Below are positions 1-64,000 of a stretch of 64,000 nucleotides of DNA, one piece after another (position 1 is the first letter of the stretch; each line of letters opens with the position of its first letter). Origin of the DNA: Candidatus Tectimicrobiota bacterium (GTDB lineage: Bacteria; JACPUC01); NCBI GenBank assembly GCA_016192455.1, contig JACPUC010000007.1, positions 68,720 to 132,719 on the forward strand, read 5' to 3'. Below the pieces are notes generated by a model that ran no database searches, was not told where the DNA came from, and saw nothing but the letters and a program-made list of their open reading frames with translations. Both the position numbers and the translations under genes were made by a program.

Positions 1-685
1 CGCGCCAGCGCACCTCCCGGCATGCGGCATCGAGCACGCGCCCGATGGACTCGTACCAGAGCTTGATCGCCGCAGCGTCAAGCTTCGAGCAGAGCGTCTT
101 CGGATGCAGACCCGCCTCAAAGAGAATCTCATCGGCATAGGCATTGCCGATGCCTGCCAAATTCTCATCGTTGACGAGAAAGCTCTTCAGCTGGGCGCGG
201 TTGCCACGCACCAGTGACTGAAACGCTGTCAGCGTGAACGCTGGCGACAGCGGAGCGAGGCCCACCGAGGACCACCTCGGCACCTCAGCAAGACGAACAT
301 CTTCAACAAGATAGAGCTTCCCCATGCGCTTGGGGTCGTGATAGATGAGCCGCGTTCCCTGAAGCTCGAACTCTAGCGCCAGGCAGGCGCTCTTCGGTAC
401 TGGGTGTCGCGGCCGTTGGGACCGCGCCGCCTCGACGAGCTCGAAACGCCCGCTCAGCATGAAGTGACAGATGAGCGACAGCCCGGCGCTAAAGCGAAGC
501 CTCAAGAATGGCCCATGACGCTCGCAGCGTTGCAGCTTTTGGCCGACGAGGAGACGCGCGGGCTCCTCACGCAGCATGGAGCGAAGCACAATGGGCTGAT
601 ACACTTGAACGGCTACGATCCGCGCCCCGGCGAGCCTCCAGTTTAAGGTATCTCGTATGTACTCTAGATCAGGAATTTCAGGCAT
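1..685 (-). CDS. mutM: formamidopyrimidine-DNA glycosylase Fpg/MutM, N-terminal part (C-terminus beyond window start)
   Basis: Minus-strand translation from ATG (revcomp of 683-685) reads MPEIPDLEYIRDTL...GQKLQRCERHGPF...LAGIGNAYADEILFEAGLHP. This matches the Fpg catalytic N-terminus (Pro2, Glu3) and the H2TH motif. The ORF runs off the window so it is not in the supplied track. Confidence 0.8.
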   Translation of the reverse strand, partial: MPEIPDLEYIRDTLNWRLAGARIVAVQVYQPIVLRSMLREEPARLLVGQKLQRCERHGPFLRLRFSAGLSLICHFMLSGRFELVEAARSQRPRHPVPKSACLALEFELQGTRLIYHDPKRMGKLYLVEDVRLAEVPRWSSVGLAPLSPAFTLTAFQSLVRGNRAQLKSFLVNDENLAGIGNAYADEILFEAGLHPKTLCSKLDAAAIKLWYESIGRVLDAACREVRWR

Positions 686-691
686 ATAGCT

Positions 692-2896
692 CTACTTTTC
701 GAAGTTTGATTCGAGACGTAGGCTTGCCCATCCAGCGCCGTCGTAGCGCGAGTCGTCGGCTGGTCCAGGGTTAGTCTGCAAGGTGAGCTCAATTCTAGCT
801 CCAGAAAAGGACTTAAGCGAAACCTCATGATCAAACCAACGCCGCTCATAAGGGCGCTCTTTTGCATTTATGTATTGAGTAAAAATAAGCTTCTTAAGTC
901 CTTGATAAGCCACAATAATCTCAAAATTCATACCATCTCCTACTTGAGTGCCCCAGAGGTTGGGATCGGCGGCGATGGCAAAGCGTAGCGTCGCCTCCGG
1001 GGGGATTGCAAGCGTGTAGGTCGCACTCGCGGGGGGGTGCATGAACAGCACCGTTCGGCGATCGCCGTTAATGTTAAAGGACTGCAGCCCCACGTGATCC
1101 GCTTGGGGGGCGCGAACCGAGGCATGCGCCAGGTCGAATGGCCCCAGATCCAGGATGCGGAAGATATGGATCACCTCGAGGGGACGACGGGAGACGCTAT
1201 AGGGGAGATGTCCCCAACCATGCGAGTAGAAACCCGCCTTGCCGTGGCTGTCGATGAGGCGCAGGGGAATTGCCGCGGCATAGTCGCGGCGCTCCACCGG
1301 AGCAAGTCGGCGCTGCAAGGGGGGCGGCAGGGCGTGCGGTACCGGCAGGGTAGGAACGATGAGATAATCTCCATCCCGTGGGGTACCCAAAGCTTGGCGC
1401 ATGGCGGGGGGCAGGTTGGGATCGTTGAGCAGGTAGCGAGCCCCTACCTTCTCGAGGTAGTACCGAAACCCCCAGTCGCCGTTGAACCAGACCGTCGCTC
1501 CCCTGCCCTCTTGCATCGCTGTCGCAGCCCCATCTTGCAGTCGCTCCAGCCGCTCCGCCGTTTGTTGCGCGAAGCTTCGATAGATACTTGCCGTGCGCGC
1601 ATCGACGGCCGCCAGACCCAGGGTGATGAGAAGCTGCGCCGCGCCTCCGACAAGGGCCGCCCGTTTCCACGACCTTAGTCCCAAGTTGCGCTCTCCCCAG
1701 GAGGCAAGGAGAAGAATGAAAGGGGGGAATAAGGGCAATGCGTAGCGAACGGCGCCCCAGGGCATGACGGCGATGTTGTAGAACGCCACCCCCAAGAACC
1801 AGAGAAGGAGAAGGAGCCAGTGGGCGGCTTCGAGATAGCTTCCTTGAGCGTCCCGCCGCGTGGCGAAGGTCTCGTGCCAGGCGTTTCTCAGGCGCTGCGT
1901 CGCAAACACGCTCAGCTCCACGAGCAGGGCCAGGCCGGTGCCCAAGAAGAGAACCCACAGGAGATTGGCTGGCCATTCGTAGCCGTTCTTCACCATGCTT
2001 CCCGCTGCCCAAACAAGAAGGTACGAGGCGCCGAGAAGCAGCGCCGTACGGCGGGTGCGCAGGAGCAGGTGGAGAACGAGGAGCGGCAAGACCACCGCTC
2101 CCCCCAAGGTGCCCAGGAAGCTCGCGCCGCGATCCAGGAGATTACGGGCCGAGAGCAGCGCCGCGCCGTGCACGTACTTCACATGGGCAAAGGCCAGGGG
2201 CGGCGACCCTGCAAGGAGCCAGGTGACCAGCGCCATGGCCAAGAAGAGCGCCGGCGCCAGGAGGAGGATGGCGACGGCCCGCCGGGAGCGCTGCCGGTGC
2301 GCCAGCGCGAAGGCCAGCAGCAGGGGCATGACGCTGATCCCCTGGTACGCCGTGAGGCTTGCCGCAAGCGCCGCCGCCGCCCCTCCCCCCAGCCAGCGCG
2401 CCGACTGCCTCTCAATCCCATGCAACGTTGCCACAACCGCAAGAAGCCAGAAGGCCAAAAGCGGAACGTCGAGCATGATGGCGTGCGACATCACCACAAA
2501 GCCGGGCGAGACGACGAGCAAGCCCACGGCCAGCAGGGGGGCACGCAGCCAGCGGCGGCAGAGCCACGCAAAGGCGACGACAGCGGTGATCGGGAAGATG
2601 AGGTAGGCGAGATGCAGGACCCACTCCCGCGTTCCTCCACTGAGAGCCAGCACCGCCGCCGTATAGTACTGCAAAAGCAGGGGATGGGTGGACTCGTTGA
2701 GCCGCCCCACATGAAGCTGTCCGGCGAAGGGGTAGCGAATTTCCACGAAAGGATTGAAGGGATGCTGGCGGACGAGCTCGGAGATGCGCACCCAGAACTG
2801 GTCGTCAACGTGCAAGGGACGCCAGAGGAACGGCACGGTGAGGCAGAGCAGCAAGACGAGAGGAGGGACGTTGAATCGCAGCGTCCGGCGGATCAT
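692..2896 (-). CDS. GT-C fold membrane glycosyltransferase (family 39 / ArnT-PMT-like) with C-terminal soluble domain
   Basis: 735 aa from internal Met MIRRTLRF (ORF 692..3067). About 12 predicted TM helices in the first ~400 aa, then a hydrophilic C-terminal domain. The upstream ORF stop at 2920 sets the start. The neighbouring GT2 and ArnB-like genes make a lipid-linked sugar transferase plausible. Confidence 0.5.
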   Translation of the reverse strand: MIRRTLRFNVPPLVLLLCLTVPFLWRPLHVDDQFWVRISELVRQHPFNPFVEIRYPFAGQLHVGRLNESTHPLLLQYYTAAVLALSGGTREWVLHLAYLIFPITAVVAFAWLCRRWLRAPLLAVGLLVVSPGFVVMSHAIMLDVPLLAFWLLAVVATLHGIERQSARWLGGGAAAALAASLTAYQGISVMPLLLAFALAHRQRSRRAVAILLLAPALFLAMALVTWLLAGSPPLAFAHVKYVHGAALLSARNLLDRGASFLGTLGGAVVLPLLVLHLLLRTRRTALLLGASYLLVWAAGSMVKNGYEWPANLLWVLFLGTGLALLVELSVFATQRLRNAWHETFATRRDAQGSYLEAAHWLLLLLWFLGVAFYNIAVMPWGAVRYALPLFPPFILLLASWGERNLGLRSWKRAALVGGAAQLLITLGLAAVDARTASIYRSFAQQTAERLERLQDGAATAMQEGRGATVWFNGDWGFRYYLEKVGARYLLNDPNLPPAMRQALGTPRDGDYLIVPTLPVPHALPPPLQRRLAPVERRDYAAAIPLRLIDSHGKAGFYSHGWGHLPYSVSRRPLEVIHIFRILDLGPFDLAHASVRAPQADHVGLQSFNINGDRRTVLFMHPPASATYTLAIPPEATLRFAIAADPNLWGTQVGDGMNFEIIVAYQGLKKLIFTQYINAKERPYERRWFDHEVSLKSFSGARIELTLQTNPGPADDSRYDGAGWASLRLESNFEK

Positions 2897-2919
2897 GTTC
2901 GAGCGGGGAAGAGCTTGCA

Positions 2920-5472
2920 CTAGTCTCGTAGGCTCTCGTGCGGCACGGCGCGGTGGCGCCGCCGCCAGGCTGCGCGCGTCGCCGCAACCCCCACGCAGGC
3001 AAGGCCGACAAAGGTGAGGAGCGAGATGACCGCCCCGACGCGCACCGACCAGGGGGAGAAGAACCACTCCACGCGATGGCGTCCGGCAGGCACGTACACC
3101 GCGCGCAGGACATAGTTGGCCGTGTGGACGCGGGCCGACGTTCCATCCACGCGTGCCCGCCAGCCGGGATAGTTGATCTCACTCAGCACCAGGTAAGCCG
3201 GCTGCCGCGCCTCTACCTCCACTACCAGGCGGTTTGGCTCAAACCTGCTGATTTGGGCAGTGCCAACCGCCCCTTCCGCTTCATCCCCCCGCGACGTCGG
3301 CAGGAAACGGGCCGACGCCAGCCGCTCGTGCCGCCCCTCGCCCGCCGCTGCCGAGCCAGCCGTCGCACTCTGAGGCTGGGCAGGCTGCAGTACCTCCTCC
3401 GCCGGCGGCGGCGCTTCGAAGAGCACGCTGCTGCGCGGGTCAAAGGAAGGGCTGCGCAAGAGGTTGAAGATCGCCTTCTCACGCGGCTCGACGATGATCC
3501 TGGATACCAGGAAAGCGCGCGGCAGCGCGTCAACGTTGCGGTAGACCTTCATCTCGCCATCGCGAATACGCTCCAGTCCCGGCAGGAACAGGGCCTCGTC
3601 GGCCAGTACGAAGCGCGTATTCAGGAGGTCGAGAAGGCGATGCGTGCCGTGCGCAAACTCATTCTCCGCCGATACTCCGAAGGTCCGAAAGCGGTTGATC
3701 TTCAAGGAGTCATACCCGATGACGCTGGAGAAACGATAGAGCATGGGAACGTTGTAGGGCAAATGGTCCTTAACGCGCAACATTGTTTCCAGGTCGTGCT
3801 TCTCGTAGCCGCGATGGTGGAAGACGTAGTTGTAAAACTTGCGTGTATCTTGCCGCGTCCGGTGGTAGGTCCACAAGCGGAAGGGCTCGCGCTCCTGCTG
3901 TAGGAGATCGATGGTTGCCGTCGAGGAGCTCGCCAGACGCGCATCGGTGAGGGGCGTCAGTTTCATGCCGAAGATGAGGAGATCGGCGGCAACACTGAGA
4001 AAGAGCAGCACCGTGGCGAGGCGGACAGCGAAGGGGCCGCGCTTGCCGAGCCGGTTCCAGAGCAGCAGGATCAGCAGCGTCAAGGTCAGGAAAACGAGCG
4101 GCGTCCAGAGGTCCGTGGCCGCGGTGTGAAAGCCTACCTCATTGGCGAATGAGAGGAGGGAACGAACCCCCGGCAATGCTAACAGCGGCAGGCTGAGGGC
4201 GAGCAGCCAGTCGTTGTACTTTTGGGCAACCAGCAGGAACGTGAAGAAGGCAAGGAGCAGGATAACCCCCGCCCCGGCTCCCCACTTCAAGCGTTGTCCG
4301 AGTTGCTGCCGCCCGAAGGCCTCGAAGCCCCTGGCGGCGAGAATACTGAGGGCAAACGTGGAGAGGAGGATGAACATCGTTGGGTAGCGCAGACGGCTGA
4401 AGACCGGCAGGGCGAAGATGAGGCGGTAGGCGGGAGTGTGGTTGCCGAGCGTCAGGAGGAGCGAGGCGCTAGCCAGGATCGTTGCGAATCGCGCCAGCAC
4501 GTGGCGGTGCTGCAGGAGACTTCCCAGCACTGCCAGGAGGAGCGGCACGACGCCGACGTAGAGGCAGGTGATCCAGAAGAACCCCTCCCCCCAGTAGGTG
4601 TTCTTCGCCGGATCGCCGAAGAGGTAGGGTGCGACCAGCGTGAGGAGCTGGCGGGGTGGCAGGGAGAGCTGCGTCACGTAGCCGTAGTCGGCAGCCGCGC
4701 GATTGGAGAGCCTGGAGTATTCGAGGGCCGGCAGGAGCTGGGCGGCGGCGAGCAGACCACTGAGGAGGTTCATGGCGAGGAAGAGAAGGAGCGGCGCGTG
4801 CCAGGGCTGGCGCCCATGCCTCGCGTCAGGCGAGGCAGCCCTGCAAAGGGCGTAGGCAAGAAGGCCGAGCTGGGTGTAGAGGAAGAGTGGATGGCCGCTG
4901 AGGACCTGCAGCCCGGAGACGGCGCCGCCGAGGTAGAGGTAGGGGTTGCCCCGGAGTCGACAGGGCTGGCGCCGGGCGAGCTCGAAGCAGAAGAAGACGA
5001 GCGGCGTCCAGGCTACCGTCGAGACATGCGGGAAGACCTCCAGGTGCTTCACGAACCAGCCGCTTCCCAGGTACACCAGGCCGCCGAAGAGGGCCGCGCC
5101 CTGCGAGCTTCCCGCGGCGCGCAAGAACGCATACATGAAGCAACCGGCCAGGAAGATGTGGAACACGGCGCTGAGCGCCATGCTGTACCAGAGAGGACCG
5201 AGGAAGAGCAGCAGGTTGAGGGGGTAAAGGACGCCGGAGTGTTGATTGGCGAGAAAGGGTTGGCCGCCATAGGCGTAGGGGTTCCAGAGCGGCAGAATGC
5301 CCTGCCGATAGCTCTCCAGGAGAAAGTGGCGCCAGGGATAGAAGATGACGAAGGAATCGCGACCGACAAGCATCTCGCCGGAGAAGAGGACTTTCCAGAA
5401 GAGCAGGAGTACAACGACGAGATAAAGGAGGAGGGCCTGGAGCGTGGGACGGAACTGAGTGGAATACAGCAT
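2920..5472 (-). CDS. YfhO family membrane protein
   Basis: 850 aa from Met MLYSTQF. Polytopic N-terminus with FYPW/LWNPY motifs and a large C-terminal extracytoplasmic domain, typical of YfhO-like glycosyl-carrier-dependent transferases. Confidence 0.65.
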   Translation of the reverse strand: MLYSTQFRPTLQALLLYLVVVLLLFWKVLFSGEMLVGRDSFVIFYPWRHFLLESYRQGILPLWNPYAYGGQPFLANQHSGVLYPLNLLLFLGPLWYSMALSAVFHIFLAGCFMYAFLRAAGSSQGAALFGGLVYLGSGWFVKHLEVFPHVSTVAWTPLVFFCFELARRQPCRLRGNPYLYLGGAVSGLQVLSGHPLFLYTQLGLLAYALCRAASPDARHGRQPWHAPLLLFLAMNLLSGLLAAAQLLPALEYSRLSNRAAADYGYVTQLSLPPRQLLTLVAPYLFGDPAKNTYWGEGFFWITCLYVGVVPLLLAVLGSLLQHRHVLARFATILASASLLLTLGNHTPAYRLIFALPVFSRLRYPTMFILLSTFALSILAARGFEAFGRQQLGQRLKWGAGAGVILLLAFFTFLLVAQKYNDWLLALSLPLLALPGVRSLLSFANEVGFHTAATDLWTPLVFLTLTLLILLLWNRLGKRGPFAVRLATVLLFLSVAADLLIFGMKLTPLTDARLASSSTATIDLLQQEREPFRLWTYHRTRQDTRKFYNYVFHHRGYEKHDLETMLRVKDHLPYNVPMLYRFSSVIGYDSLKINRFRTFGVSAENEFAHGTHRLLDLLNTRFVLADEALFLPGLERIRDGEMKVYRNVDALPRAFLVSRIIVEPREKAIFNLLRSPSFDPRSSVLFEAPPPAEEVLQPAQPQSATAGSAAAGEGRHERLASARFLPTSRGDEAEGAVGTAQISRFEPNRLVVEVEARQPAYLVLSEINYPGWRARVDGTSARVHTANYVLRAVYVPAGRHRVEWFFSPWSVRVGAVISLLTFVGLACVGVAATRAAWRRRHRAVPHESLRD

Positions 5473-5632
5473 GAGTCGTCTACGGGAGCTGCCCGCCTGC
5501 TGCTGGTGACTGCTCGCCCGGCAACGGCAAGACAAAAAAGAACCCTCCTTGCGGGGAGGGCTCTTTGCATTATTCCAGTGGGTCCGTGCAGCCCACGGAG
5601 GGGACCTCGACCGGAGACTCCCGTTTCACCCG

Positions 5633-6244
5633 TTAGTTAAACACTGACGAGTACTGCGTGCCGTAGCCGTCGTAGCCGCCTCCGCTAGGCAGCGGCTCCT
5701 GTGGCGCCCTGGCGAACTCGAGGCGTGGGAAGAAGTGCGCGCGCCCCTCGACATCAAACACGGCAACCAGGAGGTCTCCGGTCCCATTCCCGATGTTCAG
5801 GGAGATATCCGTCCCGAAGAGATCGGTCTCACCGAGACCCACGTCGGCAAAGCGGAACGGCTGCCCACGCCAGATCACGTCCTGATCAATCCTGCGGTCC
5901 GTGCGATGCAGCTCCTCGAACGGCAGAAGCTCCCCCGTGTCGGTAACGACGAACGCCTCAACGCGGTCGATGGGGGTTCCGCCTTCGCGGATAAGCGCCA
6001 GCAACGTAATCTCGTAGCGACGGTCCACGAAAACGAGAGGCTGATCAAGGCCCACCGCCAGAATCTGCGAGCGACCCGGCTCGAAGCGATCGCGCGTCGG
6101 GGGCGGGGGAGCAAAGAGGTCCAGCAGGGATCCCTGGCTCTCCACGCGCGGCGGGCTGAAGGCGCCAAAAGCCACCAGACCCAGCAGAACCAGCGCCATC
6201 GCCCCAGGTATTCCAATCTTCCAATGCCGGTAGAGAAAACGCAT
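5633..6244 (-). CDS. hypothetical secreted/membrane-anchored protein
   Basis: ORF 5633..6310. Internal Met MRFLYRHWKIGIPGAMALVLLGLVAFGAF gives a signal/anchor helix. No recognisable family. Confidence 0.4.
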   Translation of the reverse strand: MRFLYRHWKIGIPGAMALVLLGLVAFGAFSPPRVESQGSLLDLFAPPPPTRDRFEPGRSQILAVGLDQPLVFVDRRYEITLLALIREGGTPIDRVEAFVVTDTGELLPFEELHRTDRRIDQDVIWRGQPFRFADVGLGETDLFGTDISLNIGNGTGDLLVAVFDVEGRAHFFPRLEFARAPQEPLPSGGGYDGYGTQYSSVFN

Positions 6245-6518
6245 TGGGATGACTCCTTGCGATAATGAACCAACGCGCAGCTTGTGAAGGGTGAAGGATT
6301 TATACTTCATTTCTCGTAACTTGTCAAGCGAAAGTTAACTTTATCTTTGCGTGGAAACGAGGCGGTTGGTAAAAACTTCTTGACGAAGCGGGAGGTTCCG
6401 GCGGATGGTGTGCGGCAATCAGCGCCGGAGACGTCGTCAGCCGCACCGCGAGCGCGGCGTCGCGTGGTCGACGCAGCCTCTCCACCGCGCCACCTCGCCG
6501 TGAGAGCGCAGCAACGTC

Positions 6519-7529
6519 ATGGTGCGTGCAACCGAAGGCGAACGCGCCGTTGGAGACCGAGGAGCCGCCCCGATGCCCCCGCCCAGCACCGACAGCGCCG
6601 TTGCCGACCGCCACTCCTTGAGCGTCCTGGTGCCGGTGCGCAACGAAGCCGGCAATCTACGGCGGGCCTACGCGGCGTTGCGCCAGGTGCTCGACGCCTG
6701 CCCCGAGATCAGCGCCTGGGAACTGCTCTTCATTGACGATGGCAGCAGCGACAGCAGTTGGGAGGAGAGCCTTGCCCTGGCAGCCAGCGATCCCAGGGTA
6801 CGCTGTCTGAAGCTGGCCCTCCCCGTCGGGCAGCACGCCGCCCTTTGCGCGGGGATGGAAGCCGCGCTGGGCGAAATCCTGCTCACCTGCGATGCCGATC
6901 TCCAGGTGCCGCCGGTCGAGCTGCCTCGCCTCTGGCGCGCCATCGGCGAGGGCGTGGACCTGGTGCGGGGCTGGCGGAAGGAGCGGGCGCACCGCTCCAG
7001 GCTACGCCGCTGGCTCTCCTTCCTGACCACGCAGGTGGTGAGCCTGCTTCTGGGGCGGCGCTACCGCGACCTCACCTCTCCGTACGCCGCTTTGCGCGCG
7101 GAGCTGGGGAGAAGCCTGCTGAAATCCGGCATCCGGCGTCATGCGCTCGGCGTCGCCGCGGTGCAGCTCGCCCCGCAGGTCGTCGAGCTGCCGGTGCGGC
7201 ACCTTCCCAGGGTTTCGGGCCGTTCGCGCTACACTTGGCGGAGCCTCCTGCGGCTCGGCAGCGTCATGCTCGCCACCTGTTTTCCGGCTGTACCCCGGCG
7301 GCTCGCGGTGGCGGCGGGTTTCCTTGCTCTCCTGGGGGGGACCGCCGCGGCGGCGCTGCACCTGGGAGGCTTCGGGGCGGCGTCGGCGGCCCTGGCGGCG
7401 CTGCTCGGCGGCGCTCCCGCGCTGCTCCTGCTGAGCTTCGCCGGCTTCCTGCACGTGCGCCGTCGGCGCCTGCTGCGGGCCGAGGAGCAGCCGCTCTACC
7501 GCATTGCCGAACGCTATCCGCCGTCGTAA
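6519..7529 (+). CDS. GT2 family polyprenyl-phosphate glycosyltransferase (ArnC/DPM1/GtrB-like)
   Basis: LSVLVPVRNE...FIDDGSSD...TCDADLQ are the GT-A DXD and ED motifs of dolichol-P-mannose synthase-like enzymes. C-terminal hydrophobic helices. Confidence 0.8.
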   Translation: MVRATEGERAVGDRGAAPMPPPSTDSAVADRHSLSVLVPVRNEAGNLRRAYAALRQVLDACPEISAWELLFIDDGSSDSSWEESLALAASDPRVRCLKLALPVGQHAALCAGMEAALGEILLTCDADLQVPPVELPRLWRAIGEGVDLVRGWRKERAHRSRLRRWLSFLTTQVVSLLLGRRYRDLTSPYAALRAELGRSLLKSGIRRHALGVAAVQLAPQVVELPVRHLPRVSGRSRYTWRSLLRLGSVMLATCFPAVPRRLAVAAGFLALLGGTAAAALHLGGFGAASAALAALLGGAPALLLLSFAGFLHVRRRRLLRAEEQPLYRIAERYPPS

Positions 7530-7540
7530 GAGGGAGCCAG

Positions 7541-8554
7541 GTGTCCGCCCGTCTCCTCCGCCTCCAGACCAGCCATGCAGCGGCGCTGAAGGAGTTCCTC
7601 GAGACGCCCGGGGAACTGCCGTGGCCAGGCATGCGGCAGGCCAGCGAAAGGCTCCGCCGCGGCGTCCTGAGCTGGCAGATGCGCCAGCATCTGGAGCTGC
7701 CGGCTGCGCAGGCGCTCACCCTGGCGGCGGTCGCTCCGTCGACGGCGGGCGCCGCCGCAGCGCCTGAGATCGAAGGGCTTGCCCAGGTGCGCCTGCTGGA
7801 ATGGGATACCGGGGTGCTGAGCACGGGCTGTGGCCGCGTTGACGCGCTGCGCGCCCGCGGGTCGTATACGCAGCAGCGCGCCACGCTTGCCGAGGTCCTG
7901 CCGCCGGCGCTCGCTTGGCTGCGTGATCACGGGGTGCGCCTGGTCCATGCCCGCCTGCCGATCCTGGCACGCGCCGCCATCCACACCCTGGAAGAGGCGG
8001 GATTCCGCTTCATGACCTGCCTCGCCTGCTTCTACCGGGCCCCGGGCAGCTTCTCCGCGGCCTGGACGCGCTCCCTGGCGCAGCGCTTCCAGGTGCGGCG
8101 CGGCCGCCGCGGCGATCTGCCGCACCTGCAAACCATGGCCCTGGGAGCCTTTCAGCAGAACCGCTTCTCGCTCGATGCTCGCCTCGACGCCGGGCGGGTT
8201 GACCGCCTCTATGCGGCCTGGATCAGCGGCGCCCTGCAGCGCAGGCAGAACCGCCTCCTGGTCTGCGAGCAGCAGAAGAAGCCGATCGCCTTCCTTCTCT
8301 ACGAAGTGCAGCGCTTTACGGTCGGGAGGGAGCGTTTGCGCCTGGGGAGACTGGTGCTGGCCGCTTCCGCGACCGCCGAGCGCTCCCGGGGCGCCGCCCT
8401 GGCCTGCCTGCTGCGGTGCATGGAGGAACAGCAGGGACAGGTGGACGTCCTGGAGGCCGTCGTGGGGACGACGAACGACGCCGCCTGCCGGGCCTTGCGG
8501 CGATTCGGTTTCCATTGCCTCAACACGCTCATCGACCTGCATGCGTGGTTGTGA
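7541..8554 (+). CDS. GNAT-family N-acetyltransferase domain protein (possible aminosugar N-acyltransferase)
   Basis: True frame inside the artefactual ORF 6758..8554. GTG start at 7541 lies 5 nt after an AGGGAG RBS and just after the GT2 stop. The C-terminal segment RLGRLVLAAS...RSRGAALACLL...RRFGFH resembles the GNAT motif A/B. Confidence 0.45.
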   Translation: MSARLLRLQTSHAAALKEFLETPGELPWPGMRQASERLRRGVLSWQMRQHLELPAAQALTLAAVAPSTAGAAAAPEIEGLAQVRLLEWDTGVLSTGCGRVDALRARGSYTQQRATLAEVLPPALAWLRDHGVRLVHARLPILARAAIHTLEEAGFRFMTCLACFYRAPGSFSAAWTRSLAQRFQVRRGRRGDLPHLQTMALGAFQQNRFSLDARLDAGRVDRLYAAWISGALQRRQNRLLVCEQQKKPIAFLLYEVQRFTVGRERLRLGRLVLAASATAERSRGAALACLLRCMEEQQGQVDVLEAVVGTTNDAACRALRRFGFHCLNTLIDLHAWL

Positions 8555-8565
8555 GGGTAAACCCG

Positions 8566-9717
8566 ATGACGCAGCGCGACGCCCTCCCCTTTCAGCGTCC
8601 CTGCCTTGGCGAGGCCGAGGCGGAGGCGGTGCGCGAGGTGCTCCTGTCGGGGTGGATCACCACGGGTCCGAAGACGCGCGCCTTCGAGGAGGCCTTTGCC
8701 GGCTTCGTCCGCGCCCCCTTCGCCCTGGGGCTGAACTCCTGCACCGCCGGGCTGCACTTGGCCCTCATGGCGGCGGGGGTGCAGCCGGGGGACGAGGTGA
8801 TCACCACGCCCATCGGCTTCGCCGCAAGCGCCAATGTCATCGACCACCTCGGAGCGCGCGCCGTCTTCGTTGATGTGCGCCCGCAGGACCTGAACCTCGA
8901 CGTCGGCCGCATCGAGGCGGCCGTCACGCCCTCCACCCGGGCGATCCTGCCGGTGCACCTGGCCGGCAATCCCTGCGACATGGCGCCGCTCCTCGAGCTG
9001 GCGCAGAGGCTCGGCCTGCCGGTCATCAGCGATGCCGCGCATGCGACGGATGCGGAGTACCACGGCAGGCGCATGGGGGAGCTGGGGGATTACGCCACTT
9101 TCAGCTTTTACGCCACGAAGCCGATCACCACGGCCGAAGGGGGTATGTTGACCACCCCGCATGGGGAGCAGCTCGACTGGCTGCGCACGCTCAGCCTACA
9201 GGGCCTCAGCCGCGATGCCTGGACGCGCTTCGGGCGCGACTACCAACACTGGGAGATCGTCGTAGCGGGGTACAAATTCAACATGTTCGATGTGCAGGCG
9301 GCCCTGGGCCTGGTGCAGCTCCAGCGGGCGGAGGAGTTCCGACGGCAACGGAGCCGCATCGCCGCGATCTACGATGCGGCCTTCACCGAAATCGAGGAGC
9401 TGGCGCCGCTGCGGCCCCTGGCGGGGTGCACGCCGTCGCACCATCTCTACATCGTGCTGCTGCGCCCGGAGGCGGCGGGGATGACGCGGGACGCCTTCAT
9501 GAACGCGTTGCAGTGCGAGGGCATCGGTGTGGGCGTTCACTTCCGGGCGCTGCACCTCCATCCCTACTATCAGCAGAAGTTCGGGTACGGAGCCGGCCTG
9601 GCGCCGCGGGCCGAGGCGGCCTCCAAGCACATCCTCTCCCTGCCGCTCTTCAACGGCATGCGGGAGCGCGACGCCGAGCGCGTCATTGACGCCGTCCAGC
9701 GCATCCTCAGGCGATGA
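8566..9717 (+). CDS. DegT/DnrJ/EryC1/StrS PLP-dependent sugar aminotransferase (ArnB-like)
   Basis: ATG at 8566 in ORF 8416..9717. The PLP-lysine motif SFYATKPITTAEGGM and the overall DegT architecture (QRPCLGEAE...DAAHA) are present. Confidence 0.85.
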   Translation: MTQRDALPFQRPCLGEAEAEAVREVLLSGWITTGPKTRAFEEAFAGFVRAPFALGLNSCTAGLHLALMAAGVQPGDEVITTPIGFAASANVIDHLGARAVFVDVRPQDLNLDVGRIEAAVTPSTRAILPVHLAGNPCDMAPLLELAQRLGLPVISDAAHATDAEYHGRRMGELGDYATFSFYATKPITTAEGGMLTTPHGEQLDWLRTLSLQGLSRDAWTRFGRDYQHWEIVVAGYKFNMFDVQAALGLVQLQRAEEFRRQRSRIAAIYDAAFTEIEELAPLRPLAGCTPSHHLYIVLLRPEAAGMTRDAFMNALQCEGIGVGVHFRALHLHPYYQQKFGYGAGLAPRAEAASKHILSLPLFNGMRERDAERVIDAVQRILRR

Positions 9718-9738
9718 GAGAAGAGGCAGAGGGCGGCA

Positions 9739-10506
9739 TCAAGCGCGGCTGTGGAATGCCGTCATGTATGATTTGGCCGCGTTGACGATGAGGCGGGTGG
9801 TATCGAAGACGATGAGCTGGTAGCCCTCCGCGACCAGTTTGCGGGCGGTCTGCGGGTCGCCTGCCACCGTACCGAGAGGCAGGCCTGCCGCCCGGGTCTT
9901 GGCGGCGATCTCCGCGATGGCGGCTTGCACCGTTGGGTGCTGCCGCTGGCCGGGCAGGCCGAGGGAGTGCGACAGATCGCTGGGGCCGATAAAGATCGCA
10001 TCGATCCCCGGCACCTCGAGGATGCTGTCGAGGTTGCGCAGACCCTCGACGCTCTCGATCTGGGCGATGAGGAGGGTCTCCTCGTTCGCCCGCTGCACAT
10101 AGTTCGGAATATCCTCGCTCCCATAGCCGGTCAGGCGCGTCACCGAGCCCAGGCCACGCTGCCCCAACGGCGTGAAGCGCGCCGCCTGCACGATGGCCCG
10201 CGCCTCGTCGGCGCTGTCGACGTGCGGCAGCAACAGTCCCTGGGCGCCGGCGTCGAGCGCCTTGTTGATGACGGCGGGGGCATGCAGGTAGACGCGCACG
10301 ATCGGCGTCACGTTCCAGAGCTCGGCGGCGCGGATGAGGTCCTCGACGGCAAGCATGTCGAGGGCGGAGTGCTCCGTGTCGATGAGGACGAAGTCGCAGC
10401 CGCCGACTCCCAGCAGCTCCACGACCATCGGCGCCGGAATACCCAGGAAGGGCCCGGCTACCGCGCGCCCTTCACGCAGCGCCAGCTTGACGCGATTTAC
10501 CCGCAT
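9739..10506 (-). CDS. HpcH/HpaI family 2-keto-3-deoxy-sugar-acid aldolase
   Basis: From Met MRVNRVKLALREGRAVAG. It carries the divalent-metal aldolase signature of HpcH/HpaI/YfaU-like enzymes. Confidence 0.75.
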   Translation of the reverse strand: MRVNRVKLALREGRAVAGPFLGIPAPMVVELLGVGGCDFVLIDTEHSALDMLAVEDLIRAAELWNVTPIVRVYLHAPAVINKALDAGAQGLLLPHVDSADEARAIVQAARFTPLGQRGLGSVTRLTGYGSEDIPNYVQRANEETLLIAQIESVEGLRNLDSILEVPGIDAIFIGPSDLSHSLGLPGQRQHPTVQAAIAEIAAKTRAAGLPLGTVAGDPQTARKLVAEGYQLIVFDTTRLIVNAAKSYMTAFHSRA

Positions 10507-10756
10507 GGCCGACTCCTCACCGCGCAGCGCGGCGGCGGTTGACACCCCAAAGGCCGGAGCGTACCTTAGCCGCGATGCTCGTGGGTGTCAAGCGTCTCGA
10601 CGCGCCGCGCCTCGTCAGCCGACCGCTTCCGCGCTGCCCCGCGTAAGGGCCTTGGAGCAGGCAGGAGCGTCGACGCTCCTCCCACGCCTCGTCGCATGCC
10701 CTCCTCCCCCATCCGACCCTGCTCGATCGCCGCGTGCCGCGCGCAAGGAGTCCAGC

Positions 10757-12076
10757 GTGATTCAAAAAGGTGCTGAGATCGCTCCACCGAGCGGCAAGCT
10801 CGGAATCCTCCTCCCCGGCATGGGGGCCGTCTCGACGACGTTCATCATCGGCGTCCTGGCGATCCGCCGCGGCCTGGGCGAGCCGATCGGCTCCCTCACC
10901 CAGCTCGGCACCATTCGGCTGGGGAAACGGACCGAGGGGCGCAGCCCGCTCATCAAGGACTTCGTGCCCCTGGCCGGCCTCGACGATCTCGTCTTCGGCG
11001 GCTGGGACATCTTCGCTGACTCCTGCTACGAGGCGGCCTTGCGCGCCGGCGTGCTGGAGCGGGGCCTGATCGAGGCGCTGCGGCCGGAGATCGAACAGAT
11101 CAAGCCGTGGCCGGGGGTCTTCGATCAAAGCTACGTGCGCAACCTGCATGGGACCCACGTGAAGCGCGGCGACAGCAAGATGGACCTGGCCGAGCAGATC
11201 ATGGAGGACGTGCGGCATTTTCAGCAGGAGCAGCGGCTTGCCCGCATGGTCGCCATCTGGTGCGGCAGCACCGAGGTGTTCTGCGAGGCGCAGCCGGTGC
11301 ACGCCAGCGTCGCCGCCTTCGAGAAGGGCCTGCGCGACAGCGACCCCGCCATCGCGCCCAGCCAGGTCTACGCTTACGCCCTGCTGAAGAGCGGCGTCCC
11401 CTTCGCCAACGGCGCGCCGAACCTCACCGTCGATCTGCCGGCCTTCATCGAGCTGGCGCGCGAGCATGCCCTGCCGATCATGGGCAAGGACTTCAAGACC
11501 GGGCAGACGCTCATGAAGACGATCATCGCCCCCGGCCTGAAGGCGCGCATGCTCGGCATGAAGGGCTGGTTCTCGACGAACATCCTGGGGAACCGCGACG
11601 GCGAAGTGCTGGACGACCCCTCCTCGTTCAAGACGAAGGAGCAGAGCAAGAAGTCGGTGCTCGAATACATCCTGCAGCCGGAGCTCTACAAGAACCTCTA
11701 CGGCAACGTGCACCACGTGGTGCGCATCAACTACTACCCGCCGCACGGCGACAACAAGGAGGGCTGGGACAACATCGACATCTTCGGCTGGCTCGGCTAC
11801 CCGATGCAGATTAAGGTGAATTTCCTCTGCCGCGACAGCATCCTGGCGGCCCCTCTGGTGCTCGACCTGGCGCTCTTCATGGACCTGGCCCAGCGCGCCG
11901 GCATGAGCGGCATCCAGGAGTGGCTCTCCTTCTACTTCAAAAGCCCCATGTGCGCCCCCCAAGTCTACCCCGAACACGACCTCTTCATCCAACTCATGAA
12001 ACTCAAAAACACCCTGCGCTACCTCCGCGGCGAAGAACAAATTACGCACCTGGGGGTGGAGTATTATGAGGCGTAG
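10757..12076 (+). CDS. ino1: inositol-3-phosphate synthase (MIPS)
   Basis: GTG start at 10757 within ORF 10334..12076. The N-terminal Rossmann motif GILLPGMGAVSTTFIIG matches archaeal/bacterial MIPS (GxxGxVSTT). The length (440 aa) and the remainder align to the MIPS fold. Confidence 0.7.
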   Translation: MIQKGAEIAPPSGKLGILLPGMGAVSTTFIIGVLAIRRGLGEPIGSLTQLGTIRLGKRTEGRSPLIKDFVPLAGLDDLVFGGWDIFADSCYEAALRAGVLERGLIEALRPEIEQIKPWPGVFDQSYVRNLHGTHVKRGDSKMDLAEQIMEDVRHFQQEQRLARMVAIWCGSTEVFCEAQPVHASVAAFEKGLRDSDPAIAPSQVYAYALLKSGVPFANGAPNLTVDLPAFIELAREHALPIMGKDFKTGQTLMKTIIAPGLKARMLGMKGWFSTNILGNRDGEVLDDPSSFKTKEQSKKSVLEYILQPELYKNLYGNVHHVVRINYYPPHGDNKEGWDNIDIFGWLGYPMQIKVNFLCRDSILAAPLVLDLALFMDLAQRAGMSGIQEWLSFYFKSPMCAPQVYPEHDLFIQLMKLKNTLRYLRGEEQITHLGVEYYEA

Positions 12077-12188
12077 GATTTGGGGAAAGAGAGGGTGCAG
12101 TGTATCGGCGAGTTTACGATGTTGGCAACCCGGGGACGGCTTCGGTGTGACGCGACTGATTCAGAAGCCGCATAGCCAGGAATAAGCA

Positions 12189-14096
12189 GTGCGTGTCCGG
12201 CGACTCACAATTCAGAACTTCCGTGGCATATCGAGCGGCGTCGTTGATTTCGCGCGCGATACCCTGCTTGTCGGTGGCAATAACGCGGGAAAGTCCACAG
12301 TCTGCGAAGCGCTCGATCTAGTCCTGGGTCCGGAACGATTGTATCACCGCCCCGTAATCAACGAGCACGACTTTTACAAGGGTCGATATCTCGATGATGA
12401 GGGCGCGCCGGTCGAGATTCGGATTGAAGCCCTACTGCTAGACATCTCTGAAGAGGCAGAGCGACGGTTTCACAACCATCTGCGCCGCTGGAACGACACG
12501 AAGGGCTGTTTCGCTGACGAAGAAGGCGCCGGTCCTGAGGCGGGGGATGCGGACGGAACCTGCTGGGCATTACCCGTTGTTTTTATCGGCCGCTACGATG
12601 AAATTGAGGATGACTTTGTCGGCAATACCTTTCTTGCGCATCCCCTAAATGCCGTAGAGATAGAAGACGATGAGGAAACAAGGATCGGGGCGGGCTTCCG
12701 GGTATTCACCCGGGATCATAAGCGGCTATGTGGATTTCTATACTTGCGGACACTACGCACGGGATCAAGGGCGCTGAGCCTGCAACGCGGATCACTGCTT
12801 GATACGACTCTCCGGATCGGCGGGACCGGTCTCGAAAAGATGTGGCAGGATACTCTTGAGCGCTTGCAGAACCTCGATCCGCCTATCGGAGAGATCGACC
12901 AGCTCAAAAAAATCCGATCCGAAGTCGAAAAACGCATGAGTCAATTTGTCGGTCTGGCCCCGGCGGGAGAGGCGACTGCTTTCTTCGCATCGGACATGAC
13001 GCGGGAAAATTTGCGGGAAGTAGTCCGCTTTTTTGTCGCGTCCGAGCAAAGCGGGCACCTGCTGCCGTTCCAGCGCCTGGGAAGCGGCGCCATCAATATC
13101 CTGGTTTTCGCTCTCCTGACGTTCATTGCGGAACTGAAGGAGAAGCAGTCTGTCATCTTCGCCATGGAAGAACCCGAGATCGCCCTGCCGCCACATACAC
13201 AAAGGCGTGTGGTCCGATTCTCGCTCCGCGAGATGGGCCAGACGATCGTAACGTCGCACTCCCCTTACGTCATTGAGCAGTTCGAGCCCGAACAGATCGT
13301 TATGCTCAATCGGGGGGGCGACGGGACTCTGTCAGGCAAACCCATCGACACGCAAGGTATTAGGATGAAGACGTTCAAAACCGAACGGAAACAGTTTGCC
13401 GAAGCTGTCCTGAGCCGCGCGGTGCTTGTCGTGGAAGGCTCAACCGAGGCTGCCATCTTCTCCCAAGCATCCACGGTAATGGAGAAGGCGCGCGGCTCTG
13501 AAAAGTACACGCACTTTGACCTGGCCGGTGTAACCGTATTCAACGCGGGAGGTGACGGGTCTGTGCCGCGCTACGGCCCCGTTTTCATGGCTCTTAATAA
13601 GCAGATATTTGGGTTTTTCGACAAACTGAGTTCACCTTTATCCGGCGATGCAACGACAAAACTCGCGAGCTACACAAAGTACTGGGAGTCGCCACACAAG
13701 GGCATCGAAAACCTGCTCGTCGAGGAAATGTCTGTCGCTACGCTGCGCCGCTTCCTGGAAAAGGTCGGGGCGCGCCCAGACTATCCGTTACATCATCCGC
13801 ATCTGGCCGACACGATGAATGATGCGGAGGTCAAGGATCTGGCGCATAGGCTCCTGAAGGACCGTAAGGGTGATGCGTATGGATACGGCGCGCTGCTCAT
13901 TGCTGAATCCACGACGGAACATGAGCTGCCGAATACCATCCGCACCATTCTTGACGAGATAAATGAAAGGCTCGCACCGCCCGCCAAAAAGGACGGGCCT
14001 GCTGAAGATACCCAATCTGCCGCGGCTGTCGCCGCAGAGAATACAACCGGCCCTGTTTCAGCGTCCGAGGGTATGGCGATTGCGGCTGAACCTTGA
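12189..14096 (+). CDS. gajA: GajA-like OLD-family ATPase-Toprim nuclease (Gabija effector / class 2 OLD)
   Basis: GTG start. N-terminal ABC-type ATPase with Walker A LLVGGNNAGKST. C-terminal Toprim with the catalytic glutamate in VLVVEGSTEAAIF and an acidic DxD-type region in FDLAGVTVFNAGGDGS. Adjacent to a UvrD-like helicase, as in Gabija. Confidence 0.8.
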   Translation: MRVRRLTIQNFRGISSGVVDFARDTLLVGGNNAGKSTVCEALDLVLGPERLYHRPVINEHDFYKGRYLDDEGAPVEIRIEALLLDISEEAERRFHNHLRRWNDTKGCFADEEGAGPEAGDADGTCWALPVVFIGRYDEIEDDFVGNTFLAHPLNAVEIEDDEETRIGAGFRVFTRDHKRLCGFLYLRTLRTGSRALSLQRGSLLDTTLRIGGTGLEKMWQDTLERLQNLDPPIGEIDQLKKIRSEVEKRMSQFVGLAPAGEATAFFASDMTRENLREVVRFFVASEQSGHLLPFQRLGSGAINILVFALLTFIAELKEKQSVIFAMEEPEIALPPHTQRRVVRFSLREMGQTIVTSHSPYVIEQFEPEQIVMLNRGGDGTLSGKPIDTQGIRMKTFKTERKQFAEAVLSRAVLVVEGSTEAAIFSQASTVMEKARGSEKYTHFDLAGVTVFNAGGDGSVPRYGPVFMALNKQIFGFFDKLSSPLSGDATTKLASYTKYWESPHKGIENLLVEEMSVATLRRFLEKVGARPDYPLHHPHLADTMNDAEVKDLAHRLLKDRKGDAYGYGALLIAESTTEHELPNTIRTILDEINERLAPPAKKDGPAEDTQSAAAVAAENTTGPVSASEGMAIAAEP

Positions 14097-15789
14097 ACAG
14101 AAACACGAGGACATCATCAAGGCACCCCGACACCTACTTGTGACGGGTGGTCCGGGGTCGGGTAAGACGACTATCGCGCTGCTCAAAGCGAAAGAGCGCA
14201 GTCAGACCCTGAAACCTGGCCAGGAAATTCTGTTTCTCAGTTTCTCGCGCGCGGCTGTCAGACAAATCCTCACTGCCTGCAAGGACATCCTGACAGCGAA
14301 AGAGCGCAAGCTCATTCAGGTTAAAACCTATCATTCTTTCTGCCTTGAGGTTCTAGAATCCCATGGCCGTCTTCTCTCTGGCCGCCCCGTTAGTTTCTTG
14401 TACCCTAGTGACGAACGTATCCGCAAATCCACTTTTCACGGTGACTGGGGTGCCGAGCGGAGCCGCCTTTCGATCCAAGAGGGCCTCTATTGCTTTGATC
14501 TTTTCGCTCCTTCTGTCGCAACACTCTATAAACAGTGTAACGCTCTCAGGACGCTCTACGCGGACAAGTATCCTTTTGTGATCGTGGATGAGTTTCAGGA
14601 CACAGACGATGATCAGTGGCGCATCATCCAGGAATTTCTGCGTGTCACGGATGTATTCTGCCTTGCCGATCCGGAGCAGAGGATATTCGAGTACCGGGAA
14701 AATGTCGATCCCCGCCGTATCGAGTCGTTGCGGGAACTGGTAAAGCCCGCAGAGTTTGATTTAGGAGGCGATAACCACCGCAGCCCTGCCACAGGTATTC
14801 TGCAGTTTGCCGACGGCATCCTCCATAACCGCTCGCCATTGCCAAAGGCTAACGAGGTCGAGATTGTCTGTTACTACAACCGGACTTTCGAATCCACGGT
14901 CCATGCGGTCGTTCTCTGGACCTTCAGCAAGCTTAGGAGCGAGGGTATCCAAAGCCCCTGCGTCGCGGTTCTTTGCCGGAGCAACCATTTTGTCGCGCGA
15001 CTCTCCGGCATTCTCGCTGAAAGGCATAAGTTCAAGGACCAGCCATTACGGCCCGTAGAGCACGATGTCGTATGGGATGCAGATCTATCCGCGGCCTCTG
15101 CACAAGTTGTCAGCTCGATTCTCGAGTGGCAAACGAAGGCCCCCCGTCTCGCTGTCCACGATACTTTGCAAATCATCGCACACTACTATCGACTCAAGAA
15201 CGCTGAATCCCCATCCAAAACGGCTGCAGACAACGCCAGTAAGTTCCAAAAGGCTGCTAATGCCGTAAGTGAGGCCCGTAATCCGCTCATCAAGGGCGGA
15301 AAGGAGCTTTTACGCCTTGCCGGGGAGGGACTTACCTACGTTGGATCCCCGGTGACGGACTGGCTGCGGGCACGGCGTATTCTTAATGACATTGCGTCGC
15401 TTAACGAGCTGTTTCGCGAGGCACGGCTCGTCAGGTTGTTCCGGGCGACCGATGCGCTAGCAACAGGCCTTTCAGATTTATGGTTGTCACAGGGAACCTA
15501 TGCCGGGGCAGCCGATCTGGTGAAACGGATTCTTGACCGTGAACGATTGCTGGCGGCCGACCGTGATCCACATGGATGCATGCTCAAGACAATCCACAAA
15601 TCGAAGGGCAAAGAGTATGACGGCGTGGTGCTTGTCGAAGGCGCCTACGAATCCACTTTCTTCGATCAGAATCGTGAAAGACCGCCATATCCAGCCAGTC
15701 GCCGTTTGCTCCGCGTGGGAATCACACGAGCTCGCAGCCAGGTCACCCTTGTGCGGCCACACGGTGCGTATCTGCTTGTCGATCCTTGA
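14080..15789 (+). CDS. gajB: GajB-like UvrD/PcrA-family helicase
   Basis: ORF 13963..15789. Walker A LLVTGGPGSGKTT, DEFQD box VIVDEFQDTDDDQ, and C-terminal LKTIHKSKGKEYDGVVLV / VGITRARSQ motifs. The start is uncertain (TTG 14080 or CTG 14086 overlapping the gajA stop; ATG 13963 would overlap gajA by 130 nt). Confidence 0.75.
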   Translation: MRLNLEQKHEDIIKAPRHLLVTGGPGSGKTTIALLKAKERSQTLKPGQEILFLSFSRAAVRQILTACKDILTAKERKLIQVKTYHSFCLEVLESHGRLLSGRPVSFLYPSDERIRKSTFHGDWGAERSRLSIQEGLYCFDLFAPSVATLYKQCNALRTLYADKYPFVIVDEFQDTDDDQWRIIQEFLRVTDVFCLADPEQRIFEYRENVDPRRIESLRELVKPAEFDLGGDNHRSPATGILQFADGILHNRSPLPKANEVEIVCYYNRTFESTVHAVVLWTFSKLRSEGIQSPCVAVLCRSNHFVARLSGILAERHKFKDQPLRPVEHDVVWDADLSAASAQVVSSILEWQTKAPRLAVHDTLQIIAHYYRLKNAESPSKTAADNASKFQKAANAVSEARNPLIKGGKELLRLAGEGLTYVGSPVTDWLRARRILNDIASLNELFREARLVRLFRATDALATGLSDLWLSQGTYAGAADLVKRILDRERLLAADRDPHGCMLKTIHKSKGKEYDGVVLVEGAYESTFFDQNRERPPYPASRRLLRVGITRARSQVTLVRPHGAYLLVDP

Positions 15790-15830
15790 CACCCGTTCTT
15801 GGCTCGTGCATCACGTAGGCTGCGTCGCGT

Positions 15831-16136
15831 TCATCGGGAGGCATAGATGACCTCCGCCGTTGCCAAGATTCCCCGGCGCCGAAAGGGGTTCTTCAACCCT
15901 CCCTTGGCTACCAGATTAACTTCCCGCCCGAAAAGTTCCTTCAGCTCGTCGATCATGTCGAGCCAGTCATAGAGGCTCAGACCATGCCCCGGCTGCAGGT
16001 CCACCAAAACATCCACGTCGCTCTCCGGGCCGAAGTCTTCCCGCAGCGCCGAGCCGAAGATGGAGAGCTCCCTCACCCTCCACTTGCGGCAAAAGGCTGC
16101 GATGCGCTCCCGGTCGATTTCAATCTGAAGCGCCAT
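15831..16136 (-). CDS. minimal nucleotidyltransferase (MNT/HepT-system antitoxin-like), orphan
   Basis: IFGSALREDFGPESDVDVLVDL is the GSxxxGx5SDxD polymerase-beta-fold nucleotidyltransferase motif. No HEPN/HepT partner ORF is adjacent. Confidence 0.7.
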   Translation of the reverse strand: MALQIEIDRERIAAFCRKWRVRELSIFGSALREDFGPESDVDVLVDLQPGHGLSLYDWLDMIDELKELFGREVNLVAKGGLKNPFRRRGILATAEVIYASR

Positions 16137-16346
16137 CGCCAGTACTTCCTTCACGTCCCTTCAATGCGGGGACGCGAGGTTGGTGAGGTCGTATCGCCGC
16201 GCATCAACAAATGTTTCGCTTGCCTACTCCCACAGCCCGCCGCGCTGCTTGCTGGACATGTTACCGTGAAGCGGAGCTTCCCGAAAGCCTGACCAGCCGC
16301 GTCAGTCCCTGCTGGGAGCCCCCTGCTCCCCCACACCCCCTCTCAC

Positions 16347-16369
16347 CGCGAGCTGCGCAGCAGCTCGCG
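16347..16369. repeat. perfect GC-rich palindrome (9-bp stem, 5-nt loop) CGCGAGCTG-CGCAG-CAGCTCGCG
   Basis: Read directly. Lies in the intergenic region between the MNT and MBL genes. No U-tract follows. Confidence 0.6.
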
Positions 16370-16376
16370 TAGAAGA

Positions 16377-16406
16377 GGTGCGCGAGGGGGCGCGGCTCCC
16401 TCGCAG
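16377..16406. repeat. 30-bp direct repeat copy 1 (GGTGCGCGAGGGGGCGCGGCTCCCTCGCAG) containing hairpin GCGAGGG-N9-CCCTCGC
   Basis: An identical 30-mer recurs 78 bp downstream. Contains an internal 7-bp inverted repeat. Confidence 0.6.
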
Positions 16407-16454
16407 ACTTAGTTCCGGGTGGGGCAAGCCCCGTCCCTACGATCAGCCCTTGAA

Positions 16455-16484
16455 GGTGCGCGAGGGGGCGCGGCTCCCTCGCAG
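16455..16484. repeat. 30-bp direct repeat copy 2
   Basis: Identical to 16377..16406. Lies ~70 bp downstream of the stop of the minus-strand MBL gene. Confidence 0.6.
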
Positions 16485-16552
16485 TCCTCATTCTACGAGA
16501 CACGTCAGCACGCGGTCTTGTGCCGCGTCGCCCTCCCCTCTTCCCGCCGCTC

Positions 16553-17380
16553 TCACACCACCATCAGGTCCTCGCCCACGACGATCTCTCCCTGGTAGTC
16601 GCGGCGCACCACCTCGAGCAGCTTGGCCACGTCGGTGTTGGGGACGAGGTGGGTCAGCACCAGCTTCTTCACCCGCGCCTCCCGCGCCACTTTGCCCACA
16701 TCCTCGGGGAGCGTGTGGTAGGAGCCGAGGTCGCGCACCATCTCCGCCTCCGAGTTCCAGCTTGCCTTTAGGGCCGGGGGCAGGTTCGTCAACTGCATGC
16801 ACTCGTGGATGAGGACGTCGGCGCCGCGGGCGTTCTTGATCACGGCATCGCAGGGGCGGGTGTCGCCGGAGATGACGATACAGCGGTTCGGCGCTTCGAA
16901 GCGGATGCCGAAGGACGGGGTGACGGGGGGATGCTCGTTCTCGAAGAAGGCGGCGCGCCAGCCCTTCCCTTCGAGGACGAACCCCTGGTCGACCTCATGG
17001 GCGGCGATGCTCGGGTAGGGCCGCGTGCCCCCCTTGAACGAGCGGCGCAGCTCGATGTCGTAGGCGTGCAGATCGAGGAGCGTCTCCGAGATGCGCTTCA
17101 TGCGTTCCCCGCCGTAGACCCGCAGGGGATCGTGCCGGCCCATCACCCAGCTCGTGAGCAGGAAATGGCCGTAGTCGATATTGTGGTCCGAGTGGTGGTG
17201 CGTGAAGAGCAGCGTCTTGACCTTCTTCAGCGGCACGCCGGCGCGCACCAACTGCATGGCCGCGCCGCTGCCGCAGTCGACGAGCACGCTCTCGCCGCTC
17301 TCGAAGAGCATCACCTGGCTGGGCCCCTGCCGCTGAACATCCGGGATGGGACACCCCGTTCCGAGTAGCTGGCAGCGCAT
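16553..17380 (-). CDS. MBL-fold metallo-hydrolase
   Basis: The HxHxDH motif appears as LLFTHHHSDHNIDYG. Later H/D ligands (VLIHE, THL) are present. Confidence 0.8.
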   Translation of the reverse strand: MRCQLLGTGCPIPDVQRQGPSQVMLFESGESVLVDCGSGAAMQLVRAGVPLKKVKTLLFTHHHSDHNIDYGHFLLTSWVMGRHDPLRVYGGERMKRISETLLDLHAYDIELRRSFKGGTRPYPSIAAHEVDQGFVLEGKGWRAAFFENEHPPVTPSFGIRFEAPNRCIVISGDTRPCDAVIKNARGADVLIHECMQLTNLPPALKASWNSEAEMVRDLGSYHTLPEDVGKVAREARVKKLVLTHLVPNTDVAKLLEVVRRDYQGEIVVGEDLMVV

Positions 17381-17567
17381 CTCTCCCCCTTCTCGCGCGG
17401 TGTGGGTGTGGAATGGCTTTGACGTGGTCTGGTCTCAGTAGTATAGCAGCTCCGTGGCCGAAGAAGATGGGGCGGCGCGGCTCCCTCCTCCCCATACCCA
17501 AAGGCTGGGCCGAGAGCCGGAGAAGCCTCTCTCGGTCGTCGTTCCACCTCCTTGGCTTTATCCTCCT

Positions 17568-18449
17568 ATGCCCGCGGAACTCTTCGCGCTGCTCGCCGCC
17601 CTCTTCCTTGGCAGCGCCACCGGCTGTTCAGGGCTGGCCCTGCGCACCAGCACAACCCTGACGGTGCTCAACTTCTCCGTCGTCATGAATGCCGTCGTTC
17701 TCTGGTTGATCTTGCTGGTGCGCTTGGCGGGAGGAGCCACGTCCCCGTTCCTTACCTTCCGGGCCCTCGTTCCCTTCATTGTCGCGGGACTCTTCGTTCC
17801 ACTCATTGCGCGCATCTTCTTCTTTGAGGGGGTGCGGCGACTGGGACCTTCGCGCACGAGTTTCCTAAGCTCCTCCCAACCTCTCCTCGCCACCATGCTA
17901 GGGGTGCTCTTGTTGGGGGAGTCTCTCGCGTTGACGACCATCGCCGGCACCGCATGCATCGTCGGCGGCGTTCTCCTGCTCGCCAAGCGGAGCCCAGAGC
18001 AAGGCGCGATCTGGCGCTGGAAAGCGGCTGATGTCATCTTCCCGCTGATCTCGGCGTCGCTGTTCGCCTCGCGCGACGCCTTGGTGCGCGACGCCATGTT
18101 CACCTTGCGGGACCCGTACCTGGCCGCGACCGCGGCGGCAACCACCTCGGCCGTCTGCCTCGTCAGCTACATGACGGCGCGGGGACGCTGGCGCGATCTG
18201 GTCATCAGCCGTTCCAACTTCACGCCGTTGTTCCTCAGCGGTGTCGCCGCTGGCGTTTATTACTTTTTCCTTTTCCAGGCGCTCGGGCGCGGGCGGGTCT
18301 CGGTGGTGAACCCCCTCGTGGCAAGCTCTCCGCTTGTCGTGCTGCTGATCGCCATCATCTTCATGCGCGGCCAGGAGCTGATCACGCGCCGGCTGGTCCT
18401 GGGCGGCGGTCTCATCATGCTGGGCGGCTTCTTCATCACCACCTTCTGA
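17568..18449 (+). CDS. DMT superfamily (EamA-like) transporter
   Basis: ORF 17454..18449 from Met MPAELFALL. About 10 TM helices in two EamA-like halves. Confidence 0.65.
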   Translation: MPAELFALLAALFLGSATGCSGLALRTSTTLTVLNFSVVMNAVVLWLILLVRLAGGATSPFLTFRALVPFIVAGLFVPLIARIFFFEGVRRLGPSRTSFLSSSQPLLATMLGVLLLGESLALTTIAGTACIVGGVLLLAKRSPEQGAIWRWKAADVIFPLISASLFASRDALVRDAMFTLRDPYLAATAAATTSAVCLVSYMTARGRWRDLVISRSNFTPLFLSGVAAGVYYFFLFQALGRGRVSVVNPLVASSPLVVLLIAIIFMRGQELITRRLVLGGGLIMLGGFFITTF

Positions 18450-18593
18450 GGCGGGCTGCGCAGCGCGTCGGTGTGCGGGCCGTTCGCGCCAGTTTTTCCT
18501 TGCCTCGCCCGCGCCGTTCGCATATAGTCCGGCCTGCGGAGAGGAATCCCTCCCATGAGCTCCGAGTGTTACCTGTTCCCGAGGCGGTTGTGA

Positions 18594-18790
18594 AGCTTTA
18601 CGGGCGATGCGATAAATGCCAGGCGCCGATCTTCATGCACGTTGACAACGACCGGGACGCCTACAAGGTGCGGTCGTTCCGCTGTTGGAATGGCCATTAC
18701 CGAAGCTTTGAGAACGTGCGGCTCTCCATCCTGCCGCTCGATGAGCAGGAGCTGGAGGTTGTGGCCACGGTGCAATTCTTGGATCAGTAG
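18594..18790 (+). CDS. small zinc-ribbon-like protein (hypothetical)
   Basis: GTG start within ORF 18473..18790. CxxC...C-x-x-x-H pattern (GRCDKCQ...FRCWNGH). Weak support. Confidence 0.25.
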
Positions 18791-19276
18791 CCGTCAGCGG
18801 CGTTCTTGATTTTTATTCTCCTTCCCTCTCACCTGCTGTCATTCCCTCCGCTTCCCCTGCGCGGCGGCGCCCTGGCCCGAGGGGAGATGCCAGGGGCGCC
18901 TCAGTGTCAGTCTCATCGCCAGCTTAGAGCAAACAGGTGCCGTCGGCCGCCGCCGCACCTCCGGGATGCGCCGCGTCAGCCACTCTTGGGCTGGAGCCGA
19001 GGCTCATGGCCGAGGCGATCCCCAGAGGCCGGCATACGCGCTCGTCCGAGAGGTTCACGTCGGCGCGGCGCTGCGGTGGTGATGTGGAAGGCCCGAACGG
19101 AGGCTGCCCCGCGCGCTGTCCTTGCCAAAGTCGAGCGCGCCCCCAGGCGCGACACTGATGGCGCCGCACTCCTGGAGTTTAGAGAGGTGGGTACGAGGTG
19201 GCCGCCAGGCTCGGCGAGAGAGTGCCGCCGGGCTCCCTCCGGCAGGGTCGGAAGCAGGGTGGCTTTCGCTAGGTTC

Positions 19277-19756
19277 TCAGATGCGCAGGCGGCTGCTGAG
19301 CATGCCGAGGAGGACGAGGGCAAGGATGAGGACGAAGCCGTTGAGGCGCACCGCGAGCCGGTGCAAGCGGTTGAACTCGCCGTCGATTTCGGCGCGGCGG
19401 GGCGTCTCCTGAGCGATGCGGCTCTCTTCCTTGAGCTGGTGAGCCCGGGGGGTGATGACCTGCCCCGCATAGAGCATGGCGATGAGCATGACGCCGAGCA
19501 GGATGATGCTTGCCAGCGAGCTACGCGCCGCGGCTCCCTCCCGCCAGAACAGGAAGGCGCTGGCCGCCAAGGTTACGGCGATGGCAATGGCGCTCAGCAG
19601 GTAGTAGCCAGGAAAGAGAAGGCTCACGATGTCGCCGGCCTGCTCGCGCGGCAAGCCGCGGAAGAGCGTCGGCGCCACGATGAACGAGAAGTAGCTCGTG
19701 CCGCCAAGGAGTACGCTGAGACCAAGGAGCTGGAAGAAGCGGAGCGTCGTCCACAT
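19277..19756 (-). CDS. DUF4149-like small integral membrane protein
   Basis: 159 aa with four hydrophobic helices. N-terminus FSFIVAPTLFRGLPREQAGDIVSLLFPGYY is typical of the DUF4149 family. The 359-aa plus-strand ORF overlapping it is judged spurious. Confidence 0.5.
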   Translation of the reverse strand: MWTTLRFFQLLGLSVLLGGTSYFSFIVAPTLFRGLPREQAGDIVSLLFPGYYLLSAIAIAVTLAASAFLFWREGAAARSSLASIILLGVMLIAMLYAGQVITPRAHQLKEESRIAQETPRRAEIDGEFNRLHRLAVRLNGFVLILALVLLGMLSSRLRI

Positions 19757-20369
19757 AGCCTCTCCTCGTCGTCAACGCATCAGGCGCCTCGAGGTCCAGG
19801 GCCGCACCCCGGCCAGAGCCACACCCACGTTACTACCACAGCCGCCAGCCAGGCTCAAGGCACAGAGTATGGAGAGGATGATTGACCCTGCAGAGCCCCC
19901 CCTTCACCCTATCTTTCTCCCGGCGGGCGAGGGGGGCGGGGCGAGAAGGGCGTGTGGAGGCACGGCCCTCTCAAGAGAACCTGCACCGAATCCGCTAACC
20001 AAGGTCCGAAACACATTTCCGAGGCGGAGCAGCAGAGGACTCAACAACGTCGCGACGGCGGAAAGGCCGCGGCGGCGAGGCTGAAGCGCTGGGGTGCGGC
20101 GTGCAAGAGGTCAGGCCCCCCGCTCCGCTCCTGACGCTGGCGGTGGAGGGGAGTGAAGGGCCTGATGGAGGAGGGAAGCTATGGTAACCGTAATAGACGA
20201 GCTGCCTTCCTCTTTCTTGCTTGCCGCTGCAAAAATCTTTTGCGGGTTTGATGGGCGCGCCTGAGCGGAGGGTGACGCGATCTCACCATGCTCTCCGCAG
20301 GGATAGGGATCAGGACGCCGAGCGCGGAAGGAGGCGCACCGTTCCGCGCCTGCTGCAACAGGAACCGAG

Positions 20370-20477
20370 ATGAAACGCACCATCATCAAGCTGCTTATCT
20401 TTCTCGCCCTCGTCTTCGGCCTCATCCTCGGGTGGTTCTATGCGCTCTCCGTCATGATGGCCCCCTCGGGACCCTAA
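20370..20477 (+). CDS. small hydrophobic peptide (35 aa, single TM helix)
   Basis: MKRTIIKLLIFLALVFGLILGWFYALSVMMAPSGP. An AGGAA RBS lies 6 nt upstream. Below the track's size cutoff. Sits 180 nt upstream of the diiron protein gene. Confidence 0.35.
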   Translation: MKRTIIKLLIFLALVFGLILGWFYALSVMMAPSGP

Positions 20478-20565
20478 GGCGGCGAGGGCAGCTACGGAAG
20501 TCCGGCGAGAGGCCCGCTCGACCCGGCGATGCGCCGGCGGCCGAAGCCGCGCGCGCCCCCGGGCC

Positions 20566-20593
20566 TTGACAGCGTGGCGCTGGGTGCTAAAGT
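20566..20593 (+). promoter_or_regulatory. candidate sigma70 promoter (TTGACA-16 nt-TAAAGT)
   Basis: Read directly ~60 nt upstream of the GAAGGAGAG RBS and ATG 20656. The -10 element is weak. Confidence 0.3.
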
Positions 20594-20655
20594 TACACCA
20601 CTAGCTACTGTCGAAACCGCCGAAACCCACGCTGGAAAGCGAAGGAGAGAAGAGC

Positions 20656-21393
20656 ATGGAGGTGCTTGAGCTTTACGAAACCGCCAAGGTCTCGCAGTGG
20701 AACGCCACGCGCGACATCCCCTGGGATCGGGATGAGCCGATGACGGCGACGGAGCACGAGGTGCTGCGCGGCCTGCTGTCGAACTACCATTTCGGCGAGA
20801 TGGCGGGCATTGAGATTCCGGCCTTTGCGCTCCTGAAGGTGAAAGACCGCGAGGCCAAGCTCTTTCTCTCCACGCAGCAGATGGACGAGGCGCGTCACGT
20901 CGAGGCCTTCGACCTGCGCCTGCAGCAGATTGGCTGCGACGTCAAGCAGGTGCAGATGGGCAACGTGGCATTCAGCAAGGCCCTGGCCGATCTCCTCACC
21001 CTGGAGACCGCCGAGGAAGCGATCGCCGGCATCCACATCGTCTTCGAGAACCTCGGCTCGGTGGCCTTTCGCTCGCACTACCGCGCCCTCTGCAAGACCG
21101 GCCGCGATCCCGTGACGCGCGAGATTCTGAAGCGCGTCATCGCCGACGAGACGCGCCATGAGCAGTTCGGCCGCACCTGGATGAAGAAGTTCCTGGAAGC
21201 GAACCCGGAGCGCCTCGAGGTGGTGGACGGGGTGCAGAAGCGCATTGCCCCGATGATGATCGAGACGCTCCTCCACAAGAGCGCCAAGATGAAGGTGTGG
21301 GAGATCGAGCGTGAGGAGGACGTGGCGAGCGCCGTGAAAAAGTTCACCTGGATTCTTGACGACCTCGGACTCGACAGCAGCTACTTGAACTGA
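20656..21393 (+). CDS. ferritin-like diiron-carboxylate protein (AurF/CADD-like oxygenase family)
   Basis: Two E...ExxH motifs (DEARHVEAF and DETRHEQFG) with intervening helices, characteristic of the four-helix-bundle diiron family. Confidence 0.65.
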   Translation: MEVLELYETAKVSQWNATRDIPWDRDEPMTATEHEVLRGLLSNYHFGEMAGIEIPAFALLKVKDREAKLFLSTQQMDEARHVEAFDLRLQQIGCDVKQVQMGNVAFSKALADLLTLETAEEAIAGIHIVFENLGSVAFRSHYRALCKTGRDPVTREILKRVIADETRHEQFGRTWMKKFLEANPERLEVVDGVQKRIAPMMIETLLHKSAKMKVWEIEREEDVASAVKKFTWILDDLGLDSSYLN

Positions 21394-21601
21394 GCGGGGC
21401 CCCGCGGCTGGCGGGACTCCGGCACGGCAAAGCCCGGAAACAACGGCGGGGCCTCACCAAACGAGGCCCCGCGACGCGTCTGCGTGCGCTCCCGGCGTCA
21501 CTGGCAGCGCCGGCGCCCCGCCTGCATCCCCCAGCTTCATTTTCTTGCCCGCCTGGCAGTTTCCTGCCTGCCGGCAGGCAGACCCCGCGCTTCCCAAAAC
21601 C

Positions 21602-23062
21602 TTAGCTTGCCGGCACCTGCTCGATCAGCACCTGCGCGGCTTGATCGGCGCTGTGGATGCAGTCGGGAATGCCGATGCCGCGGTAGGCATTGCCGGCCAG
21701 GGCGAAGCCTGGCACCCGGCGGCGCAGCGCCTCGATGGCGCGGACCTTGTCGAGGTGACCGAGGTGGTACTGCGCCATGGCGCCGGGGTGGCGGCTGACG
21801 CGCGCGAGGAGCGGCTCCTCCTTGATGCCAAGGACCGGCCGCAGATCGCCGAGCAGCGCCTGGACCATGTCGGCATCGCTCAGGGCATAGCGCTCCGGCT
21901 GCACCGCGCCGCCCACGAAAGCCCGCAGCAGCGCCACGTCCCGCGGCGAGCGCCCCTCGAACTTCACACTGCTGAACGAGCACGCGATGAGCGACTTGTC
22001 CTCAGAGCGGGGCACGACGAACCCCATGCCATCGAGGGGATGGGCGATGCTCCGGCGCCTGAACGCCAGGTTGACGATGGCCGAGGAGGCGTAGGGAACG
22101 CCGGCAAGTTGCTTGGCGAGGTCCGGCAGGAGGCCGCCTAGGAGCGCCGCGGCGGGCGGGGCCGGCAGGGCGACGCAGATGCCGTCGGCGCGCAGCGAGG
22201 CGCCGCCCTCGATGCGCACCTTCCACTGCGGCGCCTCGCCGCAATGCTCGAGCGCCACGACGCGGCAGCCGGTCCTCACGCTGCCCTCCGGAAGCTGCCC
22301 GGCAAGCCGCTCGATGAGCGTGCCGAGGCCGCGGCGCAGGGTCAGGAAGAGGCCGTAGCGCGCGCCGGCATCCTGGCGCGTATCGAGACCGCGCTTGCGC
22401 ATGGCGCGGCGGTTCTTCCACATGGCGCGGATGATGCTGCGCTCCTGCTCCTCCATCTCGAGCATCTGCGGCATGGTGGCCTGCAGGCTGAGCTGCCGCG
22501 CGTCGCCCGTGTAGATGCCGGCCACCAGCGGCTGGGCCATGCGCTCCAGAGCTTCGCGTCCCAGGCGACGGATCACGAAGGCCTCGAGCGACTCGTCCTG
22601 CGGCGCCCCGCCGTCTCGCCGTCGTCGCGGCAGCACCAAGTCCATGGCCATGCGCAGCTTGCCCCGCCAGGTGAAGAGGGGGGTGCGCAGGAATGGCCAC
22701 AGCGAGGTGGGGGCGAAGAGGAGAAACCCCTCCGGCATCGGGTGCAGGGTGTTGTCCCGCAGGATAAAGCTACCGTGCGGGGTGGACTGGGTGCGGATGA
22801 GATCATCTTGGAGCCCCAGTTCCTGGCAGAGTTTCAAGGCCCACGGCTTCGTCGTGATGAAGGCGTCGGGCCCCTCCTCCAGCAGCAGGCCTTCCTCGTG
22901 GTGGCTGTGGATGACGCCGCCGAGGCGCTGCTGGGCTTCCAGCAGGATGACCTCCACCTTCCCGCCGCGCTCGCGGCCGAGCCGCGTCAGGCGGTAGGCG
23001 GCGGCCAAGCCGGAGATTCCCCCGCCGATGACCGCAAGCTGCCGTGGAGCGTCCTGGAGCAT
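21602..23062 (-). CDS. hemY: protoporphyrinogen/coproporphyrinogen III oxidase (HemY/CgoX)
   Basis: N-terminal FAD fold VIGGGISGLAAAY and HemY-family length (486 aa). Immediately downstream of hemE. Confidence 0.8.
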   Translation of the reverse strand: MLQDAPRQLAVIGGGISGLAAAYRLTRLGRERGGKVEVILLEAQQRLGGVIHSHHEEGLLLEEGPDAFITTKPWALKLCQELGLQDDLIRTQSTPHGSFILRDNTLHPMPEGFLLFAPTSLWPFLRTPLFTWRGKLRMAMDLVLPRRRRDGGAPQDESLEAFVIRRLGREALERMAQPLVAGIYTGDARQLSLQATMPQMLEMEEQERSIIRAMWKNRRAMRKRGLDTRQDAGARYGLFLTLRRGLGTLIERLAGQLPEGSVRTGCRVVALEHCGEAPQWKVRIEGGASLRADGICVALPAPPAAALLGGLLPDLAKQLAGVPYASSAIVNLAFRRRSIAHPLDGMGFVVPRSEDKSLIACSFSSVKFEGRSPRDVALLRAFVGGAVQPERYALSDADMVQALLGDLRPVLGIKEEPLLARVSRHPGAMAQYHLGHLDKVRAIEALRRRVPGFALAGNAYRGIGIPDCIHSADQAAQVLIEQVPAS

Positions 23063-23137
23063 CGTTCTTCCATTCAGCGCCGGAGCGAGGGGGCGGATCA
23101 GCGCGTTCGCCGCCGCAGAGGGTGGCGAGCCGTCAAC

Positions 23138-24190
23138 TCAGTGGCCGTAGGCATGCACCATGTCAACGAGCGCCAGCACGTTATCCACGGGAGTCTCGGG
23201 CAGGATGCCATGGCCAAGGTTGAAGATGTGACCGCGCTTGCCAGCCGCTTGGCGCAGGATGTCGTGCGTCTTGCGGCGCAGCACCGCGCGCTCGGCGAAG
23301 AGCGCGGCGGGATCGAGGTTGCCCTGCACGCCGACGTCGCCGACCTGCTCCCAGGCGCGCCCGAAGTCGAGGTAGTGATCAATGCCGATGATCGTGCCTC
23401 CCGCCTCGCGCATCAGGGTGAGGAGCTGCGCCGTGTGGGTGCCGAAATGAATCACCGGCACTTCCGCATGGAGTCGCGCGAAGAGGGCGCGCATGTGCGG
23501 CAGCACGTACTCGGCGTAGTCAGCCGGCGACAGGCAGCCGACCCAGCTATCGAAGACTTGCAGCGCCTGCGCCCCCGCCGCAACCTGCCCGTCGAGGTGG
23601 CTTGCCACGCAGCGGCTCAGCAGCTCCATCAGCGCCTGCCAGGCCCGTGGCTCGTTGTACATGAAGGCCTTGGTGTGACGGTAGTGCCGCGACGAGCCGC
23701 CTTCGAGCATGTACGAGGCAAGGGTGAACGGCGCCCCGGCGAAGCCGATGAGCGGGATGTCCTTCGGCAGCGCGGCGCGTGTCAGGCGGAGCGCCTCGTG
23801 GACGAACGCCAGCGTTTCCCCGGGTTGGACCTCGCGCAATTTCTGCACGTCCGCGCTGGTCCGTATGCGGTTGCCCAGGCGCGGCCCGCCGTTGTCGGGA
23901 TAGTCGAGCTGCATCCCCATCGGTTCAAGAAGGACAAGGATGTCCGAGAAGATGATCGCCGCGTCCGTCTGCAGACGCCGCTGCGCCGTCACCGTCACCT
24001 CGGCGGCAAGCTCCGGCCTCTTGCAGAGATCGAGGAAGGAGACTTTGCGGCGCACCTCGCGGTACTCCCGCATGTACCTCCCCGCCTGGCGCATCAGCCA
24101 GATGGGGGTTGCGTCCACGGCTTCACGCCGGCAGGCTCGCAAGAACCGCGACTTCCTCAGCTCGTCGGAGAGCAGCGGAAGAGATGGCAA
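23138..24190 (-). CDS. hemE: uroporphyrinogen decarboxylase
   Basis: PIWLMRQAGRYM and the subsequent URO-D signature regions. 350 aa. Confidence 0.9.
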   Translation of the reverse strand: MPSLPLLSDELRKSRFLRACRREAVDATPIWLMRQAGRYMREYREVRRKVSFLDLCKRPELAAEVTVTAQRRLQTDAAIIFSDILVLLEPMGMQLDYPDNGGPRLGNRIRTSADVQKLREVQPGETLAFVHEALRLTRAALPKDIPLIGFAGAPFTLASYMLEGGSSRHYRHTKAFMYNEPRAWQALMELLSRCVASHLDGQVAAGAQALQVFDSWVGCLSPADYAEYVLPHMRALFARLHAEVPVIHFGTHTAQLLTLMREAGGTIIGIDHYLDFGRAWEQVGDVGVQGNLDPAALFAERAVLRRKTHDILRQAAGKRGHIFNLGHGILPETPVDNVLALVDMVHAYGH

Positions 24191-24309
24191 GGCAGGAATC
24201 GTCTCGTTCCCCCATCCACGACGGTCCGTGGTCAGCGCGGGGCGGTCACCCCTCCCCCTTGAGCGCGGGAAAGAGGCTCCGAGCCACCCTCGCGATGTCT
24301 GAAAATCGT

Positions 24310-24318
24310 TGATATGAT
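24310..24318 (+). promoter_or_regulatory. candidate extended -10 element TGaTATGAT in hemE/hemH divergent region
   Basis: Read directly. Lies 177 nt upstream of the hemH ATG. Confidence 0.25.
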
Positions 24319-24494
24319 AGAGCCTTCCTCTTCTGGTGTCAACGTTCGGCGCGGCGTCGGCGAGGGGAGGAGCGGCGCTTCATCGCGCGGCGTCGACAAA
24401 TTGCTTCGAAAACTCTACATTTGAGGGGATGAACCCGCAGCCCGCGGCTAGAGCGGCGCGCTGGCACACCGCAAAGGAGGGAGGAAGCGCGTGC

Positions 24495-25490
24495 ATGGCG
24501 AGTGGTGAGCAGACCTCAGGCGGAACGAGCTACGATAGTATTCTCCTCATTGCTTTCGGTGGCCCCACTTCGGGCGACCAGAGCTACGACTACGTGAAGG
24601 GGATTGTCGGCAACCGTGCCGGCGCCGAGCCGCGCATCCGGGCGGTGGCGCGTCACTACGAGCATTTCGACGGCAGCCCCTTCAATGAGCATACCTTCCG
24701 CCAGGCGGAGCATCTGCGGGCTGCCTTGGCGCGGCGCGGCCTCGATGTGCCGGTCTACTGCGGCATGCGGCACTGGCACCCCTACGTGCGCGAGGTGCTG
24801 GCGCGGATGGCCGAGGCCGGCTGCCGCAACACCCTCGGTGTCATCATGGCGCCGCACCAATGCTGGATAAGCTGGGATTGGTACCAAAACTGCGTCAACG
24901 AGGGGAACGGCCGCCTCGGCGACCGGCGCCTGACGTTCACCTACGTCGATCCGTGGTGGCAGGAGCCGGCCTTCATCGAGGCCAATGCGGCGCGCCTTCA
25001 GGAGGCCTTCGCCAGGCTTTGCGGGCAAGCGGCGCAGGCCCAGCTCATCTTCTCGGCGCATGCCATCCCCATCAACGCCTGCCAGTTCTGCAAGAATGAA
25101 GAACGCCGCTGTCCGTACTCGGTGCAGTTCGAGGAGACGGCGCGCCTGGTGGCCCAGGCGGTTGGGCGGGGCGCCGACTACCTCACCTGCTACCAGAGCC
25201 AGGCAGGCGTGGCGAGCGAGTGGACCAGACCCGCCGTGCGCGAGGTCATCGCCGCCTGCAAGCAGAGAGGAGTAGGCGCGGTGGTGATCAGCCCCATCGG
25301 TTTCCTCGTCGATCACATCGAGGTGCTCTGGGACCTCGACATGGACGTCAAGAAGCTCTGCGAGGAGTACCGCATTACTTACGAGCGCGCCGAGACTGTG
25401 GAGTCCCATCCCGCCTTCATCGAGCTGCTCGCCGACCGGGTGCTGGCGCGCTACCAAGGCCGCGCGCGGCTTGAAGCGCCGCTGCACTGA
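24495..25490 (+). CDS. hemH: ferrochelatase (possibly coproporphyrin ferrochelatase CpfC)
   Basis: ATG at 24495 preceded by AAGGAGGG. ILLIAFGGP..., a conserved His in MAPHQCW, and the C-terminal ISPIGFLVDHIEVLWDLD match the ferrochelatase fold. Confidence 0.85.
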   Translation: MASGEQTSGGTSYDSILLIAFGGPTSGDQSYDYVKGIVGNRAGAEPRIRAVARHYEHFDGSPFNEHTFRQAEHLRAALARRGLDVPVYCGMRHWHPYVREVLARMAEAGCRNTLGVIMAPHQCWISWDWYQNCVNEGNGRLGDRRLTFTYVDPWWQEPAFIEANAARLQEAFARLCGQAAQAQLIFSAHAIPINACQFCKNEERRCPYSVQFEETARLVAQAVGRGADYLTCYQSQAGVASEWTRPAVREVIAACKQRGVGAVVISPIGFLVDHIEVLWDLDMDVKKLCEEYRITYERAETVESHPAFIELLADRVLARYQGRARLEAPLH

Positions 25491-25733
25491 GTGCGGCGCG
25501 GCGCACGGCGGCGGCGGCGGCGGCCTGGTTCGAACCTTCTTCCTGCAACGGCGCAAGTGTACTGCGGTGCGGGGCCCGAGGGAGCGATGTCTGGCGCCGC
25601 GACGGCGCCAGGGTGCGTTGTCGGGAAAGCGGCTGCGATTGCCTTGGCGGGGTGAAAGGCCCAATGCTGGGCGATAAGGGGAGATGCGGGGGTGAACTGA
25701 TGGCAGCGCGCGGGGAGCGCCGCGCGGCCGCGC

Positions 25734-26096
25734 CTACCGCCCCAACAGACCAGCCGTGACGCTCGACTCCAACATGGCGAAATCGACCGGCTTCGTCAGG
25801 TAGTCCACCGCGCCAAGGTGCATGCCCGTCTCGCCCAGCTCCCGCTGGTGGACCGCCGTCAGGATGATCACGGCGATACCGGGACGCATCGACTTCAGGT
25901 GCTTCAGCGTTTCCATCCCGTCCATAGTGGGCATCCGGAGATCGAGCAGGACCAGGTCGGGTGGCTCCTGGCCGACCTTCTCCAGCGCCTCCTCTCCGCT
26001 CAAGGCGTAGTCGACGGTATGGCCAAGCGTCACCAGGTACGACTGCAGCACCCGACAGGCATCCACCTCATCGTCAACCACCAAGATCCGGCCCAT
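25734..26096 (-). CDS. stand-alone CheY-like response-regulator receiver protein
   Basis: From Met MGRILVVDDE. Has the phospho-acceptor Asp in LVLLDLRMP, the conserved T (ILTA) and K (LTKP). No output domain. Confidence 0.8.
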   Translation of the reverse strand: MGRILVVDDEVDACRVLQSYLVTLGHTVDYALSGEEALEKVGQEPPDLVLLDLRMPTMDGMETLKHLKSMRPGIAVIILTAVHQRELGETGMHLGAVDYLTKPVDFAMLESSVTAGLLGR

Positions 26097-26924
26097 TGCG
26101 ACATCTTTCTCCCATCGAAACCCCTCGCTCACGAAACTTCCCGGTCCATGCTCTTCACCGGTGAAAGCGCCCTCGTGCATGGCCGTCTCCCCCTCCCTGA
26201 CAGTGACCAGGCGCCCTGAAAGAGATGCGTGCGGCGCCTGGCCCTCATCCTTGCCGCAGGCGTGTGGCTGCGCGCCCGCATGACCCCTCCGGGCCCCTCG
26301 GGGCCTCTCCCCGAGGATGAAGCCGGAGGCTCAGCTCTTCCGCCGTAAACTGACGCACCGAGGCAAGGAATCTTTCTCTAGGGTGAACGATTCTTCGTCG
26401 ATTGGCAAGCTGATCCTTAGCATCTTGCCCTCCGCCTCGACGGGTGGTGAGCGGCGCCGTGGCGCTACGGCGCCATCGCCGCGAGCGTCGTCGCCGCAAG
26501 CGCGACCTTGCAGCCAGGGCATAGCCCCAAGGCGCTCACCGCCGCCCTGGGCGGGCCGTCTCCCGCCGGGCTTCCTCCCACCACTCCCCTCACTTTGCCA
26601 GTGAACCCGTCGAGTCTCCTTCCCCTCCTGCCGCCCGGCATGTTGACCGTCGGACCCAACGTGTTGCGCCTTCACTCCAGGCAACCCTCCCGGTAGGTGG
26701 CGGGAAGCCACATCTACGTGGGGGCGCAGGGGCACCATCCGCCCCCGGCGCAGCGGCTGGGCCGTGCGCGCCCCACCCCGCCGCGGTCGGCAAGAAACCG
26801 CCGCCTCTCCCCCGCCGTGGCCCAACTATTGCTTGTAGAACACACAAAGTGAAGGTTTCTTGACTTCCCAGTCGAGACGCCTTACCCCAGGAGTGGCACA
26901 CTGCGCAACGGAGAGGAGCCGACG

Positions 26925-27908
26925 GTGTTACGCCTCGACGAGAGCCCCATCATCCTCTTCGGCGGCAAGGGGGGCGTCGGAAAGACAACCTGCGCCTGCG
27001 CCGCCGCGGTCCATCTCGCCAGCCGAGGCAAGAAGACCCTCGTTATCTCAACCGACCCAGCTCATTCCCTGGGCGATAGCCTGGGGCAACGTCTGGGGGA
27101 TGAGATGACGCAGATCACGGCGCTGCCCTCCCTCACTGCTCTCGAGCTGAACGCGGCGAAGTCCCTGCGGGAGTTCAAGGAAGAGTATGAGGAGGAGATT
27201 CTCTCCCTCCTGCGCACGGGAAGCTACCTCGATGATGCCGATCTCGCCGAGATTCTCTCCCTGAGCATCCCCGGCTTGGATGAGGTGATGGGGTTCAAAC
27301 GCATCACCGATCTCCTCGCCAGCGCCCGAGCTGACCACGTTCTCATCGATACCGCCCCGACCGGCCATGCCCTGCGCCTCCTCATGATGCCGGAGCTTGC
27401 CGACCAGTGGGTAAAGGTGCTCGCAAGCCTGCGCTGGAAGTACCGCCGGATGGTCACGCAGCTCGTCGGCGGGGTGGCGGCCGAGCGCGGCGACGACTTC
27501 CTCCTTACTCTGAAGCGCAGCGTGAAACGCATGCGCACCTGGCTGCGGGATCGACGGCGCACCCAGTTTGTCGTCGTCACCATCCCGGAGTACCTGGCGG
27601 TACGCGAGACCCAACACCTCGTCGAGGAGCTGCGCGCCGCCCACGTGCCGCTGCGGCACCTGATCATCAACCACGTGCGGGCCGGCGGCGCCCTTCCCTG
27701 TCCGTTCTGCGCCGAGGCGCGCATGGCCCAGCAACCGTACATCGCCGCGCTGCGCGCCGCCTATCCCGACCTCGCGGTAACCCTCATGATCCAGGAGCCG
27801 CGCGAGGTGCGCGGCCTCAATGCCTTGCGCTGTGTGGGGCGGCAGCTCTTCGACCGGCTTGAACCTCGCGGCCTCAGCGAGCACCTCCTGCACGCACCGG
27901 CGGGCTAG
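26925..27908 (+). CDS. ArsA/Get3-family P-loop ATPase with CxxC motif
   Basis: GTG start after GGAGAGGAG RBS. Deviant Walker A GGKGGVGKTT, the ArsA/Get3 signature DTAPTGHALRLL, and a C-terminal CPFC pair as in the Get3 zinc-bridged dimer. Confidence 0.8.
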   Translation: MLRLDESPIILFGGKGGVGKTTCACAAAVHLASRGKKTLVISTDPAHSLGDSLGQRLGDEMTQITALPSLTALELNAAKSLREFKEEYEEEILSLLRTGSYLDDADLAEILSLSIPGLDEVMGFKRITDLLASARADHVLIDTAPTGHALRLLMMPELADQWVKVLASLRWKYRRMVTQLVGGVAAERGDDFLLTLKRSVKRMRTWLRDRRRTQFVVVTIPEYLAVRETQHLVEELRAAHVPLRHLIINHVRAGGALPCPFCAEARMAQQPYIAALRAAYPDLAVTLMIQEPREVRGLNALRCVGRQLFDRLEPRGLSEHLLHAPAG

Positions 27909-28009
27909 CGACGCGGCGCGGAGGCGCGAGCGGCGCAAAAGAGATGGCGCGGCAAGCGCGCCAGAGAGCCTGGAGATGCCAGCGAGCGGCGGAGGCGGAG
28001 GAAGGAATC

Positions 28010-29059
28010 ATGGGAGTGCGGCTCTACTGCATTGTTGAGAAGGCCACGGCGCCGAGCAGCGCGGTGCCGCAGCTTCCGGAGCTGGCGCTCGGCAGCATTC
28101 AGTACCGGGACCTCCTGGCGCTGACGAGTCGTGAGCTGCAGGCGGGGCTTGCCGATCTCGACGAGGCGGCGCTGCGCGAGCAGCTTGCGCGCCACCACCG
28201 GGTGAATGAGGCGGCGGCGAAGCTTGGGGCGGTGGTGCCGCTGCGGTTCGGCACCATCGCCGCCAACCACCGCGAGGTGCGGGCCCTCCTGAAGCACGGC
28301 TACATCGAGCTGCGCAGGCTGCTTGAAAAAGTGCGCGATCGGGTGGAGGTGGTGGTGCACGGGCGCCTCGACCGCGCGCTCATCCTGCACCAGATCGCCC
28401 GCCAGGATGGCGAGGTGCAGCGCCTGCGCGCCGCCCCCCCGAGCACCGATCCCGAGACCTGCCGCGAGCAGCAGATCGCCCTCGGGAAGGCGGTGTACGA
28501 GGCCATCCATGCCTATGAACGCGGCTGCATCGCGGAGGTGCGCGCACGGCTTGGCAGGCATGCGGAGGAGGCTGCGGAGGGACGCTTGCTGGCGGAGGAG
28601 ATGGTGCTGAACCTCGGCTTCCTGGTCAGGAGCTTGGAAATCCCGGCATTCCGCGCCGCCCTCGCGGAGCTCAACCGCTCGTTCGCGGGCAACCTCATCT
28701 TGACCTGGCACGGTCCCTTGCCGCCTTACAGCTTCGCGAGCCTGCAGTTCCACCACGTCGAGTTCGAGCGCATCGACGCGGCGCGGCGGAATCTGGGCCT
28801 CGACGAAGAGGCGACGACGGCGGAGATCACCACCGCCTACCACGACCTGGCGCGCCGCTTCCATCCCGACGGCGCGGGCAATGGCGAGGGCGCCGAGACC
28901 TTCAAGGAGCTGAGCGCGGCGCGGGCGATTTTGCTGCGTTACTGCCAGAACTACCGCTACTCATTCCGACGCGAGGCCGTGGCGCGCAGCGTCATCGTCC
29001 GGGCCACCGACGCGGCGGCGGACTACACGCGGAGTCTCACCTATGTCGAAGCCTCCTGA
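28010..29059 (+). CDS. GvpL/GvpF-family gas vesicle protein fused to C-terminal DnaJ J-domain
   Basis: N-terminus GVRLYCIV, NLGFLV and WHGPLPPYSF are GvpF/L hallmarks. The C-terminal ~60 aa LGLDEEATTAEITTAYHDLARRFHPDG...FKELSAARAIL carry the HPD tripeptide and helix pattern of a J-domain. Confidence 0.75.
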   Translation: MGVRLYCIVEKATAPSSAVPQLPELALGSIQYRDLLALTSRELQAGLADLDEAALREQLARHHRVNEAAAKLGAVVPLRFGTIAANHREVRALLKHGYIELRRLLEKVRDRVEVVVHGRLDRALILHQIARQDGEVQRLRAAPPSTDPETCREQQIALGKAVYEAIHAYERGCIAEVRARLGRHAEEAAEGRLLAEEMVLNLGFLVRSLEIPAFRAALAELNRSFAGNLILTWHGPLPPYSFASLQFHHVEFERIDAARRNLGLDEEATTAEITTAYHDLARRFHPDGAGNGEGAETFKELSAARAILLRYCQNYRYSFRREAVARSVIVRATDAAADYTRSLTYVEAS

Positions 29060-29828
29060 GGCCGGCGTCTACTGCTACGGCATCTGCCGCAGCTCAACCC
29101 CGCGGAGCTTCGGCCCCCTCGGCATCGGCGCGCACGGTGACGAGGTGCGGACCCTCGCCGTCGGGGAGATCGCCGCGGTGGTGAGCTGCTCGCCGGCCGG
29201 CACGTACCGCGTCTCGCGCCAGAACGTCCTGGCCCATCAGCAAGTCCTCGAGGCCGTCATGCCGCACTCGCCGGTGCTGCCGATCCGTTTCAGCACCGTC
29301 GCCGACTCCGCCGCGCAGGTCATCGCCGTTCTGGAATCCCGCTACGAGGAATTCGACCACCTCCTCGAACGCATGACGGGGAAGCATGAGCTGGGCGTGA
29401 AGGCGATCTACCGCGAGGCCGTCATCTATGCGGAGCTCGTCGAGGCTGAGCCACGCATTCAGCGCCTGAAACAACGGCTCACGGGAACGCGTCTCGAGGA
29501 GAGCTACTACCCGCGTCTCGAGCTGGGTCGCCTCGTGGAGGCCGCCCTGGCGGCGAAGCGCGAGCGGGAGGGGGCGGCTCTCCTCGCCCTCCTGGCGCCG
29601 CATGCGGTGGAGCACCGACAGGGGCGGCTGTTGCACGAGCGGATGCTCCTAAATGCGGCCTTCCTTGTCGAGAAGGCCCGGGAACGCTCCTTCGATGAGG
29701 TCGTGGAGGAGCTGTCGCGGCGACACGACGCGCGCATAGAGCTGCGGTACGTGGGCCCCATGCCGCCCTACAACTTCGTGAACCTCACGATCAACCTGCG
29801 CGCCGAGCGTGCGCCCTCGCCGCGCTAG
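29043..29828 (+). CDS. gvpF: GvpF/GvpL-family gas vesicle protein
   Basis: GVYCYGI..., LNAAFLV, YVGPMPPYNF. 261 aa. Confidence 0.75.
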   Translation: MSKPPEAGVYCYGICRSSTPRSFGPLGIGAHGDEVRTLAVGEIAAVVSCSPAGTYRVSRQNVLAHQQVLEAVMPHSPVLPIRFSTVADSAAQVIAVLESRYEEFDHLLERMTGKHELGVKAIYREAVIYAELVEAEPRIQRLKQRLTGTRLEESYYPRLELGRLVEAALAAKREREGAALLALLAPHAVEHRQGRLLHERMLLNAAFLVEKARERSFDEVVEELSRRHDARIELRYVGPMPPYNFVNLTINLRAERAPSPR

Positions 29829-29859
29829 GTTGCCTGAAGCAGCCTGGGGGAGAACTTCC

Positions 29860-30090
29860 ATGTTCCTTCTCGACGATCTTCTCCTGCTCCCTTTCCGCGG
29901 CTTGCTCGGCATCCTGAAGGAGATTCAGCGGCTCGCCGAGCAGGAGACCTCCGATCGCGCCAGGCTGCACGAGAAGTTGCTCTACGCGCAGCTCCAGTTT
30001 GAGCTCGATGAAATCACCGAGGCCGAGTACCAGCAGCGCGAGGAGGAGATTCTCCAGCGCTTGCAGCTCCTGGAAGAGGTTGAGCGCTGA
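29860..30090 (+). CDS. gvpG: gas vesicle protein GvpG
   Basis: From Met MFLLDDLLLLPFRGLLGILKEI... with an acidic coiled-coil tail, as in GvpG (~80 aa). A GGGGGAG RBS is upstream. Confidence 0.6.
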   Translation: MFLLDDLLLLPFRGLLGILKEIQRLAEQETSDRARLHEKLLYAQLQFELDEITEAEYQQREEEILQRLQLLEEVER

Positions 30091-30455
30091 TGCCGAGCAG
30101 ACGACCCAGAACCTCGGAACGGCGAGGCGGCGACAACGGCGACCTTGAGGGCGCGGCTCCTCCTCAAGGTTGCGCTGAGACGAGAGGACACCCTGCCATG
30201 CAGCTCAGAGAGGCGGGCGAGGCGGTGCGGCGGGCGCTCTCGGAGGTGCTCGCCAAGCGGGGCGAGATCGTCACCCTGCGCAGGACCGAGGAGGGGTGGG
30301 AGTCGCACGTCGAGGTAGTGGAAGAGAACGAGTACCTCAAGGCCCTCGGCAAGCATGTCGTGGATCGGAACTACTACGTGATCGAGCTCAGCGAGGCGTT
30401 GGAGGTGGTCGCCTACGACCGCCTGGCGAAGAAGCCCCCGGCACGAGAAGAGTAA
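30090..30455 (+). CDS. gvpO: gas vesicle protein GvpO
   Basis: ATG overlaps the gvpG stop (TGATG). The core LRRTEEGWESHVEVVEENEY resembles the GvpO motif LRRSDDGWRVTMDVVE. An alternative start is ATG 30198. Confidence 0.6.
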   Translation: MPSRRPRTSERRGGDNGDLEGAAPPQGCAETRGHPAMQLREAGEAVRRALSEVLAKRGEIVTLRRTEEGWESHVEVVEENEYLKALGKHVVDRNYYVIELSEALEVVAYDRLAKKPPAREE

Positions 30456-30458
30456 CGC

Positions 30459-31391
30459 ATGGCTCCCCTGCAGACCCCTGATACTCCCGCGCGCGGCCTC
30501 TACGCCTACGCTGTCCTCGAGCCCCACCGCCAACCGCCGCCTGGGGGGCCGCTTGGGGTCATCGGCATCGACGGCGCGAGCCCGGTGGAATTCGTCGGCC
30601 ATGGAGCCGTCCTGGCCGCGGTGAGCGAGGTGGCACTCGAGGAGTTCACGGGCGAGCGTCTGAAGGCCAATCTCCAGGAGATGCGCTGGCTCTCCCGCAG
30701 GGTTAGCGCCCACGAGGCCGTCGTGGAGCGCCTGATGGCATGGGGAACCCTGGCGCCCATGAAGTTCGGCACCCTCTTCTCGAGTCTCGCCGCGCTGCGG
30801 CGGTTTCTGCGCGCCTCCCATGAGGATCTGCGCGACACCCTGGCGGCGCTGCGCCTGCATGAGGAGTGGGGCGTGAAGGTCTACGGCCGTAGCCCAGCGG
30901 TGCGGACGCTGCGTCGCCGGCTGGAGGACGACCAGGAGCGCTTAGGCACGGAGCGGAGCGAGGCGGCGTCCCTGCCTGCCGGGCGCGCCTACTTCCAGCG
31001 CAAGCAAACCGAATGGGCGCTGCTGCGGGAGAGCGACGCGACCATGGAAGCCCTGGCGCGGCATATCCACGCCCTGCTCGGCGGCCAGGCGTCGCGCAGC
31101 GCGATCAGCCCCGCGCCGGGCGGCTTTCCCCTCGCTGCCGCGCCAGCGGAGCGCGGCGCGCAGGACCGTGGCGCAGAGGAGGGCGGCCCACGGGGGGGGA
31201 CGAGGGAGAGCTGGGAACTGCTCCTCAATGCAGCCTACCTCGTGCCGCTCGGTAACCGGCAGCGCTTCCTGGCCTGCGCCGCCTGGTCAAACGACCAGCA
31301 CCAGGCGCCTGGCCTGCGTCTGGCGATCACCGGCCCGTGGCCACCCTATCATTTCACCCCTTCATGCTGGAAGCGAGGTGCCCGTGTTTGA
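30459..31391 (+). CDS. gvpL: GvpL/GvpF-family gas vesicle protein
   Basis: GLYAYAV..., LNAAYLV, ITGPWPPYHF. 310 aa. Confidence 0.75.
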   Translation: MAPLQTPDTPARGLYAYAVLEPHRQPPPGGPLGVIGIDGASPVEFVGHGAVLAAVSEVALEEFTGERLKANLQEMRWLSRRVSAHEAVVERLMAWGTLAPMKFGTLFSSLAALRRFLRASHEDLRDTLAALRLHEEWGVKVYGRSPAVRTLRRRLEDDQERLGTERSEAASLPAGRAYFQRKQTEWALLRESDATMEALARHIHALLGGQASRSAISPAPGGFPLAAAPAERGAQDRGAEEGGPRGGTRESWELLLNAAYLVPLGNRQRFLACAAWSNDQHQAPGLRLAITGPWPPYHFTPSCWKRGARV

Positions 31392-31608
31392 CGACCCCAT
31401 CGTTGAGAACGAGCAGACATCGATGCGGCGCGTAAAACTCGTCGAGGTCCTCGACCGGCTCCTCAACCGCGGGGTGTACCTGGAGGGAGACCTGACGCTG
31501 GCGGTTGCCAACATCGACCTCATCTACGTCGGGCTGCGCGTCCTCGTCAGCTCAATTGAGACGGCGCAGCGGATCGCCTCCCGGAGCGGCAGTGGAGCCT
31601 GCGAGTGA
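31378..31608 (+). CDS. GvpA-family small gas vesicle protein (GvpS/GvpM/GvpJ-like)
   Basis: In-frame inside ORF 31168..31608. LVEVLDRLLNRGVYLEGDLTLAVANIDLIYVGLRVLVSSIETAQR matches the GvpA core. Start is GTG 31378 (after GAAGCGAGG) or ATG 31423. Confidence 0.75.
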   Translation: MPVFDDPIVENEQTSMRRVKLVEVLDRLLNRGVYLEGDLTLAVANIDLIYVGLRVLVSSIETAQRIASRSGSGACE

Positions 31609-31621
31609 GCTTGGAGGAAGC

Positions 31622-32380
31622 ATGAGCGGCGAACTCTACGTCTACGGCATCGTCGACAGCCGCTGCGGCCTGGCGATCGCGGGGCGCGGCATGGCCGGAG
31701 GCTCCTTGCAGCTCCTGGCCTGGCATGAGATCGGCGCCGTGGTCAGCAGCGGCGGCTCCTTCCCTCTGCGCTATGAGACCGAACACGTCCTGCACCACGA
31801 GCGCGTCCTGGAGCGGCTCATGAAGGGCCATAGCGTGCTTCCCTGTCGCTTCGACTTGCGCCTGCGGGACGAGGAGGAGGTGGCGGCGCTCCTGCAAGGG
31901 AAGTATGCCGCATTCCGGGCAAACTTGCGGCGCGTCGCGGACACGCAGGAGTGGTGCGTGAGAGCGCTGTGGGACCCCGAGGAGCTGGCCGCCTGGGAAG
32001 AGCTGTCGCCCCATGGAAGTTCTGAACGCATCAACGTCGATGTCTCGGATTCGCCTGACGGCGGCGCGGCCTACCTGCTCCGCAAGTGCCAGGCCTGGCG
32101 GCGGGAGGCGCTCCTGCATGACTTCGCCGAGACCCTCATCGAGGCGGTCCACGAGCCTCTCCAACGTCATGCCCAGGAGAGCCTCACGCGCAAGTGCCTG
32201 AGCGAGCGACTCATTCTCGCCGCCGCCTATCTGGTGCCGCGATGCCGGGCTGCCGAGTTTGTGGCCTGCTTCCGCCGCCAACGTCTGGCGTTCGCGCATC
32301 TCCAGTTTCTCCTTAGCGGACCCTGGCCGCCCAGCAGCTTCATCGACGAAGAGCTGCGGGGGCCGCTCATGGTCACCTGA
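31622..32380 (+). CDS. gvpF: GvpF/GvpL-family gas vesicle protein
   Basis: ATG after GGAGGAAG RBS. ELYVYGIV, LAAAYLV, LSGPWPPSSF. Confidence 0.75.
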   Translation: MSGELYVYGIVDSRCGLAIAGRGMAGGSLQLLAWHEIGAVVSSGGSFPLRYETEHVLHHERVLERLMKGHSVLPCRFDLRLRDEEEVAALLQGKYAAFRANLRRVADTQEWCVRALWDPEELAAWEELSPHGSSERINVDVSDSPDGGAAYLLRKCQAWRREALLHDFAETLIEAVHEPLQRHAQESLTRKCLSERLILAAAYLVPRCRAAEFVACFRRQRLAFAHLQFLLSGPWPPSSFIDEELRGPLMVT

Positions 32381-32432
32381 GACGGCTCTGCCGAGAAGGG
32401 CGCCGCGGCTGAAAAGGTAGAATGGGGGGAAC

Positions 32433-32774
32433 ATGTTTAACGAGTCGACCATTCACGGTGAGCGACTGGAGGACTTCGCCGCTGAGATGGAAAGGATCGC
32501 CAAGCCTCGCGCGCGGCGCATCAATGCAGATCCAGAGCGCGCCGAACAAGGGCTGGCCAAGCTGGTGCTGACACTCATCGAGCTGCTGCGCCAGCTCCTC
32601 GAACGGCAGGCGGTGCGGCGGGTCGAGGCCGGCAGCCTGAGCGCCGATGAGGTGGAGCGGCTGGGTCTGACGCTCATGAAGCTCGAGGCGAAGATGGAAG
32701 AGCTGAAATCCCTCTTCGGTCTGCATGATCAGGATCTCAACCTGAACCTGGGGCCGTTCGGCGATCTCCTCTAG
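32433..32774 (+). CDS. gvpK: gas vesicle protein GvpK
   Basis: GLAKLVLTLIELLRQLLERQAVRRVEAGSLSADEVERLG is the conserved GvpK core. Confidence 0.7.
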   Translation: MFNESTIHGERLEDFAAEMERIAKPRARRINADPERAEQGLAKLVLTLIELLRQLLERQAVRRVEAGSLSADEVERLGLTLMKLEAKMEELKSLFGLHDQDLNLNLGPFGDLL

Positions 32775-32867
32775 CCTGGCGGCGCACCTTCCCAGGTTGG
32801 CGCGCCGGCGCGAGAGAAACCCCTGAGGAAGGCGGCAGCGGCCCGAAGAAAGGAGTCAGGCTGGCAT

Positions 32868-32918
32868 CGAGATAAAGCATAACTTGCTCTTGGATAAGGT
32901 ACGAAACATACTTTTGTT
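32868..32918. promoter_or_regulatory. AT-rich island in otherwise GC-rich intergenic DNA (putative promoter/IHF-type region)
   Basis: GATAAAGCATAACTTGCTCTTGGATAAGGTACGAAACATACTTTTGTT lies 160 nt upstream of the strong AAGGAGGG RBS of the gene at 33081. Confidence 0.3.
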
Positions 32919-33080
32919 CTCGGCGCTGACCTGTCAGGCGATGTCGAGCGACCCCCAGGGGACGCGCGCAGGCCAGGAGGCGACGGTGCGGCGCCAGGCG
33001 TGGGAGCAGGCGGGCGCGCGGATGAGCGCGACAGATCACGCCCGCGGCGAAATCAGGAAGCTGAGTAAGGAGGGTCAACG

Positions 33081-33473
33081 ATGTCGTGGAGCACAGAGAT
33101 GCAGGCACTTCGGATGGAGATTGAGTCTTCGTTCAAGGATCGACGCCAGATGCTCCTTGGCCTGCAGCGGCGGGAGTACGCGCGCAAGGAGAGCTGCGCT
33201 GATTTCATGACGGCGCTGCACACGGCGCAGGGCGAACAGACGCGGGCGCTGTGGGCAATGCTCGGTGAGAGCCGGCGCCAGGGCCGGCAGCGTTTCAACA
33301 CGCTCATGGAGGGCTGCAAGGCGAAGCGGCGCGAACACCGCGAAATCCTCGCGGCCCTGTTCCGTTCCAGTCGCGCCAGCCTTGCGGCGCTGCGCCGCGC
33401 CTTGGAGCAGAGCGGTGAGGAGTGGCGCGCCATGCGGAGCAGAATTGCCGCGGGTGTCGGCGCGCCGCACTAG
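33081..33473 (+). CDS. hypothetical basic helical protein inside gvp cluster
   Basis: 130 aa, Arg/Glu-rich, no recognisable family. Strong RBS. Confidence 0.5.
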   Translation: MSWSTEMQALRMEIESSFKDRRQMLLGLQRREYARKESCADFMTALHTAQGEQTRALWAMLGESRRQGRQRFNTLMEGCKAKRREHREILAALFRSSRASLAALRRALEQSGEEWRAMRSRIAAGVGAPH

Positions 33474-33708
33474 GAGCTGTCGCCGGCCGTTGTGAAGTCG
33501 TGCTCCTCGACCGGGCAGGTGGAGGCGCGAGCAACAACCCGCCCTACAGTAAGCAGGGCGAGCAGCATGGGGAGAGCCACCGGTAGCGCCTCCGCTGCCG
33601 CTGCCGTGGGAGAGTCCGAAGGAGCGGCGCAGCCGACGACCGACGCCGCGCGCTCAGCGCCGTCGCCGGCTGCGCGACGTTGCGACAGAGCAGCGCGCCG
33701 TTCGCCCG

Positions 33709-33735
33709 CGTGGTTCCAGACTCGTGGTTCCAGAC
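33709..33735. repeat. tandem direct repeat CGTGGTTCCAGAC x2 (14-bp period)
   Basis: Read directly, ~110 nt upstream of the gvpJ-like start. A candidate operator. Confidence 0.4.
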
Positions 33736-33843
33736 CACGGGACCCGACACGGCAGGCGAAGCCGACAGGGGGTGTTCCCGGCCCGCGCGGGGGGTGATCT
33801 CAACGCCCACACCACGCGCCCCTGGCGCCCACCAAGGAGCTGC

Positions 33844-34152
33844 ATGGAAACCGCGCCAATAACGAGCATCTCGCACTCGACCGGGGCGGTGACGCTCGCG
33901 GACATCTTGGAGCGAGTCCTCGACAAGGGAATCGTCATTGCCGGCGACATCAGCATCTCGCTGGCTGACGTGCAGCTCCTGACGATCAGGATTCGGCTGC
34001 TCATCGCCTCTGTCGACAAGGCGCGGGAGATGGGCATCTCCTGGTGGGAAGGCGACGGCTTCCTCTCCTCGAAGGCGCGCGAGATCGAGGCGGAGAACCG
34101 CGACTTGAAGGCGCGTCTCGCCCGGCTCGAGGAGGGTTGCAACGCCTCCTGA
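33844..34152 (+). CDS. gvpJ: GvpA-family gas vesicle protein with C-terminal extension (GvpJ-like)
   Basis: ATG after AAGGAG RBS. LADILERVLDKGIVIAGDISISLADVQLLTIRIRLLIASVDKAREMGI is the GvpA/J core. A ~40-aa coiled-coil tail follows. Confidence 0.8.
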   Translation: METAPITSISHSTGAVTLADILERVLDKGIVIAGDISISLADVQLLTIRIRLLIASVDKAREMGISWWEGDGFLSSKAREIEAENRDLKARLARLEEGCNAS

Positions 34153-34344
34153 GCAGGGGCGTTGGAGGTTCCTCCCGCGGCGGGAGGAGCAGGTCCTCCT
34201 CGGCGGGGCGAGGGGCGTGGTGAGAGGTCGGCAGGAGCGGCGCGGAGCACACACAGCCGGCGCGGTAGGCCGGCAGGAGGCAGCAAGACGACACGGCTGC
34301 CGCTGTCTTCACGAGGCAGGAGTCAAGCCAGGGAGAGCGTCACG

Positions 34345-35499
34345 ATGGCGATCGAGGAGTTTCCCACACTCTTGGCGCCGCGGCAGGCGGATGGGTTTGT
34401 CGAGACGGCGTACGTCCGCGACCTCAGCACGCGCAGTCTCGCTGCCATTGAAGCCGGTTTCCCCATTCACTTCCGCGGCGTCTCCGGCAGCGGCAAGACG
34501 ACGCTGGCGATGCACGTGGCCTCCAAGGTCGGCAGGCCGGTGGTCCTCTTGCACGGCAACGAAGAGCTGAGCACGTCGGAGCTGATCGGCGGCGAACAGG
34601 GCTACCGCTTCCGCCGCGTGGTCGACCGCTTCATTCACTCGGTGCTGAAGACCGAGGAAGACCTCACGAAGCACTGGGTCGACAACCGGCTCACCATCGC
34701 CTGCAAGCACGGCTTCACCCTCGTTTACGACGAGTTCAGCCGCTCGCGCCCCGAGGCCAACAACATCCTTCTCTCCATCCTGCAGGAGAAGATTCTCGAC
34801 CTGCCGATGCTGCGAGGCCACGAGCACTACCTGAAGGTGCACCCCAACTTCACCGCCATCTTCACCAGCAACCCCGAGGACTATGCCGGCGTCTTCAAGA
34901 CGCAGGACGCCTTGCGTGACCGCATGATCACCTTCGACCTCGACTTCTTCGACCGCGCCACGGAGGCGGCGATCAGCCAGGCCAAGTCCGGCCTGCCGCT
35001 CGGCGCGGTGGAACGCATCGTCGACCTCGTGCAAGGGTTTCGACAAAGCCAGCAGTACGACTTCGCCCCCACGGTGCGGGCCTGCATCATGATCGCCAAG
35101 CTGACGCGCGTGCGCGGCGCCTCGGCGGCCGCCAACGACCCGGTGTTCCGCCAAATCTGCGCCGACGTGCTCATTTCGGAAACGAGCCGGGTGGGTCTGC
35201 ACGGCAAGAGATTGAAGGTCGATCAGATGCTGGCGCGCCTGATCGACAGGCACTGCGCGGCGGCGCCGCAGGCGAGCCAAGCGAGGAAGAGCTCTCCAGC
35301 CTCTCTCGGTCCCGAGGCGCAGAGCATGGCGGCGAACGGCCCCTCCTCGAGCAGTAGCGGTGGCTTGCAGGAGAACCGGAACCCGACCCGAGGCGCGGGG
35401 GCAAACGCACCAGCGGGACTCTGGCAGCGGCGACAGGGTGAGCCGGTTGCCCCAGCCTCGGCAGGCAATCAGGCGCCCGGCACGCACCGCCACGTTTAG
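34345..35499 (+). CDS. gvpN: gas vesicle AAA+ ATPase GvpN (CbbQ/NorQ family)
   Basis: ATG after AGGGAGAG. Walker A FRGVSGSGKTT, Walker B LVYDEFSRS, and AAA sensor regions. Typical GvpN size. Confidence 0.85.
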   Translation: MAIEEFPTLLAPRQADGFVETAYVRDLSTRSLAAIEAGFPIHFRGVSGSGKTTLAMHVASKVGRPVVLLHGNEELSTSELIGGEQGYRFRRVVDRFIHSVLKTEEDLTKHWVDNRLTIACKHGFTLVYDEFSRSRPEANNILLSILQEKILDLPMLRGHEHYLKVHPNFTAIFTSNPEDYAGVFKTQDALRDRMITFDLDFFDRATEAAISQAKSGLPLGAVERIVDLVQGFRQSQQYDFAPTVRACIMIAKLTRVRGASAAANDPVFRQICADVLISETSRVGLHGKRLKVDQMLARLIDRHCAAAPQASQARKSSPASLGPEAQSMAANGPSSSSSGGLQENRNPTRGAGANAPAGLWQRRQGEPVAPASAGNQAPGTHRHV

Positions 35500-35523
35500 G
35501 AAACCAGCAGGAGAACGTTCACC

Positions 35524-35829
35524 ATGAAGGGCCTCGCGGATCTCAAAACCGCTCGACACGTGAAGATGCGGGGTATGCCGCAGGTCGCGCAGTCTCCGCC
35601 CATCGAACTCTTCATGCTCGGCAAGCAGAAGGAGCGCCTGGAGAAGGAAGAGCAGCAGCTCCTGAAAGCCTTGCAGCGCACGCAGCACACCCTGCGACAC
35701 CTGGCGCAGCGCCTGGAGAGCCTGCGGCAGGAGATCGCCAGGGAAGGCGGCGGCGCCGCGAACGCCGAGCCAGCAGCAGGAGAGCCGCACGGCACGCGCG
35801 GCTGGCAGACGATGCCGTTAACCTACTGA
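35524..35829 (+). CDS. small coiled-coil protein (paralog of 37204..37401)
   Basis: [39 protein letters not shown] is a heptad-rich helix. It shares a QKER-L...L motif with the ORF at 37204. Confidence 0.4.
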
Positions 35830-35995
35830 GCCGTTGCGGAGCCTTGCACTCTCGAAGCGCAGGCAGGCGTCGGAGCGTAACCAAGACGAACGAGCACGCC
35901 GCACGGAGTGCGTGCGGAAACGTGGCAAAGGCATCGGTGTGGGGAGGCCACACAACTCTCAGGAGACTGAGAACCACCTTTGGAGGAATCGAATC

Positions 35996-36211
35996 ATGGC
36001 AGTCGAAAAAGCAATCGGGTCATCGAGCCTGGTCGAAGTGGTCGACCGCATCCTGGACAAGGGCATCGTCATCGACGCCTGGGTGAGAGTCTCCCTCGTG
36101 GGGATCGAGCTCCTGGCAATCGAAGCCCGCGTCGTCGTCGCGGGTGTCGACACGTATCTGAAGTACGCCGAGGCCATCGGCCTGACGGCCACGGCCGCCG
36201 CGCCCGCGTAG
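35996..36211 (+). CDS. gvpA: major gas vesicle structural protein GvpA
   Basis: [63 protein letters not shown] is nearly identical to canonical cyanobacterial GvpA. A GGAGG RBS lies 9 nt upstream. Confidence 0.9.
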
Positions 36212-36258
36212 CGGGTGGCCCATCTTCCTGGACGCCGCCCGCGGGCGCAGGCGAGGGG

Positions 36259-36338
36259 GGGTTAGGCACTGCGGTTTCCCCCACCGATTCCCAGGTTCGG
36301 GTCCACTTTGCAGGATCAACCCGAGCACTGCCTAACCC
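36259..36338. repeat. long-range inverted repeat GGGTTAGGCACTGC / GCACTGCCTAACCC (14-bp arms, 1 mismatch, 52-nt loop) downstream of gvpA
   Basis: Read directly 48 nt after the gvpA stop. No T-tract follows. Possible terminator or processing structure. Confidence 0.45.
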
Positions 36339-36401
36339 GTTATCGAAGCGCTCCGCGGGGGCGTTGAGGTCGAGGCGCGGTTCTGCTGCCGCCGCCAACG
36401 G

Positions 36402-36426
36402 GGAACATGTTCCACGTGGAACATTC
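36402..36426. promoter_or_regulatory. overlapping perfect palindromes GGAACATGTTCC and GTTCCACGTGGAAC (three alternating GGAAC half-sites)
   Basis: Read directly in the gvpA-gvpH intergenic region. A candidate protein-binding site. Confidence 0.4.
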
Positions 36427-36587
36427 GCCCGGCGGCGGCAGGCCCGCCGCGTCCTAAAGGTCCGGTCGGGCGGCAGGCTGCCGTTCCCGGAGCCGACGGT
36501 CCGCCCCGGGCGGCCGGCATGGACGCCGGCGCCTCATTCGTTCATCCCGCACCGATCCAGGTGCCATGGCAAGAAGGAGACCGGCTG

Positions 36588-37139
36588 ATGAGTCGGCGCA
36601 AGACGAGCGGCCCAGCGGGGCTCGGTGGCGTCTTCAAGGGTATCGCCTCGTTCATCGACCTCCTCGTTGACCTCACCGAGGAGGGTGCAGGCAAAGAGGA
36701 GGACAGCACCGAGGAGGGCAAGGGGATCAAGCGGTCGCGGGAGTTCCGCGGCGCCACGGCGAGCGGCAAAGAGTTTCGCGGCGTGTACGGGTTTTCGGTG
36801 CGGATGGGACTGGGCGGGCCGGAGGTGGAGACGTTCGGCAACCTCCACCCCGCCGACGAGGGCGCCGTGGTGGAGGAACGCCGCGAGCCCCTGGTCGACG
36901 TCTTCGATGAGGGGCAAAGCCTGCAGGTGGTGGTGGAGCTGCCGGGGGTGGAGGAGGAGAGCATTGATGTTCGCCTCGCCGACGATGTCCTCATCCTCTC
37001 CACCGAGCGCGGCGCCCGCAAGTACTACAAGGAGGTGCTGCTGCCCGCGCCGGTGGAGGCGCAGAGCCTGGTCCGCACCTACCGCAACGGCATCTTCGAG
37101 GTGCGCCTGCAGAAGCGAGCCGAGCCGCCGCGGGAGTGA
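36588..37139 (+). CDS. Hsp20/alpha-crystallin family small heat-shock protein (GvpH-like)
   Basis: ATG after AAGGAGA. Alpha-crystallin domain VDVFDEGQSLQVVVELPGVEEESIDVRLADDVLILSTERG...GIFEVRL. Confidence 0.8.
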   Translation: MSRRKTSGPAGLGGVFKGIASFIDLLVDLTEEGAGKEEDSTEEGKGIKRSREFRGATASGKEFRGVYGFSVRMGLGGPEVETFGNLHPADEGAVVEERREPLVDVFDEGQSLQVVVELPGVEEESIDVRLADDVLILSTERGARKYYKEVLLPAPVEAQSLVRTYRNGIFEVRLQKRAEPPRE

Positions 37140-37203
37140 GCGGCCTCGCTATCGTTCCTCATCCCGCCTCTTCTCGGCGCGCCGATCTCTTGGGAGGAGA
37201 ATT

Positions 37204-37401
37204 GTGAACGCAGCCCCTTCGGAGCTCCTCGCGCGGCAACTCCGCCGCACCAGGGCCAAGCTGATGAAGAAGATCCAGGATCTCCAGGAGAGGCAGCGCA
37301 CGCTGCCCGCGAAGTGGCTCGAACGGCTCGGCCAGAAAGAGCGTGAGCTGCGCGCCTTGGCGGAGCAGCTCGACGAGCTGCTGCACCGTCTCTCCCGTTA
37401 G
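37204..37401 (+). CDS. small coiled-coil protein (paralog of 35524..35829)
   Basis: GTG after GGGAGGAG RBS. LMKKIQDLQERQRTL...GQKERELRALAEQLDELLHRL. Confidence 0.35.
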   Translation: MNAAPSELLARQLRRTRAKLMKKIQDLQERQRTLPAKWLERLGQKERELRALAEQLDELLHRLSR

Positions 37402-37613
37402 GCTCTCCGCCGCGCCCCATCGCGGTCCTTCTTCGGCTCACGGATACAAGCCCCTCTCGTCCCTCTCTTAATCTCTATCTCTGCGCGTATGGAGCCTTGT
37501 GAGGGATCATCCCCCCGGTTTACGCGAGTGCGCGGCACCGGCGCGAAGGGGGGGGCGTGCATCCCCCGCCCCTCGTGTTGACAATAATGCAGCGACGATG
37601 GCTTTGTCTTCAA

Positions 37614-39779
37614 TCACGTTGACCGATCACTAGCGCCACGCCGCCAAGGGCGCAGCGCCTCGTCGAAGTGGCGCCCGGAGATGCGCAAGGAGCCAGCCCC
37701 GTCATCGGCGGCGTTGCGGCCGCGCAGGAATTCCCGCACGGCGCACATCCCGGCCTCGCGGCAGAGGGCCTCAATCTGCGCTCCCTGCCAACCGCTGGTG
37801 GCGAGGACCAGCGCCGCCAGATCGACATCGGCGCTTAGCGGCATGCGGCGGGTGTGCACCTCGAGAATCTCCCGCCGCCCCTCATCATCCAGGGGCCCCA
37901 CCTCGAGCTGCAGGTCGAAGCGCCCGGAGCGCAGCAGCGCCGGATCGACCATATCAATGCGGTTCGTGGTGGCCAGGACGATCACCCCCTTCTGGCTCTC
38001 GATGCCGTCAAGCTCGGTAAGGAGCTGGCTGACCACCCGCTCGGTGACGCCGGCGCTCTCGCCGTGCCCGCGCACCGGCGCCAGGGCGTCGATCTCATCG
38101 AAGAAGAGGATGCACGGCGCCGCCTGCCGGGCTTTGCGGAAGAGCTCCCGCACGCCCCGCTCCGCCTCGCCCACCCACTTGGAGATGAGCTCCGGCCCCT
38201 TCACGGAGATGAAGTTGATCTGGCACTCCGTGGCGACGGCCTTCGCCAGCAGGGTCTTGCCGCAGCCGGGAGGGCCGTAGATGAGGATGCCCTTCGGAGG
38301 GCGCAGGTGCGCCTCCTCGAACAGCCGCCGGTGGCGCAGCGGCCACTCGATGTTCTCCTGCAACCACTGTTTCGTCGCCGCCAGGCCACCCACATCGTCC
38401 CAGCTCACGTTCGGCACCTCAAGGGAGACCTCCCGCAAGCCCGAGGGCTCGACCTCCCGCAGGGCCGCCAGGAAGTCGTCGCGCCCCACCCGCAGATCGA
38501 GGAGCTCCTCGTAGGGGATGCGCTGGCTCTCAAAGTCGACCCGCGGCAGGAGGCGGCGCAGGGCCACCATGGCGGCTTCGCGGCAGAGGGCCTGGAGATC
38601 GGCGCCGACGAAGCCAAGGGTGAGCTGGGCGAACTCCTGCAGGTCCACCTCCTCGGAGAGCGGCATGCCGCGGGTGTGGATCTCGAGGATACGCTGGCGC
38701 CCGGTGGTGTCGGGCACGCCGATGACGAGCTCGCGGTCGAACCTCCCCGGGCGGCGCAGGGCCGGGTCGAGGGCGTTCGGGATGTTCGTGGCGCCGATCA
38801 CGATCACCTGGCCGCGCTCGCGCAGACCGTCCATGAGCGCTAGAAGCTGCGCCACGACGCGCTTCTCCACCTCGCCGATGGCCGTCTCCCGCTTCGGCGC
38901 GATGGCATCAATCTCATCCAGGAAGAGGATGCTGGGCGCCTGCTTGCTTGCCTCGTCGAAGAGCTTGCGCAGCTTCGCCTCGCTCTCGCCGTAGAACTTG
39001 TGGATGACCTCCGGCCCGTTGACCGCGAGGAAGTGGGCTTCGGTCTCGTGCGCCACGGCGCGGGCGATGAGGGTCTTGCCGCAGCCCGGCGGGCCGACCA
39101 GGAGCACGCCCTTGGGGGCGTCGATGCCAAGGCGCTCGAAGACCTGCGGGTGCTTCAACGGCAGCTCGATCATCTCGCGGATGCGCTGCACCTCCCGCCC
39201 CAGGCCGCCGATGTCGTCATACGTCGTCTTTGCCGGGCTGGGACGCGCTCCTTTCTCGTGGGCGATACTGAGAACGGTGGTGGGGTGCACCACCACGGCG
39301 CCGTCCGGGATCGTCTCGGCGACGAGGAAGTCATAGGAGCGCGCCCCGAAAAGGTTGGCCCGCACCGTATCCCCCCTGGTCACCGGCAGGCCCTCCATGA
39401 GGCGCACCAGGTAGCGGTGATCGCGCTCCGACAGGGGGCTGCGCAGAAGCGTGCGCGGGTTCAGCGTGATCTTGGCGGCGGCCTGGCAGGCGGTTTTCTC
39501 CACCAGCACCTTCTCGTCCAGCCCCACCTTGGCGTTGCCGCGCACCAGGCCATCGATCTGCACCAGGCGCTGGCCGCGCTCGGCGGCAAAGGCCGGCATC
39601 GCCTTCGCCACGGTCTGCTGCTTGCCCGTAATGCGCACGACATCGCCCACCGCCACATCGAGCTCCTTCATATCCGCCGGATCGAGGCGGGCGATGCCGC
39701 GGCCGACATCCTTGGAATGCGCCTCCACAACACGGAGCTGCAAGCTGGCCTGGGGTTCGGCCTCGGGCGCCATACTCAT
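37614..39779 (-). CDS. Cdc48/VCP/VAT-like double AAA+ ATPase
   Basis: N-terminal double-psi/Cdc48 domain, then two AAA modules, each with Walker A GPPGCGKT, Walker B DEID and second-region-of-homology motifs. Convergent with the gvp operon. Confidence 0.85.
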   Translation of the reverse strand: MSMAPEAEPQASLQLRVVEAHSKDVGRGIARLDPADMKELDVAVGDVVRITGKQQTVAKAMPAFAAERGQRLVQIDGLVRGNAKVGLDEKVLVEKTACQAAAKITLNPRTLLRSPLSERDHRYLVRLMEGLPVTRGDTVRANLFGARSYDFLVAETIPDGAVVVHPTTVLSIAHEKGARPSPAKTTYDDIGGLGREVQRIREMIELPLKHPQVFERLGIDAPKGVLLVGPPGCGKTLIARAVAHETEAHFLAVNGPEVIHKFYGESEAKLRKLFDEASKQAPSILFLDEIDAIAPKRETAIGEVEKRVVAQLLALMDGLRERGQVIVIGATNIPNALDPALRRPGRFDRELVIGVPDTTGRQRILEIHTRGMPLSEEVDLQEFAQLTLGFVGADLQALCREAAMVALRRLLPRVDFESQRIPYEELLDLRVGRDDFLAALREVEPSGLREVSLEVPNVSWDDVGGLAATKQWLQENIEWPLRHRRLFEEAHLRPPKGILIYGPPGCGKTLLAKAVATECQINFISVKGPELISKWVGEAERGVRELFRKARQAAPCILFFDEIDALAPVRGHGESAGVTERVVSQLLTELDGIESQKGVIVLATTNRIDMVDPALLRSGRFDLQLEVGPLDDEGRREILEVHTRRMPLSADVDLAALVLATSGWQGAQIEALCREAGMCAVREFLRGRNAADDGAGSLRISGRHFDEALRPWRRGASDRST

Positions 39780-39915
39780 CTCCTTTCGCGGTACTCCGCT
39801 CCACCTGCCGAGCTGTCCTGGAATCAACAGCCGAACGGCCGGCTCGCGCCCGCGACACGGGGAGGTGCAGCGAGGCGAGTCGCGCTCCGGCAGCGGCCGG
39901 CGCGCTCGCCGCGGT

Positions 39916-41430
39916 TCAGGCGCCGTTCCTTGTCACCGCCAGGCAGCGGCTCGACCAGGTGCAGCGCTGGGCGCTCTCGTCATCGCAGAGACGCACCGTC
40001 TGAGTCCTCTGCAGCGTCTGGTAGAGCTTCTTGCGATCAATCTTCAGGAGGCGCGCGGCGGCGGACTTGTTGTTGCTCGTCGCCTGCAGCGTCGCCGCCA
40101 CCACCTGGTGAGCAAAGCTCTCCAGGAGGTCGTTCAAGGTCGCCCCCTGGCTGAGAGTTCGCAGTTGGCTGGCAAGGTTGAAGGCCTCGGTGCAGGGGAC
40201 CGGCGCTCCACCGCCATTCGTCGAGGGCTCCGCCGACGTGGCGGACTTCGTGGCATCGAAGGTGATCGCCGCGGCTTCGACGCGCTCCCCAGCGGCAAAG
40301 AGAACCGCCCGCCGCACGATGTTGAAGAGCTCGCGGACATTGCCGGGATAGTCGTAGCCGCGCAGCAGGGCCAGAGCTTCCGGCGTGATGCTGTGGACGT
40401 TGCGCTGCAACTCCTGGGCGGCCTCCGCGATGAAGCGCTCGACAAGGTAGGGGAGGTCTTCCTTGCGATCGCGCAGCGGCGGCACCTCGATGGTGAACTC
40501 GCTGAGGCGATGGTAGAGGTCGAGGCGGAAGCCGCTGCGCTTCACCTCGGCCGGCAGATCGAGGTTCGAAGAGGCGACGACGCGCAGATCAACCGGCACC
40601 ACCGTGGTGGACCCCAGGGGTTGCACCTCGCGCTCCTGGAGGGCGCGCAGCAGCTTCGCCTGCATGCCGTAGCCGAGGTTTGAAATCTCGTCCAGGAAGA
40701 GGGTGCCGCCGTGCGCCCTCACGAAGGCGCCCTGCTTGGCTCGATCAGCGCCGGTGAAGGCGCCTTTCTCGTGACCGAACAACTCGCTCTCCAGCAGCGA
40801 TTCGGGGATGCCGCCGCAGTCGAGGGCCACGAAGGGGCCGCTGCGCCAGGGGCTGCGATGGTGGATGGTGCGGGCCACGACCTCCTTGCCGACGCCGCTC
40901 TCGCCACAAATCAGGACGGAGAGCTTCGAGGACGCCACCACCTCGAGTTGCCGGTGCAGGCGTTGCACGGCCGGCCCATGCCCCATCATCTTGCAGAGGT
41001 GATCGACGTGCACCCACCCTTCCTGGAGGGACTCGAGGTGCTGGACCCGGCGCACGTGCTCGGTCGCTTTCTGCAGGCGCTGCACGAGGTCCTTGTTATC
41101 GAAGGGTTTCGTCACGTAGTCGTAGGCGCCGAGCTTCATGGCCTCGACGGCGGAGGTGACGCTGGCATGGCCGGTGATCACCAGCACCGGCATCCACGGC
41201 GATTGATCCAGGAGTCGCTTCAGCAGCTCGAGGCCCTTGATGTCCGGCAGCACGAGGTCGAGGAAGACGATGTCCGGCTTCTCTTCCGCCAGGCGCGCCA
41301 GGGCCTGGCTGCCGTCCTGGGCCACAATGGCGCGGCCTGCCGAGCGCTTGACGAGCTCGCTGAGGACCCAGCGCGTCTCGGCTGAATCATCAACGATGAG
41401 GACCGTGGTGAGTGCTTCGCTGCGGTGCAT
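39916..41430 (-). CDS. sigma54-dependent NtrC-family response regulator (REC-AAA-HTH)
   Basis: Receiver VLIVDDSAE...D in FLDLVLPD. Sigma54 activator motifs GESGVGKE and GAFTGA. C-terminal Fis-type HTH AAARLLKIDRKKLYQ. Confidence 0.85.
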   Translation of the reverse strand: MHRSEALTTVLIVDDSAETRWVLSELVKRSAGRAIVAQDGSQALARLAEEKPDIVFLDLVLPDIKGLELLKRLLDQSPWMPVLVITGHASVTSAVEAMKLGAYDYVTKPFDNKDLVQRLQKATEHVRRVQHLESLQEGWVHVDHLCKMMGHGPAVQRLHRQLEVVASSKLSVLICGESGVGKEVVARTIHHRSPWRSGPFVALDCGGIPESLLESELFGHEKGAFTGADRAKQGAFVRAHGGTLFLDEISNLGYGMQAKLLRALQEREVQPLGSTTVVPVDLRVVASSNLDLPAEVKRSGFRLDLYHRLSEFTIEVPPLRDRKEDLPYLVERFIAEAAQELQRNVHSITPEALALLRGYDYPGNVRELFNIVRRAVLFAAGERVEAAAITFDATKSATSAEPSTNGGGAPVPCTEAFNLASQLRTLSQGATLNDLLESFAHQVVAATLQATSNNKSAAARLLKIDRKKLYQTLQRTQTVRLCDDESAQRCTWSSRCLAVTRNGA

Positions 41431-41818
41431 GAACCGGCTCCCCCCGTAGAATCCTCCGCACTAGGCGCCGCACCTCTTGGATGTCGAAGGGTTTTTCCAA
41501 GAAGGTGGCGATGGTTCCGCTTTCCACGCTCTTTCGTACGATCGGGTCGTCGCGGTAGAAGTAGCCGGAGACAAGGATGGCGATGGTCTGCAATCCCTGT
41601 TCGCGCAGCAGGGCGCAAAGATGAAGTCCTTCCATGTCCGGCAGCTTGGCATCGATGAACATCAGCCCAACCGTGTGCCTGCTCAGCAGGGCCAAGGCCT
41701 CGCTCCCCCGCAGCACGCTCTCCACGCGGCACCCCTCCGGCTCCAGCACGGTGCGCAGCACCCAACACATGTCGGGGTCGTCGTCAACGATGAGCACGAT
41801 CGGCGTCGCCTGCGTCAT
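41390..41818 (-). CDS. stand-alone response-regulator receiver protein
   Basis: From Met MTQATPIVLIVDDD. Asp in LMFIDAKLPD and conserved K in LEKP. Overlaps the downstream activator gene by 41 nt. Confidence 0.75.
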   Translation of the reverse strand: MTQATPIVLIVDDDPDMCWVLRTVLEPEGCRVESVLRGSEALALLSRHTVGLMFIDAKLPDMEGLHLCALLREQGLQTIAILVSGYFYRDDPIVRKSVESGTIATFLEKPFDIQEVRRLVRRILRGEPVHAPQRSTHHGPHR

Positions 41819-41870
41819 GGCTGTCTCAGGTCCTTGCCAGGTTGCGAAGAGCTTCCGGGCCCACCCGAAG

Positions 41871-43361
41871 CTAAGGTTCCAGCGGCAGCTCGACCTCAAA
41901 GGTTGAGCCGCTGCCTACTTCGCTCGTCACGTGGATGCAGCCCCCCATCTGCTTCACGATGCTGTAGCTCACCGACAGGCCAAGCCCCGTCCCCTGCCCT
42001 ACCGGCTGGGTGGTGAAGAAGGGGTCGAAGATGCGGCTGAGGTTTTCGCGCGGGATGCCGCAACCCTGGTCGGTGAAGGAGACGAGCACACTGCGGCGCT
42101 CCCCTCCCGTCTTGCAGCGTGTGGCGACCAGCAGCTCGCCTCCTCCCTCTCGCATGGCGTTCACCGCGTTCAGCGTGATGTTCAGGAAGACCTGCTGCAG
42201 CAGGTTCTTGATGCCGCGGACGCGCAGGGACTGCTTGCCATAGCGCTTCACCAAGGTGATCTGCGACAGGATCAACTGATTGCTCACCAGGCTGACGATC
42301 TCATCGAGGCTTGCCTCGAGCGGAAATACCTCGAAGGCGCCGCTCGACGGCCGGGCGAAGCGCAGGAGGTTTTCGATGATGCGCGAGGCCTGCGCGATGT
42401 TCGTGTAGATCTTCTGCGCGGCTTCCTTGCGGAACTGCCCGTCGCCGTGGTCATCGAGCAGAAGCTGGGCGGCCGAGGAGCTGACGGCCAGGGGGTTGCG
42501 AATCTCGTGCGCGATGCCTCCCGCCATCACCCCCATGGCCGCCATCTTCGCCGTTTGGATGAGCTGCGCCTCCATGCGCTTGCGCTCCGTCAAGTCGCGT
42601 CCCACCGCCACGATGCCGCTGAGGTGGCCCGTATCGTCGCGCAGGGCGGAGAACGACCAGGAGACGGGCAGCCGCTGGCCCTTGCTGTCGCGCAGGTCGA
42701 TCTGCAGGTCGCGCTGCGGCGCCCCCAGCGCCAGCGCCCGGAAGGCCCGCTCCATCTTCTCGACCTCGCTCTCGTCGACGCACAGGCTCATCACCTTGAT
42801 GCCCCGCAGCGCCCGCGGCTTGTAGCCGGAGATCTCCTCGGCGGCCTTGTTCCAGGTCTGGATGGTGCCGTCGGGCGTGGCCGAGAAGATAATGTCGGTG
42901 ACGCTCTCGACGGCGCTGGCCCAGTGCCGCCAGGCGGAGCGCACCTCCGCCCCCAGGCGTTCCTTCTCCGTGATATCCTCCAGCAGGAGCATCACCAGGG
43001 AGGGTCGCGCGCCCTCCTCCAGGAGAGGAATGACGAGGTAGTAGTAGACCGTCGCCGCAATGCCCGGCGCCTTGTAGGTGAGCTTCCCCTCGCGCACGCA
43101 GTCGCCGTCGCTGAAGCTGTTCTGGACTTTGCCGATGAGGTCGGTGGACTCGGAGAAGACGCGCGGAAACACCTCCTCGATGCGCCGCCCCAGCACATCC
43201 TTGGCGTGCTGGCGCGACTTCTTCAGAAAATTCCGATTCGCCTCCAGAACCTTCAAGTTGGCGTCGAGGATGAAGATGGAGAACGGCACCGTCTCCAGGA
43301 TCGCTTCGTAGAGGCGCTTGTACGAGATGCCGGGAAGGACCTCGGTTCCATTCATGTCCAT
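41871..43361 (-). CDS. PAS-domain sensor histidine kinase
   Basis: Two PAS modules, H-box GIAHEIRNPL, N/G boxes NAVNAM...DQGCGIP...GTGLGLS. Confidence 0.85.
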   Translation of the reverse strand: MDMNGTEVLPGISYKRLYEAILETVPFSIFILDANLKVLEANRNFLKKSRQHAKDVLGRRIEEVFPRVFSESTDLIGKVQNSFSDGDCVREGKLTYKAPGIAATVYYYLVIPLLEEGARPSLVMLLLEDITEKERLGAEVRSAWRHWASAVESVTDIIFSATPDGTIQTWNKAAEEISGYKPRALRGIKVMSLCVDESEVEKMERAFRALALGAPQRDLQIDLRDSKGQRLPVSWSFSALRDDTGHLSGIVAVGRDLTERKRMEAQLIQTAKMAAMGVMAGGIAHEIRNPLAVSSSAAQLLLDDHGDGQFRKEAAQKIYTNIAQASRIIENLLRFARPSSGAFEVFPLEASLDEIVSLVSNQLILSQITLVKRYGKQSLRVRGIKNLLQQVFLNITLNAVNAMREGGGELLVATRCKTGGERRSVLVSFTDQGCGIPRENLSRIFDPFFTTQPVGQGTGLGLSVSYSIVKQMGGCIHVTSEVGSGSTFEVELPLEP

Positions 43362-43848
43362 GTCGCGGGTGCTCCCTGTGCGGGGCGGGCGGCGTGTTGA
43401 GGCGCGGCGGTTCCGGCCGTTGCGGCCGAGCCAGCCGCGCCCTGCTTATCCAGCAGGGCGGCGCGACGGGGCGGCTTGCAGGCAGTCCCGCCGCCGCGCC
43501 GCCCAGACGTTAGGTTGTGTGCCTGTAACAAAGCAATATTATATTGTAAAAGAGAATTGTCAATCCTACGTTTGAACATGATGAAGTATCTCCGCCTTAA
43601 CTCGTGGCGCGCCGCCTGGTCGCGTTGCTCGTGACGAGTCGTGATGCGGGCAGCGCAGCTCGCTCCCGGCGTGGCGCAAGCACCTCCGCCGGGGGAGCTT
43701 TCTTTGCCAACGGGACAGCGCGTCTGGGCCGAGGCGACGTTCCGCCTCGTCCGCGCCGCGGGGCTGGCGCCATGGCGGGGCGTTGCCGAGCGGCGGCGGC
43801 GAAGCCACCCGCCCAGGTGGTCTGCCGGCGGGCGCGGCTGAGCAGGCA

Positions 43849-43864
43849 AGGCACGCAACTTGCT
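43849..43864 (+). promoter_or_regulatory. candidate sigma54 (-24/-12) promoter AGGCACGCAACTTGCT
   Basis: Matches TGGCAC-N5-TTGC with exact GG...GC spacing (GG 43850-51, GC 43862-63). Lies 170 nt upstream of the 1804-aa kinase start. An AT-rich island (43530-43600) lies ~300 nt upstream. Confidence 0.5.
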
Positions 43865-44035
43865 ATTCATTCCCTCAGCGCTCACTGGTACAAGCGGGCA
43901 AGGGGCGTGCTATACTAAAAAGCGGGCGGAACGCGCCGCGGCGTGTTCCAGGCTGACCTGCCGGGGGGCGTGGGGGAACGATGACGCCGCGCCGGGTTTC
44001 ACCCTTGCGCGCCGCCGTGGCATGAGGGGCTCTGC

Positions 44036-47000
44036 GTGGAAGAGTCGTCTGCGCCGGCTCAACGAGCAAGTCAAGGGCCACCTGCCTGCGAGGGTGACGG
44101 CGCCCCGGCGGGCGGGGGGCGCGATCACCTTGCGCAGCTCATCGAGGCGGCGGGGGATGTCATTGTTACGGTCAACCCCGACCTGCGCATCACCTTTTGG
44201 AATCGGGCCGCCGGGGCGTTGTACGGCCGCGACGCCGGCTCCATGCTGGGGCAGTCCGTCCTCACCCTGTGGGGGAAGCGGACGCGGGAGGCGCGCGACC
44301 TCCACGCGCGGGTGCTGGCCGGGGAGACGCTGCACGACCTGACGCTGACCTGGCGGAAGCAGGACGGGACGCGCAGCACGCTCCTCTTCAGCCTGTCGCC
44401 GATCCGCGACGCCGCTGGGGCGATCGTCGGCATCCTGGGGGTGGGCCGCGACATCACCCGCCAGCAACTGATCGAACGCGCCCTGCGGCGGCACAATCAG
44501 CAGCTCCTGGCGTTGCAGCGCATCGGCGCCGCCGTCTCCGCGACGCTCAGCCCGCAGAAGTTGTTCCAGCTCATCGTCGAGCATGCCCTGGAGATCCTGG
44601 ACGGGAAGTTTTCCCTCCTGCGGCTGCTGACGCCGAATGGGAAGTTCCTGGCGCTCGTTGCGGGCATCGGCTCGATGGCGCGCCTGGTTAGGCATGTCCC
44701 CGCGCAGGGCAGCTTCGCCGAGGAGACCTTTCAGAGCAGGAGGGGCCTCTGTCTTAGCAGCGGGGAGGCGCAACGCCGCGCGCGGCCACCCTATCAGAGG
44801 ATCCTTGAACAATGGCCGCACCATGTCCTGGTGGCCCCGCTCTTGTTAGGCGAGGAGGCGCTCGGCAGCATCTACGTCGGTCGCGGCGTGGAGCAGCCGC
44901 CGTTTGACGACACCGACCTGGCGCTCCTCGAGCTTCTCTCCACCCAGGCCGCCATCGCCATCCGCAATGCGCGCGAGCATGCGCAGCTCGAGCAGACGGA
45001 AACCAGGTACCGCGAGCTCTACGACAAGGCTCCCGACCTCTACCACACGGTGGACGCGCAGGGGATCATCCTGAGCTGCAACGAAACCTATGCCAACGCT
45101 CTCGGCTATGCGAAAGAGGAGCTCATCGGCGCCTCCTACTTTGACCTCTTGCTGCCGGAGGAGCGCGACGAAGCCCGCCGGGGCGTGGCGAAGACGTTTG
45201 AGGGCGGCACGGCGAGCACGAGCGAGCGCACCTTCGTGCGCAAAGACGGCTCGCTGCTGCCGCTGGAGATCAATGTCCGGCTCATGCCCGATGCCGCCGG
45301 CGGCATGAGTTACTCCTACACGCTCCTGCGCGACATCAGCGAGCGCAAGCGGGTGGAGATCGAGGCTCGCCTGCTGCAGAACTTGACCCAGGCCATCGCC
45401 GCCTGTGATGGGTTCGAGGAAGCGCTGGCGGTGTCGCTCCGAGGCATCTGCGAGGTCACTGGCTGGAGCTATGGCGATGCCTGGGTGCCGCGGGCCGACC
45501 AGTCGGTCCTGGAGCGCAGCCCGGCAAACTTTGTCAGTGCGCCGCGCTTCGAGCGATTCAGAGAGGAGAGTCTCGGCATGACCTTCCCCCCCGGCAAGGG
45601 GGTGCCGGGGCGCGTCTGGGCATCGCGCCAGGCGGAGATCGTGGAAAGCAACCGCGATCTTTCTGACGCCGAGAACCCACGCCTGCCCCTGGCGCGGGAG
45701 CTTGGCCTCGCGGCGGCGGTGGGCATCCCGATTATTGCGGAGAACGACGTCCTCGCCGTCCTCATGTTCGCCATGCGTGAGTTCCAGCCGGAGGACCGCC
45801 GCAAGATCGACCTTGTCTGCGCCGTCGCCACGCAGCTCAGCGCCCTCGTCTTGCGCAAGTGGGCGGAATCGGCCCTGCGGGAGAGTGAAGAGCGCAGCCG
45901 GCAGATCTTTGACACGGCCCTGGACGCCATCGTCACCACCGACGAGCGCGCCATCATCGAGTCGATGAACCCGGCGGCCGAACGCATCTTCGGCTACGCG
46001 GCCGCCGAGGCGCTGGGCAAGAACGTCATCAGCCTCCTCTTGGGCGAGGCCCAGCAGGCGACCGAGGTTGCCGCGCTGAACGAGTATCTGCGCGGCGGCA
46101 AGCCGCCAATCCTCGGCAAGGTGCGGCTGGTTGAGGGCAAGCGCCGCAACGGCGAGACCTTCCCGATGGAGCTGGCGATCACCGAGATGCGCGTCAACGG
46201 CGAGCGCAAGTTCGTCGGCATCGGGCGCGACGTGAGCGAGCGCAACGCGGCGGAGGAGGCGCTGCAGGCGGCCCTGGCGGAGCTGGCGGCGGCGGAGGCC
46301 CGCTACCGCGATCTCTACGATCTTTCCCCCGACCTCTACCACTCGCTGGACGCCGAGGGGGTGATCCTCAACTGCAACGAGACCTACGCCAGGACCCTGG
46401 GCTACAGGAAGGAGGAGCTGATCGGGCGCTGCTTCTTCGATTTCCTCCCCCCAGCCGAGGAGCGGCCGGGCGCGTGGGAGGCGTTCCGCCAGAACGTTGC
46501 GCGACGGCGCCCCGGCGCGGAGGAAATGGGCCGACTCGAGCGCACGCTGCTCCGCCGCGACGGCTCACCGTTGGCAACCGAGGTCAGCTACCGGAACTTC
46601 TACGACGCCGAAGGGAGGTTTGCCCACTCCAACACCGTGCTGCGCGACATCACGGAGCGCACACGGGCCGAGGCGGCTCTGCGTCAGGCGCACGCGCAAC
46701 TCGCCGAAGCGGAGGCCCGCTACCGCGATCTCTACGATCACGCGCCAGACATGTACCACTCGCTGGACGCCAACGGCATGATCCTCACCTGCAACGAGAC
46801 TTACGCCAGGACCCTGGGCTACACGAAAGCGGAGCTCATCGGCCGCTGCTTCTTTGACCTCGTCAGCGCCGAAGAGCGGCAGGAAGCATCCCAATTGTTT
46901 CACCGCAACAGCTCACTGCAGCTTCGCGACCAAGAGGCGACAGGGCGCGACGAGCGCATGCTGATCCGCCGCGATGGTTCGAGGCTGGCGTCCGAGATTA

Positions 47001-49450
47001 ACTTCCGGAACCTCTACGACGCCGAGGGGAGGTTCATCTGCTCGAACACCGTGCTGCGCGACATCACGGAGCGCAAACGGGCCGAGGCGGCGCTGCGCCA
47101 GGCGCATGAGCAGCTCGAAAAGGCGGAAGCGCGCTACCGGGACCTCTACGACCACGCCCCGGACATGTACCTCTCGCTTGACCGCCGCGGCGTCATCGAG
47201 GCCGCCAACACGACGCTCGCCGAGACCCTCGGGTACAGCCGCGAGGAGATCCTCGGCAGCAAGCTCCTCACCTACCTCCAGCCTGAGCATCGTGACGCCG
47301 CCTTGCGCTACTTCCGCAGGCTTCTCGATGGAACCGGAGCTCTGGAGACGGAGTCGCTGCTCCTGCGCCGCGACGGCTCGTGCGTCCCGGTCGAGGTCAG
47401 GGTGCGGCTGGTGCTCGGTGAGGCCGGCAAGGCCGCGCGCATCGACATGATGATCCGCGATGTCACCAAGCGCAAAGAGGCCGAGGAGGCCTTGCAGACG
47501 GCCCTGCGCGAGCTGACGAAGGCGGAGGCGAGCTACCGGGACCTCTACGACCACGCCCCGGACATGCTGCACTCCCTCGATGACCAGGGACGCATCGTCA
47601 ACTGCAACCAGACCTTCTGCGGCGCCGTCGGCTACGCGAAAGAGGAGTTGATCGGCCGCTCCTACCTCGACTTCCTGCCCCCCGGGCAGCGCGAGCTGTC
47701 GTTCAATACCTTTCAGTACAATATCACCCACGGCATTGTCGGCAGTGACCCCGAGAGGCTGTTGGAACGCACCTTCCTGCGCCGCGACGGCTCCACCTTC
47801 GAAGTGGAGCTGCGCTTCCGGAACGACTTTGATGGGCATGGGAAGTTCCTGCGCTCCGATACGATCCTGCGCGACATCAGCACGCGCAAGGAGGCGGAGC
47901 GCGACCGCCAGCGCCTGGCGACCGCCATCGAGTGCGCCGCCGAGAGTGTGACCATCACGGATCCCGCCGGCATCATCTTCTACGTCAACCCCGAGTTCGA
48001 GCGCACCACCGGCTACAGCCGCCAGGAGGCCATCGGCCAGCACTCCCGCATCCTCAAGAGCTTCAACCATGACCGCAGCTTCTACGAGAACCTGTGGCAG
48101 ACCATCACGCGGGGGAACGTCTGGGCCGGTCGCTTCATCAACCGACGGAAAGACGGCGCGATCTACTTCGACCAGGCGACGATCTCGCCGGTCTTCGCCT
48201 CGGACGGCACGATCACGAATTTCGTCAAGGTGGCGCGCGACGTCACCCGCGAGGTGGAGCTGCAGGCGCAGCTTCGCCATGCCGATAAGCTTGCCAGCAT
48301 CGGCACCTTGGCGGCGGGCGCGGCCCACGAGATTCTCAATCCCTCCAACATCATCAGCATGTTCGCGCAACTCCTGCAGAAGAAGCGCGCCGACGATGAC
48401 GAGGTGGCCTCCACGGCGGAGACCATCATCAAGCAGGTGAAGCGCATCGAGAACATCTGCGACTCCTTGCGGCGCTTCTCGCGCTCGGGGACCGGCGAGC
48501 GCGCCACGTTCGACCTCAACGAGCTCATCGAGGAGACGCTGCAGCTTTTGGGCCCCGACCTGCGGCAACAGGAAGTCGCCGTCGTCCGCCAGCTTGATCC
48601 CGAGTTGCCGAAGCTGACGGCCAACCGCGACGAGATCGCCCAGGTGCTCCTCAACCTCTGCACCAATGCCATGGACGCCATGCCCGCGGCCGGGACGTTG
48701 ACCCTGCGCACCGAGTCCTTGAGGGGGGAAGACCGATCCTTGCTGCGCCTGGCGGTGGAAGATACGGGCCACGGCATGTCGGAAGAAGTGCTGAAGCGCA
48801 TCTTTGATCCCTTCTTCACGACAAAGCCGCAAGACTACGGCACCGGCTTGGGACTTTCGATCACCTACGGCATCATCGAAGCGCACCGCGGCACCATTCA
48901 AGTGGTCAGCAAGCCGGAAAAGGGAACGGTCTTCACCATCGAAATCCCCACCGGCGAGGAATCGCGGGAACTTTCGCCGCAGCCGCATTTCGCCGATACC
49001 CTGCGCGAGTTCCAGAACCTGAAGACGGACGCCGCGCAGCTCTACCAGCAGCGCCTGCAGCAGAGCGATGCCCAGCGACCCTTCCAGCTATGCTGGCGCG
49101 CCCTGCACCGCTGCGCCTCGACGCAGCTCCTCATGCTGCAGCGCCTGGAGCGCTGGGCGAAGCTCGCCTCCTTCAGTCTGCCGGCGGATGAGCTGGAGAA
49201 CCTCTCGCCCCAGCTCGGCGAGATGGTGGCGCGGGCGCGGGCGGCCCAGGAGGACATGAGGAGCGCCTCGGGGCAGGACGTGGCCCTGCTGCGGCTTGCC
49301 TACGAGCTGGAGGTGCAAACGAACGAGATGTGCAGCGCGGTGGCCAATCTCTTCCGCCACCGCATGCCGGAGTTTCATGCCCACGTGGCGCGGGCCTTGT
49401 GCAGCCAACTGGAGCTGCTGGCGGAGATGCTGCCACGCTACCTCGACTGA
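44036..49450 (+). CDS. giant multi-PAS/GAF sensor histidine kinase (about 9 PAS, 2 GAF, HisKA-HATPase, C-terminal helical extension)
   Basis: GTG start. Repeated PAS cores, GAF segments, H-box AAGAAHEILNP, HATPase NLCTNAMDAM...DTGHGM...GTGLGLS, plus ~170 aa after the ATPase domain. Confidence 0.85.
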   Translation: MEESSAPAQRASQGPPACEGDGAPAGGGRDHLAQLIEAAGDVIVTVNPDLRITFWNRAAGALYGRDAGSMLGQSVLTLWGKRTREARDLHARVLAGETLHDLTLTWRKQDGTRSTLLFSLSPIRDAAGAIVGILGVGRDITRQQLIERALRRHNQQLLALQRIGAAVSATLSPQKLFQLIVEHALEILDGKFSLLRLLTPNGKFLALVAGIGSMARLVRHVPAQGSFAEETFQSRRGLCLSSGEAQRRARPPYQRILEQWPHHVLVAPLLLGEEALGSIYVGRGVEQPPFDDTDLALLELLSTQAAIAIRNAREHAQLEQTETRYRELYDKAPDLYHTVDAQGIILSCNETYANALGYAKEELIGASYFDLLLPEERDEARRGVAKTFEGGTASTSERTFVRKDGSLLPLEINVRLMPDAAGGMSYSYTLLRDISERKRVEIEARLLQNLTQAIAACDGFEEALAVSLRGICEVTGWSYGDAWVPRADQSVLERSPANFVSAPRFERFREESLGMTFPPGKGVPGRVWASRQAEIVESNRDLSDAENPRLPLARELGLAAAVGIPIIAENDVLAVLMFAMREFQPEDRRKIDLVCAVATQLSALVLRKWAESALRESEERSRQIFDTALDAIVTTDERAIIESMNPAAERIFGYAAAEALGKNVISLLLGEAQQATEVAALNEYLRGGKPPILGKVRLVEGKRRNGETFPMELAITEMRVNGERKFVGIGRDVSERNAAEEALQAALAELAAAEARYRDLYDLSPDLYHSLDAEGVILNCNETYARTLGYRKEELIGRCFFDFLPPAEERPGAWEAFRQNVARRRPGAEEMGRLERTLLRRDGSPLATEVSYRNFYDAEGRFAHSNTVLRDITERTRAEAALRQAHAQLAEAEARYRDLYDHAPDMYHSLDANGMILTCNETYARTLGYTKAELIGRCFFDLVSAEERQEASQLFHRNSSLQLRDQEATGRDERMLIRRDGSRLASEINFRNLYDAEGRFICSNTVLRDITERKRAEAALRQAHEQLEKAEARYRDLYDHAPDMYLSLDRRGVIEAANTTLAETLGYSREEILGSKLLTYLQPEHRDAALRYFRRLLDGTGALETESLLLRRDGSCVPVEVRVRLVLGEAGKAARIDMMIRDVTKRKEAEEALQTALRELTKAEASYRDLYDHAPDMLHSLDDQGRIVNCNQTFCGAVGYAKEELIGRSYLDFLPPGQRELSFNTFQYNITHGIVGSDPERLLERTFLRRDGSTFEVELRFRNDFDGHGKFLRSDTILRDISTRKEAERDRQRLATAIECAAESVTITDPAGIIFYVNPEFERTTGYSRQEAIGQHSRILKSFNHDRSFYENLWQTITRGNVWAGRFINRRKDGAIYFDQATISPVFASDGTITNFVKVARDVTREVELQAQLRHADKLASIGTLAAGAAHEILNPSNIISMFAQLLQKKRADDDEVASTAETIIKQVKRIENICDSLRRFSRSGTGERATFDLNELIEETLQLLGPDLRQQEVAVVRQLDPELPKLTANRDEIAQVLLNLCTNAMDAMPAAGTLTLRTESLRGEDRSLLRLAVEDTGHGMSEEVLKRIFDPFFTTKPQDYGTGLGLSITYGIIEAHRGTIQVVSKPEKGTVFTIEIPTGEESRELSPQPHFADTLREFQNLKTDAAQLYQQRLQQSDAQRPFQLCWRALHRCASTQLLMLQRLERWAKLASFSLPADELENLSPQLGEMVARARAAQEDMRSASGQDVALLRLAYELEVQTNEMCSAVANLFRHRMPEFHAHVARALCSQLELLAEMLPRYLD
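46295..47930 (+). repeat. four tandem in-frame PAS-module repeats (417/414/399-bp periods) inside the kinase gene
   Basis: The 30-mer GCGGAGGCCCGCTACCGCGATCTCTACGATC occurs at 46291-46320 and 46710-46739. Units 1-2 are ~85% identical at DNA level over >150 bp. Units 3-4 share TACCGGGACCTCTACGACCACGCCCCGGACATG. Confidence 0.7.
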
Positions 49451-49564
49451 TAGGCCTGCGCCGCGGCAAGCAGGTAGACCCCGCCTCGATCCAGGTTGAT
49501 CCCGCGCTCGCGCCGCGGCCGTTGGCAGCCGCCGCGGCCTCGCCACGGAGGGCGAGCTGAGACC

Positions 49565-49924
49565 ATGACGAACCGAATCCTTGTCGTTGATGACGAAGAG
49601 ATGGTCTGCGAGGTACTCAAGCAGTTCCTCATCGCGCGCGGCTTCGAGGTCGAGTGCGGCTTCACCGGCCCCGCGGCGCTGGCGAAAGTCGAGGCCGAAC
49701 CGCCCGACCTGGTGTTGCTCGATATCCGTATGCCGGGAATGAGTGGCGAGCAGGTGTTGGCGAAAATCAAGGCCACGCACCCCGGCATCGCCGTGATCAT
49801 GGTGACGGCGCTGCGCGACGTTGAGGTGAGCATGCGCTGCATGCAGCTCGGCGCCATCGAGTGCTTGTCCAAGCCCCTCGATCTGGAGAATCTCGAACGC
49901 TGCATCCGCTCCAGCCTGCGCTGA
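49565..49924 (+). CDS. stand-alone response-regulator receiver protein
   Basis: MTNRILVVDDEE, Asp in LVLLDIRMPG, SKP lysine. Confidence 0.8.
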   Translation: MTNRILVVDDEEMVCEVLKQFLIARGFEVECGFTGPAALAKVEAEPPDLVLLDIRMPGMSGEQVLAKIKATHPGIAVIMVTALRDVEVSMRCMQLGAIECLSKPLDLENLERCIRSSLR

Positions 49925-50119
49925 GGGGGAAGGAGCAAGCAGAGTTCCAACTCAAGACGCCACGCTGGCCCAGCCGCCGCCGCGGGCGGCGCCTCGCGGC
50001 GCCTGGGCGTGCGTGGCTGCGACGCTCTCCTGCTTTGGGGCGAGGATCGCGCCGCGCGCCTTGAGGCTTGCGGCCTGGCGGGGCGGACAGGAAACCTGAC
50101 GGATCAAAGGGGAGTCGCG

Positions 50120-50482
50120 ATGAGAGAGATCCTGGTCGTCGATGATGAGGTCGACGTCTGTCGGTCACTCCAGAAATACTTGTCGTTAAAGGGCTACGAG
50201 GTAACGTACGCAATGACAGGGGAAGCGGCGCTGGAGATCATCCGTCACCAACCCCCCCTCCTCGTGCTTCTCGATATCTGCCTGCCAGGGATGGGAGGCG
50301 TCGAGCTGCTCGTGCGCCTCAAGGATGCCTGGCCGGACCTCCCCGTGCTCATGGTCACGGCGGTGAATGAGGAGGAGTTGGGCCGGCAGACCTTGAAGCT
50401 TGGCGCGCTCGATTACATCACCAAACCCATTGACCTGAGCTACCTGGAGACCAGCATCCTCGCCAGCATCTTCGCCGACTGA
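50120..50482 (+). CDS. stand-alone response-regulator receiver protein
   Basis: ATG after AAAGGGGAG. MREILVVDDE, Asp in LVLLDICLPG, TKP. Confidence 0.8.
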   Translation: MREILVVDDEVDVCRSLQKYLSLKGYEVTYAMTGEAALEIIRHQPPLLVLLDICLPGMGGVELLVRLKDAWPDLPVLMVTAVNEEELGRQTLKLGALDYITKPIDLSYLETSILASIFAD

Positions 50483-50546
50483 GGGCCTCGCCCCGCCCGC
50501 CGGCCAGGCCCTTGCCGGCCCTGCCCTCCCCAATCGGCTCGCAGCC

Positions 50547-50951
50547 CTACCTCCCTTCCTTCGGCAGCAGTTTCAAGGCCACCGAGTTAATGCAGTAGCG
50601 CAGGTGGGTCGGCGGCGGCCCATCGTCGAAGACGTGGCCAAGGTGGGCCCCGCAACGGCCGCAGAGGACCTCCGTCCGCACCATCCCGAAGCCGCTGTCC
50701 GTCTCGGTCTCGATGCTCTCGGAAACCAGCGGCGACCAGAAGCTCGGCCAACCGCTGCCGGAGTCAAACTTCGACTCCGAGCTGAACAGCTCGTTGCCGC
50801 AGCAGACGCACAGGTAGCGGCCTTTCGTCTTGGTGTCGTAGTAGGCCCCCGTGAAGGCGCGCTCGGTCCCCTTCTGGCGGCAGACCGCATACTGATCGGG
50901 CGTGAGGAGGGCTTTCCACTCGTCATCACTTTTTTGCATCTTCTCTGGCAT
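50547..50951 (-). CDS. msrB: peptide-methionine (R)-S-oxide reductase
   Basis: Two CxxC zinc pairs and the catalytic region [11 protein letters not shown]...RYCINS. Confidence 0.9.
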
Positions 50952-51072
50952 GGCGGAGGACTCCCCTGTACGTTCGCACCCGGAGAGACTGGGCGAGGAG
51001 ATGCTCCCCGCGCGGCATCCTTCCGGAGGAATGGTTCACCTCGTTGCTCTGGCGTAGTCCTGCACATGGCGT

Positions 51073-52281
51073 CTACTCGATGACGAGGAGCTCCGGGGTG
51101 GGGTGCGTTGACAGCAGCTCGTAGCCGTCGCTGGTGATGACGACCTGCTCCTCGGCATTCAGCAGCCCATCCGCCGTCTCGATCTTCGGCTCGGGCGTGA
51201 CGATCATCCCGGCCTGCAGCGGCGTATGATCGAACGCATTGAAGTAGGGCGGCTCGGTCTCCAGCCCGATGCCGTGCCCGATGCGTTTCGCCGGATGATC
51301 GGAGTAGTTGCGGAAGTCAAGCCGGCTCAACTCCTGCTGCGAGAAGGCGAAAACCTCCGATGCCGGGACGCCGGGCTTGAGCTGCCGCATGACACGGCCG
51401 AGGATCTCCCACATCGTCGCATGCTCGTAGCGCTGCCGCGCGCTCGGCGGGCCGAAAACGGCGCGGCGCGTGAAGTCCATCTTGTAGCCGAGGTACGATG
51501 GGCCGGTATCGAGATAGAGGACATCCCCTTTCTGGAACGTGCCGTTCGCACCCGTCGCCCCCAGCACCGTCAGGGGGCAGAAGTCCAGGTCCAGACCCTC
51601 CTCGGCGTAGTAGCGGTAGATCTTCTTCTTAAACTCCAGCGCCGAGTCGCCGATGCGCAGCTCGCTCAGAGCCCGCTGCCAGGCCCTGCCGCCCAGCTCG
51701 CAGGCTTTGCGGGCGCACGCGATCTCCCATGCCGACTTGATCATCCGGCAGCCCCAGATGATCCGCCCGGAGTCGACAAAGCGCGCCCTCGGAAGCTCCT
51801 CCCGCAGGCGGAGGAAATCGTTCACGGCGATGCCCAGCCAGGTCTCGCGCCCCAGCTCGAGGGCGATGGCGCTCTGCCGCAGGCCGCGATCCTCCAGCAC
51901 CTCGCGAAGACCCCAATCAACGGTGCTGTCAGTACTGAATGGCAGGTCCGGGTAGAATTTGCGATCCTCCACCCAGGAGGGGAAGGGCTGGTGGTAGCAG
52001 CGAGCAAGGACGTCGGGACCGGCCCAGCAGCGGATGGCCGGCTCGCCCTGGCGCGGCAGCACGAAGAGGAAGGGCCGGCTGCGCAGGCCGCCCGACGGCT
52101 TGTGGCCCGCGAAGTAGGAGTAGCTGGTCGGATCGGTCACCACCAGGGCGTCGACGGCATGCCGCTCCATGAGCTGCCGCGCCCGCTCCACGCGCCACGC
52201 GTACTCCTCCCGAGGCACTCCCGCCATGCGCCCTCCCGTGGCGATCTCGTCCGCTTCCCGCGCGCCCGCGGGGAGACTCAC
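51073..52281 (-). CDS. M24 family Xaa-Pro aminopeptidase/creatinase-like metallopeptidase
   Basis: Pita-bread fold metal ligands (D...D...H...E...E pattern: YLDTGPSYLGYKMDFTRR, HGIGLETHEPP-like GHGIGLETEPP). An alternative start is Met at 52227. Confidence 0.75.
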   Translation of the reverse strand: MSLPAGAREADEIATGGRMAGVPREEYAWRVERARQLMERHAVDALVVTDPTSYSYFAGHKPSGGLRSRPFLFVLPRQGEPAIRCWAGPDVLARCYHQPFPSWVEDRKFYPDLPFSTDSTVDWGLREVLEDRGLRQSAIALELGRETWLGIAVNDFLRLREELPRARFVDSGRIIWGCRMIKSAWEIACARKACELGGRAWQRALSELRIGDSALEFKKKIYRYYAEEGLDLDFCPLTVLGATGANGTFQKGDVLYLDTGPSYLGYKMDFTRRAVFGPPSARQRYEHATMWEILGRVMRQLKPGVPASEVFAFSQQELSRLDFRNYSDHPAKRIGHGIGLETEPPYFNAFDHTPLQAGMIVTPEPKIETADGLLNAEEQVVITSDGYELLSTHPTPELLVIE

Positions 52282-53192
52282 TCTAGCAACGTCAGCCAGT
52301 CCTTGTGCAGCTCATTGCGGCCCTGCACGGCAGCGAAGAAGAGGCGCTGCACGCGCTTCGTCACCGCGCCCGGCGCGCCGTCGCCGATGGGCCGCCGGTC
52401 CAGCTCGATAACCGGCGTGACCTCCGCCCCCGTGCCGCAGAAGAAGACCTCGTCCGCCGTGTACACAAAGTCGCGGCTGAAGCACTCTTCCCGCACCGTG
52501 AAGTCGGCCTCCCGTGCCAGCCGGATGATGGTGTCGCGGGTGATTCCCTCAAGGATGTGCGTCCGCGGCGGCGTGATGATCTCCCCATGCTGGACAAGAA
52601 AGATGTTCTCCACCGATCCCTCGGCCACCTGCCCGTGCGCATCGAGGAGCAGGGCCTCATCGTAGCCGTCGCGGCGCGCTTCGCTGCGCGCCAGTTGAAA
52701 CAGCAGGTAGTTGCCGCACGCCTTCGCCTTCGTCATCGCGGCGTTGATGTGGTGGCGTGTGTAGGACGACGTCTTGACACGGATGCCGTGCTCGAGCGTC
52801 CCCTCGCCACAGTACTCGCCCCAGAACCAGACCGCGATGGCCGCGCTGACACGCGTCTCGCTGGTGTCCAGCGCCATGCCGCCGTACCCGATGTAGACGA
52901 TCGGACGCAGGTAGCACACTGCAAAGCCGTTCGCCCGGATCGTCTCTTTGCACGCCTCCAGCAGCTCCTGCCGCGTGTAGGGAACCTCCATGCCGAGGAT
53001 TTTTGCGGAGTTAAAGAGGCGGGCGACATGCTCCCGGAGACGAAAGACGGCTGGTCCTGCGTCAGTCTCGTAGCAACGGATGCCCTCGAACACCCCATAG
53101 CCGTACTGGAAGGTGTTGCTGATGAGGTGCACGGTGGCGTCAGCCCAGTCGACCAGCCTGCCGTCGATCCAGATTTTCCGCCCCGATTCCAT
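52278..53192 (-). CDS. ilvE: branched-chain amino acid aminotransferase
   Basis: From Met MESGRKIW within ORF 52278..53339. Fold-type IV PLP motifs (EGxxxNxF, LLDAHGQVAEGSVENIF, TPPRTHILEGITR). 304 aa. Confidence 0.85.
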   Translation of the reverse strand: MESGRKIWIDGRLVDWADATVHLISNTFQYGYGVFEGIRCYETDAGPAVFRLREHVARLFNSAKILGMEVPYTRQELLEACKETIRANGFAVCYLRPIVYIGYGGMALDTSETRVSAAIAVWFWGEYCGEGTLEHGIRVKTSSYTRHHINAAMTKAKACGNYLLFQLARSEARRDGYDEALLLDAHGQVAEGSVENIFLVQHGEIITPPRTHILEGITRDTIIRLAREADFTVREECFSRDFVYTADEVFFCGTGAEVTPVIELDRRPIGDGAPGAVTKRVQRLFFAAVQGRNELHKDWLTLLE

Positions 53193-53274
53193 CGCTCCAC
53201 CCTCCGGCTGGGAACGAGCTCCATGCAAGGCGCCCCAGGCTCGATGCCGCGGTGTTGAGCCCGCGGCGCTGCGC

Positions 53275-54837
53275 TCACCAGCCGCACGCCGCGGCGTCGC
53301 GCCGCCGATCGGCGGCGCCGAGGAGCGCCACCCCATCATCGACCACCGCCATGAGCGAGCCGAAGGGCTGCGACCCCGCGGGCGCCACGAGCGGTCCGTG
53401 AGCGTGCCGGTGCAGTTCGCTGAGCACCGCCCCCTCCATCATATCCTCGAGGACGAACCGGCCGTCGAGGGTGACCGACCAGCGCGGCGCGGCAATGGCC
53501 TCGCCCGCATCCTGCCCGCAGGCCAGGACGCGAGTAAGGAACTGCGCCAACGTTGCGGTCTGGCCTGGTCCGCCAGGTGTGCCGCAGGCGATGCACGGCA
53601 CGCCGTCGCGCAGCACCATCACCGGCGTCAGCGTGTGCGCCGGCCGACGCCGCGGCGCCACGCAGTTGGGGTGGCCCAGGTCCAAATGAAAGCCGAGCAT
53701 GCGGTTGTTCAGCACCACCCCGGCGCCGCGCGGCGCCACGCAGCTCCCGAAGAAATGGAAGACGCTCTGGATGAGCGACACGGCGTTGCCGAACTGGTCC
53801 ATGACCACCACGTTCGAGGTATCGGAGCCCCCGGAGCCGGCCGGCGCCCGACCCTGCCGCGGCATCCCATCGCCTCGTCGCCCCTGCACCCGCAAGGCCG
53901 CGATCTTCTTCTCCAGGAGGGCGCGCGCCTCGTTTTCGACGGCCGCGGGATCGGCAATGACGCCCAGGGCCTCGAGGTAGGCGTGGACCCGCGCCTGCAT
54001 GCCGCGCCGCAGCATCTCAACGCTCCCCGCCTCATACCCGGCGATGCCATCGGCTTCGAGCTCCGCGAGCTGCAAGAGGAGCGTCACCCCGTACGAGTTC
54101 GGGGGCATGGTTGCCACGGTGCAGCCGTAGAAATCAACCTTCAGCGGCTCCTGCCAGAGGCAGGAGTGCTCGGCGAGGTCCTCCAGGGACAGGAGACCAC
54201 CCTGCTCCCGGCTGGCGGCGACGAGCCGCTCGGCAATCGCACCGCGGTAGAACGCAGCGCTCCCCTCCGAGCCGAGGAGCTGCAGGGTGGCGGCGAGGTC
54301 TCGCTGCGGCAGGACCTCGCCGGCTTGCGGGGGTCGCCCCTGCGGCAGAAAGGTTGCCTTGGCGCCTAGGTCCTGCTCCAGGTGCGCCGCCACGAGCCCG
54401 ACGTTGCGCGCCAGGTTGGGGTAGACCGGGAACCCCTCGGCGGCGTAGCTGATGGCCGGCTGCAGGAGGTCCGCCAGGCCGCGCGTGCCGAAGCGCTCGA
54501 GCGCGGCTTCCCAGGCAGCGACCATTCCCGGCACACTGACGGCCCGGATGCCCGTGGTCGGGATGCCCGCCGCAAAGGCGTGTCGATCCGCTGCCGCCGG
54601 CGATCGGCCGCTGCCGTTCAGGCCGTGCAGCGTCTTCGCGGCGGCATCATAGATGAGCATGAAGAGATCGCCGCCCAGCCCGCAGGCGTCAGGGCAGACA
54701 ACCGCCAGGACGGCTCCGGCCGCCACCGCCGCATCGACCGCGTTGCCACCCTGGCGGAGGATGCTCGCCGCCTCGAAGCTCGCCAGGTGGTGGCCCGACA
54801 CCACCATCCCGGATCGCCCCCGCACCACCTGGACCAT
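53275..54837 (-). CDS. ggt: gamma-glutamyltransferase
   Basis: Ntn-hydrolase autoprocessing site ...GSGGSDTSNVVVMDQFGNAVS (catalytic Thr). GGT length and conserved GG pairs. Confidence 0.85.
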   Translation of the reverse strand: MVQVVRGRSGMVVSGHHLASFEAASILRQGGNAVDAAVAAGAVLAVVCPDACGLGGDLFMLIYDAAAKTLHGLNGSGRSPAAADRHAFAAGIPTTGIRAVSVPGMVAAWEAALERFGTRGLADLLQPAISYAAEGFPVYPNLARNVGLVAAHLEQDLGAKATFLPQGRPPQAGEVLPQRDLAATLQLLGSEGSAAFYRGAIAERLVAASREQGGLLSLEDLAEHSCLWQEPLKVDFYGCTVATMPPNSYGVTLLLQLAELEADGIAGYEAGSVEMLRRGMQARVHAYLEALGVIADPAAVENEARALLEKKIAALRVQGRRGDGMPRQGRAPAGSGGSDTSNVVVMDQFGNAVSLIQSVFHFFGSCVAPRGAGVVLNNRMLGFHLDLGHPNCVAPRRRPAHTLTPVMVLRDGVPCIACGTPGGPGQTATLAQFLTRVLACGQDAGEAIAAPRWSVTLDGRFVLEDMMEGAVLSELHRHAHGPLVAPAGSQPFGSLMAVVDDGVALLGAADRRRDAAACGW

Positions 54838-54861
54838 CGCCGCCTTGCCTCCCGCGCGGGA

Positions 54862-56838
54862 TCAGATGACCCGCTCGTTGCCGCCATCGACGGGAATCTG
54901 CGCCCCGGTCGTCTTCGCAAAGACGGGTCCGGCAAGGGCGCAGACCACTTGGGCCACGTCGCTCGCCGTCACCTCCACCTTCAAGAGGTTGCTGGTCTTG
55001 TATTCCTCGACGCTCTGGCCGTAACGGGCGGCGCGCTCGCGCAGCACCTCGGGGGTCCAGATGCCGGTATCGAAGACCGCGTTGGGATGCACGACGTTGA
55101 CGCGGATGCCGCTTCCCGCCAGCTCCAGCGCCGCGACCCGCGCCAATTGCGTCAGGCCGGCCTTGGCGACGGAATAAGCGGCGGCGCCCGGGCCGGGGGC
55201 CGGGACGTTCTTCGATCCCACGACGATCACCGCCGGCTCAAGCCCCACCTCGAGGTAGGGGATGCACGCCTGCAAGAGGCGCTGGTGGCTCGACAGGTTC
55301 ACCTCCAGGCTGCGGCTCCAGGTCGCCGCATCCATTTCCGCGATACTGCGGCTGGCCGGGAAGATGCCGGCGTTGCTGATGAGCAGATCAAGGCCCCCGA
55401 AGGCTTCCACGACGCCCTCGACGGCCGTCGCCACGGCGGACGCATCGGTGACGTCGCAGGTGACGCCGACGGCGTCGCGCCCGGCGAACAGGCGGGTCAC
55501 CTCGTCGTTCTTGTCGAGGGCCGCGACCGCGGCGCCCTGGGCGCGCAACGCCTCCGCGCAGGCCCGGCCGATGCCGCTGGCGCCTCCCGTCACCAAGGCG
55601 ACCTTGCCCTGGAAGGGTGCGCTGGCCGCCCCCTTGGCGAGCTTCGCCTGCTCGAGCTCCCAGTACTCGACATCAAAGAGCTCCTCCTCCGGCAGCGCCC
55701 GCCACCCCCCCAGCGCCTCGCCCCACTGGATGGCGCGGATGGTGTGGGCGACGATGTCCGCCACCACTAGCGCCTCGTGCGCCGAGCGCCCCAAGGCGAG
55801 CGTCCCGTACCCCGGCCACACCGCCCAGCGCGGCGCGGCATCGAGGCGGGTGAGCCGCGGCGCGGCGTGGCGCTCGAAGTAGCGCCGGTAAGCGTCCGCA
55901 TAGCGCGCCACCTCCTCCTCGGCATCATCCCCCATGATAACGGGGAGGCGCTTGGTGCGAATGATGTGATCCGGCGTGAGCGGACCACGGCTGGCGATGG
56001 CGGAGACATCGGGACGCTCGGCGAAGCCGCGCGCCGCCGCGCCCGCCTCCAGCCGAACCACGAGCGGCGCCCCCCGCACCGAGGAGGCGGCGCGCCGGAA
56101 GCGAGCCAGCGGCAGCAGGGGGAGCGCGGGCGGCGGCTCGGCGGCCAGGAGCACCCGCAAGACGCCGCGCCGCTCGAGGTAGTCCTCGGCCTCCGACACC
56201 AGGCCGATCATGCGCTCGTAGCTGGCGCGCGCCTCGTCGGCGAAGGTGAAGACGCCGTGGTTCAGCAGCACCATCCCCTCGAAGGCGCTCCAGTCGAGGT
56301 CGCGCGTCATCTCGTAGACCCTGCGCGCCAGGATGAAGCCGGGCATGACATAGGGGACGATGAGAACCCGCGCGCCGTAAATCTCCCGCATGCGCTCCTC
56401 GCCCGCGTCGGTATTGGTGATCGCCACGACGGCATCGGCGTGGGTATGATCGACGTAGGCGCGCGGGATGATGGCGTGCAGGATGGCTTCCACCGACGGA
56501 TTCGGCGCGTTGGGATCGAGCATCGCCGCTCGCTGGACGCGCACCATCTCGGCGTCGCTCATGCGCGCCACCCCGGCCATGCGGCGCAGCACCTGCAGCC
56601 GCACCGGCGCGAAGCCCGCCGCCTCGATGGTGGCGAGGTCCCAGCCGCTCCCCTTGACGTAGAGCACCTCTTCAAGATCGCCGAAGAAGTTGGCGGCTTT
56701 CATCTTCAGCGAGGTGTTGCCGCCGCCGTGCAGCACCAGGTCCGGCTCGCGCCCCAGCAACCGCGACGTGTAGACCCGCAGCGCCAGCGCGTCTCCAGCG
56801 CAGGCCCTCGCCTCGTCAGCGTCCCACAAGCTCTTCAC
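54862..56838 (-). CDS. bifunctional class II aldolase (RhaD-like)/short-chain dehydrogenase
   Basis: N-terminal aldolase-II fold. C-terminal SDR with TGGASGIGRA NAD(P) motif and YSVAKAG catalytic YxxxK. Confidence 0.8.
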   Translation of the reverse strand: MKSLWDADEARACAGDALALRVYTSRLLGREPDLVLHGGGNTSLKMKAANFFGDLEEVLYVKGSGWDLATIEAAGFAPVRLQVLRRMAGVARMSDAEMVRVQRAAMLDPNAPNPSVEAILHAIIPRAYVDHTHADAVVAITNTDAGEERMREIYGARVLIVPYVMPGFILARRVYEMTRDLDWSAFEGMVLLNHGVFTFADEARASYERMIGLVSEAEDYLERRGVLRVLLAAEPPPALPLLPLARFRRAASSVRGAPLVVRLEAGAAARGFAERPDVSAIASRGPLTPDHIIRTKRLPVIMGDDAEEEVARYADAYRRYFERHAAPRLTRLDAAPRWAVWPGYGTLALGRSAHEALVVADIVAHTIRAIQWGEALGGWRALPEEELFDVEYWELEQAKLAKGAASAPFQGKVALVTGGASGIGRACAEALRAQGAAVAALDKNDEVTRLFAGRDAVGVTCDVTDASAVATAVEGVVEAFGGLDLLISNAGIFPASRSIAEMDAATWSRSLEVNLSSHQRLLQACIPYLEVGLEPAVIVVGSKNVPAPGPGAAAYSVAKAGLTQLARVAALELAGSGIRVNVVHPNAVFDTGIWTPEVLRERAARYGQSVEEYKTSNLLKVEVTASDVAQVVCALAGPVFAKTTGAQIPVDGGNERVI

Positions 56839-56871
56839 GAACCGCCTCCACGCGCGCCCATCTCAAGAAGA

Positions 56872-56953
56872 GAACCACTGATGGACACGGATAGACACGG
56901 ATGATGCAGCATTTTCACTTCTCCGTGTTCATCTGTGTTCATCCGTGGTTCCT
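56872..56953. repeat. hairpin-forming direct repeat copy A (GAACCACTGATGGACACGG...CATCTGTGTTCATCCGTGGTTCC)
   Basis: An imperfect ~30-bp-stem palindrome. Also carries a cryptic duplicate of the GxxExxY ORF start codons (ATGAACACAGATGAACAC on the minus strand). Confidence 0.7.
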
Positions 56954-56969
56954 TCCTCATCCGCGGTTC

Positions 56970-57437
56970 TCACAGAACAACCCTTTTCCATTCGAGTTTC
57001 GGACGCTTGAAATTCAGAATGATCCCGACTCTTAATCTTGTGATTTTGAGGTAGTTTAGAATCTGAGCGAGCTCCAGATCCGTGATCTTCTCGACGGCCT
57101 TCGTATCGACAACGATCTGGTTGAAGGCGATCAGATCGGGCACGTAGTCCCCAACTTTCACGCCCTTGTAGATGACATCGAAGCGAGACTGCTGCTGAAC
57201 AGGGATGTTGCGCAGACCAAACTCGACGACCAAGGCGTTTTCGTAGGGCTTCTCAAGTAGTCCATGCCCCAGGCCATTTAACACTTCCATTGCGCAACCG
57301 ATAATCTGCCACGTCTCTTCTTCATGCAGGAATGGACCTTCTTGAACCACTGATGGACACGGGTTCACACGGATGTCTTTTGCAAGAGAACCCTGATCTT
57401 TTTCCCGTCCCATAAATCCGTGTCCATCTGTGTTCAT
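56970..57437 (-). CDS. GxxExxY family protein (PD-(D/E)xK-like)
   Basis: IIGCAMEVLNGLGHGLLEKPYENALVVEF...DLIAFNQIVVDTKAVEKI...KRPKLEWKRVV matches the GxxExxY family. The gene is ~47% GC. Confidence 0.7.
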   Translation of the reverse strand: MNTDGHGFMGREKDQGSLAKDIRVNPCPSVVQEGPFLHEEETWQIIGCAMEVLNGLGHGLLEKPYENALVVEFGLRNIPVQQQSRFDVIYKGVKVGDYVPDLIAFNQIVVDTKAVEKITDLELAQILNYLKITRLRVGIILNFKRPKLEWKRVVL

Positions 57438-57447
57438 CCGTGGTTCC
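57344..57447. repeat. hairpin-forming direct repeat copy B (overlaps the 5' end and start codon of the GxxExxY ORF)
   Basis: Shares GAACCACTGATGGACACGG and CATCTGTGTTCATCCGTGGTTCC with copy A, with a 25-nt larger loop. Confidence 0.7.
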
Positions 57448-57455
57448 CTTCCTCC

Positions 57456-58157
57456 CTACCCCGCCATCCAACGCAGGAACTGCTCGAACAGCGCCTGGCG
57501 ATCGATGCCCTCGAAGAAGTGCGTGCCGCCTTCCAGGAGGGGGGTCTCGCAGGGTCCGGCGGCGTTGGCGGCGATGCGCCGCGCGTGCTGGTAGGGAATC
57601 GCCGCGTCGCCCTTGCAGTGGACGAGGTAGATCGGCCGCGGCGCAATCGCGGTGACGTTCACCTTGGCGTTCGCCGCGGCGGTATCGGCGTCGTCCAGCT
57701 CGCCGAAACGGTCGCGCAGAATGCCGCGGCTGTCAGGCCGGTCGCGGTAGACGTCCTCCAGGGAGGCGAACGAGGCGAGGGCGATGCCGCCGGCGATCAG
57801 CGGGTCGCGCGCCGTGGCCGTCACCGTCATTGTCCCACCCGTGCTTAACCCCATCATCCAGACCCTGAGGCCCCGTTCGCGCAGCCAGCCGGCGAGGAAA
57901 CTCATGTCCCGCGGCCAGGCCGCCAGCTTCGGAGCGCCGGTGGATCGCCCGTAGCCGCGATGCTCCAAACTCAGCACGTGCGCGCCGCGCTCAGCGAGGT
58001 ATTCCTGCAGGTCCCGGAACTTGTGGCTTCCACCCCAGCCATGACTGAAGACGACGCCCAGGCCGTCGGCGGCGCGCGGCACAAAGAACTTGCAGAAGAG
58101 GAAACACCCCTCGTGCTCGAGGTGGAGGTCCCAATGTCGCGGCGGCGGTTTCATGCT
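57456..58157 (-). CDS. alpha/beta hydrolase
   Basis: From Met MKPPPRHW. HGWGG oxyanion region and nucleophile elbow GLSTGG. Confidence 0.65.
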   Translation of the reverse strand, partial: SMKPPPRHWDLHLEHEGCFLFCKFFVPRAADGLGVVFSHGWGGSHKFRDLQEYLAERGAHVLSLEHRGYGRSTGAPKLAAWPRDMSFLAGWLRERGLRVWMMGLSTGGTMTVTATARDPLIAGGIALASFASLEDVYRDRPDSRGILRDRFGELDDADTAAANAKVNVTAIAPRPIYLVHCKGDAAIPYQHARRIAANAAGPCETPLLEGGTHFFEGIDRQALFEQFLRWMAG

Positions 58158-58291
58158 GCCCTCATGGCGGGGGGGACGCTCCGCGTCCCTCGCGCGCGAG
58201 GCATGGCGTATGCCGGGGCGGCGCTTGCCCCGCCCGCTTACTGCGTCTCTCGCGCGCGCAGAGACGGCTCGTGGGGCCGGCTGGCGACGCG

Positions 58292-58663
58292 TCAGAAGGA
58301 GACCACCTTCTCCGCCTCCACGACCCACCTCACGAGGTCCTGCATGGAAGCGATCTCGGCGCCCTCAATCATCTCACCCTGTTCCAGAGCACGCTCCGCC
58401 GCGCAGACCCCGCACAGCTTCACGCGCACCCCTTGCGCGAGGGCGGCCTTCATGAGCCCCTCGCAGTTCGGCATGCGCTCATCCGCAAGAAAGGGCATCT
58501 CCTTCGGCGCCTGACCTTTCTTGCAGACGAGCACCGCATCCTCGAACAGGAAGAGGTTCACCTCGTGGTTCTCGTAGCGTGCCGCCAGGACGAAGCGCAG
58601 GGTGGTGTAGAGCCGCTCCTTGCCGTACGGCGGCTCCCCAACAATCACCGTAATGGTTGCCAT
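58292..58663 (-). CDS. DsrE/DsrF-like (TusD-fold) family protein
   Basis: 123 aa. MATITVIVGEPPYG...VKLCGVCA is a conserved Cys-containing DsrE-like pattern. Confidence 0.6.
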   Translation of the reverse strand: MATITVIVGEPPYGKERLYTTLRFVLAARYENHEVNLFLFEDAVLVCKKGQAPKEMPFLADERMPNCEGLMKAALAQGVRVKLCGVCAAERALEQGEMIEGAEIASMQDLVRWVVEAEKVVSF

Positions 58664-59044
58664 GCACCTCCTCCTTCGTCACAGCTCGGCAGCGTCACCT
58701 GGCAGCGAATGAGGGGATGCTTCCACGGCGGCAGCCCAAAGAGACTGACCGGGACATCGCGGGCGTGGTTCGGGACCGGGAGGCGGCCGGCATCCTCCCC
58801 GGCGCCCCCTGGGATCACAGGCAACGCCAGATGGTGTGGCGGCTCGCCGTCTCGGCGGCGTATTCTTGCATGCTGGAGGGGCAAACTCAACGGCGCTCCG
58901 GGCGGCACGGCGAGCGGCACAGGCCCGCGCCAGCGCGCGCATCCCGGAGGCCGCGATCGGCAGGCGCAAGACCGCGCCGACGGCGCCGCGCCCTTGCGCG
59001 CCGCCACCACACGCTCAGCGGCATGGCGCCGATAGCGAAGCCTG

Positions 59045-59073
59045 TTGCTTTTCCTTTGCTCATAACGTATATT
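59045..59073 (+). promoter_or_regulatory. candidate sigma70 promoter TTGCTT-17 nt-TATATT upstream of rplC
   Basis: Read directly. Would give a ~85-nt leader. Confidence 0.4.
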
Positions 59074-59164
59074 GCGCCCCGTGCCCAAGGCCGGAGTGTG
59101 CTGGAGCGACAGGCGGCGGAGCATCTTTCTTTCCTGGATGCGGCGACTCACTCGGAGCAGAGCA

Positions 59165-59830
59165 ATGGCGTTAGGATTGATCGGCAAGAAACTCGGCATG
59201 ACGCATATCTTCGACTCGGAGGGGAACCCGATCCCCATCACGCTCATTGCCGCCGGGCCGTGCAAGGTGGCGCAGGTGAAGTCGGTGAAGCGGGACGGCT
59301 ACCGCGCCGTTCAACTGGCTTTCGAGGTCATGCGTGAAAAGCGCCTCTCCAAGCCGGAGGGGGGACATCTCCGCAAGGCGGGCATCGAGCCCATGCGGGT
59401 GCTGCGGGAATTTCGCCTCGACGCTTCGCAGCAGCCGGAGGTGGCGCCGGGAGACACGCTTGACGCCAGCCTCTTCAAGGTGGGCGACCTCGTCGATATC
59501 ATCGGCACATCGAAAGGGCGCGGCTTTACGGGCGTGATCAAGCGGCACGGATTCAGCGGCACCGCCAGCAACACGCATGGCTCCCATGAGTATTTCCGGC
59601 ATGGCGGCTCCATCGGTGGCCGTTTCCCTCAGCACGTCATCAAGGGGGTGGGGATGCCGGGGCGCTACGGCGGCAGCCGCGTCACCATGCAGAACCTGCA
59701 AGTGGTGGATGTGCGCCCGGCGCAGAACCTCCTGGCGGTGCGGGGAGCCGTGCCCGGCTCCCGCAACGGCTATGTCTTCATTCGCCCTGCGAAGAAGGGA
59801 CCGGCCCCGACCTCAACCTCCGGCTCGTAG
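59165..59830 (+). CDS. rplC: 50S ribosomal protein L3
   Basis: MALGLIGKKLGMTHIFDSEGNPIPITLIAAGPCKVAQVKS...GRGFTGVIKRHGFSG match uL3 throughout. Confidence 0.9.
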   Translation: MALGLIGKKLGMTHIFDSEGNPIPITLIAAGPCKVAQVKSVKRDGYRAVQLAFEVMREKRLSKPEGGHLRKAGIEPMRVLREFRLDASQQPEVAPGDTLDASLFKVGDLVDIIGTSKGRGFTGVIKRHGFSGTASNTHGSHEYFRHGGSIGGRFPQHVIKGVGMPGRYGGSRVTMQNLQVVDVRPAQNLLAVRGAVPGSRNGYVFIRPAKKGPAPTSTSGS

Positions 59831-60030
59831 AAGCGCCATCGCTGGCGATGGGCGCGGCGCCGTGGGGAGGGGGTGTTTTCCCCGCGCCCAGCCCGCCGCC
59901 GTACCCCACCGCCGCGAGCTTCGCAGGCGCGGCACCACGGAGCATGGGGGTCAATGATCCCCGCCACGCGCCTTCCCTCTCCTACCGCTCTCCACACCTC
60001 CGATGCCCCGGCGGGTGCCGCAACTTGCCG

Positions 60031-61260
60031 CTACGGCGCAGCGCGCAGCGCCTCAAAGCTTTCCGGCCGTTGCAGCATGGAGTCATAGGAAAAGAGGACG
60101 ATCAGGCCGGGCCGCAGCTCCTCCACCACGTCGAGCTGGCGGCGCAGTTGGCCGAGGTCGTCGAGCAGCATGTACGCCCCCAGGCCGATAGCGGCCCGCG
60201 AGCGACCCCCTACCGCCAGCGCCTGCCGGCTGAGGTGGCGAACGAGCTGCGTATCCGTCGAGTACGCCATCACCACGGCGAAATCGAGCAGCCCCTCATC
60301 CAACCATCCCCGCCAGTCCTGAAACGCCGTCAGGTACGCCCGATCGGCCCAGGCCAGCACCGCCGCCGAGAGCGCCATGTCGGGGTTCGCTTGCTTCACG
60401 AGCCGGTGCGCCCGGCGCACAAAGGCGTTCACCTGCCCGCGCCGCCACTCGTCCCAGCCCTTGGGAGCGATGAACCTGCCCTCCTGCCTGGTGAAGCGCC
60501 GCTGGCTCTGCCGCTCGAAGCGCTCCCGACTCTCCACGCCATAGCCGAAGTCCACCCCCGCGGCGAAGCGCACACCCGGGTTGATCGGCACGACGTACGG
60601 GTAGCGGAGGAAATCGAAGTGCACCCCATCAAGCTGCGGGTGGAGATCGATCAGCTCCGCCACGATGGCCAGGAGCTCCTGCTGCACCCGCTCGCTGCCG
60701 GGATCGAGCCAGTAACCGGGGGTGCCGAGAACGAAGTAGCGGCCCAGCTCGCCGGGGATGCGGAACTCCTCGTAGTCGAGCATGGAGCGACCGTAGTTAT
60801 CGACGAGCACGGCCTCGCGGCCGAGCCGCCGCAAGATCGGCGCCTGCCGATTCGCGGCGATGCGGAAAACGTTCACCCAGGCATGGACGCGCAGGTTGCG
60901 GCGGTGGGCCTGCTCGAGGATGTAGGCGAGAGGGCTGCGATACCCCGGGATGGCGGCGCGGCGGCTCGGTTCGTCATCGGCCAGCTTCGATGGGTACCAG
61001 GAGCGGTTGCCGCGGTAGACCTGCACGAACAGGTCATGCACCCCTGAGCTTTCGGCGCGGCTCAGCATCTCATCGATGCGGGCCTGCGAGTCGAGGGTGC
61101 GGTTGCTCCCCTCGTTGAGCACCCACCAGCCGAGCCGCGGCGGCAGGAGAAGGCCGCAGCCGCTGAGGAAGAGGCTGGAAAGAAGCAAAAGCAGCGCGGC
61201 GCCGCGGGCCCTGCACGCAGCGACTCGAGAGGCGGGGCGAGGGACGAACGACTCCTCCAT
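60031..61260 (-). CDS. glycoside-hydrolase-like family 10 (GHL10/DUF187) lipoprotein
   Basis: From Met MEESFVPRP. Signal peptide with lipobox LSGC, then a TIM-barrel-like GHL10 domain (VQVYRGNRSWYPS...HAWVNVF). Confidence 0.6.
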   Translation of the reverse strand: MEESFVPRPASRVAACRARGAALLLLLSSLFLSGCGLLLPPRLGWWVLNEGSNRTLDSQARIDEMLSRAESSGVHDLFVQVYRGNRSWYPSKLADDEPSRRAAIPGYRSPLAYILEQAHRRNLRVHAWVNVFRIAANRQAPILRRLGREAVLVDNYGRSMLDYEEFRIPGELGRYFVLGTPGYWLDPGSERVQQELLAIVAELIDLHPQLDGVHFDFLRYPYVVPINPGVRFAAGVDFGYGVESRERFERQSQRRFTRQEGRFIAPKGWDEWRRGQVNAFVRRAHRLVKQANPDMALSAAVLAWADRAYLTAFQDWRGWLDEGLLDFAVVMAYSTDTQLVRHLSRQALAVGGRSRAAIGLGAYMLLDDLGQLRRQLDVVEELRPGLIVLFSYDSMLQRPESFEALRAAP

Positions 61261-61381
61261 CCTCGCTACTCCACGTCGGGGATAGGCGGCTGAGAGGAGG
61301 GCCGGAGCAAGGAGATGCGGCGGCGGGCCGCGCCGGCAGGAGCAGCCCCCTGCCGGCGCGCGGGGCCGCCAGCGCCGGGCG

Positions 61382-62470
61382 CTACCACGTCGCCTGCAGC
61401 TCTTGGTGCTTCGCCTCGAGCTGCTGCTCGAGTGTCTGAATGCGGCTGCGCAGCTCCTCGAGATCGATGAGCTGTTCACTGCTGCGGCTGGCCGCGGCAG
61501 AGGTGGTGTAGCGCAGCGGCGTGAGCCGCTCGGGGTTGTAGTTGAGGCTGAGGACATCGTAGCGGCCATAGTTGCCCAGGATGTCATGCGTCCACTTCGC
61601 CTCGACGACGTCCTCGAAGTCGGCATCGGCGTAAAGAATGCCTTCCCCATCCTCCTTCGGACCCGCCCGGAACTCCCCGTTCGGACCGATGATGGCGGTG
61701 CAGCCGCCGCCATCAATGATGCGGGCCTTCTCTTCCGGCGTGTCGCACAAGGCGTCGATAGTCGCCTGGTCCATATAGCCGGTGGAGCTGATCAGGAAGA
61801 GCTTCCCCTCGTGGGCATGCTGGCGCACCCGGAAGAGAACGCTTTCGCGCTGCAACGCCGGGAAGAGGTTGCAGGGGAAGGCCGGCCAGCCTGCCACGTG
61901 AATCTTCTCGCCGCGCGCAATGAGGCAGAACTTCGCCAGGCTGTTGGCGTGCTCGCCGCAGAGCAGTCCCCCGAGCTCGCCATACTCGGTGGGGAAGACA
62001 TGCAGGTGGCTGCCATCGCCGCGTCCATAGATGAGCTTCTCGATGATCGTCGGCTGCAGCTTGCGGTGCACGCCGAGGATGTCGCCGGCGGGATTAATGA
62101 AGAGCTGGGCATTGTAGAGCGTGCCGAGGCTGTGGCGATCACGCTCGTTGATGCCGCAGACGACGTACATATGCGCGGCGCGCGCCGCCTGGCAGAGGCG
62201 ATCCGTCGCCGGGCTGGGCACCTCGATCCCCTCCCGGACGATGGCGCGGAAACGCCTCCCCTCCTCTTCCAGGAACGGGTTCGTCAGCTTCGTGAAGTAC
62301 CAGAAGGGCGGGCCGGAGATATGGAACTCTGGAAACCCGATGATCTTCGCGCCGTGGTCCGCCGCCTCCTCGATGAAGCGGCAGGTCTTCTCGATGGTCG
62401 CCTCGCGATCCATGTAGACCGAGGCGATCTGCGCCGCCGCCAAACGCACGCGTGGAAATACGTCGCCCAT
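61382..62470 (-). CDS. carbon-nitrogen hydrolase (nitrilase/aliphatic amidase family)
   Basis: Catalytic triad context E (FPEFHISG), K (HRKLQPT), C (GLLCGEHANS). C-terminal coiled-coil tail. Confidence 0.8.
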   Translation of the reverse strand: MGDVFPRVRLAAAQIASVYMDREATIEKTCRFIEEAADHGAKIIGFPEFHISGPPFWYFTKLTNPFLEEEGRRFRAIVREGIEVPSPATDRLCQAARAAHMYVVCGINERDRHSLGTLYNAQLFINPAGDILGVHRKLQPTIIEKLIYGRGDGSHLHVFPTEYGELGGLLCGEHANSLAKFCLIARGEKIHVAGWPAFPCNLFPALQRESVLFRVRQHAHEGKLFLISSTGYMDQATIDALCDTPEEKARIIDGGGCTAIIGPNGEFRAGPKEDGEGILYADADFEDVVEAKWTHDILGNYGRYDVLSLNYNPERLTPLRYTTSAAASRSSEQLIDLEELRSRIQTLEQQLEAKHQELQATW

Positions 62471-62806
62471 CTCTCTCCCTCCTCACCGAAATATCCCTGG
62501 AACGGGACATGCCCACCACCCGCCGCCGCGTTCTCTCATCTATAGCAGCCGCGGCGCCGGGAGACAAGCCGCAGGTTGTTGCGAACCACTTCCCGACGGC
62601 CCACCGCCGCAGCGCTTTTCTTGACACCTTGCGGCGGCGCTGGCAGAAGGAAGGCCAGGCTGGCGAGAGATCGGCAGCGACGGGCGGGAATTCCTTGCGA
62701 GGCGGCGGGTGTCGCTCCGCAAGGTACGCAGAGCGGCGGCTCCGCCATACCTCCTCCACCTTCAGGCGGGCCCGCTCCACGGCGCCCCCCTTCAGGCGGC
62801 GACACC

Positions 62807-62890
62807 ATGATGCTGGAAGCCGGGGTTCTCATCATTTTTTTTGCCGTGCTGGTGGTCTGCATCCTTATCATGATGTACGTGCGCCCCTGA
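62807..62890 (+). CDS. possible 27-aa hydrophobic micro-protein
   Basis: MMLEAGVLIIFFAVLVVCILIMMYVRP. Weak RBS. Lies 170 nt upstream of the glutamine synthetase gene. Confidence 0.2.
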   Translation: MMLEAGVLIIFFAVLVVCILIMMYVRP

Positions 62891-63059
62891 AGACTATGCC
62901 GCGGCGGCACGGAGGCCGGCGCCGAGCATTCGAGTTGACCTCGTTTCGCGGCGCACCGTATCATAGCTGAGCAGCTCGCGCCGCATCGGGGGGGAGCCTC
63001 GGCGGACTAAGTCCCAGAGCCGGGCCGCGCGCTAACCTCGCCGGCAGGGAGCCGCAAGC

Positions 63060-64000
63060 ATGGATGTCCATGCCGTTCTGAAGATGGCACGCGACGCGGG
63101 CGTGCAGATGGTTCGCTTCCTGTACTGCGGCAATGACGGCGTCATCCGCGGCAAGGCCACCCACATCGACTACCTGGAGCACCGCTTGGAGGCTGGGTTG
63201 GGGCTGACGGTGGCCATGCAGTCGTTCACCATGCTCGACCAGCTCGCCGAAGGCGCCAGCTTTGGGCCGGTGGGCGAGGTGCGCCTCATCCCCGACCGGG
63301 AAACGTTCCGCATCGTCCCCTACGCCCGCAGCTCGGCCCGCCTGCTGTGCGACCTCTACACGCTCGAGCACGAGCCCTGGGAGGTCTGCCCGCGTTCCTT
63401 CTTGAAGCGCATGATCGCCCGCGCCGCCAGCCAGGGCTACCTGATGAAGGCGGCGTTCGAGAACGAGTTCTACCTCGCCCGCCGGACGGAGCAGGGCTTC
63501 GTCCCGTTCGACACCAGCCCCTGTTTCAGCTCGATCGGCATGGACTCCGCCGATGCCGTCATGAGCGACATCATTGCGGCCTTGAACAAACAGCACGTCC
63601 ATGTCGAGCAGTACTACCCCGAGCTCGGTCCGGGGCAGCAAGAGGTACCGGTGCGCTATGGGGATGCCCTCGGCGCCGCGGATAACCAGCTCATCTTCCG
63701 CGACACGGTGCGCGGCGTCGCCGCCGCGCACGGCCTGCTCGCCAGCCTGGCGCCCAAACCCTTCGCCAAGCAGGCGGGCAACAGCTCCCACCTGCACTTC
63801 AGCATCTGGGATGGAGAGGGGCACCGCAACCTCTTCTTCGACGCTCAGGGTCAGTATGGCCTCAGCGACCTCGGGCGGCACTTCCTGGCCGGGGTGCTGC
63901 ATCACCTTCCCGCCCTCCTGGCGCTGACGGCTGCGAGCGTCAACTCCTATCGGCGCCTGCAGCCGCGTTTCTGGAGCTCCGCCTATATCTCCTATGGGCC
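63060..64000 (+). CDS. glutamine synthetase family protein (GlnA-like), 5' part (continues beyond window)
   Basis: Beta-grasp start MDVHAVLKMARDAGVQMVRFLYCGNDGVIRGKAT and catalytic-domain motifs (NQLIFRDTVRG, NSSHLHFSIW, SVNSYRRL). No stop codon in window. Confidence 0.8.
   Translation, partial: MDVHAVLKMARDAGVQMVRFLYCGNDGVIRGKATHIDYLEHRLEAGLGLTVAMQSFTMLDQLAEGASFGPVGEVRLIPDRETFRIVPYARSSARLLCDLYTLEHEPWEVCPRSFLKRMIARAASQGYLMKAAFENEFYLARRTEQGFVPFDTSPCFSSIGMDSADAVMSDIIAALNKQHVHVEQYYPELGPGQQEVPVRYGDALGAADNQLIFRDTVRGVAAAHGLLASLAPKPFAKQAGNSSHLHFSIWDGEGHRNLFFDAQGQYGLSDLGRHFLAGVLHHLPALLALTAASVNSYRRLQPRFWSSAYISYG

Follow-up and report, generated by a model that had tools for sequence, protein, structure and literature searches.

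A predicted, horizontally acquired Gabija system adjoining an MntA-HepT remnant in Candidatus Tectomicrobia

Introduction

In a high-GC member of Candidatus Tectomicrobia, a low-GC segment between two housekeeping genes raises the question of what its genes encode, and of whether the small nucleotidyltransferase (MNT) gene beside them belongs to the same system. We consider it very likely that the segment holds gajAB, a two-gene Gabija (Class 2 OLD) system gained by horizontal transfer and adjoining the remnant of an MntA-HepT (type VII) module, with housekeeping genes on both flanks. Judged by its sequence, gajAB is an ordinary Gabija, an already known kind of anti-phage system, and its function here is predicted.

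The locus and its flanks

The features of the locus, numbered within the window (the whole stretch of 64,000 nucleotides that was analysed), are as follows.

12077..12188 (no strand): left junction spacer, 112 nt from the ino1 stop codon to the gajA start, GC 0.55
12189..14096, + strand: gajA, 635 aa, predicted Class 2 OLD-family nuclease (PADLOC, Pfam and Foldseek)
14080..15789, + strand: gajB, 569 aa, TTG start, predicted UvrD/Rep/PcrA-like SF1A helicase
15790..15808 (no strand): right junction of 19 nt, between gajB's stop codon (15787-15789) and the end of HepT similarity
15809..15844, - strand: HepT toxin remnant, a HepT/DUF86 RNase gene of which codons 1-12 (MPPDERDAAYVM) are left
15831..16136, - strand: MNT, 101 aa, intact and solitary, predicted MntA-like minimal nucleotidyltransferase antitoxin
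16376-16415 and 16454-16493 (no strand; span 16376..16493): two 40-nt repeat copies with a palindrome, 90% identical, in the MNT-MBL spacer

An earlier note on this DNA had placed a low-GC insert, consistent with horizontal acquisition, between ino1 and an MBL gene, and both parts of that description were supported. The left neighbour is ino1, encoding myo-inositol-1-phosphate synthase (Pfam PF07994, 4e-98), and the right neighbour encodes an MBL-fold hydrolase (Pfam PF12706/PF00753); the flanking housekeeping genes gave no PADLOC defence matches. GC content is 0.52-0.58 across about 11750 to 16000 and 0.65-0.70 in the flanks. No other 3.6-kb segment of the 64-kb window has a GC content as low as gajAB (0.554 vs a mean of 0.661, sd 0.028), and GC3 was 0.63 for gajA and 0.60 for gajB, against 0.80-0.92 in six neighbouring genes. 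The MNT gene, with a GC3 of 0.765, lies between host genes and gajAB. As far as its stop codon at 12076, ino1 retains a GC3 of 0.92-0.98, while the spacer that follows has the low GC given above, and the compositional break was therefore placed at 12077..12188. In relatives, gajAB has a GC content near that of its own flanks (0.59-0.61 vs 0.61-0.63). Thus, the composition of gajAB is foreign to the present host, and this supports its horizontal acquisition.

The gajAB promoter probably lies in the left junction spacer (12077..12188), on the + strand of which no sigma-70-like site above chance was found. Nucleotide-level similarity to the nearest cassettes starts only at 12190, and comparison with these cassettes revealed no nucleotide similarity outside the two gaj ORFs. 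As for marks of insertion, neither an integrase nor a tRNA was found, and the flanks carry no direct repeats. Among the genomes and metagenome contigs of the collections searched, there was no ino1 more than 74% identical and no genome or contig sharing the neighbouring genes of the locus; an empty site in related genomes was looked for and not found, a close genome being absent from these collections.

Beyond the MNT gene, a 23-nt core of the 40-nt repeat has two matches in the window, both in the MNT-MBL spacer, vs 0.01 expected, and metagenome unitigs break at the repeat copies. The repeats are reported as context only, and membership in the Gabija system is not implied.

Identity of the gajAB pair

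The earlier note had read the pair as a Gabija/class 2 OLD architecture, to be checked with DefenseFinder or PADLOC. PADLOC assigned both proteins to curated Gabija profiles, end to end: GajA to PDLC00086 (E=1.7e-227, 755 bits, residues 1-615 on profile positions 1-595 of 600) and GajB to PDLC00104 (E=8.6e-199, 660 bits, profile positions 3-568 of 574), which bears out that reading.

GajA has an ABC ATPase at the N-terminus, a dimerisation insert and, at the C-terminus, a Toprim domain with a helical insert. Pfam searches returned AAA_15 (4e-25) and OLD-like_TOPRIM (2e-6, 28.7 bits vs a cut-off of 23.2), and the Walker A motif GGNNAGKST, noted at the outset together with the Toprim domain, occupies residues 29-37. 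The protein has the Walker A Lys, Walker B acidic pair and H-loop His of the OLD-family ATPase, as well as the Glu after beta1 and the Gly after beta2 of the Toprim fold. The ATPase motifs GGNNAGKST (K35), VIFAMEEPE (E327/E328) and TSHSP (H357) were present in all 46 members of the GajA family, in which K35, E327/E328, H357, E416, E420, D478, E507 and K560 are invariant. In the AF2 model, confidence is high in the Toprim region (pLDDT >90) and poor at the dimerisation insert (pLDDT <50, residues 189-302). E416 directly follows predicted beta1 (411-415), G454/G455 follow beta2 (448-452) and D478 directly follows predicted beta3 (472-477); E507 belongs to the first helix of that insert whose helices (506-595) come after the Toprim core. 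The first Foldseek matches were the GajA structures 8u7i, 8x5i and 8sm3 and TsOLD 6p74 (E 1e-17 to 7e-19), with modest whole-chain TM-scores of 0.43-0.55 to the GajA structures. A profile of the GajA Toprim region alone retrieved no solved structure by sequence.

The gajB ORF as listed spans 13963..15789, and the gene in fact begins with the TTG at 14080, which is preceded by a Shine-Dalgarno sequence (GAGGG, 14067-14071); genes called independently on metagenome contigs of identical sequence had the same start and 569 aa. The 3' end of gajA overlaps gajB by 17 nt, and the two genes are translationally coupled. GajB is thus encoded next to, and in the same orientation as, gajA, and it carries the Gx4GK[T/S] motif and DExQD box of an SF1A helicase. 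The two motifs noted for it at the outset, GGPGSGKTT (residues 23-31) and DEFQD (170-174), were invariant in 38/38 sequences, and Pfam assigned UvrD-helicase (1e-23) plus UvrD_C_2. The AF2 model of GajB (pLDDT 81.9) matched Rep (1uaa), UvrD and PcrA best in Foldseek (E 1e-20 to 1e-22), with BcGajB (8sm3_B) further down at 7e-15.

That superposition on Rep/UvrD/PcrA, together with weak matches of the GajA N-terminus to SMC_N, RecF, RecN and Rad50 models, would suit a repair operon composed of a housekeeping SMC/RecF/RecN-like ATPase and a cellular UvrD/PcrA helicase. Assignment of the ATPase to SMC/RecF-like proteins had been set beforehand as the outcome that would speak against Gabija, and it did not occur. 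The matches are confined to the Walker A region in the first ~50 residues of GajA (1-50) and reach 15-28 bits against cut-offs of 40-700 (SMC_N 27.8 vs 40; RecF 17.3 vs 172; RecN 15 vs 408; Rad50 20.6 vs 700), and GajB scored 55-68 bits with the PcrA/UvrD/Rep equivalog models, vs cut-offs of 911-1144. The full-length Gabija matches of 755 and 660 bits, the Toprim nuclease domain of GajA, the foreign composition and the occurrence of the nearest relatives within defence islands all speak against a repair operon as well. This reading, refuted by the profile scores, is exceedingly improbable.

Membership in another OLD class, namely Class 1 solitary OLD, PARIS AriA, Septu PtuA-like or retron-associated OLD, is highly improbable. 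Secondary PADLOC matches to AriA (5.6e-25) and Old (6.8e-23), NCBIfam matches to PtuA and the retron Eco8 effector, the third place of TsOLD (Class 1) in Foldseek and structural matches to retron Eco8 point in that direction. However, the alternative matches are partial and fall hundreds of bits below GajA PDLC00086, and AriB, PtuB, a reverse transcriptase and an ncRNA are all absent. Translational coupling to a UvrD-like helicase is the defining context of Class 2/Gabija (PMC10568477), and the helical insert after the Toprim core is as in Class 2 proteins.

The Gabija assignment also agrees with the company kept by relatives. The nearest (77-79% identical in GajA) are overlapping gajA-gajB pairs in defence islands, beside PglZ/SNF2 or DUF1156/DUF499 genes, and Pseudomonas, Salmonella, Delftia, Acidobacterium, Afipia and Syntrophorhabdus have relatives with 60-65% identity. 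Both genes are intact, full-length members of a large, phylogenetically scattered GajA/GajB subfamily. A point against the assignment is that, compared directly by sequence, the pair resembles the characterised B. cereus proteins weakly (GajA, E about 1e-5 with a single sequence and 6e-11 with a profile; GajB, E about 4e-7). In sequence terms the clade is remote from the studied Bacillus cereus Gabija.

One feature of GajA departs from the canonical Toprim domain. A strict DxD is absent: the site, mapped to D478 by the predicted secondary structure and by where the Pfam alignment ends, reads D478-K-L, with Leu at the third position in 3/46 family members and Pro (D-K-P) in 35/46. The DxD aspartates are absolutely conserved in the Class 2 set of Schiltz et al. 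(PMC6755086), and gajAB might accordingly be taken for a relic that is decaying or inactive, such as one whose nuclease is compromised by the missing second Asp. Since the substitution is common to the whole clade while the other catalytic residues are invariant, we regard it as a conserved variant and not as decay. Both ORFs are full length against their profiles, residue 456, near D478 in sequence, is acidic (D or E) in 45/46, and the single D457A substitution in BpOLD was without discernible effect on cleavage (PMC6755086). A relic is therefore very unlikely. With its variant D-K-L motif, the predicted nuclease of this conserved subfamily could differ in chemistry from canonical ones.

The MNT gene and the HepT remnant

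The MNT ORF (15831..16154, - strand) probably starts with the ATG at 16136, which follows AAGGAAG, and was independently called as 101 aa. It matched NTP_transf_2 (2.8e-13) and Polbeta (4.5e-9) in Pfam and four PADLOC PDC-S09 profiles (1e-16 to 4.3e-26), and scored 35.7 bits with NCBIfam MntA_antitoxin, below the cut-off of 60. The GS...DxD catalytic motif expected of the MNT in an MntA-HepT pair is readable (FGSALREDFGPESDVDV; G28-S29 and D40-V-D42 in the 101-aa numbering). There are 2666 MNT homologues, of which the nearest are 75-81% identical and lie in unrelated contexts, 2/4 with an overlapping HepT.

The earlier note had described an MNT without a HEPN/HepT gene. This stands in that the window holds no complete HepT/HEPN gene and hence no downstream overlapping one for a HEPN RNase with the RX4-6H motif, but the toxin gene has not vanished entirely: its 12-codon start is left at 15809-15844. 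As intact pairs do, this stub overlaps the stop codon of the MNT, and it runs on beyond homology as a 33-aa ORF (15743..15844). It aligns to the intact HepT starts MRPDERDAGYLL (L175) and MVPEKRDAGYLL (L086), sharing their frame and overlap position, and those intact genes adjoin MNTs 78% identical to the one described here. The Pfam HepT model begins at residue 14 of the protein, so the stub is too short for a Pfam match; in tblastn it is the best and sole HepT-like match in the window. The note had offered a degraded toxin-antitoxin pair as one option, and the HepT 5' stub at the MNT stop codon supports it directly. As HepT is cut to codons 1-12 and has no other match in the window, the locus is a decayed module, not a working toxin-antitoxin system. 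The right junction (15790..15808) is the breakpoint of the event that deleted the HepT body.

The other option, an MNT with a different partner, found no support, as the closest Gabija cassettes carry no MNT. One such reading would make the MNT a functional third component or regulator of Gabija. The MNT gene adjoins gajB in convergent orientation, the two stops being 42 nt apart, is undamaged, catalytic motif included, lies within the same low-GC zone and matches a PADLOC defence-candidate family, PDC-S09. Nevertheless, it is transcribed from the opposite strand and still has the HepT stub attached, its closest homologues occur in unrelated contexts and in two of four cases with an overlapping HepT, and the two closest Gabija cassettes are without an MNT, which argues against a partnership. 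Such a role is very unlikely, and a leftover of the toxin-antitoxin module is preferred.

Proposed mechanism and history

By analogy with other Gabija systems, GajA and GajB would form a hetero-oligomer (4:4 in B. cereus), in which the GajA Toprim nuclease may be held inactive in uninfected cells and nick or cleave DNA on infection. Under the B. cereus model, a fall of nucleotide pools would release the GajA nuclease, and at the DNA ends so formed GajB would then hydrolyse (d)ATP/(d)GTP; under the P. aeruginosa PA14 model, the nuclease would act on linear DNA ends free of RecBCD (background in PMC10781630, PMC8136825, 10.1101/2023.05.02.539174 and PMC12407980, and for MntA-HepT in PMC7641770).

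The hepT body may have been removed by the arrival of gajAB or by a later deletion at its edge. Its loss would have been tolerated because the toxin was removed, leaving mntA solitary and presumably with no role in Gabija. Two orders of events can be envisaged: gajAB inserted into a resident toxin-antitoxin locus, or a composite island arrived already decayed.

Comparison with known systems

The MNT resembles that of the type VII MntA-HepT system of Shewanella oneidensis (Yao et al., 2020; PMC7641770) in being a small nucleotidyltransferase with GS...DxD. Its relatives are followed by an overlapping HepT gene, of which the window retains the overlapping start, whereas here the body of the toxin has been deleted, NCBIfam MntA scores the MNT below threshold and AMPylation by this MNT is putative. 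The PADLOC candidate PDC-S09, whose four profiles the MNT matches, is a family defined by association with defence genes, implying no demonstrated function.

The Gabija of Bacillus cereus VD045 (PDB 8SM3, 8J4T and 8TK0) is likewise a two-gene operon of identical order, in which GajA joins an ABC ATPase to a Toprim domain and GajB is an SF1A helicase. Its structures are the top fold matches, and the two GajA proteins align at the Walker A Lys, at EEPE of Walker B, at the H-loop His and at the Toprim Glu (E379 = E416). Unlike it, the present system has GajA of 635 aa vs 578 and GajB of 569 aa vs 494, shows about 11-16% identity in structural alignments, reads D-K-L in place of the DxD (D432/D434) and has a GajB nearer Rep/UvrD than BcGajB. 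Sequence-specific nicking and its inhibition by NTPs were shown for BcGajA, whereas GajA here is known from sequence and model.

In BpOLD and XccOLD (Schiltz et al., 2019; PMC6755086), E400/E404 correspond by spacing to E416/E420, invariant here, and an acidic residue in the first insert helix is followed 53-54 residues on by a Lys (E508/K562, putatively equivalent to E507/K560, invariant as well). The DxD of BpOLD is D455/D457, with E404, T506/E508 and K562 as further metal-site or catalytic residues (PMC6755086). E420, E507 and K560 are spaced as in BpOLD, but T506 and D457 are without equivalent, their positions being G505 (by sequence spacing only) and L480 here. The Toprim region had no detectable sequence similarity to 6NK8.

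The Gabija of Pseudomonas aeruginosa PA14 (PAPI-1; Hong et al., 2025, PMC12407980) is also a proteobacterial, mobile-element-borne gajAB pair. Defence by it needs both genes as well as the ATPase and Toprim residues (PMC12407980), and its mechanism is non-abortive and RecBCD-linked; the clade described here was compared with it by sequence. Because PA14 GajB has a DESQ box and this clade an invariant DEFQD, the two probably represent different subfamilies.

Gene content and identity of the cassette

The elements of the islet described in the earlier note, namely an ATPase ORF, a helicase-like ORF and a minus-strand minimal nucleotidyltransferase (MNT), were all found in the window as described.

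12189-14096, plus strand: gajA ORF of 635 aa, carrying GGNNAGKST
14080 (TTG start) to 15789 (stop codon), plus strand: gajB, 569 aa, carrying GGPGSGKTT and DEFQD
15831-16154, minus strand: MNT ORF, a small nucleotidyltransferase of 107 aa
Window neighbours: DegT aminotransferase, HpcH aldolase, ino1, MBL hydrolase, EamA transporter and DUF4149 protein

The first in-frame ATG of gajB (13963) was rejected as its start; the PADLOC alignment begins only at ORF residue 43. A GAGGG (14067-14071) precedes the TTG at 14080, and gene calling done independently on identical metagenome contigs also gives the 569-aa gajB with this start. The gajA and gajB genes therefore overlap by 17 nt, an overlap typical of translational coupling. 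The most likely MNT start is the ATG at 16136, which has AAGGAAG ahead of it and gives a product of 101 aa.

The gajAB pair is a member of a known, very common defence system, and its subfamily is already represented in PADLOC. The GajA protein matched one PADLOC-DB GajA profile, PDLC00086, over residues 1-615 (E=1.7e-227), and the GajB protein one GajB profile, PDLC00104, over 561 residues (E=8.6e-199), in agreement with the Gabija / class 2 OLD architecture first read from the motifs. Pfam searches assigned AAA_15, AAA_21 and OLD-like_TOPRIM (exceeding its cut-off) to GajA, and UvrD-helicase, AAA_19, UvrD_C and UvrD_C_2 to GajB. The coupling of an OLD nuclease with a UvrD-like helicase, the context that defines Class 2/Gabija systems, is thus present. 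Models of SMC_N, RecF, RecN and Rad50 reached only the first ~50 residues of the ATPase at 15-28 bits, far under their cut-offs; by these scores the ATPase is not assignable to the SMC/RecF-like housekeeping ATPases, and it was such an assignment that the earlier note had named as counting against Gabija. Likewise, the PcrA, UvrD and Rep equivalogs scored 55-68 bits against the helicase, with cut-offs above 900.

Conserved residues and predicted folds

Because the B. cereus VD045 proteins (BcGajA and BcGajB) are only weakly similar in sequence, defining features taken from Antine et al. (PMC10781630), Schiltz et al. (PMC6755086) and a review of OLD proteins (PMC10568477) were tested singly. 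In an alignment of 46 GajA sequences, 59-77% identical to that of the window, the Walker A lysine (K35), the Walker B pair (E327/E328, in VIFAMEEPE) and the H-loop histidine (H357) are invariant, and these motifs align with the corresponding motifs of BcGajA. E416 aligned to BcGajA E379; both E416 and E420 are invariant in the family, with the spacing of E400/E404 in the Class 2 OLD nuclease BpOLD.

The AlphaFold2 model of GajA has pLDDT >90 through the Toprim region and is poor in the dimerisation insert (189-302). In this model E416 lies right after beta1 (411-415), G454/G455 after beta2 (448-452) and the invariant D478 right after beta3 (472-477), while the invariant E507 falls in the first helix of the helical insert, with the invariant K560 53 residues on. 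By position, E507 and K560 would correspond to BpOLD E508/K562, with Gly at the place equivalent to BpOLD Thr506. The DxD position reads D478-K-L (residues 478-480; window 13620-13628), and its third residue is P in 35 and L in three of the 46 clade members. A strict DxD would thus be absent clade-wide, as judged from the predicted strands on which the mapping of D478 rests; PDB sequence searches for this mapping, with the single sequence and with a Toprim-only profile, gave chance matches only. All catalytic residues other than this third position are invariant across the GajA subfamily. In BpOLD, the single change D457A had no visible effect on cleavage (PMC6755086).

A Foldseek search with the whole GajA model returned the GajA structures 8u7i, 8x5i and 8sm3 together with TsOLD first (E 1e-17 to 7e-19; TM 0.43-0.55). 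In GajB, GGPGSGKTT and DEFQD are invariant; its model (pLDDT 81.9) matched Rep, UvrD and PcrA best (E 1e-20 to 1e-22), with BcGajB at 7e-15.

Composition, borders and neighbourhood

The GC content is 0.52-0.58 from ~11750 to 16000 and 0.65-0.70 on either side (500-nt windows), and gajAB is the lowest-GC 3.6 kb of the 64-kb window (0.554 vs mean 0.661, sd 0.028). GC at third codon positions (GC3) is 0.63 in gajA, 0.60 in gajB and 0.77 in the MNT gene, as against 0.80-0.92 in six neighbouring genes, so the low-GC insert noticed at first reading stands out by both measures, and more sharply by GC3. Since 500-nt GC falls from ~11500, the 3' end of ino1 was considered as part of the insert; this was rejected, as GC3 of ino1 stays at 0.92-0.98 in each 50-codon block as far as its stop at 12076. 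On the left, the break in composition is therefore placed in the 112-nt spacer (12077-12188) and not within ino1.

None of the window neighbours listed above had a PADLOC match. Nucleotide similarity to the two closest cassettes runs from 12190 to 15743-15767 and is confined to the two ORFs. Composition, this ORF-only similarity and the housekeeping neighbours together support a minimal two-gene cassette acquired horizontally into a housekeeping region; horizontal acquisition had been proposed in the earlier note. No tRNAs, Rfam families or integrase marking an insertion mechanism were found, nor were direct or inverted repeats bracketing the insert, and a promoter and terminator scan of 11900-16600 gave nothing exceeding shuffled expectation.

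A 40-nt direct repeat is present on the right side only, in the spacer between the MNT and MBL genes (16376-16415 and 16454-16493, 90% identical; partial copy 17471-17487). It has a palindromic core, GCGAGGG-N9-CCCTCGC, and this 23-nt core occurs at only these two places in the window (two matches vs 0.01 expected). The repeat region folds at -63.8 kcal/mol (z = -2.9), and the short metagenome unitigs covering it all end at one of its copies. A REP-like element is one possibility for it, a terminator pair for the MBL gene another. Further to the right, a 105-aa ORF (18473-18790, plus strand) has a CxxC...CxxxH pattern (CDKCQ...CWNGH) and no Pfam or PADLOC match; it may encode a small zinc-ribbon protein or may be no gene at all. 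Two other low-GC stretches were seen in the window, one at its start (1-1000; 0.57-0.58) and one at ~56500-57750 (0.58), the latter with a 155-aa ORF (56970-57437, minus strand) that we take to resemble a GxxExxY / PD-(D/E)XK-type small protein.

Relatives and distribution

More than 5000 relatives of GajA were found at E<=1e-20. The closest, 77-79% identical, lie on metagenome contigs, and those at 60-65% identity come from Syntrophorhabdus, Xanthobacter, Devosia, Acidobacterium and Afipia. Relatives of GajB at 60-61% identity come from Pseudomonas aeruginosa, Salmonella, Delftia, Achromobacter and Ralstonia, some being labelled 'MULTISPECIES: Pseudomonadota'. The subfamily PDLC00086/PDLC00104 is frequent among Pseudomonadota and Acidobacteriota. 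At the two closest loci, too, gajA overlaps gajB; the pairs lie inside defence islands with PglZ/SNF2 genes or DUF1156/DUF499 genes as neighbours, and their GC content (0.59-0.61) is near that of the flanks (0.61-0.63).

Another sequencing run (SRR12113401) yielded a variant of the ino1-gajA region (window 11833-14533) that is 99.56% identical and has the same junction. The cassette thus appears to occupy one site shared by two or more closely related strains or populations. In the search for an empty site, the ino1 probe gave best matches of only 74% identity among genome and metagenome contigs, and not one neighbouring gene had a homologue in any of the 80 genome loci so retrieved. With the MBL probe, the metagenome collection gave no match. 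When looked up exactly, the ino1 product gave no record, and MBL gave only short unitigs, all ending at the 40-nt repeat.

The solitary nucleotidyltransferase

The MNT matched Pfam NTP_transf_2 (2.8e-13), contains the GS...DxD motif and matches the PADLOC candidate family PDC-S09; its NCBIfam MntA score is under the cut-off (35.7 vs 60). In two of the four loci with its nearest homologues (78-79% identical), a HepT gene (Pfam PF01934) comes after the MNT gene and shares 11 nt with its stop end, as is canonical. The window has an ATG at 15844 that overlaps the stop of the MNT as in these intact pairs and reads MPPDERDAAYVM, where intact HepT starts read MRPDERDAGYLLDML (locus L175) and MVPEKRDAGYLLDML (locus L086). 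The frame diverges past codon 12 and meets a stop at codon 34. This 12-codon stretch was the top tblastn match with HepT, and there were no others in the 64 kb. The 33-aa stub ORF had no Pfam match, as expected from a HepT model that covers the real protein only from residue 14 on.

The earlier note had found no HEPN/HepT gene beside the MNT and had offered two explanations, a degraded toxin-antitoxin (TA) pair or a different partner for the MNT. The remnant HepT start overlapping the MNT stop bears out the former. A role as a Gabija partner was not borne out, as the two closest Gabija cassettes have no MNT. With the stub present and those cassettes without an MNT, the MNT is very probably the antitoxin left over from a decayed MntA-HepT module, rather than part of the Gabija system. 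In intact modules, the HepT RNase is neutralised by MntA through adenylylation (PMC7641770).

The other two homologues are solitary MNTs, each sharing 79% identity with that of the window, and they too retain HepT stubs, of ~5 codons (L083:3290-3340) and ~30 codons (L178:2290-2400). At least two further members of the MNT clade have thus independently lost the toxin while retaining the antitoxin. In the window, sequence derived from HepT stops at ~15809, which leaves 19 nt to the gajB stop codon, making the locus a clean example of a defence cassette lying against a truncated toxin gene. The gajAB genes may have been inserted into a resident TA locus with deletion of hepT, or hepT may have been truncated already when it arrived as part of a composite fragment; the intermediate GC3 of the MNT gene fits both orders of events alike.

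Proposed mechanism

By homology, GajA and GajB would form a hetero-oligomer with the GajA Toprim nuclease as effector. In the B. cereus system, GajA is kept from binding DNA by NTPs, and its nicking is released once infection depletes the nucleotides; at the DNA termini produced, (d)ATP/(d)GTP is then hydrolysed by GajB, leading to abortive infection (PMC8136825; 10.1101/2023.05.02.539174). The Gabija system of P. aeruginosa PA14 is non-abortive and targets linear DNA ends onto which RecBCD is unable to load (PMC12407980). Judged by sequence, either of these two published activation models may apply to the distant window clade.

Comparison with studied Gabija systems

The distance from CHARACTERISED Gabija is seen in the weak direct similarity to the B. 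cereus VD045 proteins, with E ~1e-5 for GajA as a single sequence (6e-11 with the 46-sequence profile) and ~4e-7 for GajB. The window clade differs from the B. cereus system in its Toprim motif, D-K-L, and in a GajB that is larger and Rep/UvrD-like. PA14 Gabija was considered as a member of the window clade, and its DESQ box argues against this. The locus adds a Gabija system to the annotation of a Candidatus Tectomicrobia genome, with little meaning beyond annotation, and only two points are mildly unusual, namely a DxD position that seems non-canonical across the clade and the cassette edge lying exactly against a truncated toxin gene.

Given D-K-P/L in place of DxD and the larger GajB, the subfamily might use an altered metal chemistry (e.g. 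single-metal nicking without processive cleavage) and an activation logic unlike that of B. cereus; separately, the solitary MntA might be no mere relic and serve as an anti-addiction antitoxin when mobile elements bearing HepT come in. Taken jointly, we regard these two proposals as quite improbable. One point has wider use: this large, widespread Gabija subfamily appears to lack the second Asp that is canonical in the Toprim DxD, and it stands very far from the one Gabija whose structure has been characterised. For both of these reasons, the mechanism derived from B. cereus should be transferred to this subfamily with caution.

Follow-up and report, generated by a model that had tools for sequence, protein, structure and literature searches.

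Within a stretch of 64,000 nucleotides (the window) from a Candidatus Tectomicrobia genome, genes for gas-vesicle (gvp) proteins lie among genes for a Get3/ArsA-family ATPase, a J-domain protein, a small heat-shock protein and a Cdc48 unfoldase, raising the question of what these protein-handling genes do in such a place. Pfam and NCBIfam profile searches, with scores set against curated cut-offs, identified 26925-37401 on the plus strand as a real gvp gene cluster; these searches, named beforehand as the check, recovered the GvpA, GvpN and GvpF/L families. The cluster holds 16 co-directional genes, rather than the 17 counted in the preliminary description, comprising a single-domain Get3/ArsA ATPase, a GvpL/F::J-domain fusion, three more GvpF/L, GvpG, GvpO, GvpK, GvpN, GvpA, two further GvpA-family genes, Hsp20 and three small unknowns. 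Its gene models were reproduced by an independent gene caller on the identical public contigs, and codon-position GC was coding-like for every gene, unknowns included.

Table 1 Features of the gvp cluster and its flanking genes in the window.
Feature	Position	Strand	Basis
Sigma-54-like -24/-12 element TGGCCCAACTATTGCT	26818-26833	+	1 mismatch to TGGCAC-N5-TTGCW; weak evidence
Single-domain Get3/TRC40/ArsA-family P-loop ATPase, 327 aa	26925-27908	+	Pfam ArsA_ATPase 7e-69
GvpL/GvpF paralogue with C-terminal J domain	28010-29059	+	Pfam GvpL_GvpF 1.7e-47 and DnaJ 1e-9
GvpF/L paralogue 2	29043-29828	+	Pfam GvpL_GvpF 4.7e-69
GvpG, 76 aa, hydrophobic N-terminal helix	29860-30090	+	Pfam GvpG 7.5e-16; independent gene call
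GvpO-like protein, 85 aa	30198-30455	+	Pfam GvpO 25.8 bits vs cut-off 25, marginal
GvpF/L paralogue 3	30459-31391	+	Pfam GvpL_GvpF 5.5e-49
GvpS/M-like GvpA-family protein, 74 aa	31384-31608	+	Pfam Gas_vesicle 1.9e-12; independent gene call
GvpF/L paralogue 4	31622-32380	+	Pfam GvpL_GvpF 7.1e-49
GvpK	32433-32774	+	Pfam GvpK 1.2e-35
Helical, Arg/Glu-rich protein, 130 aa, lineage-specific	33081-33473	+	Coding-like codon-position GC; gene call on public contigs
GvpJ-like GvpA-family protein, 102 aa	33844-34152	+	Pfam Gas_vesicle 1.4e-16; independent gene call
GvpN AAA+ ATPase	34345-35499	+	TIGR02640 gas_vesic_GvpN 332 bits vs 266.8; Pfam AAA_5
Conserved coiled-coil protein after GvpN, 101 aa	35524-35829	+	Conserved in related loci
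GvpA, major shell protein, 71 aa	35996-36211	+	Pfam Gas_vesicle 3.7e-16
Specialised small heat-shock protein, alpha-crystallin domain	36588-37139	+	Pfam HSP20 23.5 vs cut-off 20.8
Coiled-coil ORF, 65 aa, lineage-specific	37204-37401	+	Strong RBS GGGAGGAG; coding-like GC3
Cdc48/VAT-type double-ring AAA+ unfoldase	37614-39827	-	TIGR01243 911 bits vs 802.65; CDC48_N, CDC48_2, two AAA
NtrC-type sigma-54-dependent response regulator	39916-41430	-	Pfam Response_reg, Sigma54_activat, HTH_8
Stand-alone response-regulator receiver protein	41390-41899	-	Pfam Response_reg 6e-21
PAS histidine kinase	41871-43361	-	ORF translation; first gene of kinase-regulator-NtrC-Cdc48 string

The four GvpF/L paralogs, gvpG, gvpO, gvpK and gvpN named in the preliminary description were all recovered by Pfam/NCBIfam, GvpO marginally, and many related loci have a GvpO homologue in the same slot behind GvpG. 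Searched in all six frames with phmmer, the whole window yielded three GvpA-family genes only, gvpA and two others, one fewer than claimed; for the GvpS/M-like member the NCBIfam GvpA/J/M matches were all sub-threshold. The major shell protein, earlier called nearly identical to cyanobacterial GvpA, shares 58 of 71 residues (82%) with Anabaena GvpA (PDB 8GBS), a high value that falls short of that wording, and is likewise close to the B. megaterium shell protein. GvpO, GvpJ and GvpS are standard members of a cluster type that is widespread, which makes a chimeric origin an unnecessary assumption and leaves the proposed mixing of lineages unsupported. Intergenic gaps of ~165 to 375 nt (32775-33080, 33474-33843, 35830-35995 and 36212-36587) suggest that the gvp genes are split among several transcription units and do not form one operon. 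Among the unknowns, the 101-aa coiled-coil protein matched no Pfam or NCBIfam family and has homologues in 40 related loci, directly after GvpN in 37. The 130-aa protein had no Pfam/NCBIfam match and no homologue in 159 related loci, and the 65-aa ORF had no family match and no homologue in related loci.

That the cluster opens with a Get3/ArsA-type ATPase is borne out by Pfam, TIGR00345 and an AF2 model alike. The protein scored 241 bits against a cut-off of 135 with TIGR00345 (GET3_arsA_TRC40) and 136 against 650 with the true-ArsA model TIGR04291, and the best structural match of its AF2 model was archaeal TRC40/Get3. Its CPFC motif, the counterpart of the Get3 CXXC in the alignment, does not vary across 31 homologues, the P-loop and switch II are also invariant in ArsA homologues, and the helical subdomain contains a conserved basic RWKYR motif with no obviously Met-rich groove.

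The J-domain-GvpL fusion is equally real, with both domains in one ORF (NCBI record MBI3090076.1) and the J domain, including its HPD motif, at about 28793-28933. Such fusions were found in 74 related loci, all with HPD (74/74), and 17 related clusters contain full-length Hsp70 genes of their own, beside GvpA and Hsp20. Of the earlier label "GvpH-like Hsp20" for the small heat-shock protein (sHsp), the Hsp20 part stood, with the Pfam HSP20 cut-off passed and the NCBIfam archaeal Hsp20 model at 140.3 against 140, but the GvpH part did not (Pfam GvpH 18.8, below the cut-off of 22). Its N-terminal motif GLGG(V/L)FKGI..(F/L).DL is kept in 100 homologues adjoining Cdc48 or ArsA.

Between the stop of the convergent Cdc48 gene and position 37401, where the last plus-strand ORF ends, lie 212 nt, in agreement with the ~200 nt first given; the Cdc48 start codon can be placed only within the range 39773 to 39827. 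The protein aligned with Thermoplasma VAT (5G4F) at 728 bits and contains Walker A/B motifs in both rings and the pore loops KFYGESE and KWVGEAE. Across 114 gvp-linked homologues Walker A/B, the arginine fingers and the D1 pore-loop tyrosine are ~100% conserved, and comparison of the Cdc48 here with these homologues revealed no HbYX tail. Immediately upstream and co-directional lies the NtrC-type regulator gene, homologues of which occur in 22 related loci, mostly directly upstream of gvpA; receiver-protein homologues flank related gvp clusters, and PAS kinase homologues scoring >400 bits lie beside them. Expression of the gvp genes is probably controlled by this adjacent kinase, response regulator and NtrC-type activator. 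A sigma-54-like element lies 92 nt upstream of the first gene (the ArsA ATPase) and is present in a 91%-identical relative (L001), a conservation that is non-discriminating because the whole L001 intergenic region is 89% conserved.

We compared 79 genome loci anchored on ArsA and 80 metagenome loci anchored on Cdc48. The recurrent order, on one strand, was GvpA-GvpN-x-GvpJ-Hsp20-ArsA-Cdc48-GvpL::J-F-F-G-O-F-S-F-K; judged by gene order, the window is a rearranged version of this cluster, with Cdc48 inverted behind a sensor kinase-response regulator-NtrC operon. gvp genes were present in 60/79 ArsA-anchored loci, the others being short contigs or distant archaeal Get3. The 80 closest metagenomic Cdc48 relatives (57-68% identical) were accompanied by gvp genes in 65 loci and by Hsp20 or ArsA in a further 12, and of the 43 on contigs of 10 kb or more, 41 lay within gvp clusters. 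The order Hsp20-ArsA-Cdc48-GvpL::J was found in Nitrospirota, Nitrospinota, Planctomycetota, Omnitrophota, Bacteroidota, Cloacimonadota, Spirochaetota, Syntrophorhabdaceae and others, and in Chlorobiaceae too, including the isolate Chlorobium phaeovibrioides BrKhr17. Of the ArsA-anchored clusters, 43 had six or more gvp genes; 26 of these carried Cdc48, Hsp20 and the J fusion together, and 9 had none of the three. Single-domain ArsA adjoined Cdc48 in 44 cases, with 2 more of intermediate length, and two-domain ArsA never did. The distance matrices of ArsA, Cdc48 and GvpN correlate (r = 0.71-0.85), a correlation that co-inherited genes of any kind would show and that falls short of proof of interaction. 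Get3/ArsA, the J fusion, Hsp20 and Cdc48 are conserved members of gvp clusters in more than 100 loci of more than a dozen phyla; the lack of such conservation of Get3 and Cdc48 in relatives, which the preliminary description had named as evidence against itself, is not what these loci show.

This complete gvp cluster thus belongs to a widespread type with four or five protein-handling components as integral members. We propose, and on the sequence evidence consider it rather probable, that these form a dedicated module with holdase, targeting and unfoldase functions, serving GvpA-family proteins, which are prone to aggregate. Once made, the strongly hydrophobic shell-family members GvpA, GvpJ and GvpS would be bound by two holdases, the specialised sHsp and a Get3-like ATPase, the latter acting as a zinc-clamped homodimer and releasing its clients at the growing vesicle in the course of its ATP cycle; GvpG, through its hydrophobic N-terminal helix (residues 1-19, Kyte-Doolittle score +1.70), may be a further holdase client. 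The J domain on the GvpL/F scaffold paralogue would recruit Hsp70 to the assembly site and activate it there, the partner being the housekeeping DnaK in this genome and the cluster-encoded Hsp70 in the 17 related clusters. A VAT-like Cdc48 hexamer would pull through its pore those shell subunits that are aggregated, wrongly inserted or in excess, and hand them back to the holdases, allowing error correction or disaggregation. Aggregation of GvpA2 leads to proteotoxic stress in E. coli (PMC12848028), and GvpH prevents GvpM aggregation while GvpF and GvpL bind A/J/M-family proteins (PMC9501494). Hydrophobic 19-mers (Kyte-Doolittle >=1.7) are confined to GvpA, GvpS, GvpJ and the GvpG N-terminus, and a hydrophobicity scan found no C-terminal tail anchor among the cluster proteins, so the canonical Get3 client type is absent.

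The synteny shows a functional link, with which a role in turnover or regulation would agree equally well. Cdc48, with the sHsp as adaptor and the Get3-like ATPase or Hsp70 as acceptor, may mainly dismantle mature or collapsed vesicles for less buoyancy or GvpA recovery, which we regard as unlikely. Gas-vesicle shells are extremely stable, and we know of no enzyme that dismantles them. Disassembly would suit a segregase/unfoldase family with intact pore loops and the 41 Cdc48-anchored loci in which Hsp20 directly precedes Cdc48, and independent timing would be possible for the window's Cdc48, transcribed apart from the structural genes behind regulators. However, 99 of 102 loci have Cdc48 embedded among the assembly genes and co-directional with them, usually with ArsA on one side and GvpL::J on the other, implying co-expression with assembly, and no protease is encoded alongside this Cdc48, which itself lacks the HbYX tail.

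Less probable still, the ATPases would set the amounts of Gvp regulators or GvpF/L scaffolds by proteolysis or remodelling rather than handle shell proteins, on the model of haloarchaea, in which GvpE is controlled by GvpD. The window's Cdc48 is the last gene of the kinase-response regulator-NtrC string, and Cdc48 adjoins an NtrC homologue in a few other loci (L050, L110 and L134), but its main neighbours are Hsp20, ArsA and GvpL::J, not regulators, and the J domain, sHsp and in-cluster Hsp70s are classic folding or holdase components. We think it very unlikely that the cluster, chaperones included, builds or maintains something besides buoyant gas vesicles, such as a GvpA-based structure with another role, as is debated for gvp clusters in soil actinomycetes. 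The Tectomicrobia host is uncultured, its gas vesicles being a prediction from the genes, and Pfam searches detected no GvpC homologue in the window, but the full essential set (A, F/L, G, J, K and N) is present with an M/S-like gene, the cluster type occurs also in Chlorobiaceae, and Pelodictyon luteolum and Polaribacter irgensii form gas vacuoles. Both species have clusters with arsA and hsp20 (Castillo & Saier, PMC2963123). Scarcely credible is a chance neighbourhood of an arsenic-resistance or housekeeping ArsA and a general-stress Cdc48, in keeping with the NCBI names (just "ArsA family ATPase" and CDC48 family) and the opposite strand of the window's Cdc48 but contradicted by co-location in >100 loci of many phyla from either anchor gene, by the lack of ars genes nearby and a true-ArsA score far below cut-off, and by PADLOC, which yielded generic AAA matches only.

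Homologues of arsA together with hsp20 were described inside gvp clusters of Chlorobi, Bacteroidetes, a Geobacter, cyanobacteria and an acidobacterium, with a proposed role in biogenesis (Castillo & Saier 2010, PMC2963123). The earlier statement that no described gvp cluster includes these genes thus fails for Get3/ArsA and holds for the J domain and Cdc48, since no paper linking Cdc48, a J domain or Hsp70 to gvp clusters was found in the literature searched. The ArsA here is single-domain, whereas the gvp-linked ArsA was called two-domain in PMC2963123. The cluster is atypical, as first described, relative to the four model systems but not among uncultured bacteria, where its layout is common. 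Cdc48, Get3 and a J domain are all missing from the Halobacterium, Anabaena, B. megaterium and Serratia clusters, which make vesicles nonetheless; the proposed module is therefore not a universal requirement. The conserved chaperone genes point to a largely unstudied chaperone system for building gas vesicles, in which the sHsp, J-domain/Hsp70 and AAA+ set would resemble the sHsp-Hsp70-ClpB disaggregase, Cdc48 taking the place of ClpB, and the Cdc48 and Get3 pair would be reminiscent of the extract-and-redeliver cycle of eukaryotic Msp1-GET.

ORF listing and profile searches bore out, almost gene for gene, the gvp content that a preliminary description had assigned to positions 26925-37401, although with 16 genes rather than 17, and confirm the region as a gas-vesicle (gvp) cluster by gene content. 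HMM searches recovered GvpA, GvpN, GvpF/L, ArsA, DnaJ, HSP20 and Cdc48 domains above their cut-offs, gene starts match those called independently on identical public contigs, and codon-position GC favours coding for every ORF, including those without an assigned family. NCBI protein records of the host, an uncultured Candidatus Tectomicrobia MAG, are MBI3090075.1 and MBI3090076.1, encoded on a 290.8-kb contig.

Genes of the gvp cluster, its convergent Cdc48 and regulator string, and a Gabija pair in the same window
Feature	Position	Strand	Evidence or remark
GajA	12189-14096	+	PADLOC 755 bits, full length
GajB	13963-15789	+	PADLOC 660 bits
Get3/TRC40/ArsA-family ATPase, single-domain, 327 aa (ArsA)	26925-27908	+	TIGR00345
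GvpL/GvpF paralogue with C-terminal J domain, HPD intact (GvpL::J)	28010-29059	+	PF00226 38.8 bits
GvpF/L	29043-29828	+	profile search
GvpG	29860-30090	+	profile search
GvpO-like, score marginal	30198-30455	+	Pfam
GvpF/L	30459-31391	+	profile search
GvpS/M-like GvpA-family protein	31384-31608	+	profile search
GvpF/L	31622-32380	+	profile search
GvpK	32433-32774	+	profile search
130-aa protein without assigned family, helical, lineage-specific	33081-33473	+	coding-like GC3
GvpJ-like	33844-34152	+	profile search
GvpN	34345-35499	+	profile search
101-aa coiled-coil protein	35524-35829	+	no Pfam/NCBIfam family
GvpA	35996-36211	+	Pfam Gas_vesicle 59.4 bits
Hsp20-type small heat-shock protein (sHsp)	36588-37139	+	PF00011 23.5 bits
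65-aa coiled-coil/helical ORF, lineage-specific, strong RBS	37204-37401	+	coding-like GC3
Cdc48/VAT-type double AAA+ protein	37614-39827	-	TIGR01243 911 bits
NtrC-type sigma-54 activator	39916-41430	-	profile search
Receiver protein	41390-41899	-	profile search
PAS histidine kinase	41871-43361	-	first of a string ending in Cdc48

GvpA, of the highly conserved ~70-aa shell-protein type, exceeds the Pfam Gas_vesicle cut-off of 25 bits and shares 82% identity with Anabaena GvpA (PDB 8GBS), falling short of the near identity to cyanobacterial GvpA first described. The accessory proteins GvpF/L, GvpG, GvpJ, M/S-like, GvpK and GvpN all exceed their Pfam or NCBIfam cut-offs, with GvpO marginal; the cluster holds four GvpF/L paralogues and no GvpC. 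When the three GvpA-family paralogues served as queries for six-frame phmmer across the entire window, only these three came back, in place of the four claimed. The coding GC3 signature is absent from the gaps 32775-33080 and 33474-33843, and because four non-coding gaps of ~165 to ~375 nt interrupt the cluster, we argue for several transcription units.

An ArsA alignment scanned against one genome per species yielded 79 loci, and loci were annotated by six-frame phmmer with the window's proteins. The ArsA homologues are ~312-aa "ArsA family ATPases" from many phyla, and the closest range in identity from 91% (one contig, locus L001, with identical synteny) down to ~50%. gvp genes are present at 60 of the 79 loci; the remaining 19 represent either short contigs or distant Get3 homologues from archaea, mostly Asgard. 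Roughly 30 of the closest loci keep a canonical order, [GvpA GvpN x GvpJ Hsp20][ArsA Cdc48][GvpL::J F F G O F S F K]; the taxa represented include Nitrospirota, Nitrospinota, Omnitrophota, Planctomycetes (Pirellulales and others), Chlorobiaceae (among them the isolate Chlorobium phaeovibrioides BrKhr17), Cloacimonetes, Spirochaetales, Syntrophorhabdaceae and many Bacteroidota. At two loci, from Nitrospinota and Nitrospirota MAGs, the genes run GvpA..GvpN..Hsp20-ArsA-Cdc48-GvpL::DnaJ-GvpF-GvpG-..-GvpK on a single strand. Rearranged clusters occur in Chloroflexota, Geobacteraceae, Gemmatimonas, Bryobacteraceae and one archaeon. Three bins labelled "Patescibacteria group" (loci L016, L033 and L037) carry large gvp clusters of this type, which points either to mis-binning or to a capacity that genomes so reduced would not be expected to have.

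The same association was recovered from the Cdc48 side. Among the closest 80 metagenomic relatives of Cdc48 (57-68% identical), gvp genes lay within the fetched flanks of 65, 12 further loci had Hsp20 and/or ArsA adjoining Cdc48, mostly on short contigs, and Cdc48 stood alone in only 3; where the locus spanned at least 10 kb, gvp genes were found in 41 of 43. Given these counts, this Cdc48 clade is essentially dedicated to gvp clusters. Conservation of the Get3 and Cdc48 genes beside gvp genes from two independent anchors is a strong comparative test, and it effectively excludes the chance juxtaposition that the preliminary description had itself raised. Its view that the cluster mixes lineages was rejected, since more than 100 related loci have this set of genes as their standard content.

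Three small ORFs behave differently across the 159 loci from both anchors. The 130-aa and 65-aa ORFs have no homologues there, and since the cluster has no GvpC, one or other might conceivably be a shell-binding substitute. The 101-aa coiled-coil family is found in 40 related loci, directly 3′ of GvpN in 37, and is a candidate for an unnamed core gvp gene; its slot corresponds to that of gvpV in Serratia and Anabaena, a positional likeness.

The chaperone-type genes also vary together. Of 43 ArsA-anchored clusters with at least six gvp genes, 26 have Cdc48, Hsp20 and the J-domain fusion together, 9 have none of the three, and 8 are mixed. Single-domain ArsA, the form found in the window, adjoins Cdc48 in 44 cases, plus two of intermediate length, and two-domain ArsA (at least 550 aa) lies beside GvpG in 16 cases and elsewhere in 9, never adjoining Cdc48. 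Distance matrices of ArsA, Cdc48 and GvpN correlate across 33 clusters (r = 0.71-0.85, Mantel p ~5e-4), consistent with long co-inheritance, although this is expected of any co-inherited genes and is no proof of interaction.

An iterated J-domain HMM located the GvpF/L::J fusion in 74 loci, usually straight after Cdc48 and with the HPD motif in 74 of 74; as a query in a word-indexed protein search, the window's fusion gave only 4 matches because the family is too divergent. Inside 17 related clusters lies a full-length Hsp70/DnaK gene (Pfam HSP70, 700-790 bits), usually arranged as GvpA-DnaK-Hsp20-(Hsp20)-Cdc48 or -ArsA (for example L096:5384-7228, L090:7117-8949 and L046:2853-4883, with 14 other loci), which supports, more strongly than any other comparative evidence, a J domain that serves to engage Hsp70 on clients related to gas vesicles. 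In the window, where no Hsp70 is encoded, this part would fall to the housekeeping DnaK. At six loci an actin-fold gene (Pfam Volactin) follows GvpL::J-GvpF (L003:15174-16771; also L105, L108, L157, L159 and L037), preceded in 5 of the 6 by a conserved 168-aa gene, an insertion that hints at cytoskeletal involvement in positioning or assembling the vesicles.

ArsA scored 241 bits against the TIGR00345 (GET3/ArsA/TRC40) cut-off of 135, and its P-loop GGKGGVGKTT (deviant Walker A) and switch II DTAPTGH are invariant in 31 homologues. Its CPFC (residues 259-262), likewise invariant in the homologue alignment, is in register with CPQC of S. pombe Get3 (2WOO), CKMC of metazoan Get3 (7RU9) and CSMC of G. 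intestinalis Get3 (7SPZ), and corresponds to the Get3-type zinc-binding CXXC, a homodimer-interface motif, here in a single-domain protein. The AF2 model (pLDDT 81.8) adopts a Get3 fold with an alpha-helical, putatively client-binding subdomain containing an invariant basic RWKYR motif, and its best Foldseek matches are the archaeal TRC40/Get3 structures 3ZQ6 and 3UG7 (TM 0.74-0.80). Among the cluster proteins there is neither a C-terminal hydrophobic (tail) anchor nor a Get1/2-type receptor-like gene, and strongly hydrophobic 19-mers occur only in GvpA, GvpS, GvpJ and the GvpG N-terminus, making these plausible ArsA clients; any tail-anchored client would have to be encoded elsewhere. Arsenic resistance is effectively excluded: arsenical pump ArsA comprises two homologous halves totalling ~580 aa, the window's ATPase is a 327-aa single-domain protein scoring 135.6 on TIGR04291, far below the cut-off of 650, and no arsB, acr3, arsD or arsR is found among the annotated flanking ORFs.

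Cdc48 exceeds the TIGR01243 cut-off of 802.65, contains CDC48_N, CDC48_2 and two AAA domains, and aligns end to end with Thermoplasma VAT (PDB 5G4F) at 728 bits. Both rings have Walker A and B motifs, with pore loops KFYGESE (aromatic) in D1 and KWVGEAE in D2; across 114 gvp-linked homologues, the Walker and pore-loop motifs and the arginine fingers are ~100% conserved and the D1 Tyr is 100% conserved, so that the pore loops are predicted to be competent for threading, as in VAT. The window's protein ends in ...GASDRST without an HbYX motif, which is also absent from the variable, polar tails of the ~40 of 114 homologue C-termini listed, and for want of this motif Cdc48 probably works without a proteasome. 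An anti-phage reading of Cdc48 and ArsA was rejected: PADLOC returned generic AAA-domain matches only (IetA, TRIP13) and none for ArsA.

The J domain of GvpL::J clears the PF00226 cut-off of 27.8. The sHsp passes PF00011 (cut-off 20.8) and lies just over that of the NCBIfam archaeal Hsp20 model (140.3 versus 140), and it falls outside Pfam GvpH (PF05455; 18.8 bits versus a cut-off of 22). Its N-terminus (36588-36680) encodes an amphipathic motif, GLGGLFKGIxxLxDLAxxLxExG, that is common to 100 homologues adjoining Cdc48 or ArsA and specific to sHsps in that setting; it could be an adaptor or client-binding element. NCBI curated families give ArsA, Cdc48 and the others generic names only.

Relative to the canonical order, the two gvp blocks are swapped in the window and ArsA directly abuts GvpL::J, while Cdc48 is inverted and placed after Hsp20, ending 212 nt from the last plus-strand ORF, so that the Hsp20/Cdc48 neighbourhood is retained in convergent form. 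Opposite-strand Cdc48 is found in only 3 of 102 Cdc48-containing gvp loci, which marks the window's arrangement as the derived one. Kinase, receiver, NtrC activator and, in last place, Cdc48 follow one another closely on the same strand, and the four probably form one operon. NtrC-activator homologues occur at 22 related loci, mostly immediately upstream of gvpA, and kinase and receiver homologues also recur. A sigma-54-like element with one mismatch (26818-26833) precedes arsA by 92 nt, but its statistical backing is weak, as 13 of 100 shuffles yield at least as many matches as the window; the pattern search gave no convincing sigma-54 site upstream of gvpA. No sigma-70-like sites were found, terminator-like sites were fewer than the shuffle expectation, and Rfam at gathering thresholds gave no structured RNA in the window. 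The 376-nt gvpA-hsp20 gap contains a nested inverted repeat, CTGCCGCCGCC...GGCGGCGGCAG, around the near-perfect palindrome ATGTTCCACGTGGAACAT (36386-36441, plus strand), which could be an operator, attenuator or terminator-like element.

Directly upstream of the cluster lie late haem biosynthesis genes (21602-25490; protoporphyrinogen-oxidase-like, uroporphyrinogen decarboxylase and ferrochelatase), and after them comes a small response regulator on the minus strand (25734-26180); this synteny recurs in L001, the 91%-identical relative. An 1804-aa sensor histidine kinase with ~8 PAS and 2 GAF domains (44036-49450, plus strand) is divergent from the regulator operon beside the cluster. Farther upstream, the window contains a complete Gabija anti-phage pair (12189-15789, plus strand), whose island has a GC content of 0.55-0.56 versus ~0.67 in the flanks and was probably acquired horizontally.

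GvpA-family proteins are exceptionally hydrophobic and prone to aggregate. GvpA2 alone is proteotoxic in E. coli via aggregation, and GvpA aggregation and proteotoxicity restrict gas-vesicle expression in heterologous hosts (PMC12848028). We are highly confident that the ArsA, Cdc48, sHsp and J-domain genes act in the gas-vesicle system, and we favour, with moderate confidence, an assembly-side role in chaperoning and quality control, a dedicated proteostasis module being the simplest reading of the combined genes. The sHsp and the Get3-like dimer would hold hydrophobic subunits and then deliver them, the J domain on its GvpL/F scaffold would bring Hsp70 to the assembly site, and Cdc48 would thread aggregated or mis-incorporated subunits for another attempt. 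Alternatively, Cdc48 might drive the dismantling or recycling of vesicles, which we regard as unlikely, and a regulatory role appears more improbable still. The preliminary description is thus confirmed in its observation, with small corrections, and partly supported in its interpretation as an assembly and quality-control module.

We speculate further, and only tentatively, that the sHsp with its dedicated N-terminal helix, the Get3-like ATPase, Cdc48 and GvpL::J, in some lineages with Hsp70, are ancestral and required for biogenesis in the most widespread bacterial gvp class, with Cdc48 and Get3 extracting and redelivering GvpA-family subunits at the protein-gas interface. If such an ancestral machine exists, it would give bacterial Cdc48 what is, to our knowledge, its first defined physiological role and a Get3 homologue a non-membrane client class, and it could explain the failure of most native gvp clusters in heterologous hosts. 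Gas vesicles, a classic organelle of prokaryotes, now also serve as a major platform for reporter genes in ultrasound and MRI. Genome mining for acoustic reporters obtained vesicles in E. coli from only 5 of 15 native clusters, having preferred clusters with few non-gvp genes and deliberately avoided rich ones (PMC10344784). The class described here is large and phylogenetically broad and brings its own Get3-like ATPase, Cdc48, sHsp, J domain and sometimes Hsp70, offering gas-vesicle and AAA+/GET researchers a concrete parts list for vesicle assembly and quality control, a natural system for the roles of bacterial Cdc48 and Get3 homologues, and candidate helper genes for engineered vesicle production.

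Clusters with arsA and hsp20 homologues among gvp genes, likewise without ars genes, had already been reported in several phyla, with the proposal that the ATPase energises a biogenesis step and Hsp20 serves as a chaperone (Castillo & Saier 2010, PMC2963123), which contradicts the earlier claim that no described gvp cluster includes a Get3/ArsA-family ATPase. Those ArsA homologues were called two-domain, ~600 aa, whereas the window's is a 327-aa single-domain protein with a Get3-type CXXC, and Cdc48, the J-domain fusion and Hsp70 are unmentioned in that text (PMC2963123). A 2022 Gvp review mentions neither ArsA, Hsp20 nor a Cdc48-type unfoldase (PMC9501494). The novelty claimed for Cdc48 and the J domain stands in the searchable full-text literature, to which subscription-only papers do not belong, where gas vesicles paired with Cdc48, DnaJ, DnaK, Get3 or unfoldase gave no relevant match and the 2010 ArsA paper was the one pertinent source. 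The region represents a class of gvp cluster with an integral suite of Get3-like ATPase, Cdc48, J domain, sHsp and sometimes Hsp70.

The model gvp clusters (Halobacterium p-vac gvpACNO/DEFGHIJKLM, Anabaena gvpACNJKFGVW, B. megaterium pNL29 and Serratia 39006 gvpA1-gvrC) share with the window the core GvpA, F/L, G, J/M/S, K, N and O, while the window differs in its missing GvpC and its four GvpF/L paralogues. Judging by reviews, none of them is known to encode Get3/ArsA, Cdc48, a J domain or Hsp70. Serratia GvrA/B/C provide comparable NtrC-type and kinase regulation, and the linked NtrC activator, histidine kinase and response regulator of the window resemble them by gene type. The window's Hsp20-like protein invites comparison with haloarchaeal GvpH, which keeps GvpM from aggregating, GvpF and GvpL binding A/J/M-family proteins (PMC9501494).

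The window's Cdc48 shares with Thermoplasma VAT the N-D1-D2 architecture and the aromatic D1 pore loop, but archaeal Cdc48/VAT carries an HbYX proteasome-docking tail, whereas this protein lacks one, is bacterial and lies within an organelle gene cluster. Mycoplasma TopJ, needed for terminal-organelle assembly, likewise has a J domain dedicated to one cytoplasmic organelle and gives weak NCBIfam matches to GvpL::J, a likeness confined to the J domain, as the remaining protein and the organelle are unrelated. The proposed logic matches that of sHsp-Hsp70/J-protein-ClpB (Hsp104) disaggregation, with an sHsp holdase, an Hsp70-targeting J domain and a pore-threading AAA+ hexamer, and in some related clusters Hsp70 is cluster-encoded; the AAA+ protein here is, however, of Cdc48/VAT type with an N domain and no ClpB M-domain, and the J domain sits on a structural assembly factor instead of the client-binding body of DnaJ. 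It also matches the Msp1-to-GET hand-off, as ArsA shares with GET/TRC40 the Get3 fold, P-loop, switch II and zinc-binding CXXC and is likewise paired, genomically, with an AAA+ extractase-type enzyme, albeit Cdc48 rather than Msp1. The Get1/2 receptor, Get4/5, Sgt2 and a tail-anchored client are missing from the cluster, and whereas the GET pathway targets a lipid bilayer, delivery here would be to a protein shell at the boundary between gas and water.

What the first reader, a model, noticed from the sequence alone, without database searches (positions are those of the whole stretch)
26925..27908. Get3/ArsA-type ATPase with Get3-like CxxC as first gene of the gvp operon
The protein has the deviant Walker A GGKGGVGKTT, the family-defining DTAPTGHALRLL switch, and a C-terminal C-P-F-C pair as in the zinc-bridged Get3 dimer. 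Get3 captures hydrophobic tail-anchor segments. GvpA-family proteins are small, extremely hydrophobic and amphipathic. A dedicated Get3-like holdase or targeting factor for gas-vesicle shell proteins is a testable new function for bacterial Get3 homologs.
Basis: partly seen in the sequence, partly recalled or inferred. Interest (0 to 1): 0.7.

Follow-up and report, generated by a model that had tools for sequence, protein, structure and literature searches.

The report
Get3-like ATPase built into gas-vesicle clusters
A single-domain, Get3-type (not arsenic-pump) ATPase with the zinc-bridge CxxC is a conserved, dedicated gene of a widespread type of gas-vesicle gene cluster, usually wedged between a small heat-shock protein and a CDC48 unfoldase, which makes it a strong candidate chaperone for the very hydrophobic vesicle shell proteins; the ArsA–gas-vesicle link itself was already noted in 2010.

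Summary
Window 26925-27908 (+) encodes a 327-aa ArsA/Get3-family ATPase with an intact P-loop, Switch I and Switch II. Its C259-P-F-C262 aligns exactly with the zinc-binding CxxC of solved Get3 structures. It lies directly upstream of a complete gvp cluster in a Candidatus Tectomicrobia MAG.

It is not an ars remnant. The three As(III)-binding cysteines are absent and no ars genes are nearby. All 50 best structural neighbours are Get3/TRC40.

Every close relative I examined is embedded in a gvp cluster: 18/18 genome loci, 7/7 sampled database homologs and the 91% ortholog. These include MAGs labelled Planctomycetota, Omnitrophota, Nitrospirota, Nitrospinota and Bacteroidota. The usual order is Hsp20-ArsA-CDC48-GvpL/F::J-domain, sometimes with overlapping genes. 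All of these relatives keep the CxxC.

"First gene of the operon" is a local rearrangement. The idea is also only partly new. Castillo & Saier (2010) reported arsA homologues in gvp operons, but only two-domain forms, without the CxxC/Get3 reading. Farkas et al. (2019) list no bacterial single-domain CxxC group.

A dedicated gas-vesicle role is well supported. The holdase or targeting mechanism for GvpA-type proteins is plausible but untested.

The parts
26818..26833 (+). Candidate sigma-54 (-24/-12) promoter TGGCCCAACTATTGCT, about 90 nt upstream of the ArsA start
   Evidence: It has one mismatch to TGGCAC-N5-TTGCW and is conserved in the 91% ortholog L048. The whole upstream region is 89% identical, and the number of such matches in the window does not exceed chance. 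This is a candidate only. A sigma-54 activator flanks the cluster.
26925..27908 (+). Single-domain Get3/ArsA-family ATPase, 327 aa, GTG start. NCBI labels it 'ArsA family ATPase' MBI3090075.1, Candidatus Tectomicrobia
26961..26990 (+). Deviant Walker A / P-loop GGKGGVGKTT (residues 13-22)
   Evidence: It is invariant in 39 aligned homologs.
27048..27068 (+). Switch I STDPAHS (residues 42-48)
27270..27284 (+). Get3-type PGLDE motif at the position of ArsA Cys113/Cys422 (residues 116-120)
   Evidence: Alignment with a genuine ArsA and three Get3 structures.
27348..27383 (+). Switch II DTAPTGHALRLL (residues 142-153)
27360..27548 (+). Extended helices 7 and 9 of the helical (client-binding) subdomain, residues 146-208. 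Includes the clade-invariant W162, R170-W-K-Y-R174 and D190-D191, with F192 nearly invariant
   Evidence: AF2 model. The segment is a constant 64 aa, against 38-52 in ArsA and 68-73 in Get3. The helices are amphipathic and their hydrophobic positions are conserved.
27699..27710 (+). C259-P-F-C262, at the position of the Get3 zinc-bridging CxxC
   Evidence: It is conserved in 18/18 single-domain gvp-linked genome loci including L048 and in 120/120 database homologs.
28010..29059 (+). GvpL/F fused to a C-terminal J-domain (HPD present)
   Evidence: Pfam GvpL_GvpF 1.7e-47 and DnaJ 1e-9. The start comes from independent gene calls. The fusion is conserved in relatives.
29043..29828 (+). GvpL/F
29860..30090 (+). 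GvpG, with an N-terminal hydrophobic helix
30090..30455 (+). GvpO-like (start uncertain; possibly 30198)
30459..31391 (+). GvpL/F
31423..31608 (+). GvpA-family protein (GvpJ/M-like)
31622..32380 (+). GvpL/F
32433..32774 (+). GvpK
33844..34152 (+). GvpA-family protein (GvpJ-like)
34345..35499 (+). GvpN (AAA_5 ATPase)
35996..36211 (+). GvpA, the major shell protein, and the most hydrophobic segment in the cluster
   Evidence: It is 88-94% identical to the GvpA of relatives.
36588..37139 (+). Hsp20/GvpH-like small heat-shock protein. In relatives it is the gene immediately upstream of ArsA
37614..39779 (-). CDC48-family double-AAA ATPase. In relatives it is the gene immediately downstream of ArsA; here it is inverted at the far end of the cluster
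   Evidence: TIGR01243 at 911 bits.

Best explanation
**What it is.** The gene encodes a homodimeric Get3-type ATPase that is a dedicated accessory component of gas-vesicle formation. It is not an arsenic pump subunit.

**Proposed mechanism (inferred).**
- Two subunits are bridged by a zinc ion held by the two CxxC pairs.
- ATP binding closes the dimer, so the extended amphipathic helices 7 and 9 of the two subunits form a composite binding surface.
- That surface shields an aggregation-prone hydrophobic segment of a gas-vesicle protein. The most likely clients are the beta-hairpin of the GvpA/GvpJ family or the N-terminal helix of GvpG.
- The client is held soluble until ATP hydrolysis releases it at the growing vesicle.
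- The ATPase works as part of a chaperone module encoded by the same cluster: an Hsp20/GvpH holdase, a CDC48-type unfoldase and a GvpL/F protein carrying a J-domain that would recruit Hsp70.

**Shown here.**
- Family membership, intact catalytic motifs and CxxC homology.
- Absence of the arsenic site and of ars genes.
- Conserved, often translationally coupled, embedding in gvp clusters of at least six phyla.

**Inferred only.** Zinc binding, dimerisation, the identity of the client and the order of events.
For: **Family and fold.**
- Full-length Pfam and NCBIfam matches.
- The AF2 model has pLDDT 81.6 and pTM 0.81.
- Its 50 best PDB neighbours are all Get3/TRC40. Archaeal TRC40 3zq6 is best, at TM 0.75-0.83.
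- The CxxC aligns with the Get3 zinc site.

**Not an arsenic pump.**
- ArsA Cys113, Cys172 and Cys422 are replaced by Gly, Tyr and Gly.
- arsD, ACR3, arsC and arsR flank only the distant homologs that lack CxxC and gvp genes, never the window or the gvp-linked loci.

**Helical subdomain.**
- The Switch II-to-strand segment is 64 aa, of the Get3 type (ArsA 38-52, Get3 68-73).
- Helices 7 and 9 are amphipathic with conserved hydrophobic periodicity.

**Synteny.**
- 18/18 genome loci at 46% identity or more, 7/7 sampled database homologs and the 91% ortholog lie in gvp clusters.
- The order is Hsp20-ArsA-CDC48-GvpL/F::DnaJ.
- Genes overlap by 4-10 nt in L052, L054, L055 and L057.

**CxxC tracks gvp linkage.** CxxC is present in 34/37 gvp-linked loci and 0/9 others (p = 2e-7, not corrected for relatedness).

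**Biological need.** GvpA aggregates through its hydrophobic beta2 strand and causes proteotoxic stress unless assembly factors are present first (PMC12848028).
Against: - There is no experimental datum on this protein or any ortholog.
- No cluster-encoded protein has a classical C-terminal tail anchor. The best 19-residue Kyte-Doolittle means are 1.7-1.9, in GvpA, the GvpJ-like proteins and GvpG.
- The helical subdomain is poorer in methionine than Get3 (about 3 against about 7 per segment).
- The AF2 model shows only a 6-residue loop where Get3 has the helix-8 lid.
- The subdomain carries an invariant charged/aromatic RWKYR motif plus DD (with F192 nearly invariant). This fits a specific protein partner at least as well as a generic hydrophobic groove.
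- From general knowledge, the model gvp systems of Halobacterium, Bacillus megaterium, Serratia and Anabaena flos-aquae form vesicles without any ArsA homolog. The role must therefore be accessory.
- Deep nodes of my NJ tree are unsupported.
Confidence: 0.45

Rival explanations
1. It is a nucleotide-dependent switch or adaptor rather than a holdase. In this reading the dimer binds a specific folded partner through the invariant RWKYR/DDF surface. Candidates are the adjacent Hsp20, CDC48 or a GvpL/F nucleator. ATP binding and hydrolysis would then gate a step such as nucleation, hand-over of substrate to CDC48, or disassembly and recycling of collapsed vesicles. This is the 'energises a biogenic step' idea of Castillo & Saier made more specific.
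For: - The helical subdomain has invariant charged and aromatic residues and is low in methionine.
- There is no helix-8 lid in the model.
- Adjacency to Hsp20 and CDC48 is strict, and the genes sometimes overlap.
- Alpha-crystallin domains are fused to other bacterial Get3 homologs (Farkas 2019 Group 6).
- Two of the four relatives' Hsp20s tested just reach the ArsA_HSP20 Pfam threshold.
Against: - The fold and the extended amphipathic helices 7 and 9 are those of client-binding Get3.
- The ArsA_HSP20 hits are marginal, and the general HSP20 model scores higher. The window's own Hsp20 scores 15.7 against a cutoff of 22.5.
- In this window, ArsA, Hsp20 and CDC48 are no longer adjacent.
Confidence: 0.3
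2. It is a redox- or stress-activated, ATP-independent holdase. As described for yeast Get3 (general knowledge; holdase activity is noted in PMC6593721), oxidation of the CxxC would release zinc. That would convert the dimer into a general chaperone that protects cells from aggregating vesicle proteins under stress.
For: - The CxxC is strictly conserved.
- It co-occurs with Hsp20 and a J-domain protein.
- Farkas et al. raise a general chaperone role for bacterial homologs.
Against: - The P-loop, Switch I and Switch II are all invariant, which argues that ATPase activity is retained and under selection.
- The CxC motif listed in Farkas Table 1, which from memory contributes to yeast Get3's redox switch, was not found at that position. 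The window protein's only other cysteines are C23, C25 and C303.
- Many hosts are anaerobes (inference from the MAG taxa).
Confidence: 0.1
3. It is a general tail-anchored membrane-protein targeting factor, or an ars-operon remnant, that merely happens to lie next to the gvp genes.
For: - The sources annotate it as 'arsenite-transporting ATPase' or 'ArsA family ATPase'.
- The 101-nt spacer leaves room for separate transcription in this window.
Against: - Synteny with gvp genes is conserved across at least six phyla in every locus examined.
- The As-binding cysteines are absent.
- No ars genes are nearby, whereas true ars operons were readily detected next to distant homologs by the same search.
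- No terminator follows the gene.
Confidence: 0.03

Closest known systems
gvp-associated ArsA homologues of Castillo & Saier 2010 (their Clusters 4 and 6; PMC2963123). These probably correspond to Farkas et al. 2019 Group 8 (tandem with CxxC) and Group 7 (cyanobacterial tandem without CxxC).
   Same: - Both are encoded inside gas-vesicle clusters together with gvpN/L/F/G/J/K and hsp20, with no arsR or arsB.
- Both lack the ArsA metalloid cysteines.
- My loci L017-L045 recover such tandem forms in gvp clusters, mostly with CxxC in both halves.
- They share the K-(Y/H)-R and DDF signatures with the window protein.
   Different: - Those proteins are two-domain fusions of about 600-680 aa. The paper states that gvp-linked forms are two-domain.
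- The window protein and its clade are single-domain (312-333 aa) and must homodimerise.
- They occupy a different, strictly conserved slot between Hsp20 and CDC48.
- The 2010 paper did not note the CxxC or propose chaperoning of hydrophobic Gvp proteins.
Archaeal Get3/TRC40 with CxxC (M. thermautotrophicus 3ZQ6, M. jannaschii 3UG6; Farkas Group 12)
   Same: - Both are single-domain with a C-x-F-C at the same position.
- They share PG(I/L)DE, DTAPTGH and the extended helices 7 and 9.
- They are the best structural matches, at TM 0.75-0.83 and 30-32% identity.
   Different: - The helix 7-9 segment is shorter (64 against 73-76 aa in the alignment) and has fewer methionines.
- The window clade has invariant RWKYR and DDF motifs that Get3 lacks.
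- The genomic context is a gas-vesicle cluster, and no tail-anchored client is evident.
- Bacteria are not known to have a Get1/2-type receptor.
Eukaryotic Get3/TRC40 (yeast, human)
   Same: - Both have a deviant Walker A SIMIBI ATPase domain and a zinc-bridging CxxC at the dimer interface.
- Both have a helical client-binding subdomain.
   Different: - Sequence identity is only about 28-30%.
- No GET pathway partners (Get1/2/4/5, Sgt2) are present.
- The clade is methionine-poor and the model shows no helix-8 lid.
- The presumed client is a non-membrane protein shell.
ArsA arsenite-efflux ATPase (E. coli R773 type; here Comamonas plasmid L053)
   Same: They share the superfamily, the P-loop and the DTAPTGH switch.
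   Different: - ArsA is a tandem two-domain protein.
- It has Cys113/172/422, which are absent here.
- Its helix 7-9 segment is short (38-52 aa).
- It is encoded with arsR, arsD, arsB/ACR3 and arsC.
- The window protein scores 135 bits against the 650-bit cutoff of the ArsA equivalog model.
Get3d / NosAFP-type bacterial Get3 homologs with a C-terminal alpha-crystallin domain (Farkas Group 6; PDB 3IGF/8EGK; PMC10248533)
   Same: - Both are bacterial Get3-fold proteins associated with an alpha-crystallin (Hsp20-type) module.
- In Get3d the module is fused. In the relatives of the window protein it is encoded by the adjacent gene.
   Different: - Similarity is weak: 3igf at E 1e-7 over the N-terminal half only, and NF050088 at 60 bits against a cutoff of 325.
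- Group 6 lacks CxxC.
- That group has no known gvp linkage.

Membership tests
Get3/TRC40 (functional family) | SIMIBI-class ATPase core with deviant Walker A, Switch I (DPAH) and Switch II (DTAPTGH) | tested here: met
   The motifs are at residues 13-22, 42-48 and 142-153 and are invariant in 39 homologs. TIGR00345 scores 241 bits against a cutoff of 135.
Get3/TRC40 (functional family) | CxxC at the dimer interface that coordinates one zinc ion per homodimer | tested here: inconclusive
   The motif is present and aligns exactly with the Get3 CxxC. It is conserved in all orthologs. Zinc binding and dimerisation cannot be tested with these tools.
Get3/TRC40 (functional family) | TRC40-insert / extended helices 7-9 forming a hydrophobic, methionine-rich client groove with a helix-8 lid | tested here: inconclusive
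   The segment is 64 aa, against 38-52 in ArsA and 68-73 in Get3, and has 3.2 Met against 6.7. Helices 7 and 9 are amphipathic. The AF2 model shows only a 6-residue loop instead of helix 8.
Get3/TRC40 (functional family) | Overall fold closest to solved Get3 structures | tested here: met
   The top 50 Foldseek PDB hits are all Get3/TRC40, with TM up to 0.83, and none is an ArsA chain.
Get3/TRC40 (functional family) | Tail-anchored membrane-protein clients and Get1/2 (WRB/CAML) receptor and Get4/5 binding | tested here: not met
   No cluster protein has a C-terminal transmembrane-type segment. Residues that bind the receptor and pre-targeting factors were not examined. From general knowledge, these partners are not known in bacteria. 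Farkas Table 1 lists 'No' for all bacterial groups.
ArsA arsenite-efflux ATPase | Tandem two-domain polypeptide of about 580-600 aa | tested here: not met
   The protein has a single domain of 327 aa with one P-loop.
ArsA arsenite-efflux ATPase | Metalloid-binding Cys113, Cys172 and Cys422 | tested here: not met
   The aligned residues are Gly, Tyr and Gly. TIGR04291 scores 135 bits against a cutoff of 650.
ArsA arsenite-efflux ATPase | Encoded in an ars operon (arsR/D/B or ACR3/C) | tested here: not met
   No ars gene is found in the 64-kb window or in any gvp-linked locus. The same search found such genes beside L035, L037, L038, L042 and L043.
gvp-associated ArsA homologues (Castillo & Saier 2010) | Encoded within a gas-vesicle gene cluster, without arsR | tested here: met
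gvp-associated ArsA homologues (Castillo & Saier 2010) | Two-domain architecture of about 600-640 aa, as stated by the authors | tested here: not met
   The window protein has a single domain. [quoted passage not shown]

The most novel reading that the evidence does not exclude
Hsp20, the Get3-like ATPase, CDC48 and the J-domain-bearing GvpL/F together form a dedicated 'GET-like' proteostasis and delivery pathway for a non-membrane target. The pathway would capture, extract or recycle the extremely hydrophobic GvpA-family shell proteins and deliver them to the gas-water interface of a growing vesicle. That would give bacterial Get3 homologs, whose function was called 'currently unclear' in 2019, their first physiological client. 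It would also show that Get3-type hydrophobic-client handling exists outside tail-anchored membrane insertion.
Probability: 0.3. Interest if true: 0.8.

Novelty: new variant of a known kind. Interest (0 to 1): 0.58.

Why it matters
**For gas vesicles.** Gas vesicles are under intense development as acoustic reporter genes, and their heterologous expression is limited by GvpA aggregation and proteotoxicity (PMC12848028). The conserved four-gene chaperone-type block (Hsp20, Get3-like ATPase, CDC48, J-domain GvpL/F) is uncharacterised. It occurs in gvp clusters of many uncultivated lineages. It is an obvious set of candidate helper genes for improving expression, and a handle on how the hydrophobic shell protein is kept soluble before assembly.

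**For the Get3 field.** This gives a concrete, testable client system for bacterial Get3 homologs. It also adds an architecture (bacterial, single-domain, CxxC) that the 2019 survey did not list.

**For annotation.** Sources currently label these proteins 'arsenite-transporting ATPase', which is wrong for this clade.

Tried and rejected
1. **ars remnant.** Rejected by the cysteine alignment and by the absence of ars genes. True ars operons beside distant homologs served as a positive control.
2. **Chance adjacency.** Rejected by synteny in every locus examined.
3. **Terminator between ArsA and gvpL/F.**
   - The only terminator-like site is on the minus strand.
   - The spacer hairpin at 27945-27963 has no T-tract.
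   - The spacer folds no better than shuffles, z = -0.68.
4. **Sigma-54 promoter.**
   - There is a one-mismatch box at 26818-26833, conserved in the ortholog.
   - The window-wide match count is below the chance expectation, and the ortholog is too close to be informative.
   - I kept it as a candidate only.
5. **tblastn with the isolated J-domain.** This was too insensitive. I replaced it with Pfam scans and precomputed domain calls.
6. **Hsp20 as a specific 'ArsA_HSP20' family member.** The hits are marginal (25.1, 22.8, 19.8 and 15.7 bits against a cutoff of 22.5), and the general HSP20 model scores higher. This is a hint, not a finding.
7. **NJ phylogeny.**
   - The first attempt timed out.
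   - The second gave the expected grouping but weak deep support, so I make no strong claim about sister groups.
8. **Rfam and tRNA scans.** Neither found anything in the window.
9. **Dimer or complex prediction with a zinc site or a client.** I did not attempt this. The structure tool takes single chains and returns no coordinates.
10. **Literature.** No paper holds both 'gas vesicle' and 'Get3', or both 'Tectomicrobia' and 'gas vesicle'.
Full report
**1. Observation**

- The ORF at 26925-27908 (+) is present as described. It has a GTG start preceded by GGAGAGGAG and encodes 327 aa.
- Gene callers on independent assemblies report the identical 327-aa product.
- NCBI holds it as MBI3090075.1, 'ArsA family ATPase [Candidatus Tectomicrobia bacterium]'.
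- It matches Pfam ArsA_ATPase end to end at 7e-69. It matches NCBIfam TIGR00345 (TRC40/GET3/ArsA) at 241 bits against a cutoff of 135.
- Against a 91%-identical ortholog (L048), pN/pS is 0.20 and GC3 is 0.83. It is a real gene under purifying selection.
- Downstream on the same strand are GvpL/F::J-domain, GvpL/F, GvpG, GvpO, GvpL/F, a GvpJ-like gene, GvpL/F, GvpK, an unknown, a second GvpJ-like gene, GvpN, an unknown, GvpA and Hsp20.
- A CDC48-type AAA ATPase and a sigma-54 activator lie on the opposite strand beyond them.

**2. Get3-like or ArsA-like?**

- HMMER alignments to solved structures place the CPFC exactly on the zinc-binding CxxC of S. pombe Get3 (CPQC), M. thermautotrophicus TRC40 (CEFC) and M. 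jannaschii Get3 (CDFC).
- I fetched a genuine arsenical-pump ArsA from a Comamonas plasmid ars operon, arsR-arsC-arsD-arsA-ACR3-arsC-arsH.
- That protein has Cys exactly at 113, 172 and 422. In a joint alignment the window protein has Gly, Tyr and Gly there. Like Get3, it carries PG(L/I)DE where ArsA has the cysteine.
- It scores 135 bits against the 650-bit cutoff of the ArsA equivalog model.
- The segment between Switch II and the next beta-strand contains the TRC40-insert of Get3. Its length by group:
  - exactly 64 aa in every single-domain gvp-linked protein;
  - 38-52 aa in genuine ArsAs;
  - 68-73 aa in the three Get3 structures.
- An AlphaFold2 model built from 39 homologs has pLDDT 81.6 and pTM 0.81.
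- All of its 50 best PDB neighbours are Get3/TRC40 chains. Archaeal TRC40 is first, at TM 0.75-0.83, and there is no ArsA chain among them.
- The protein is therefore Get3-like in sequence signatures and fold.
- There are differences from canonical Get3:
  - about 3 methionines in the segment against about 7;
  - a 6-residue loop in the model where helix 8 (the lid) would be;
  - a clade-invariant R170-W-K-Y-R174, D190-D191 and W162, with F192 nearly invariant, on helices 7 and 9.
- Those helices are nevertheless amphipathic with conserved hydrophobic periodicity.

**3. Is the gvp linkage more than chance?**

- A scan of one genome per species returned 47 loci. I searched their flanks with the window's own Gvp proteins.
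- All 18 loci at 46-51% identity are single ArsA genes inside gvp clusters. They come from Pirellulales, Phycisphaerae, Sedimentisphaerales and other Planctomycetota.
- Their conserved same-strand order is GvpA ... GvpN-(unknown)-(GvpJ-like)-Hsp20-ArsA-CDC48-GvpL/F::J-GvpL/F-(GvpL/F)-GvpG-GvpO-GvpL/F-GvpJ-(GvpL/F)-GvpK-GvpJ-like.
- Seven database homologs sampled from other lineages show the same block. They are MAGs labelled Omnitrophota, Nitrospirota, Bacteroidota and Nitrospinota, plus three unnamed.
- In L054 and L055, Hsp20 and ArsA overlap by 10 nt. In L052 and L057, ArsA and CDC48 overlap by 4 nt. Both suggest translational coupling.
- The 91% ortholog has the window's own arrangement: hemE, hemH, response regulator, ArsA, GvpL/F::J.
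- The window's order is therefore a rearrangement of the common one. The block from ArsA onward comes first, the GvpN-GvpA-Hsp20 block follows, and CDC48 is inverted at the end.
- "First gene of the operon" is a local feature.

**4. CxxC conservation**

- All 18 single-domain gvp-linked genome loci (17 at 46-50% identity plus the 91% ortholog L048) have C-x-F-C at the same offset.
- All 120 best database homologs have a CxxC there, and 118 of them are C-x-F-C.
- More distant homologs (30-42% identity) are mostly tandem two-domain proteins, also inside gvp clusters. Their hosts are Methylococcaceae, Halochromatium, Thiohalocapsa, Acidobacteriota, Gemmatimonadales, a clostridial isolate and an Altiarchaeota MAG.
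- Fifteen of these 19 tandem forms carry CxxC in both halves. A sixth (L018) is cut by the contig end. Three lack the motif.
- The nine homologs without gvp neighbours have no CxxC. Five of them sit in real ars operons.
- CxxC against gvp linkage is 34/37 against 0/9, p = 2e-7. Relatedness is not corrected, so this is descriptive.
- A neighbour-joining tree puts the window protein with its ortholog (100%), inside the single-domain gvp group.
- It also puts all gvp-linked forms, together with the cyanobacterial L022/L025 and the single-domain L044 that show no gvp genes in the fetched flanks, apart from the Get3 clade (97%) and the ArsA lineage. Deep nodes are weak.
- The K-(Y/H)-R and DDF signatures are shared by single-domain and tandem gvp-linked forms and are absent from Get3 and ArsA.

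**5. Transcript structure**

- The next gene most likely starts at ATG 28010, which leaves 101 nt.
- No +-strand terminator lies between the genes. The spacer hairpin has no T-tract and no unusual stability.
- A sigma-54-type box, TGGCCCAACTATTGCT, lies about 90 nt upstream of the start. It is conserved in the ortholog, but this is weak evidence.
- Co-transcription is likely here. It is close to certain in relatives, where the genes overlap.

**6. What was already known**

- Castillo & Saier 2010 (PMC2963123) reported arsA homologues in gvp operons of Nostoc/Anabaena, Pelodictyon, Polaribacter, Geobacter uraniireducens and an acidobacterium.
  - They stated that gvp-linked forms are two-domain proteins of about 600 aa.
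  - They did not discuss the CxxC.
- Farkas et al. 2019 (PMC6593721) surveyed Get3-like proteins.
  - They list bacterial tandem forms with CxxC (Group 8) and cyanobacterial tandem forms without it (Group 7).
  - They call their functions 'currently unclear'.
  - They list no bacterial single-domain CxxC group, and they do not mention gas vesicles.
- No paper in the library contains both 'gas vesicle' and 'Get3'.
- The ArsA-gvp association is therefore known.
- Three things appear to be undescribed: the single-domain CxxC clade, its Get3-type reading, and its fixed place in an Hsp20-ArsA-CDC48-J-domain block.

**7. Mechanism**

- *Best-supported reading:* a zinc-bridged homodimeric Get3-type ATPase dedicated to gas-vesicle formation.
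- The most likely activity is nucleotide-gated shielding of an aggregation-prone hydrophobic segment of a GvpA-family protein or GvpG. These hold the most hydrophobic stretches in the cluster.
- It would act together with the co-encoded Hsp20, CDC48 and J-domain protein.
- The need for such chaperoning has experimental support elsewhere. GvpA aggregates through its beta2 strand and is toxic unless assembly factors are present first (PMC12848028).
- *Main rival:* the dimer is a nucleotide switch or adaptor that binds a specific folded partner (Hsp20, CDC48 or GvpL/F) through the invariant RWKYR/DDF surface.
- The sequence data do not decide between these two.
- From general knowledge, the well-studied model clusters make vesicles without any ArsA homolog. 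The role must therefore be accessory.

**8. Verdict**

The dedicated gvp role is strong. The holdase mechanism is plausible but untested. The claim of a new function is partly anticipated by the 2010 paper.
- I rate it a new variant of a known kind, of moderate to good interest.

Noticed in passing
window 28010-29059 (+); also L049 13542-14591, L051 13376-14401, L052 13398-14531, L054-L057: A GvpL/F protein is fused to a C-terminal J-domain with an intact HPD motif. It lies directly after CDC48 in relatives and directly after ArsA in the window. This implies Hsp70 recruitment to the gas-vesicle assembly machinery. I found no paper describing it in the searches I ran.
   Followed up: partly
window 37614-39779 (-); L001-L016, L020, L023, L049-L057 next to ArsA: A CDC48-family double-AAA ATPase (TIGR01243, 911 bits) is a conserved member of these gvp clusters, immediately downstream of ArsA. 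In the window it is inverted at the far end. It could act as an unfoldase or segregase for shell proteins or collapsed vesicles.
   Followed up: partly
L051 15677-16771; L052 15929-16969: A Volactin-family (PF25216) actin-like gene lies inside the gvp clusters of a Nitrospirota and a Bacteroidota MAG, between GvpL/F genes. It is absent from the window.
   Followed up: no
L057 8863-9312: A small protein with a weak DnaJ-type CXXCXGXG zinc-finger hit lies just upstream of Hsp20 in one gvp cluster. This is another chaperone-like element.
   Followed up: no
L049 8380-8547, L050 4668-4835, L054 8930-9106, L055 8934-9113: A 55-59-aa MazE/AbrB-like (PF04014) gene is conserved directly after GvpN in several clusters.
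   Followed up: no
window 26925-39779 as a whole: The window comes from a Candidatus Tectomicrobia MAG (MBI3090075.1) and carries a complete gas-vesicle cluster. No paper in the library mentions Tectomicrobia together with gas vesicles.
   Followed up: partly
window 35524-35829 (+) and 33081-33473 (+): There are two unknown ORFs inside the cluster. The 101-aa coiled-coil protein has 28-32% identical counterparts between GvpN and Hsp20 in Planctomycetota loci. The 130-aa protein has no detectable counterpart in any fetched locus and no Pfam or NCBIfam hit.
   Followed up: partly
window 25734-26180 (-), 39916-41430 (-); L049 497-4571; L057 1-3270: Stand-alone response regulators and a sigma-54-dependent response regulator flank the cluster in the window and in the Omnitrophota and L057 clusters. 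This suggests conserved two-component, sigma-54 control of this cluster type.
   Followed up: no
L022 (filamentous cyanobacterium CCP5) and L025 (Halomicronema): The cyanobacterial tandem ArsA homologs lack CxxC and show no gvp genes within the fetched flanks. In L022 a CDC48 gene lies divergently upstream. They may represent the Farkas Group 7 proteins with variable gvp linkage.
   Followed up: no
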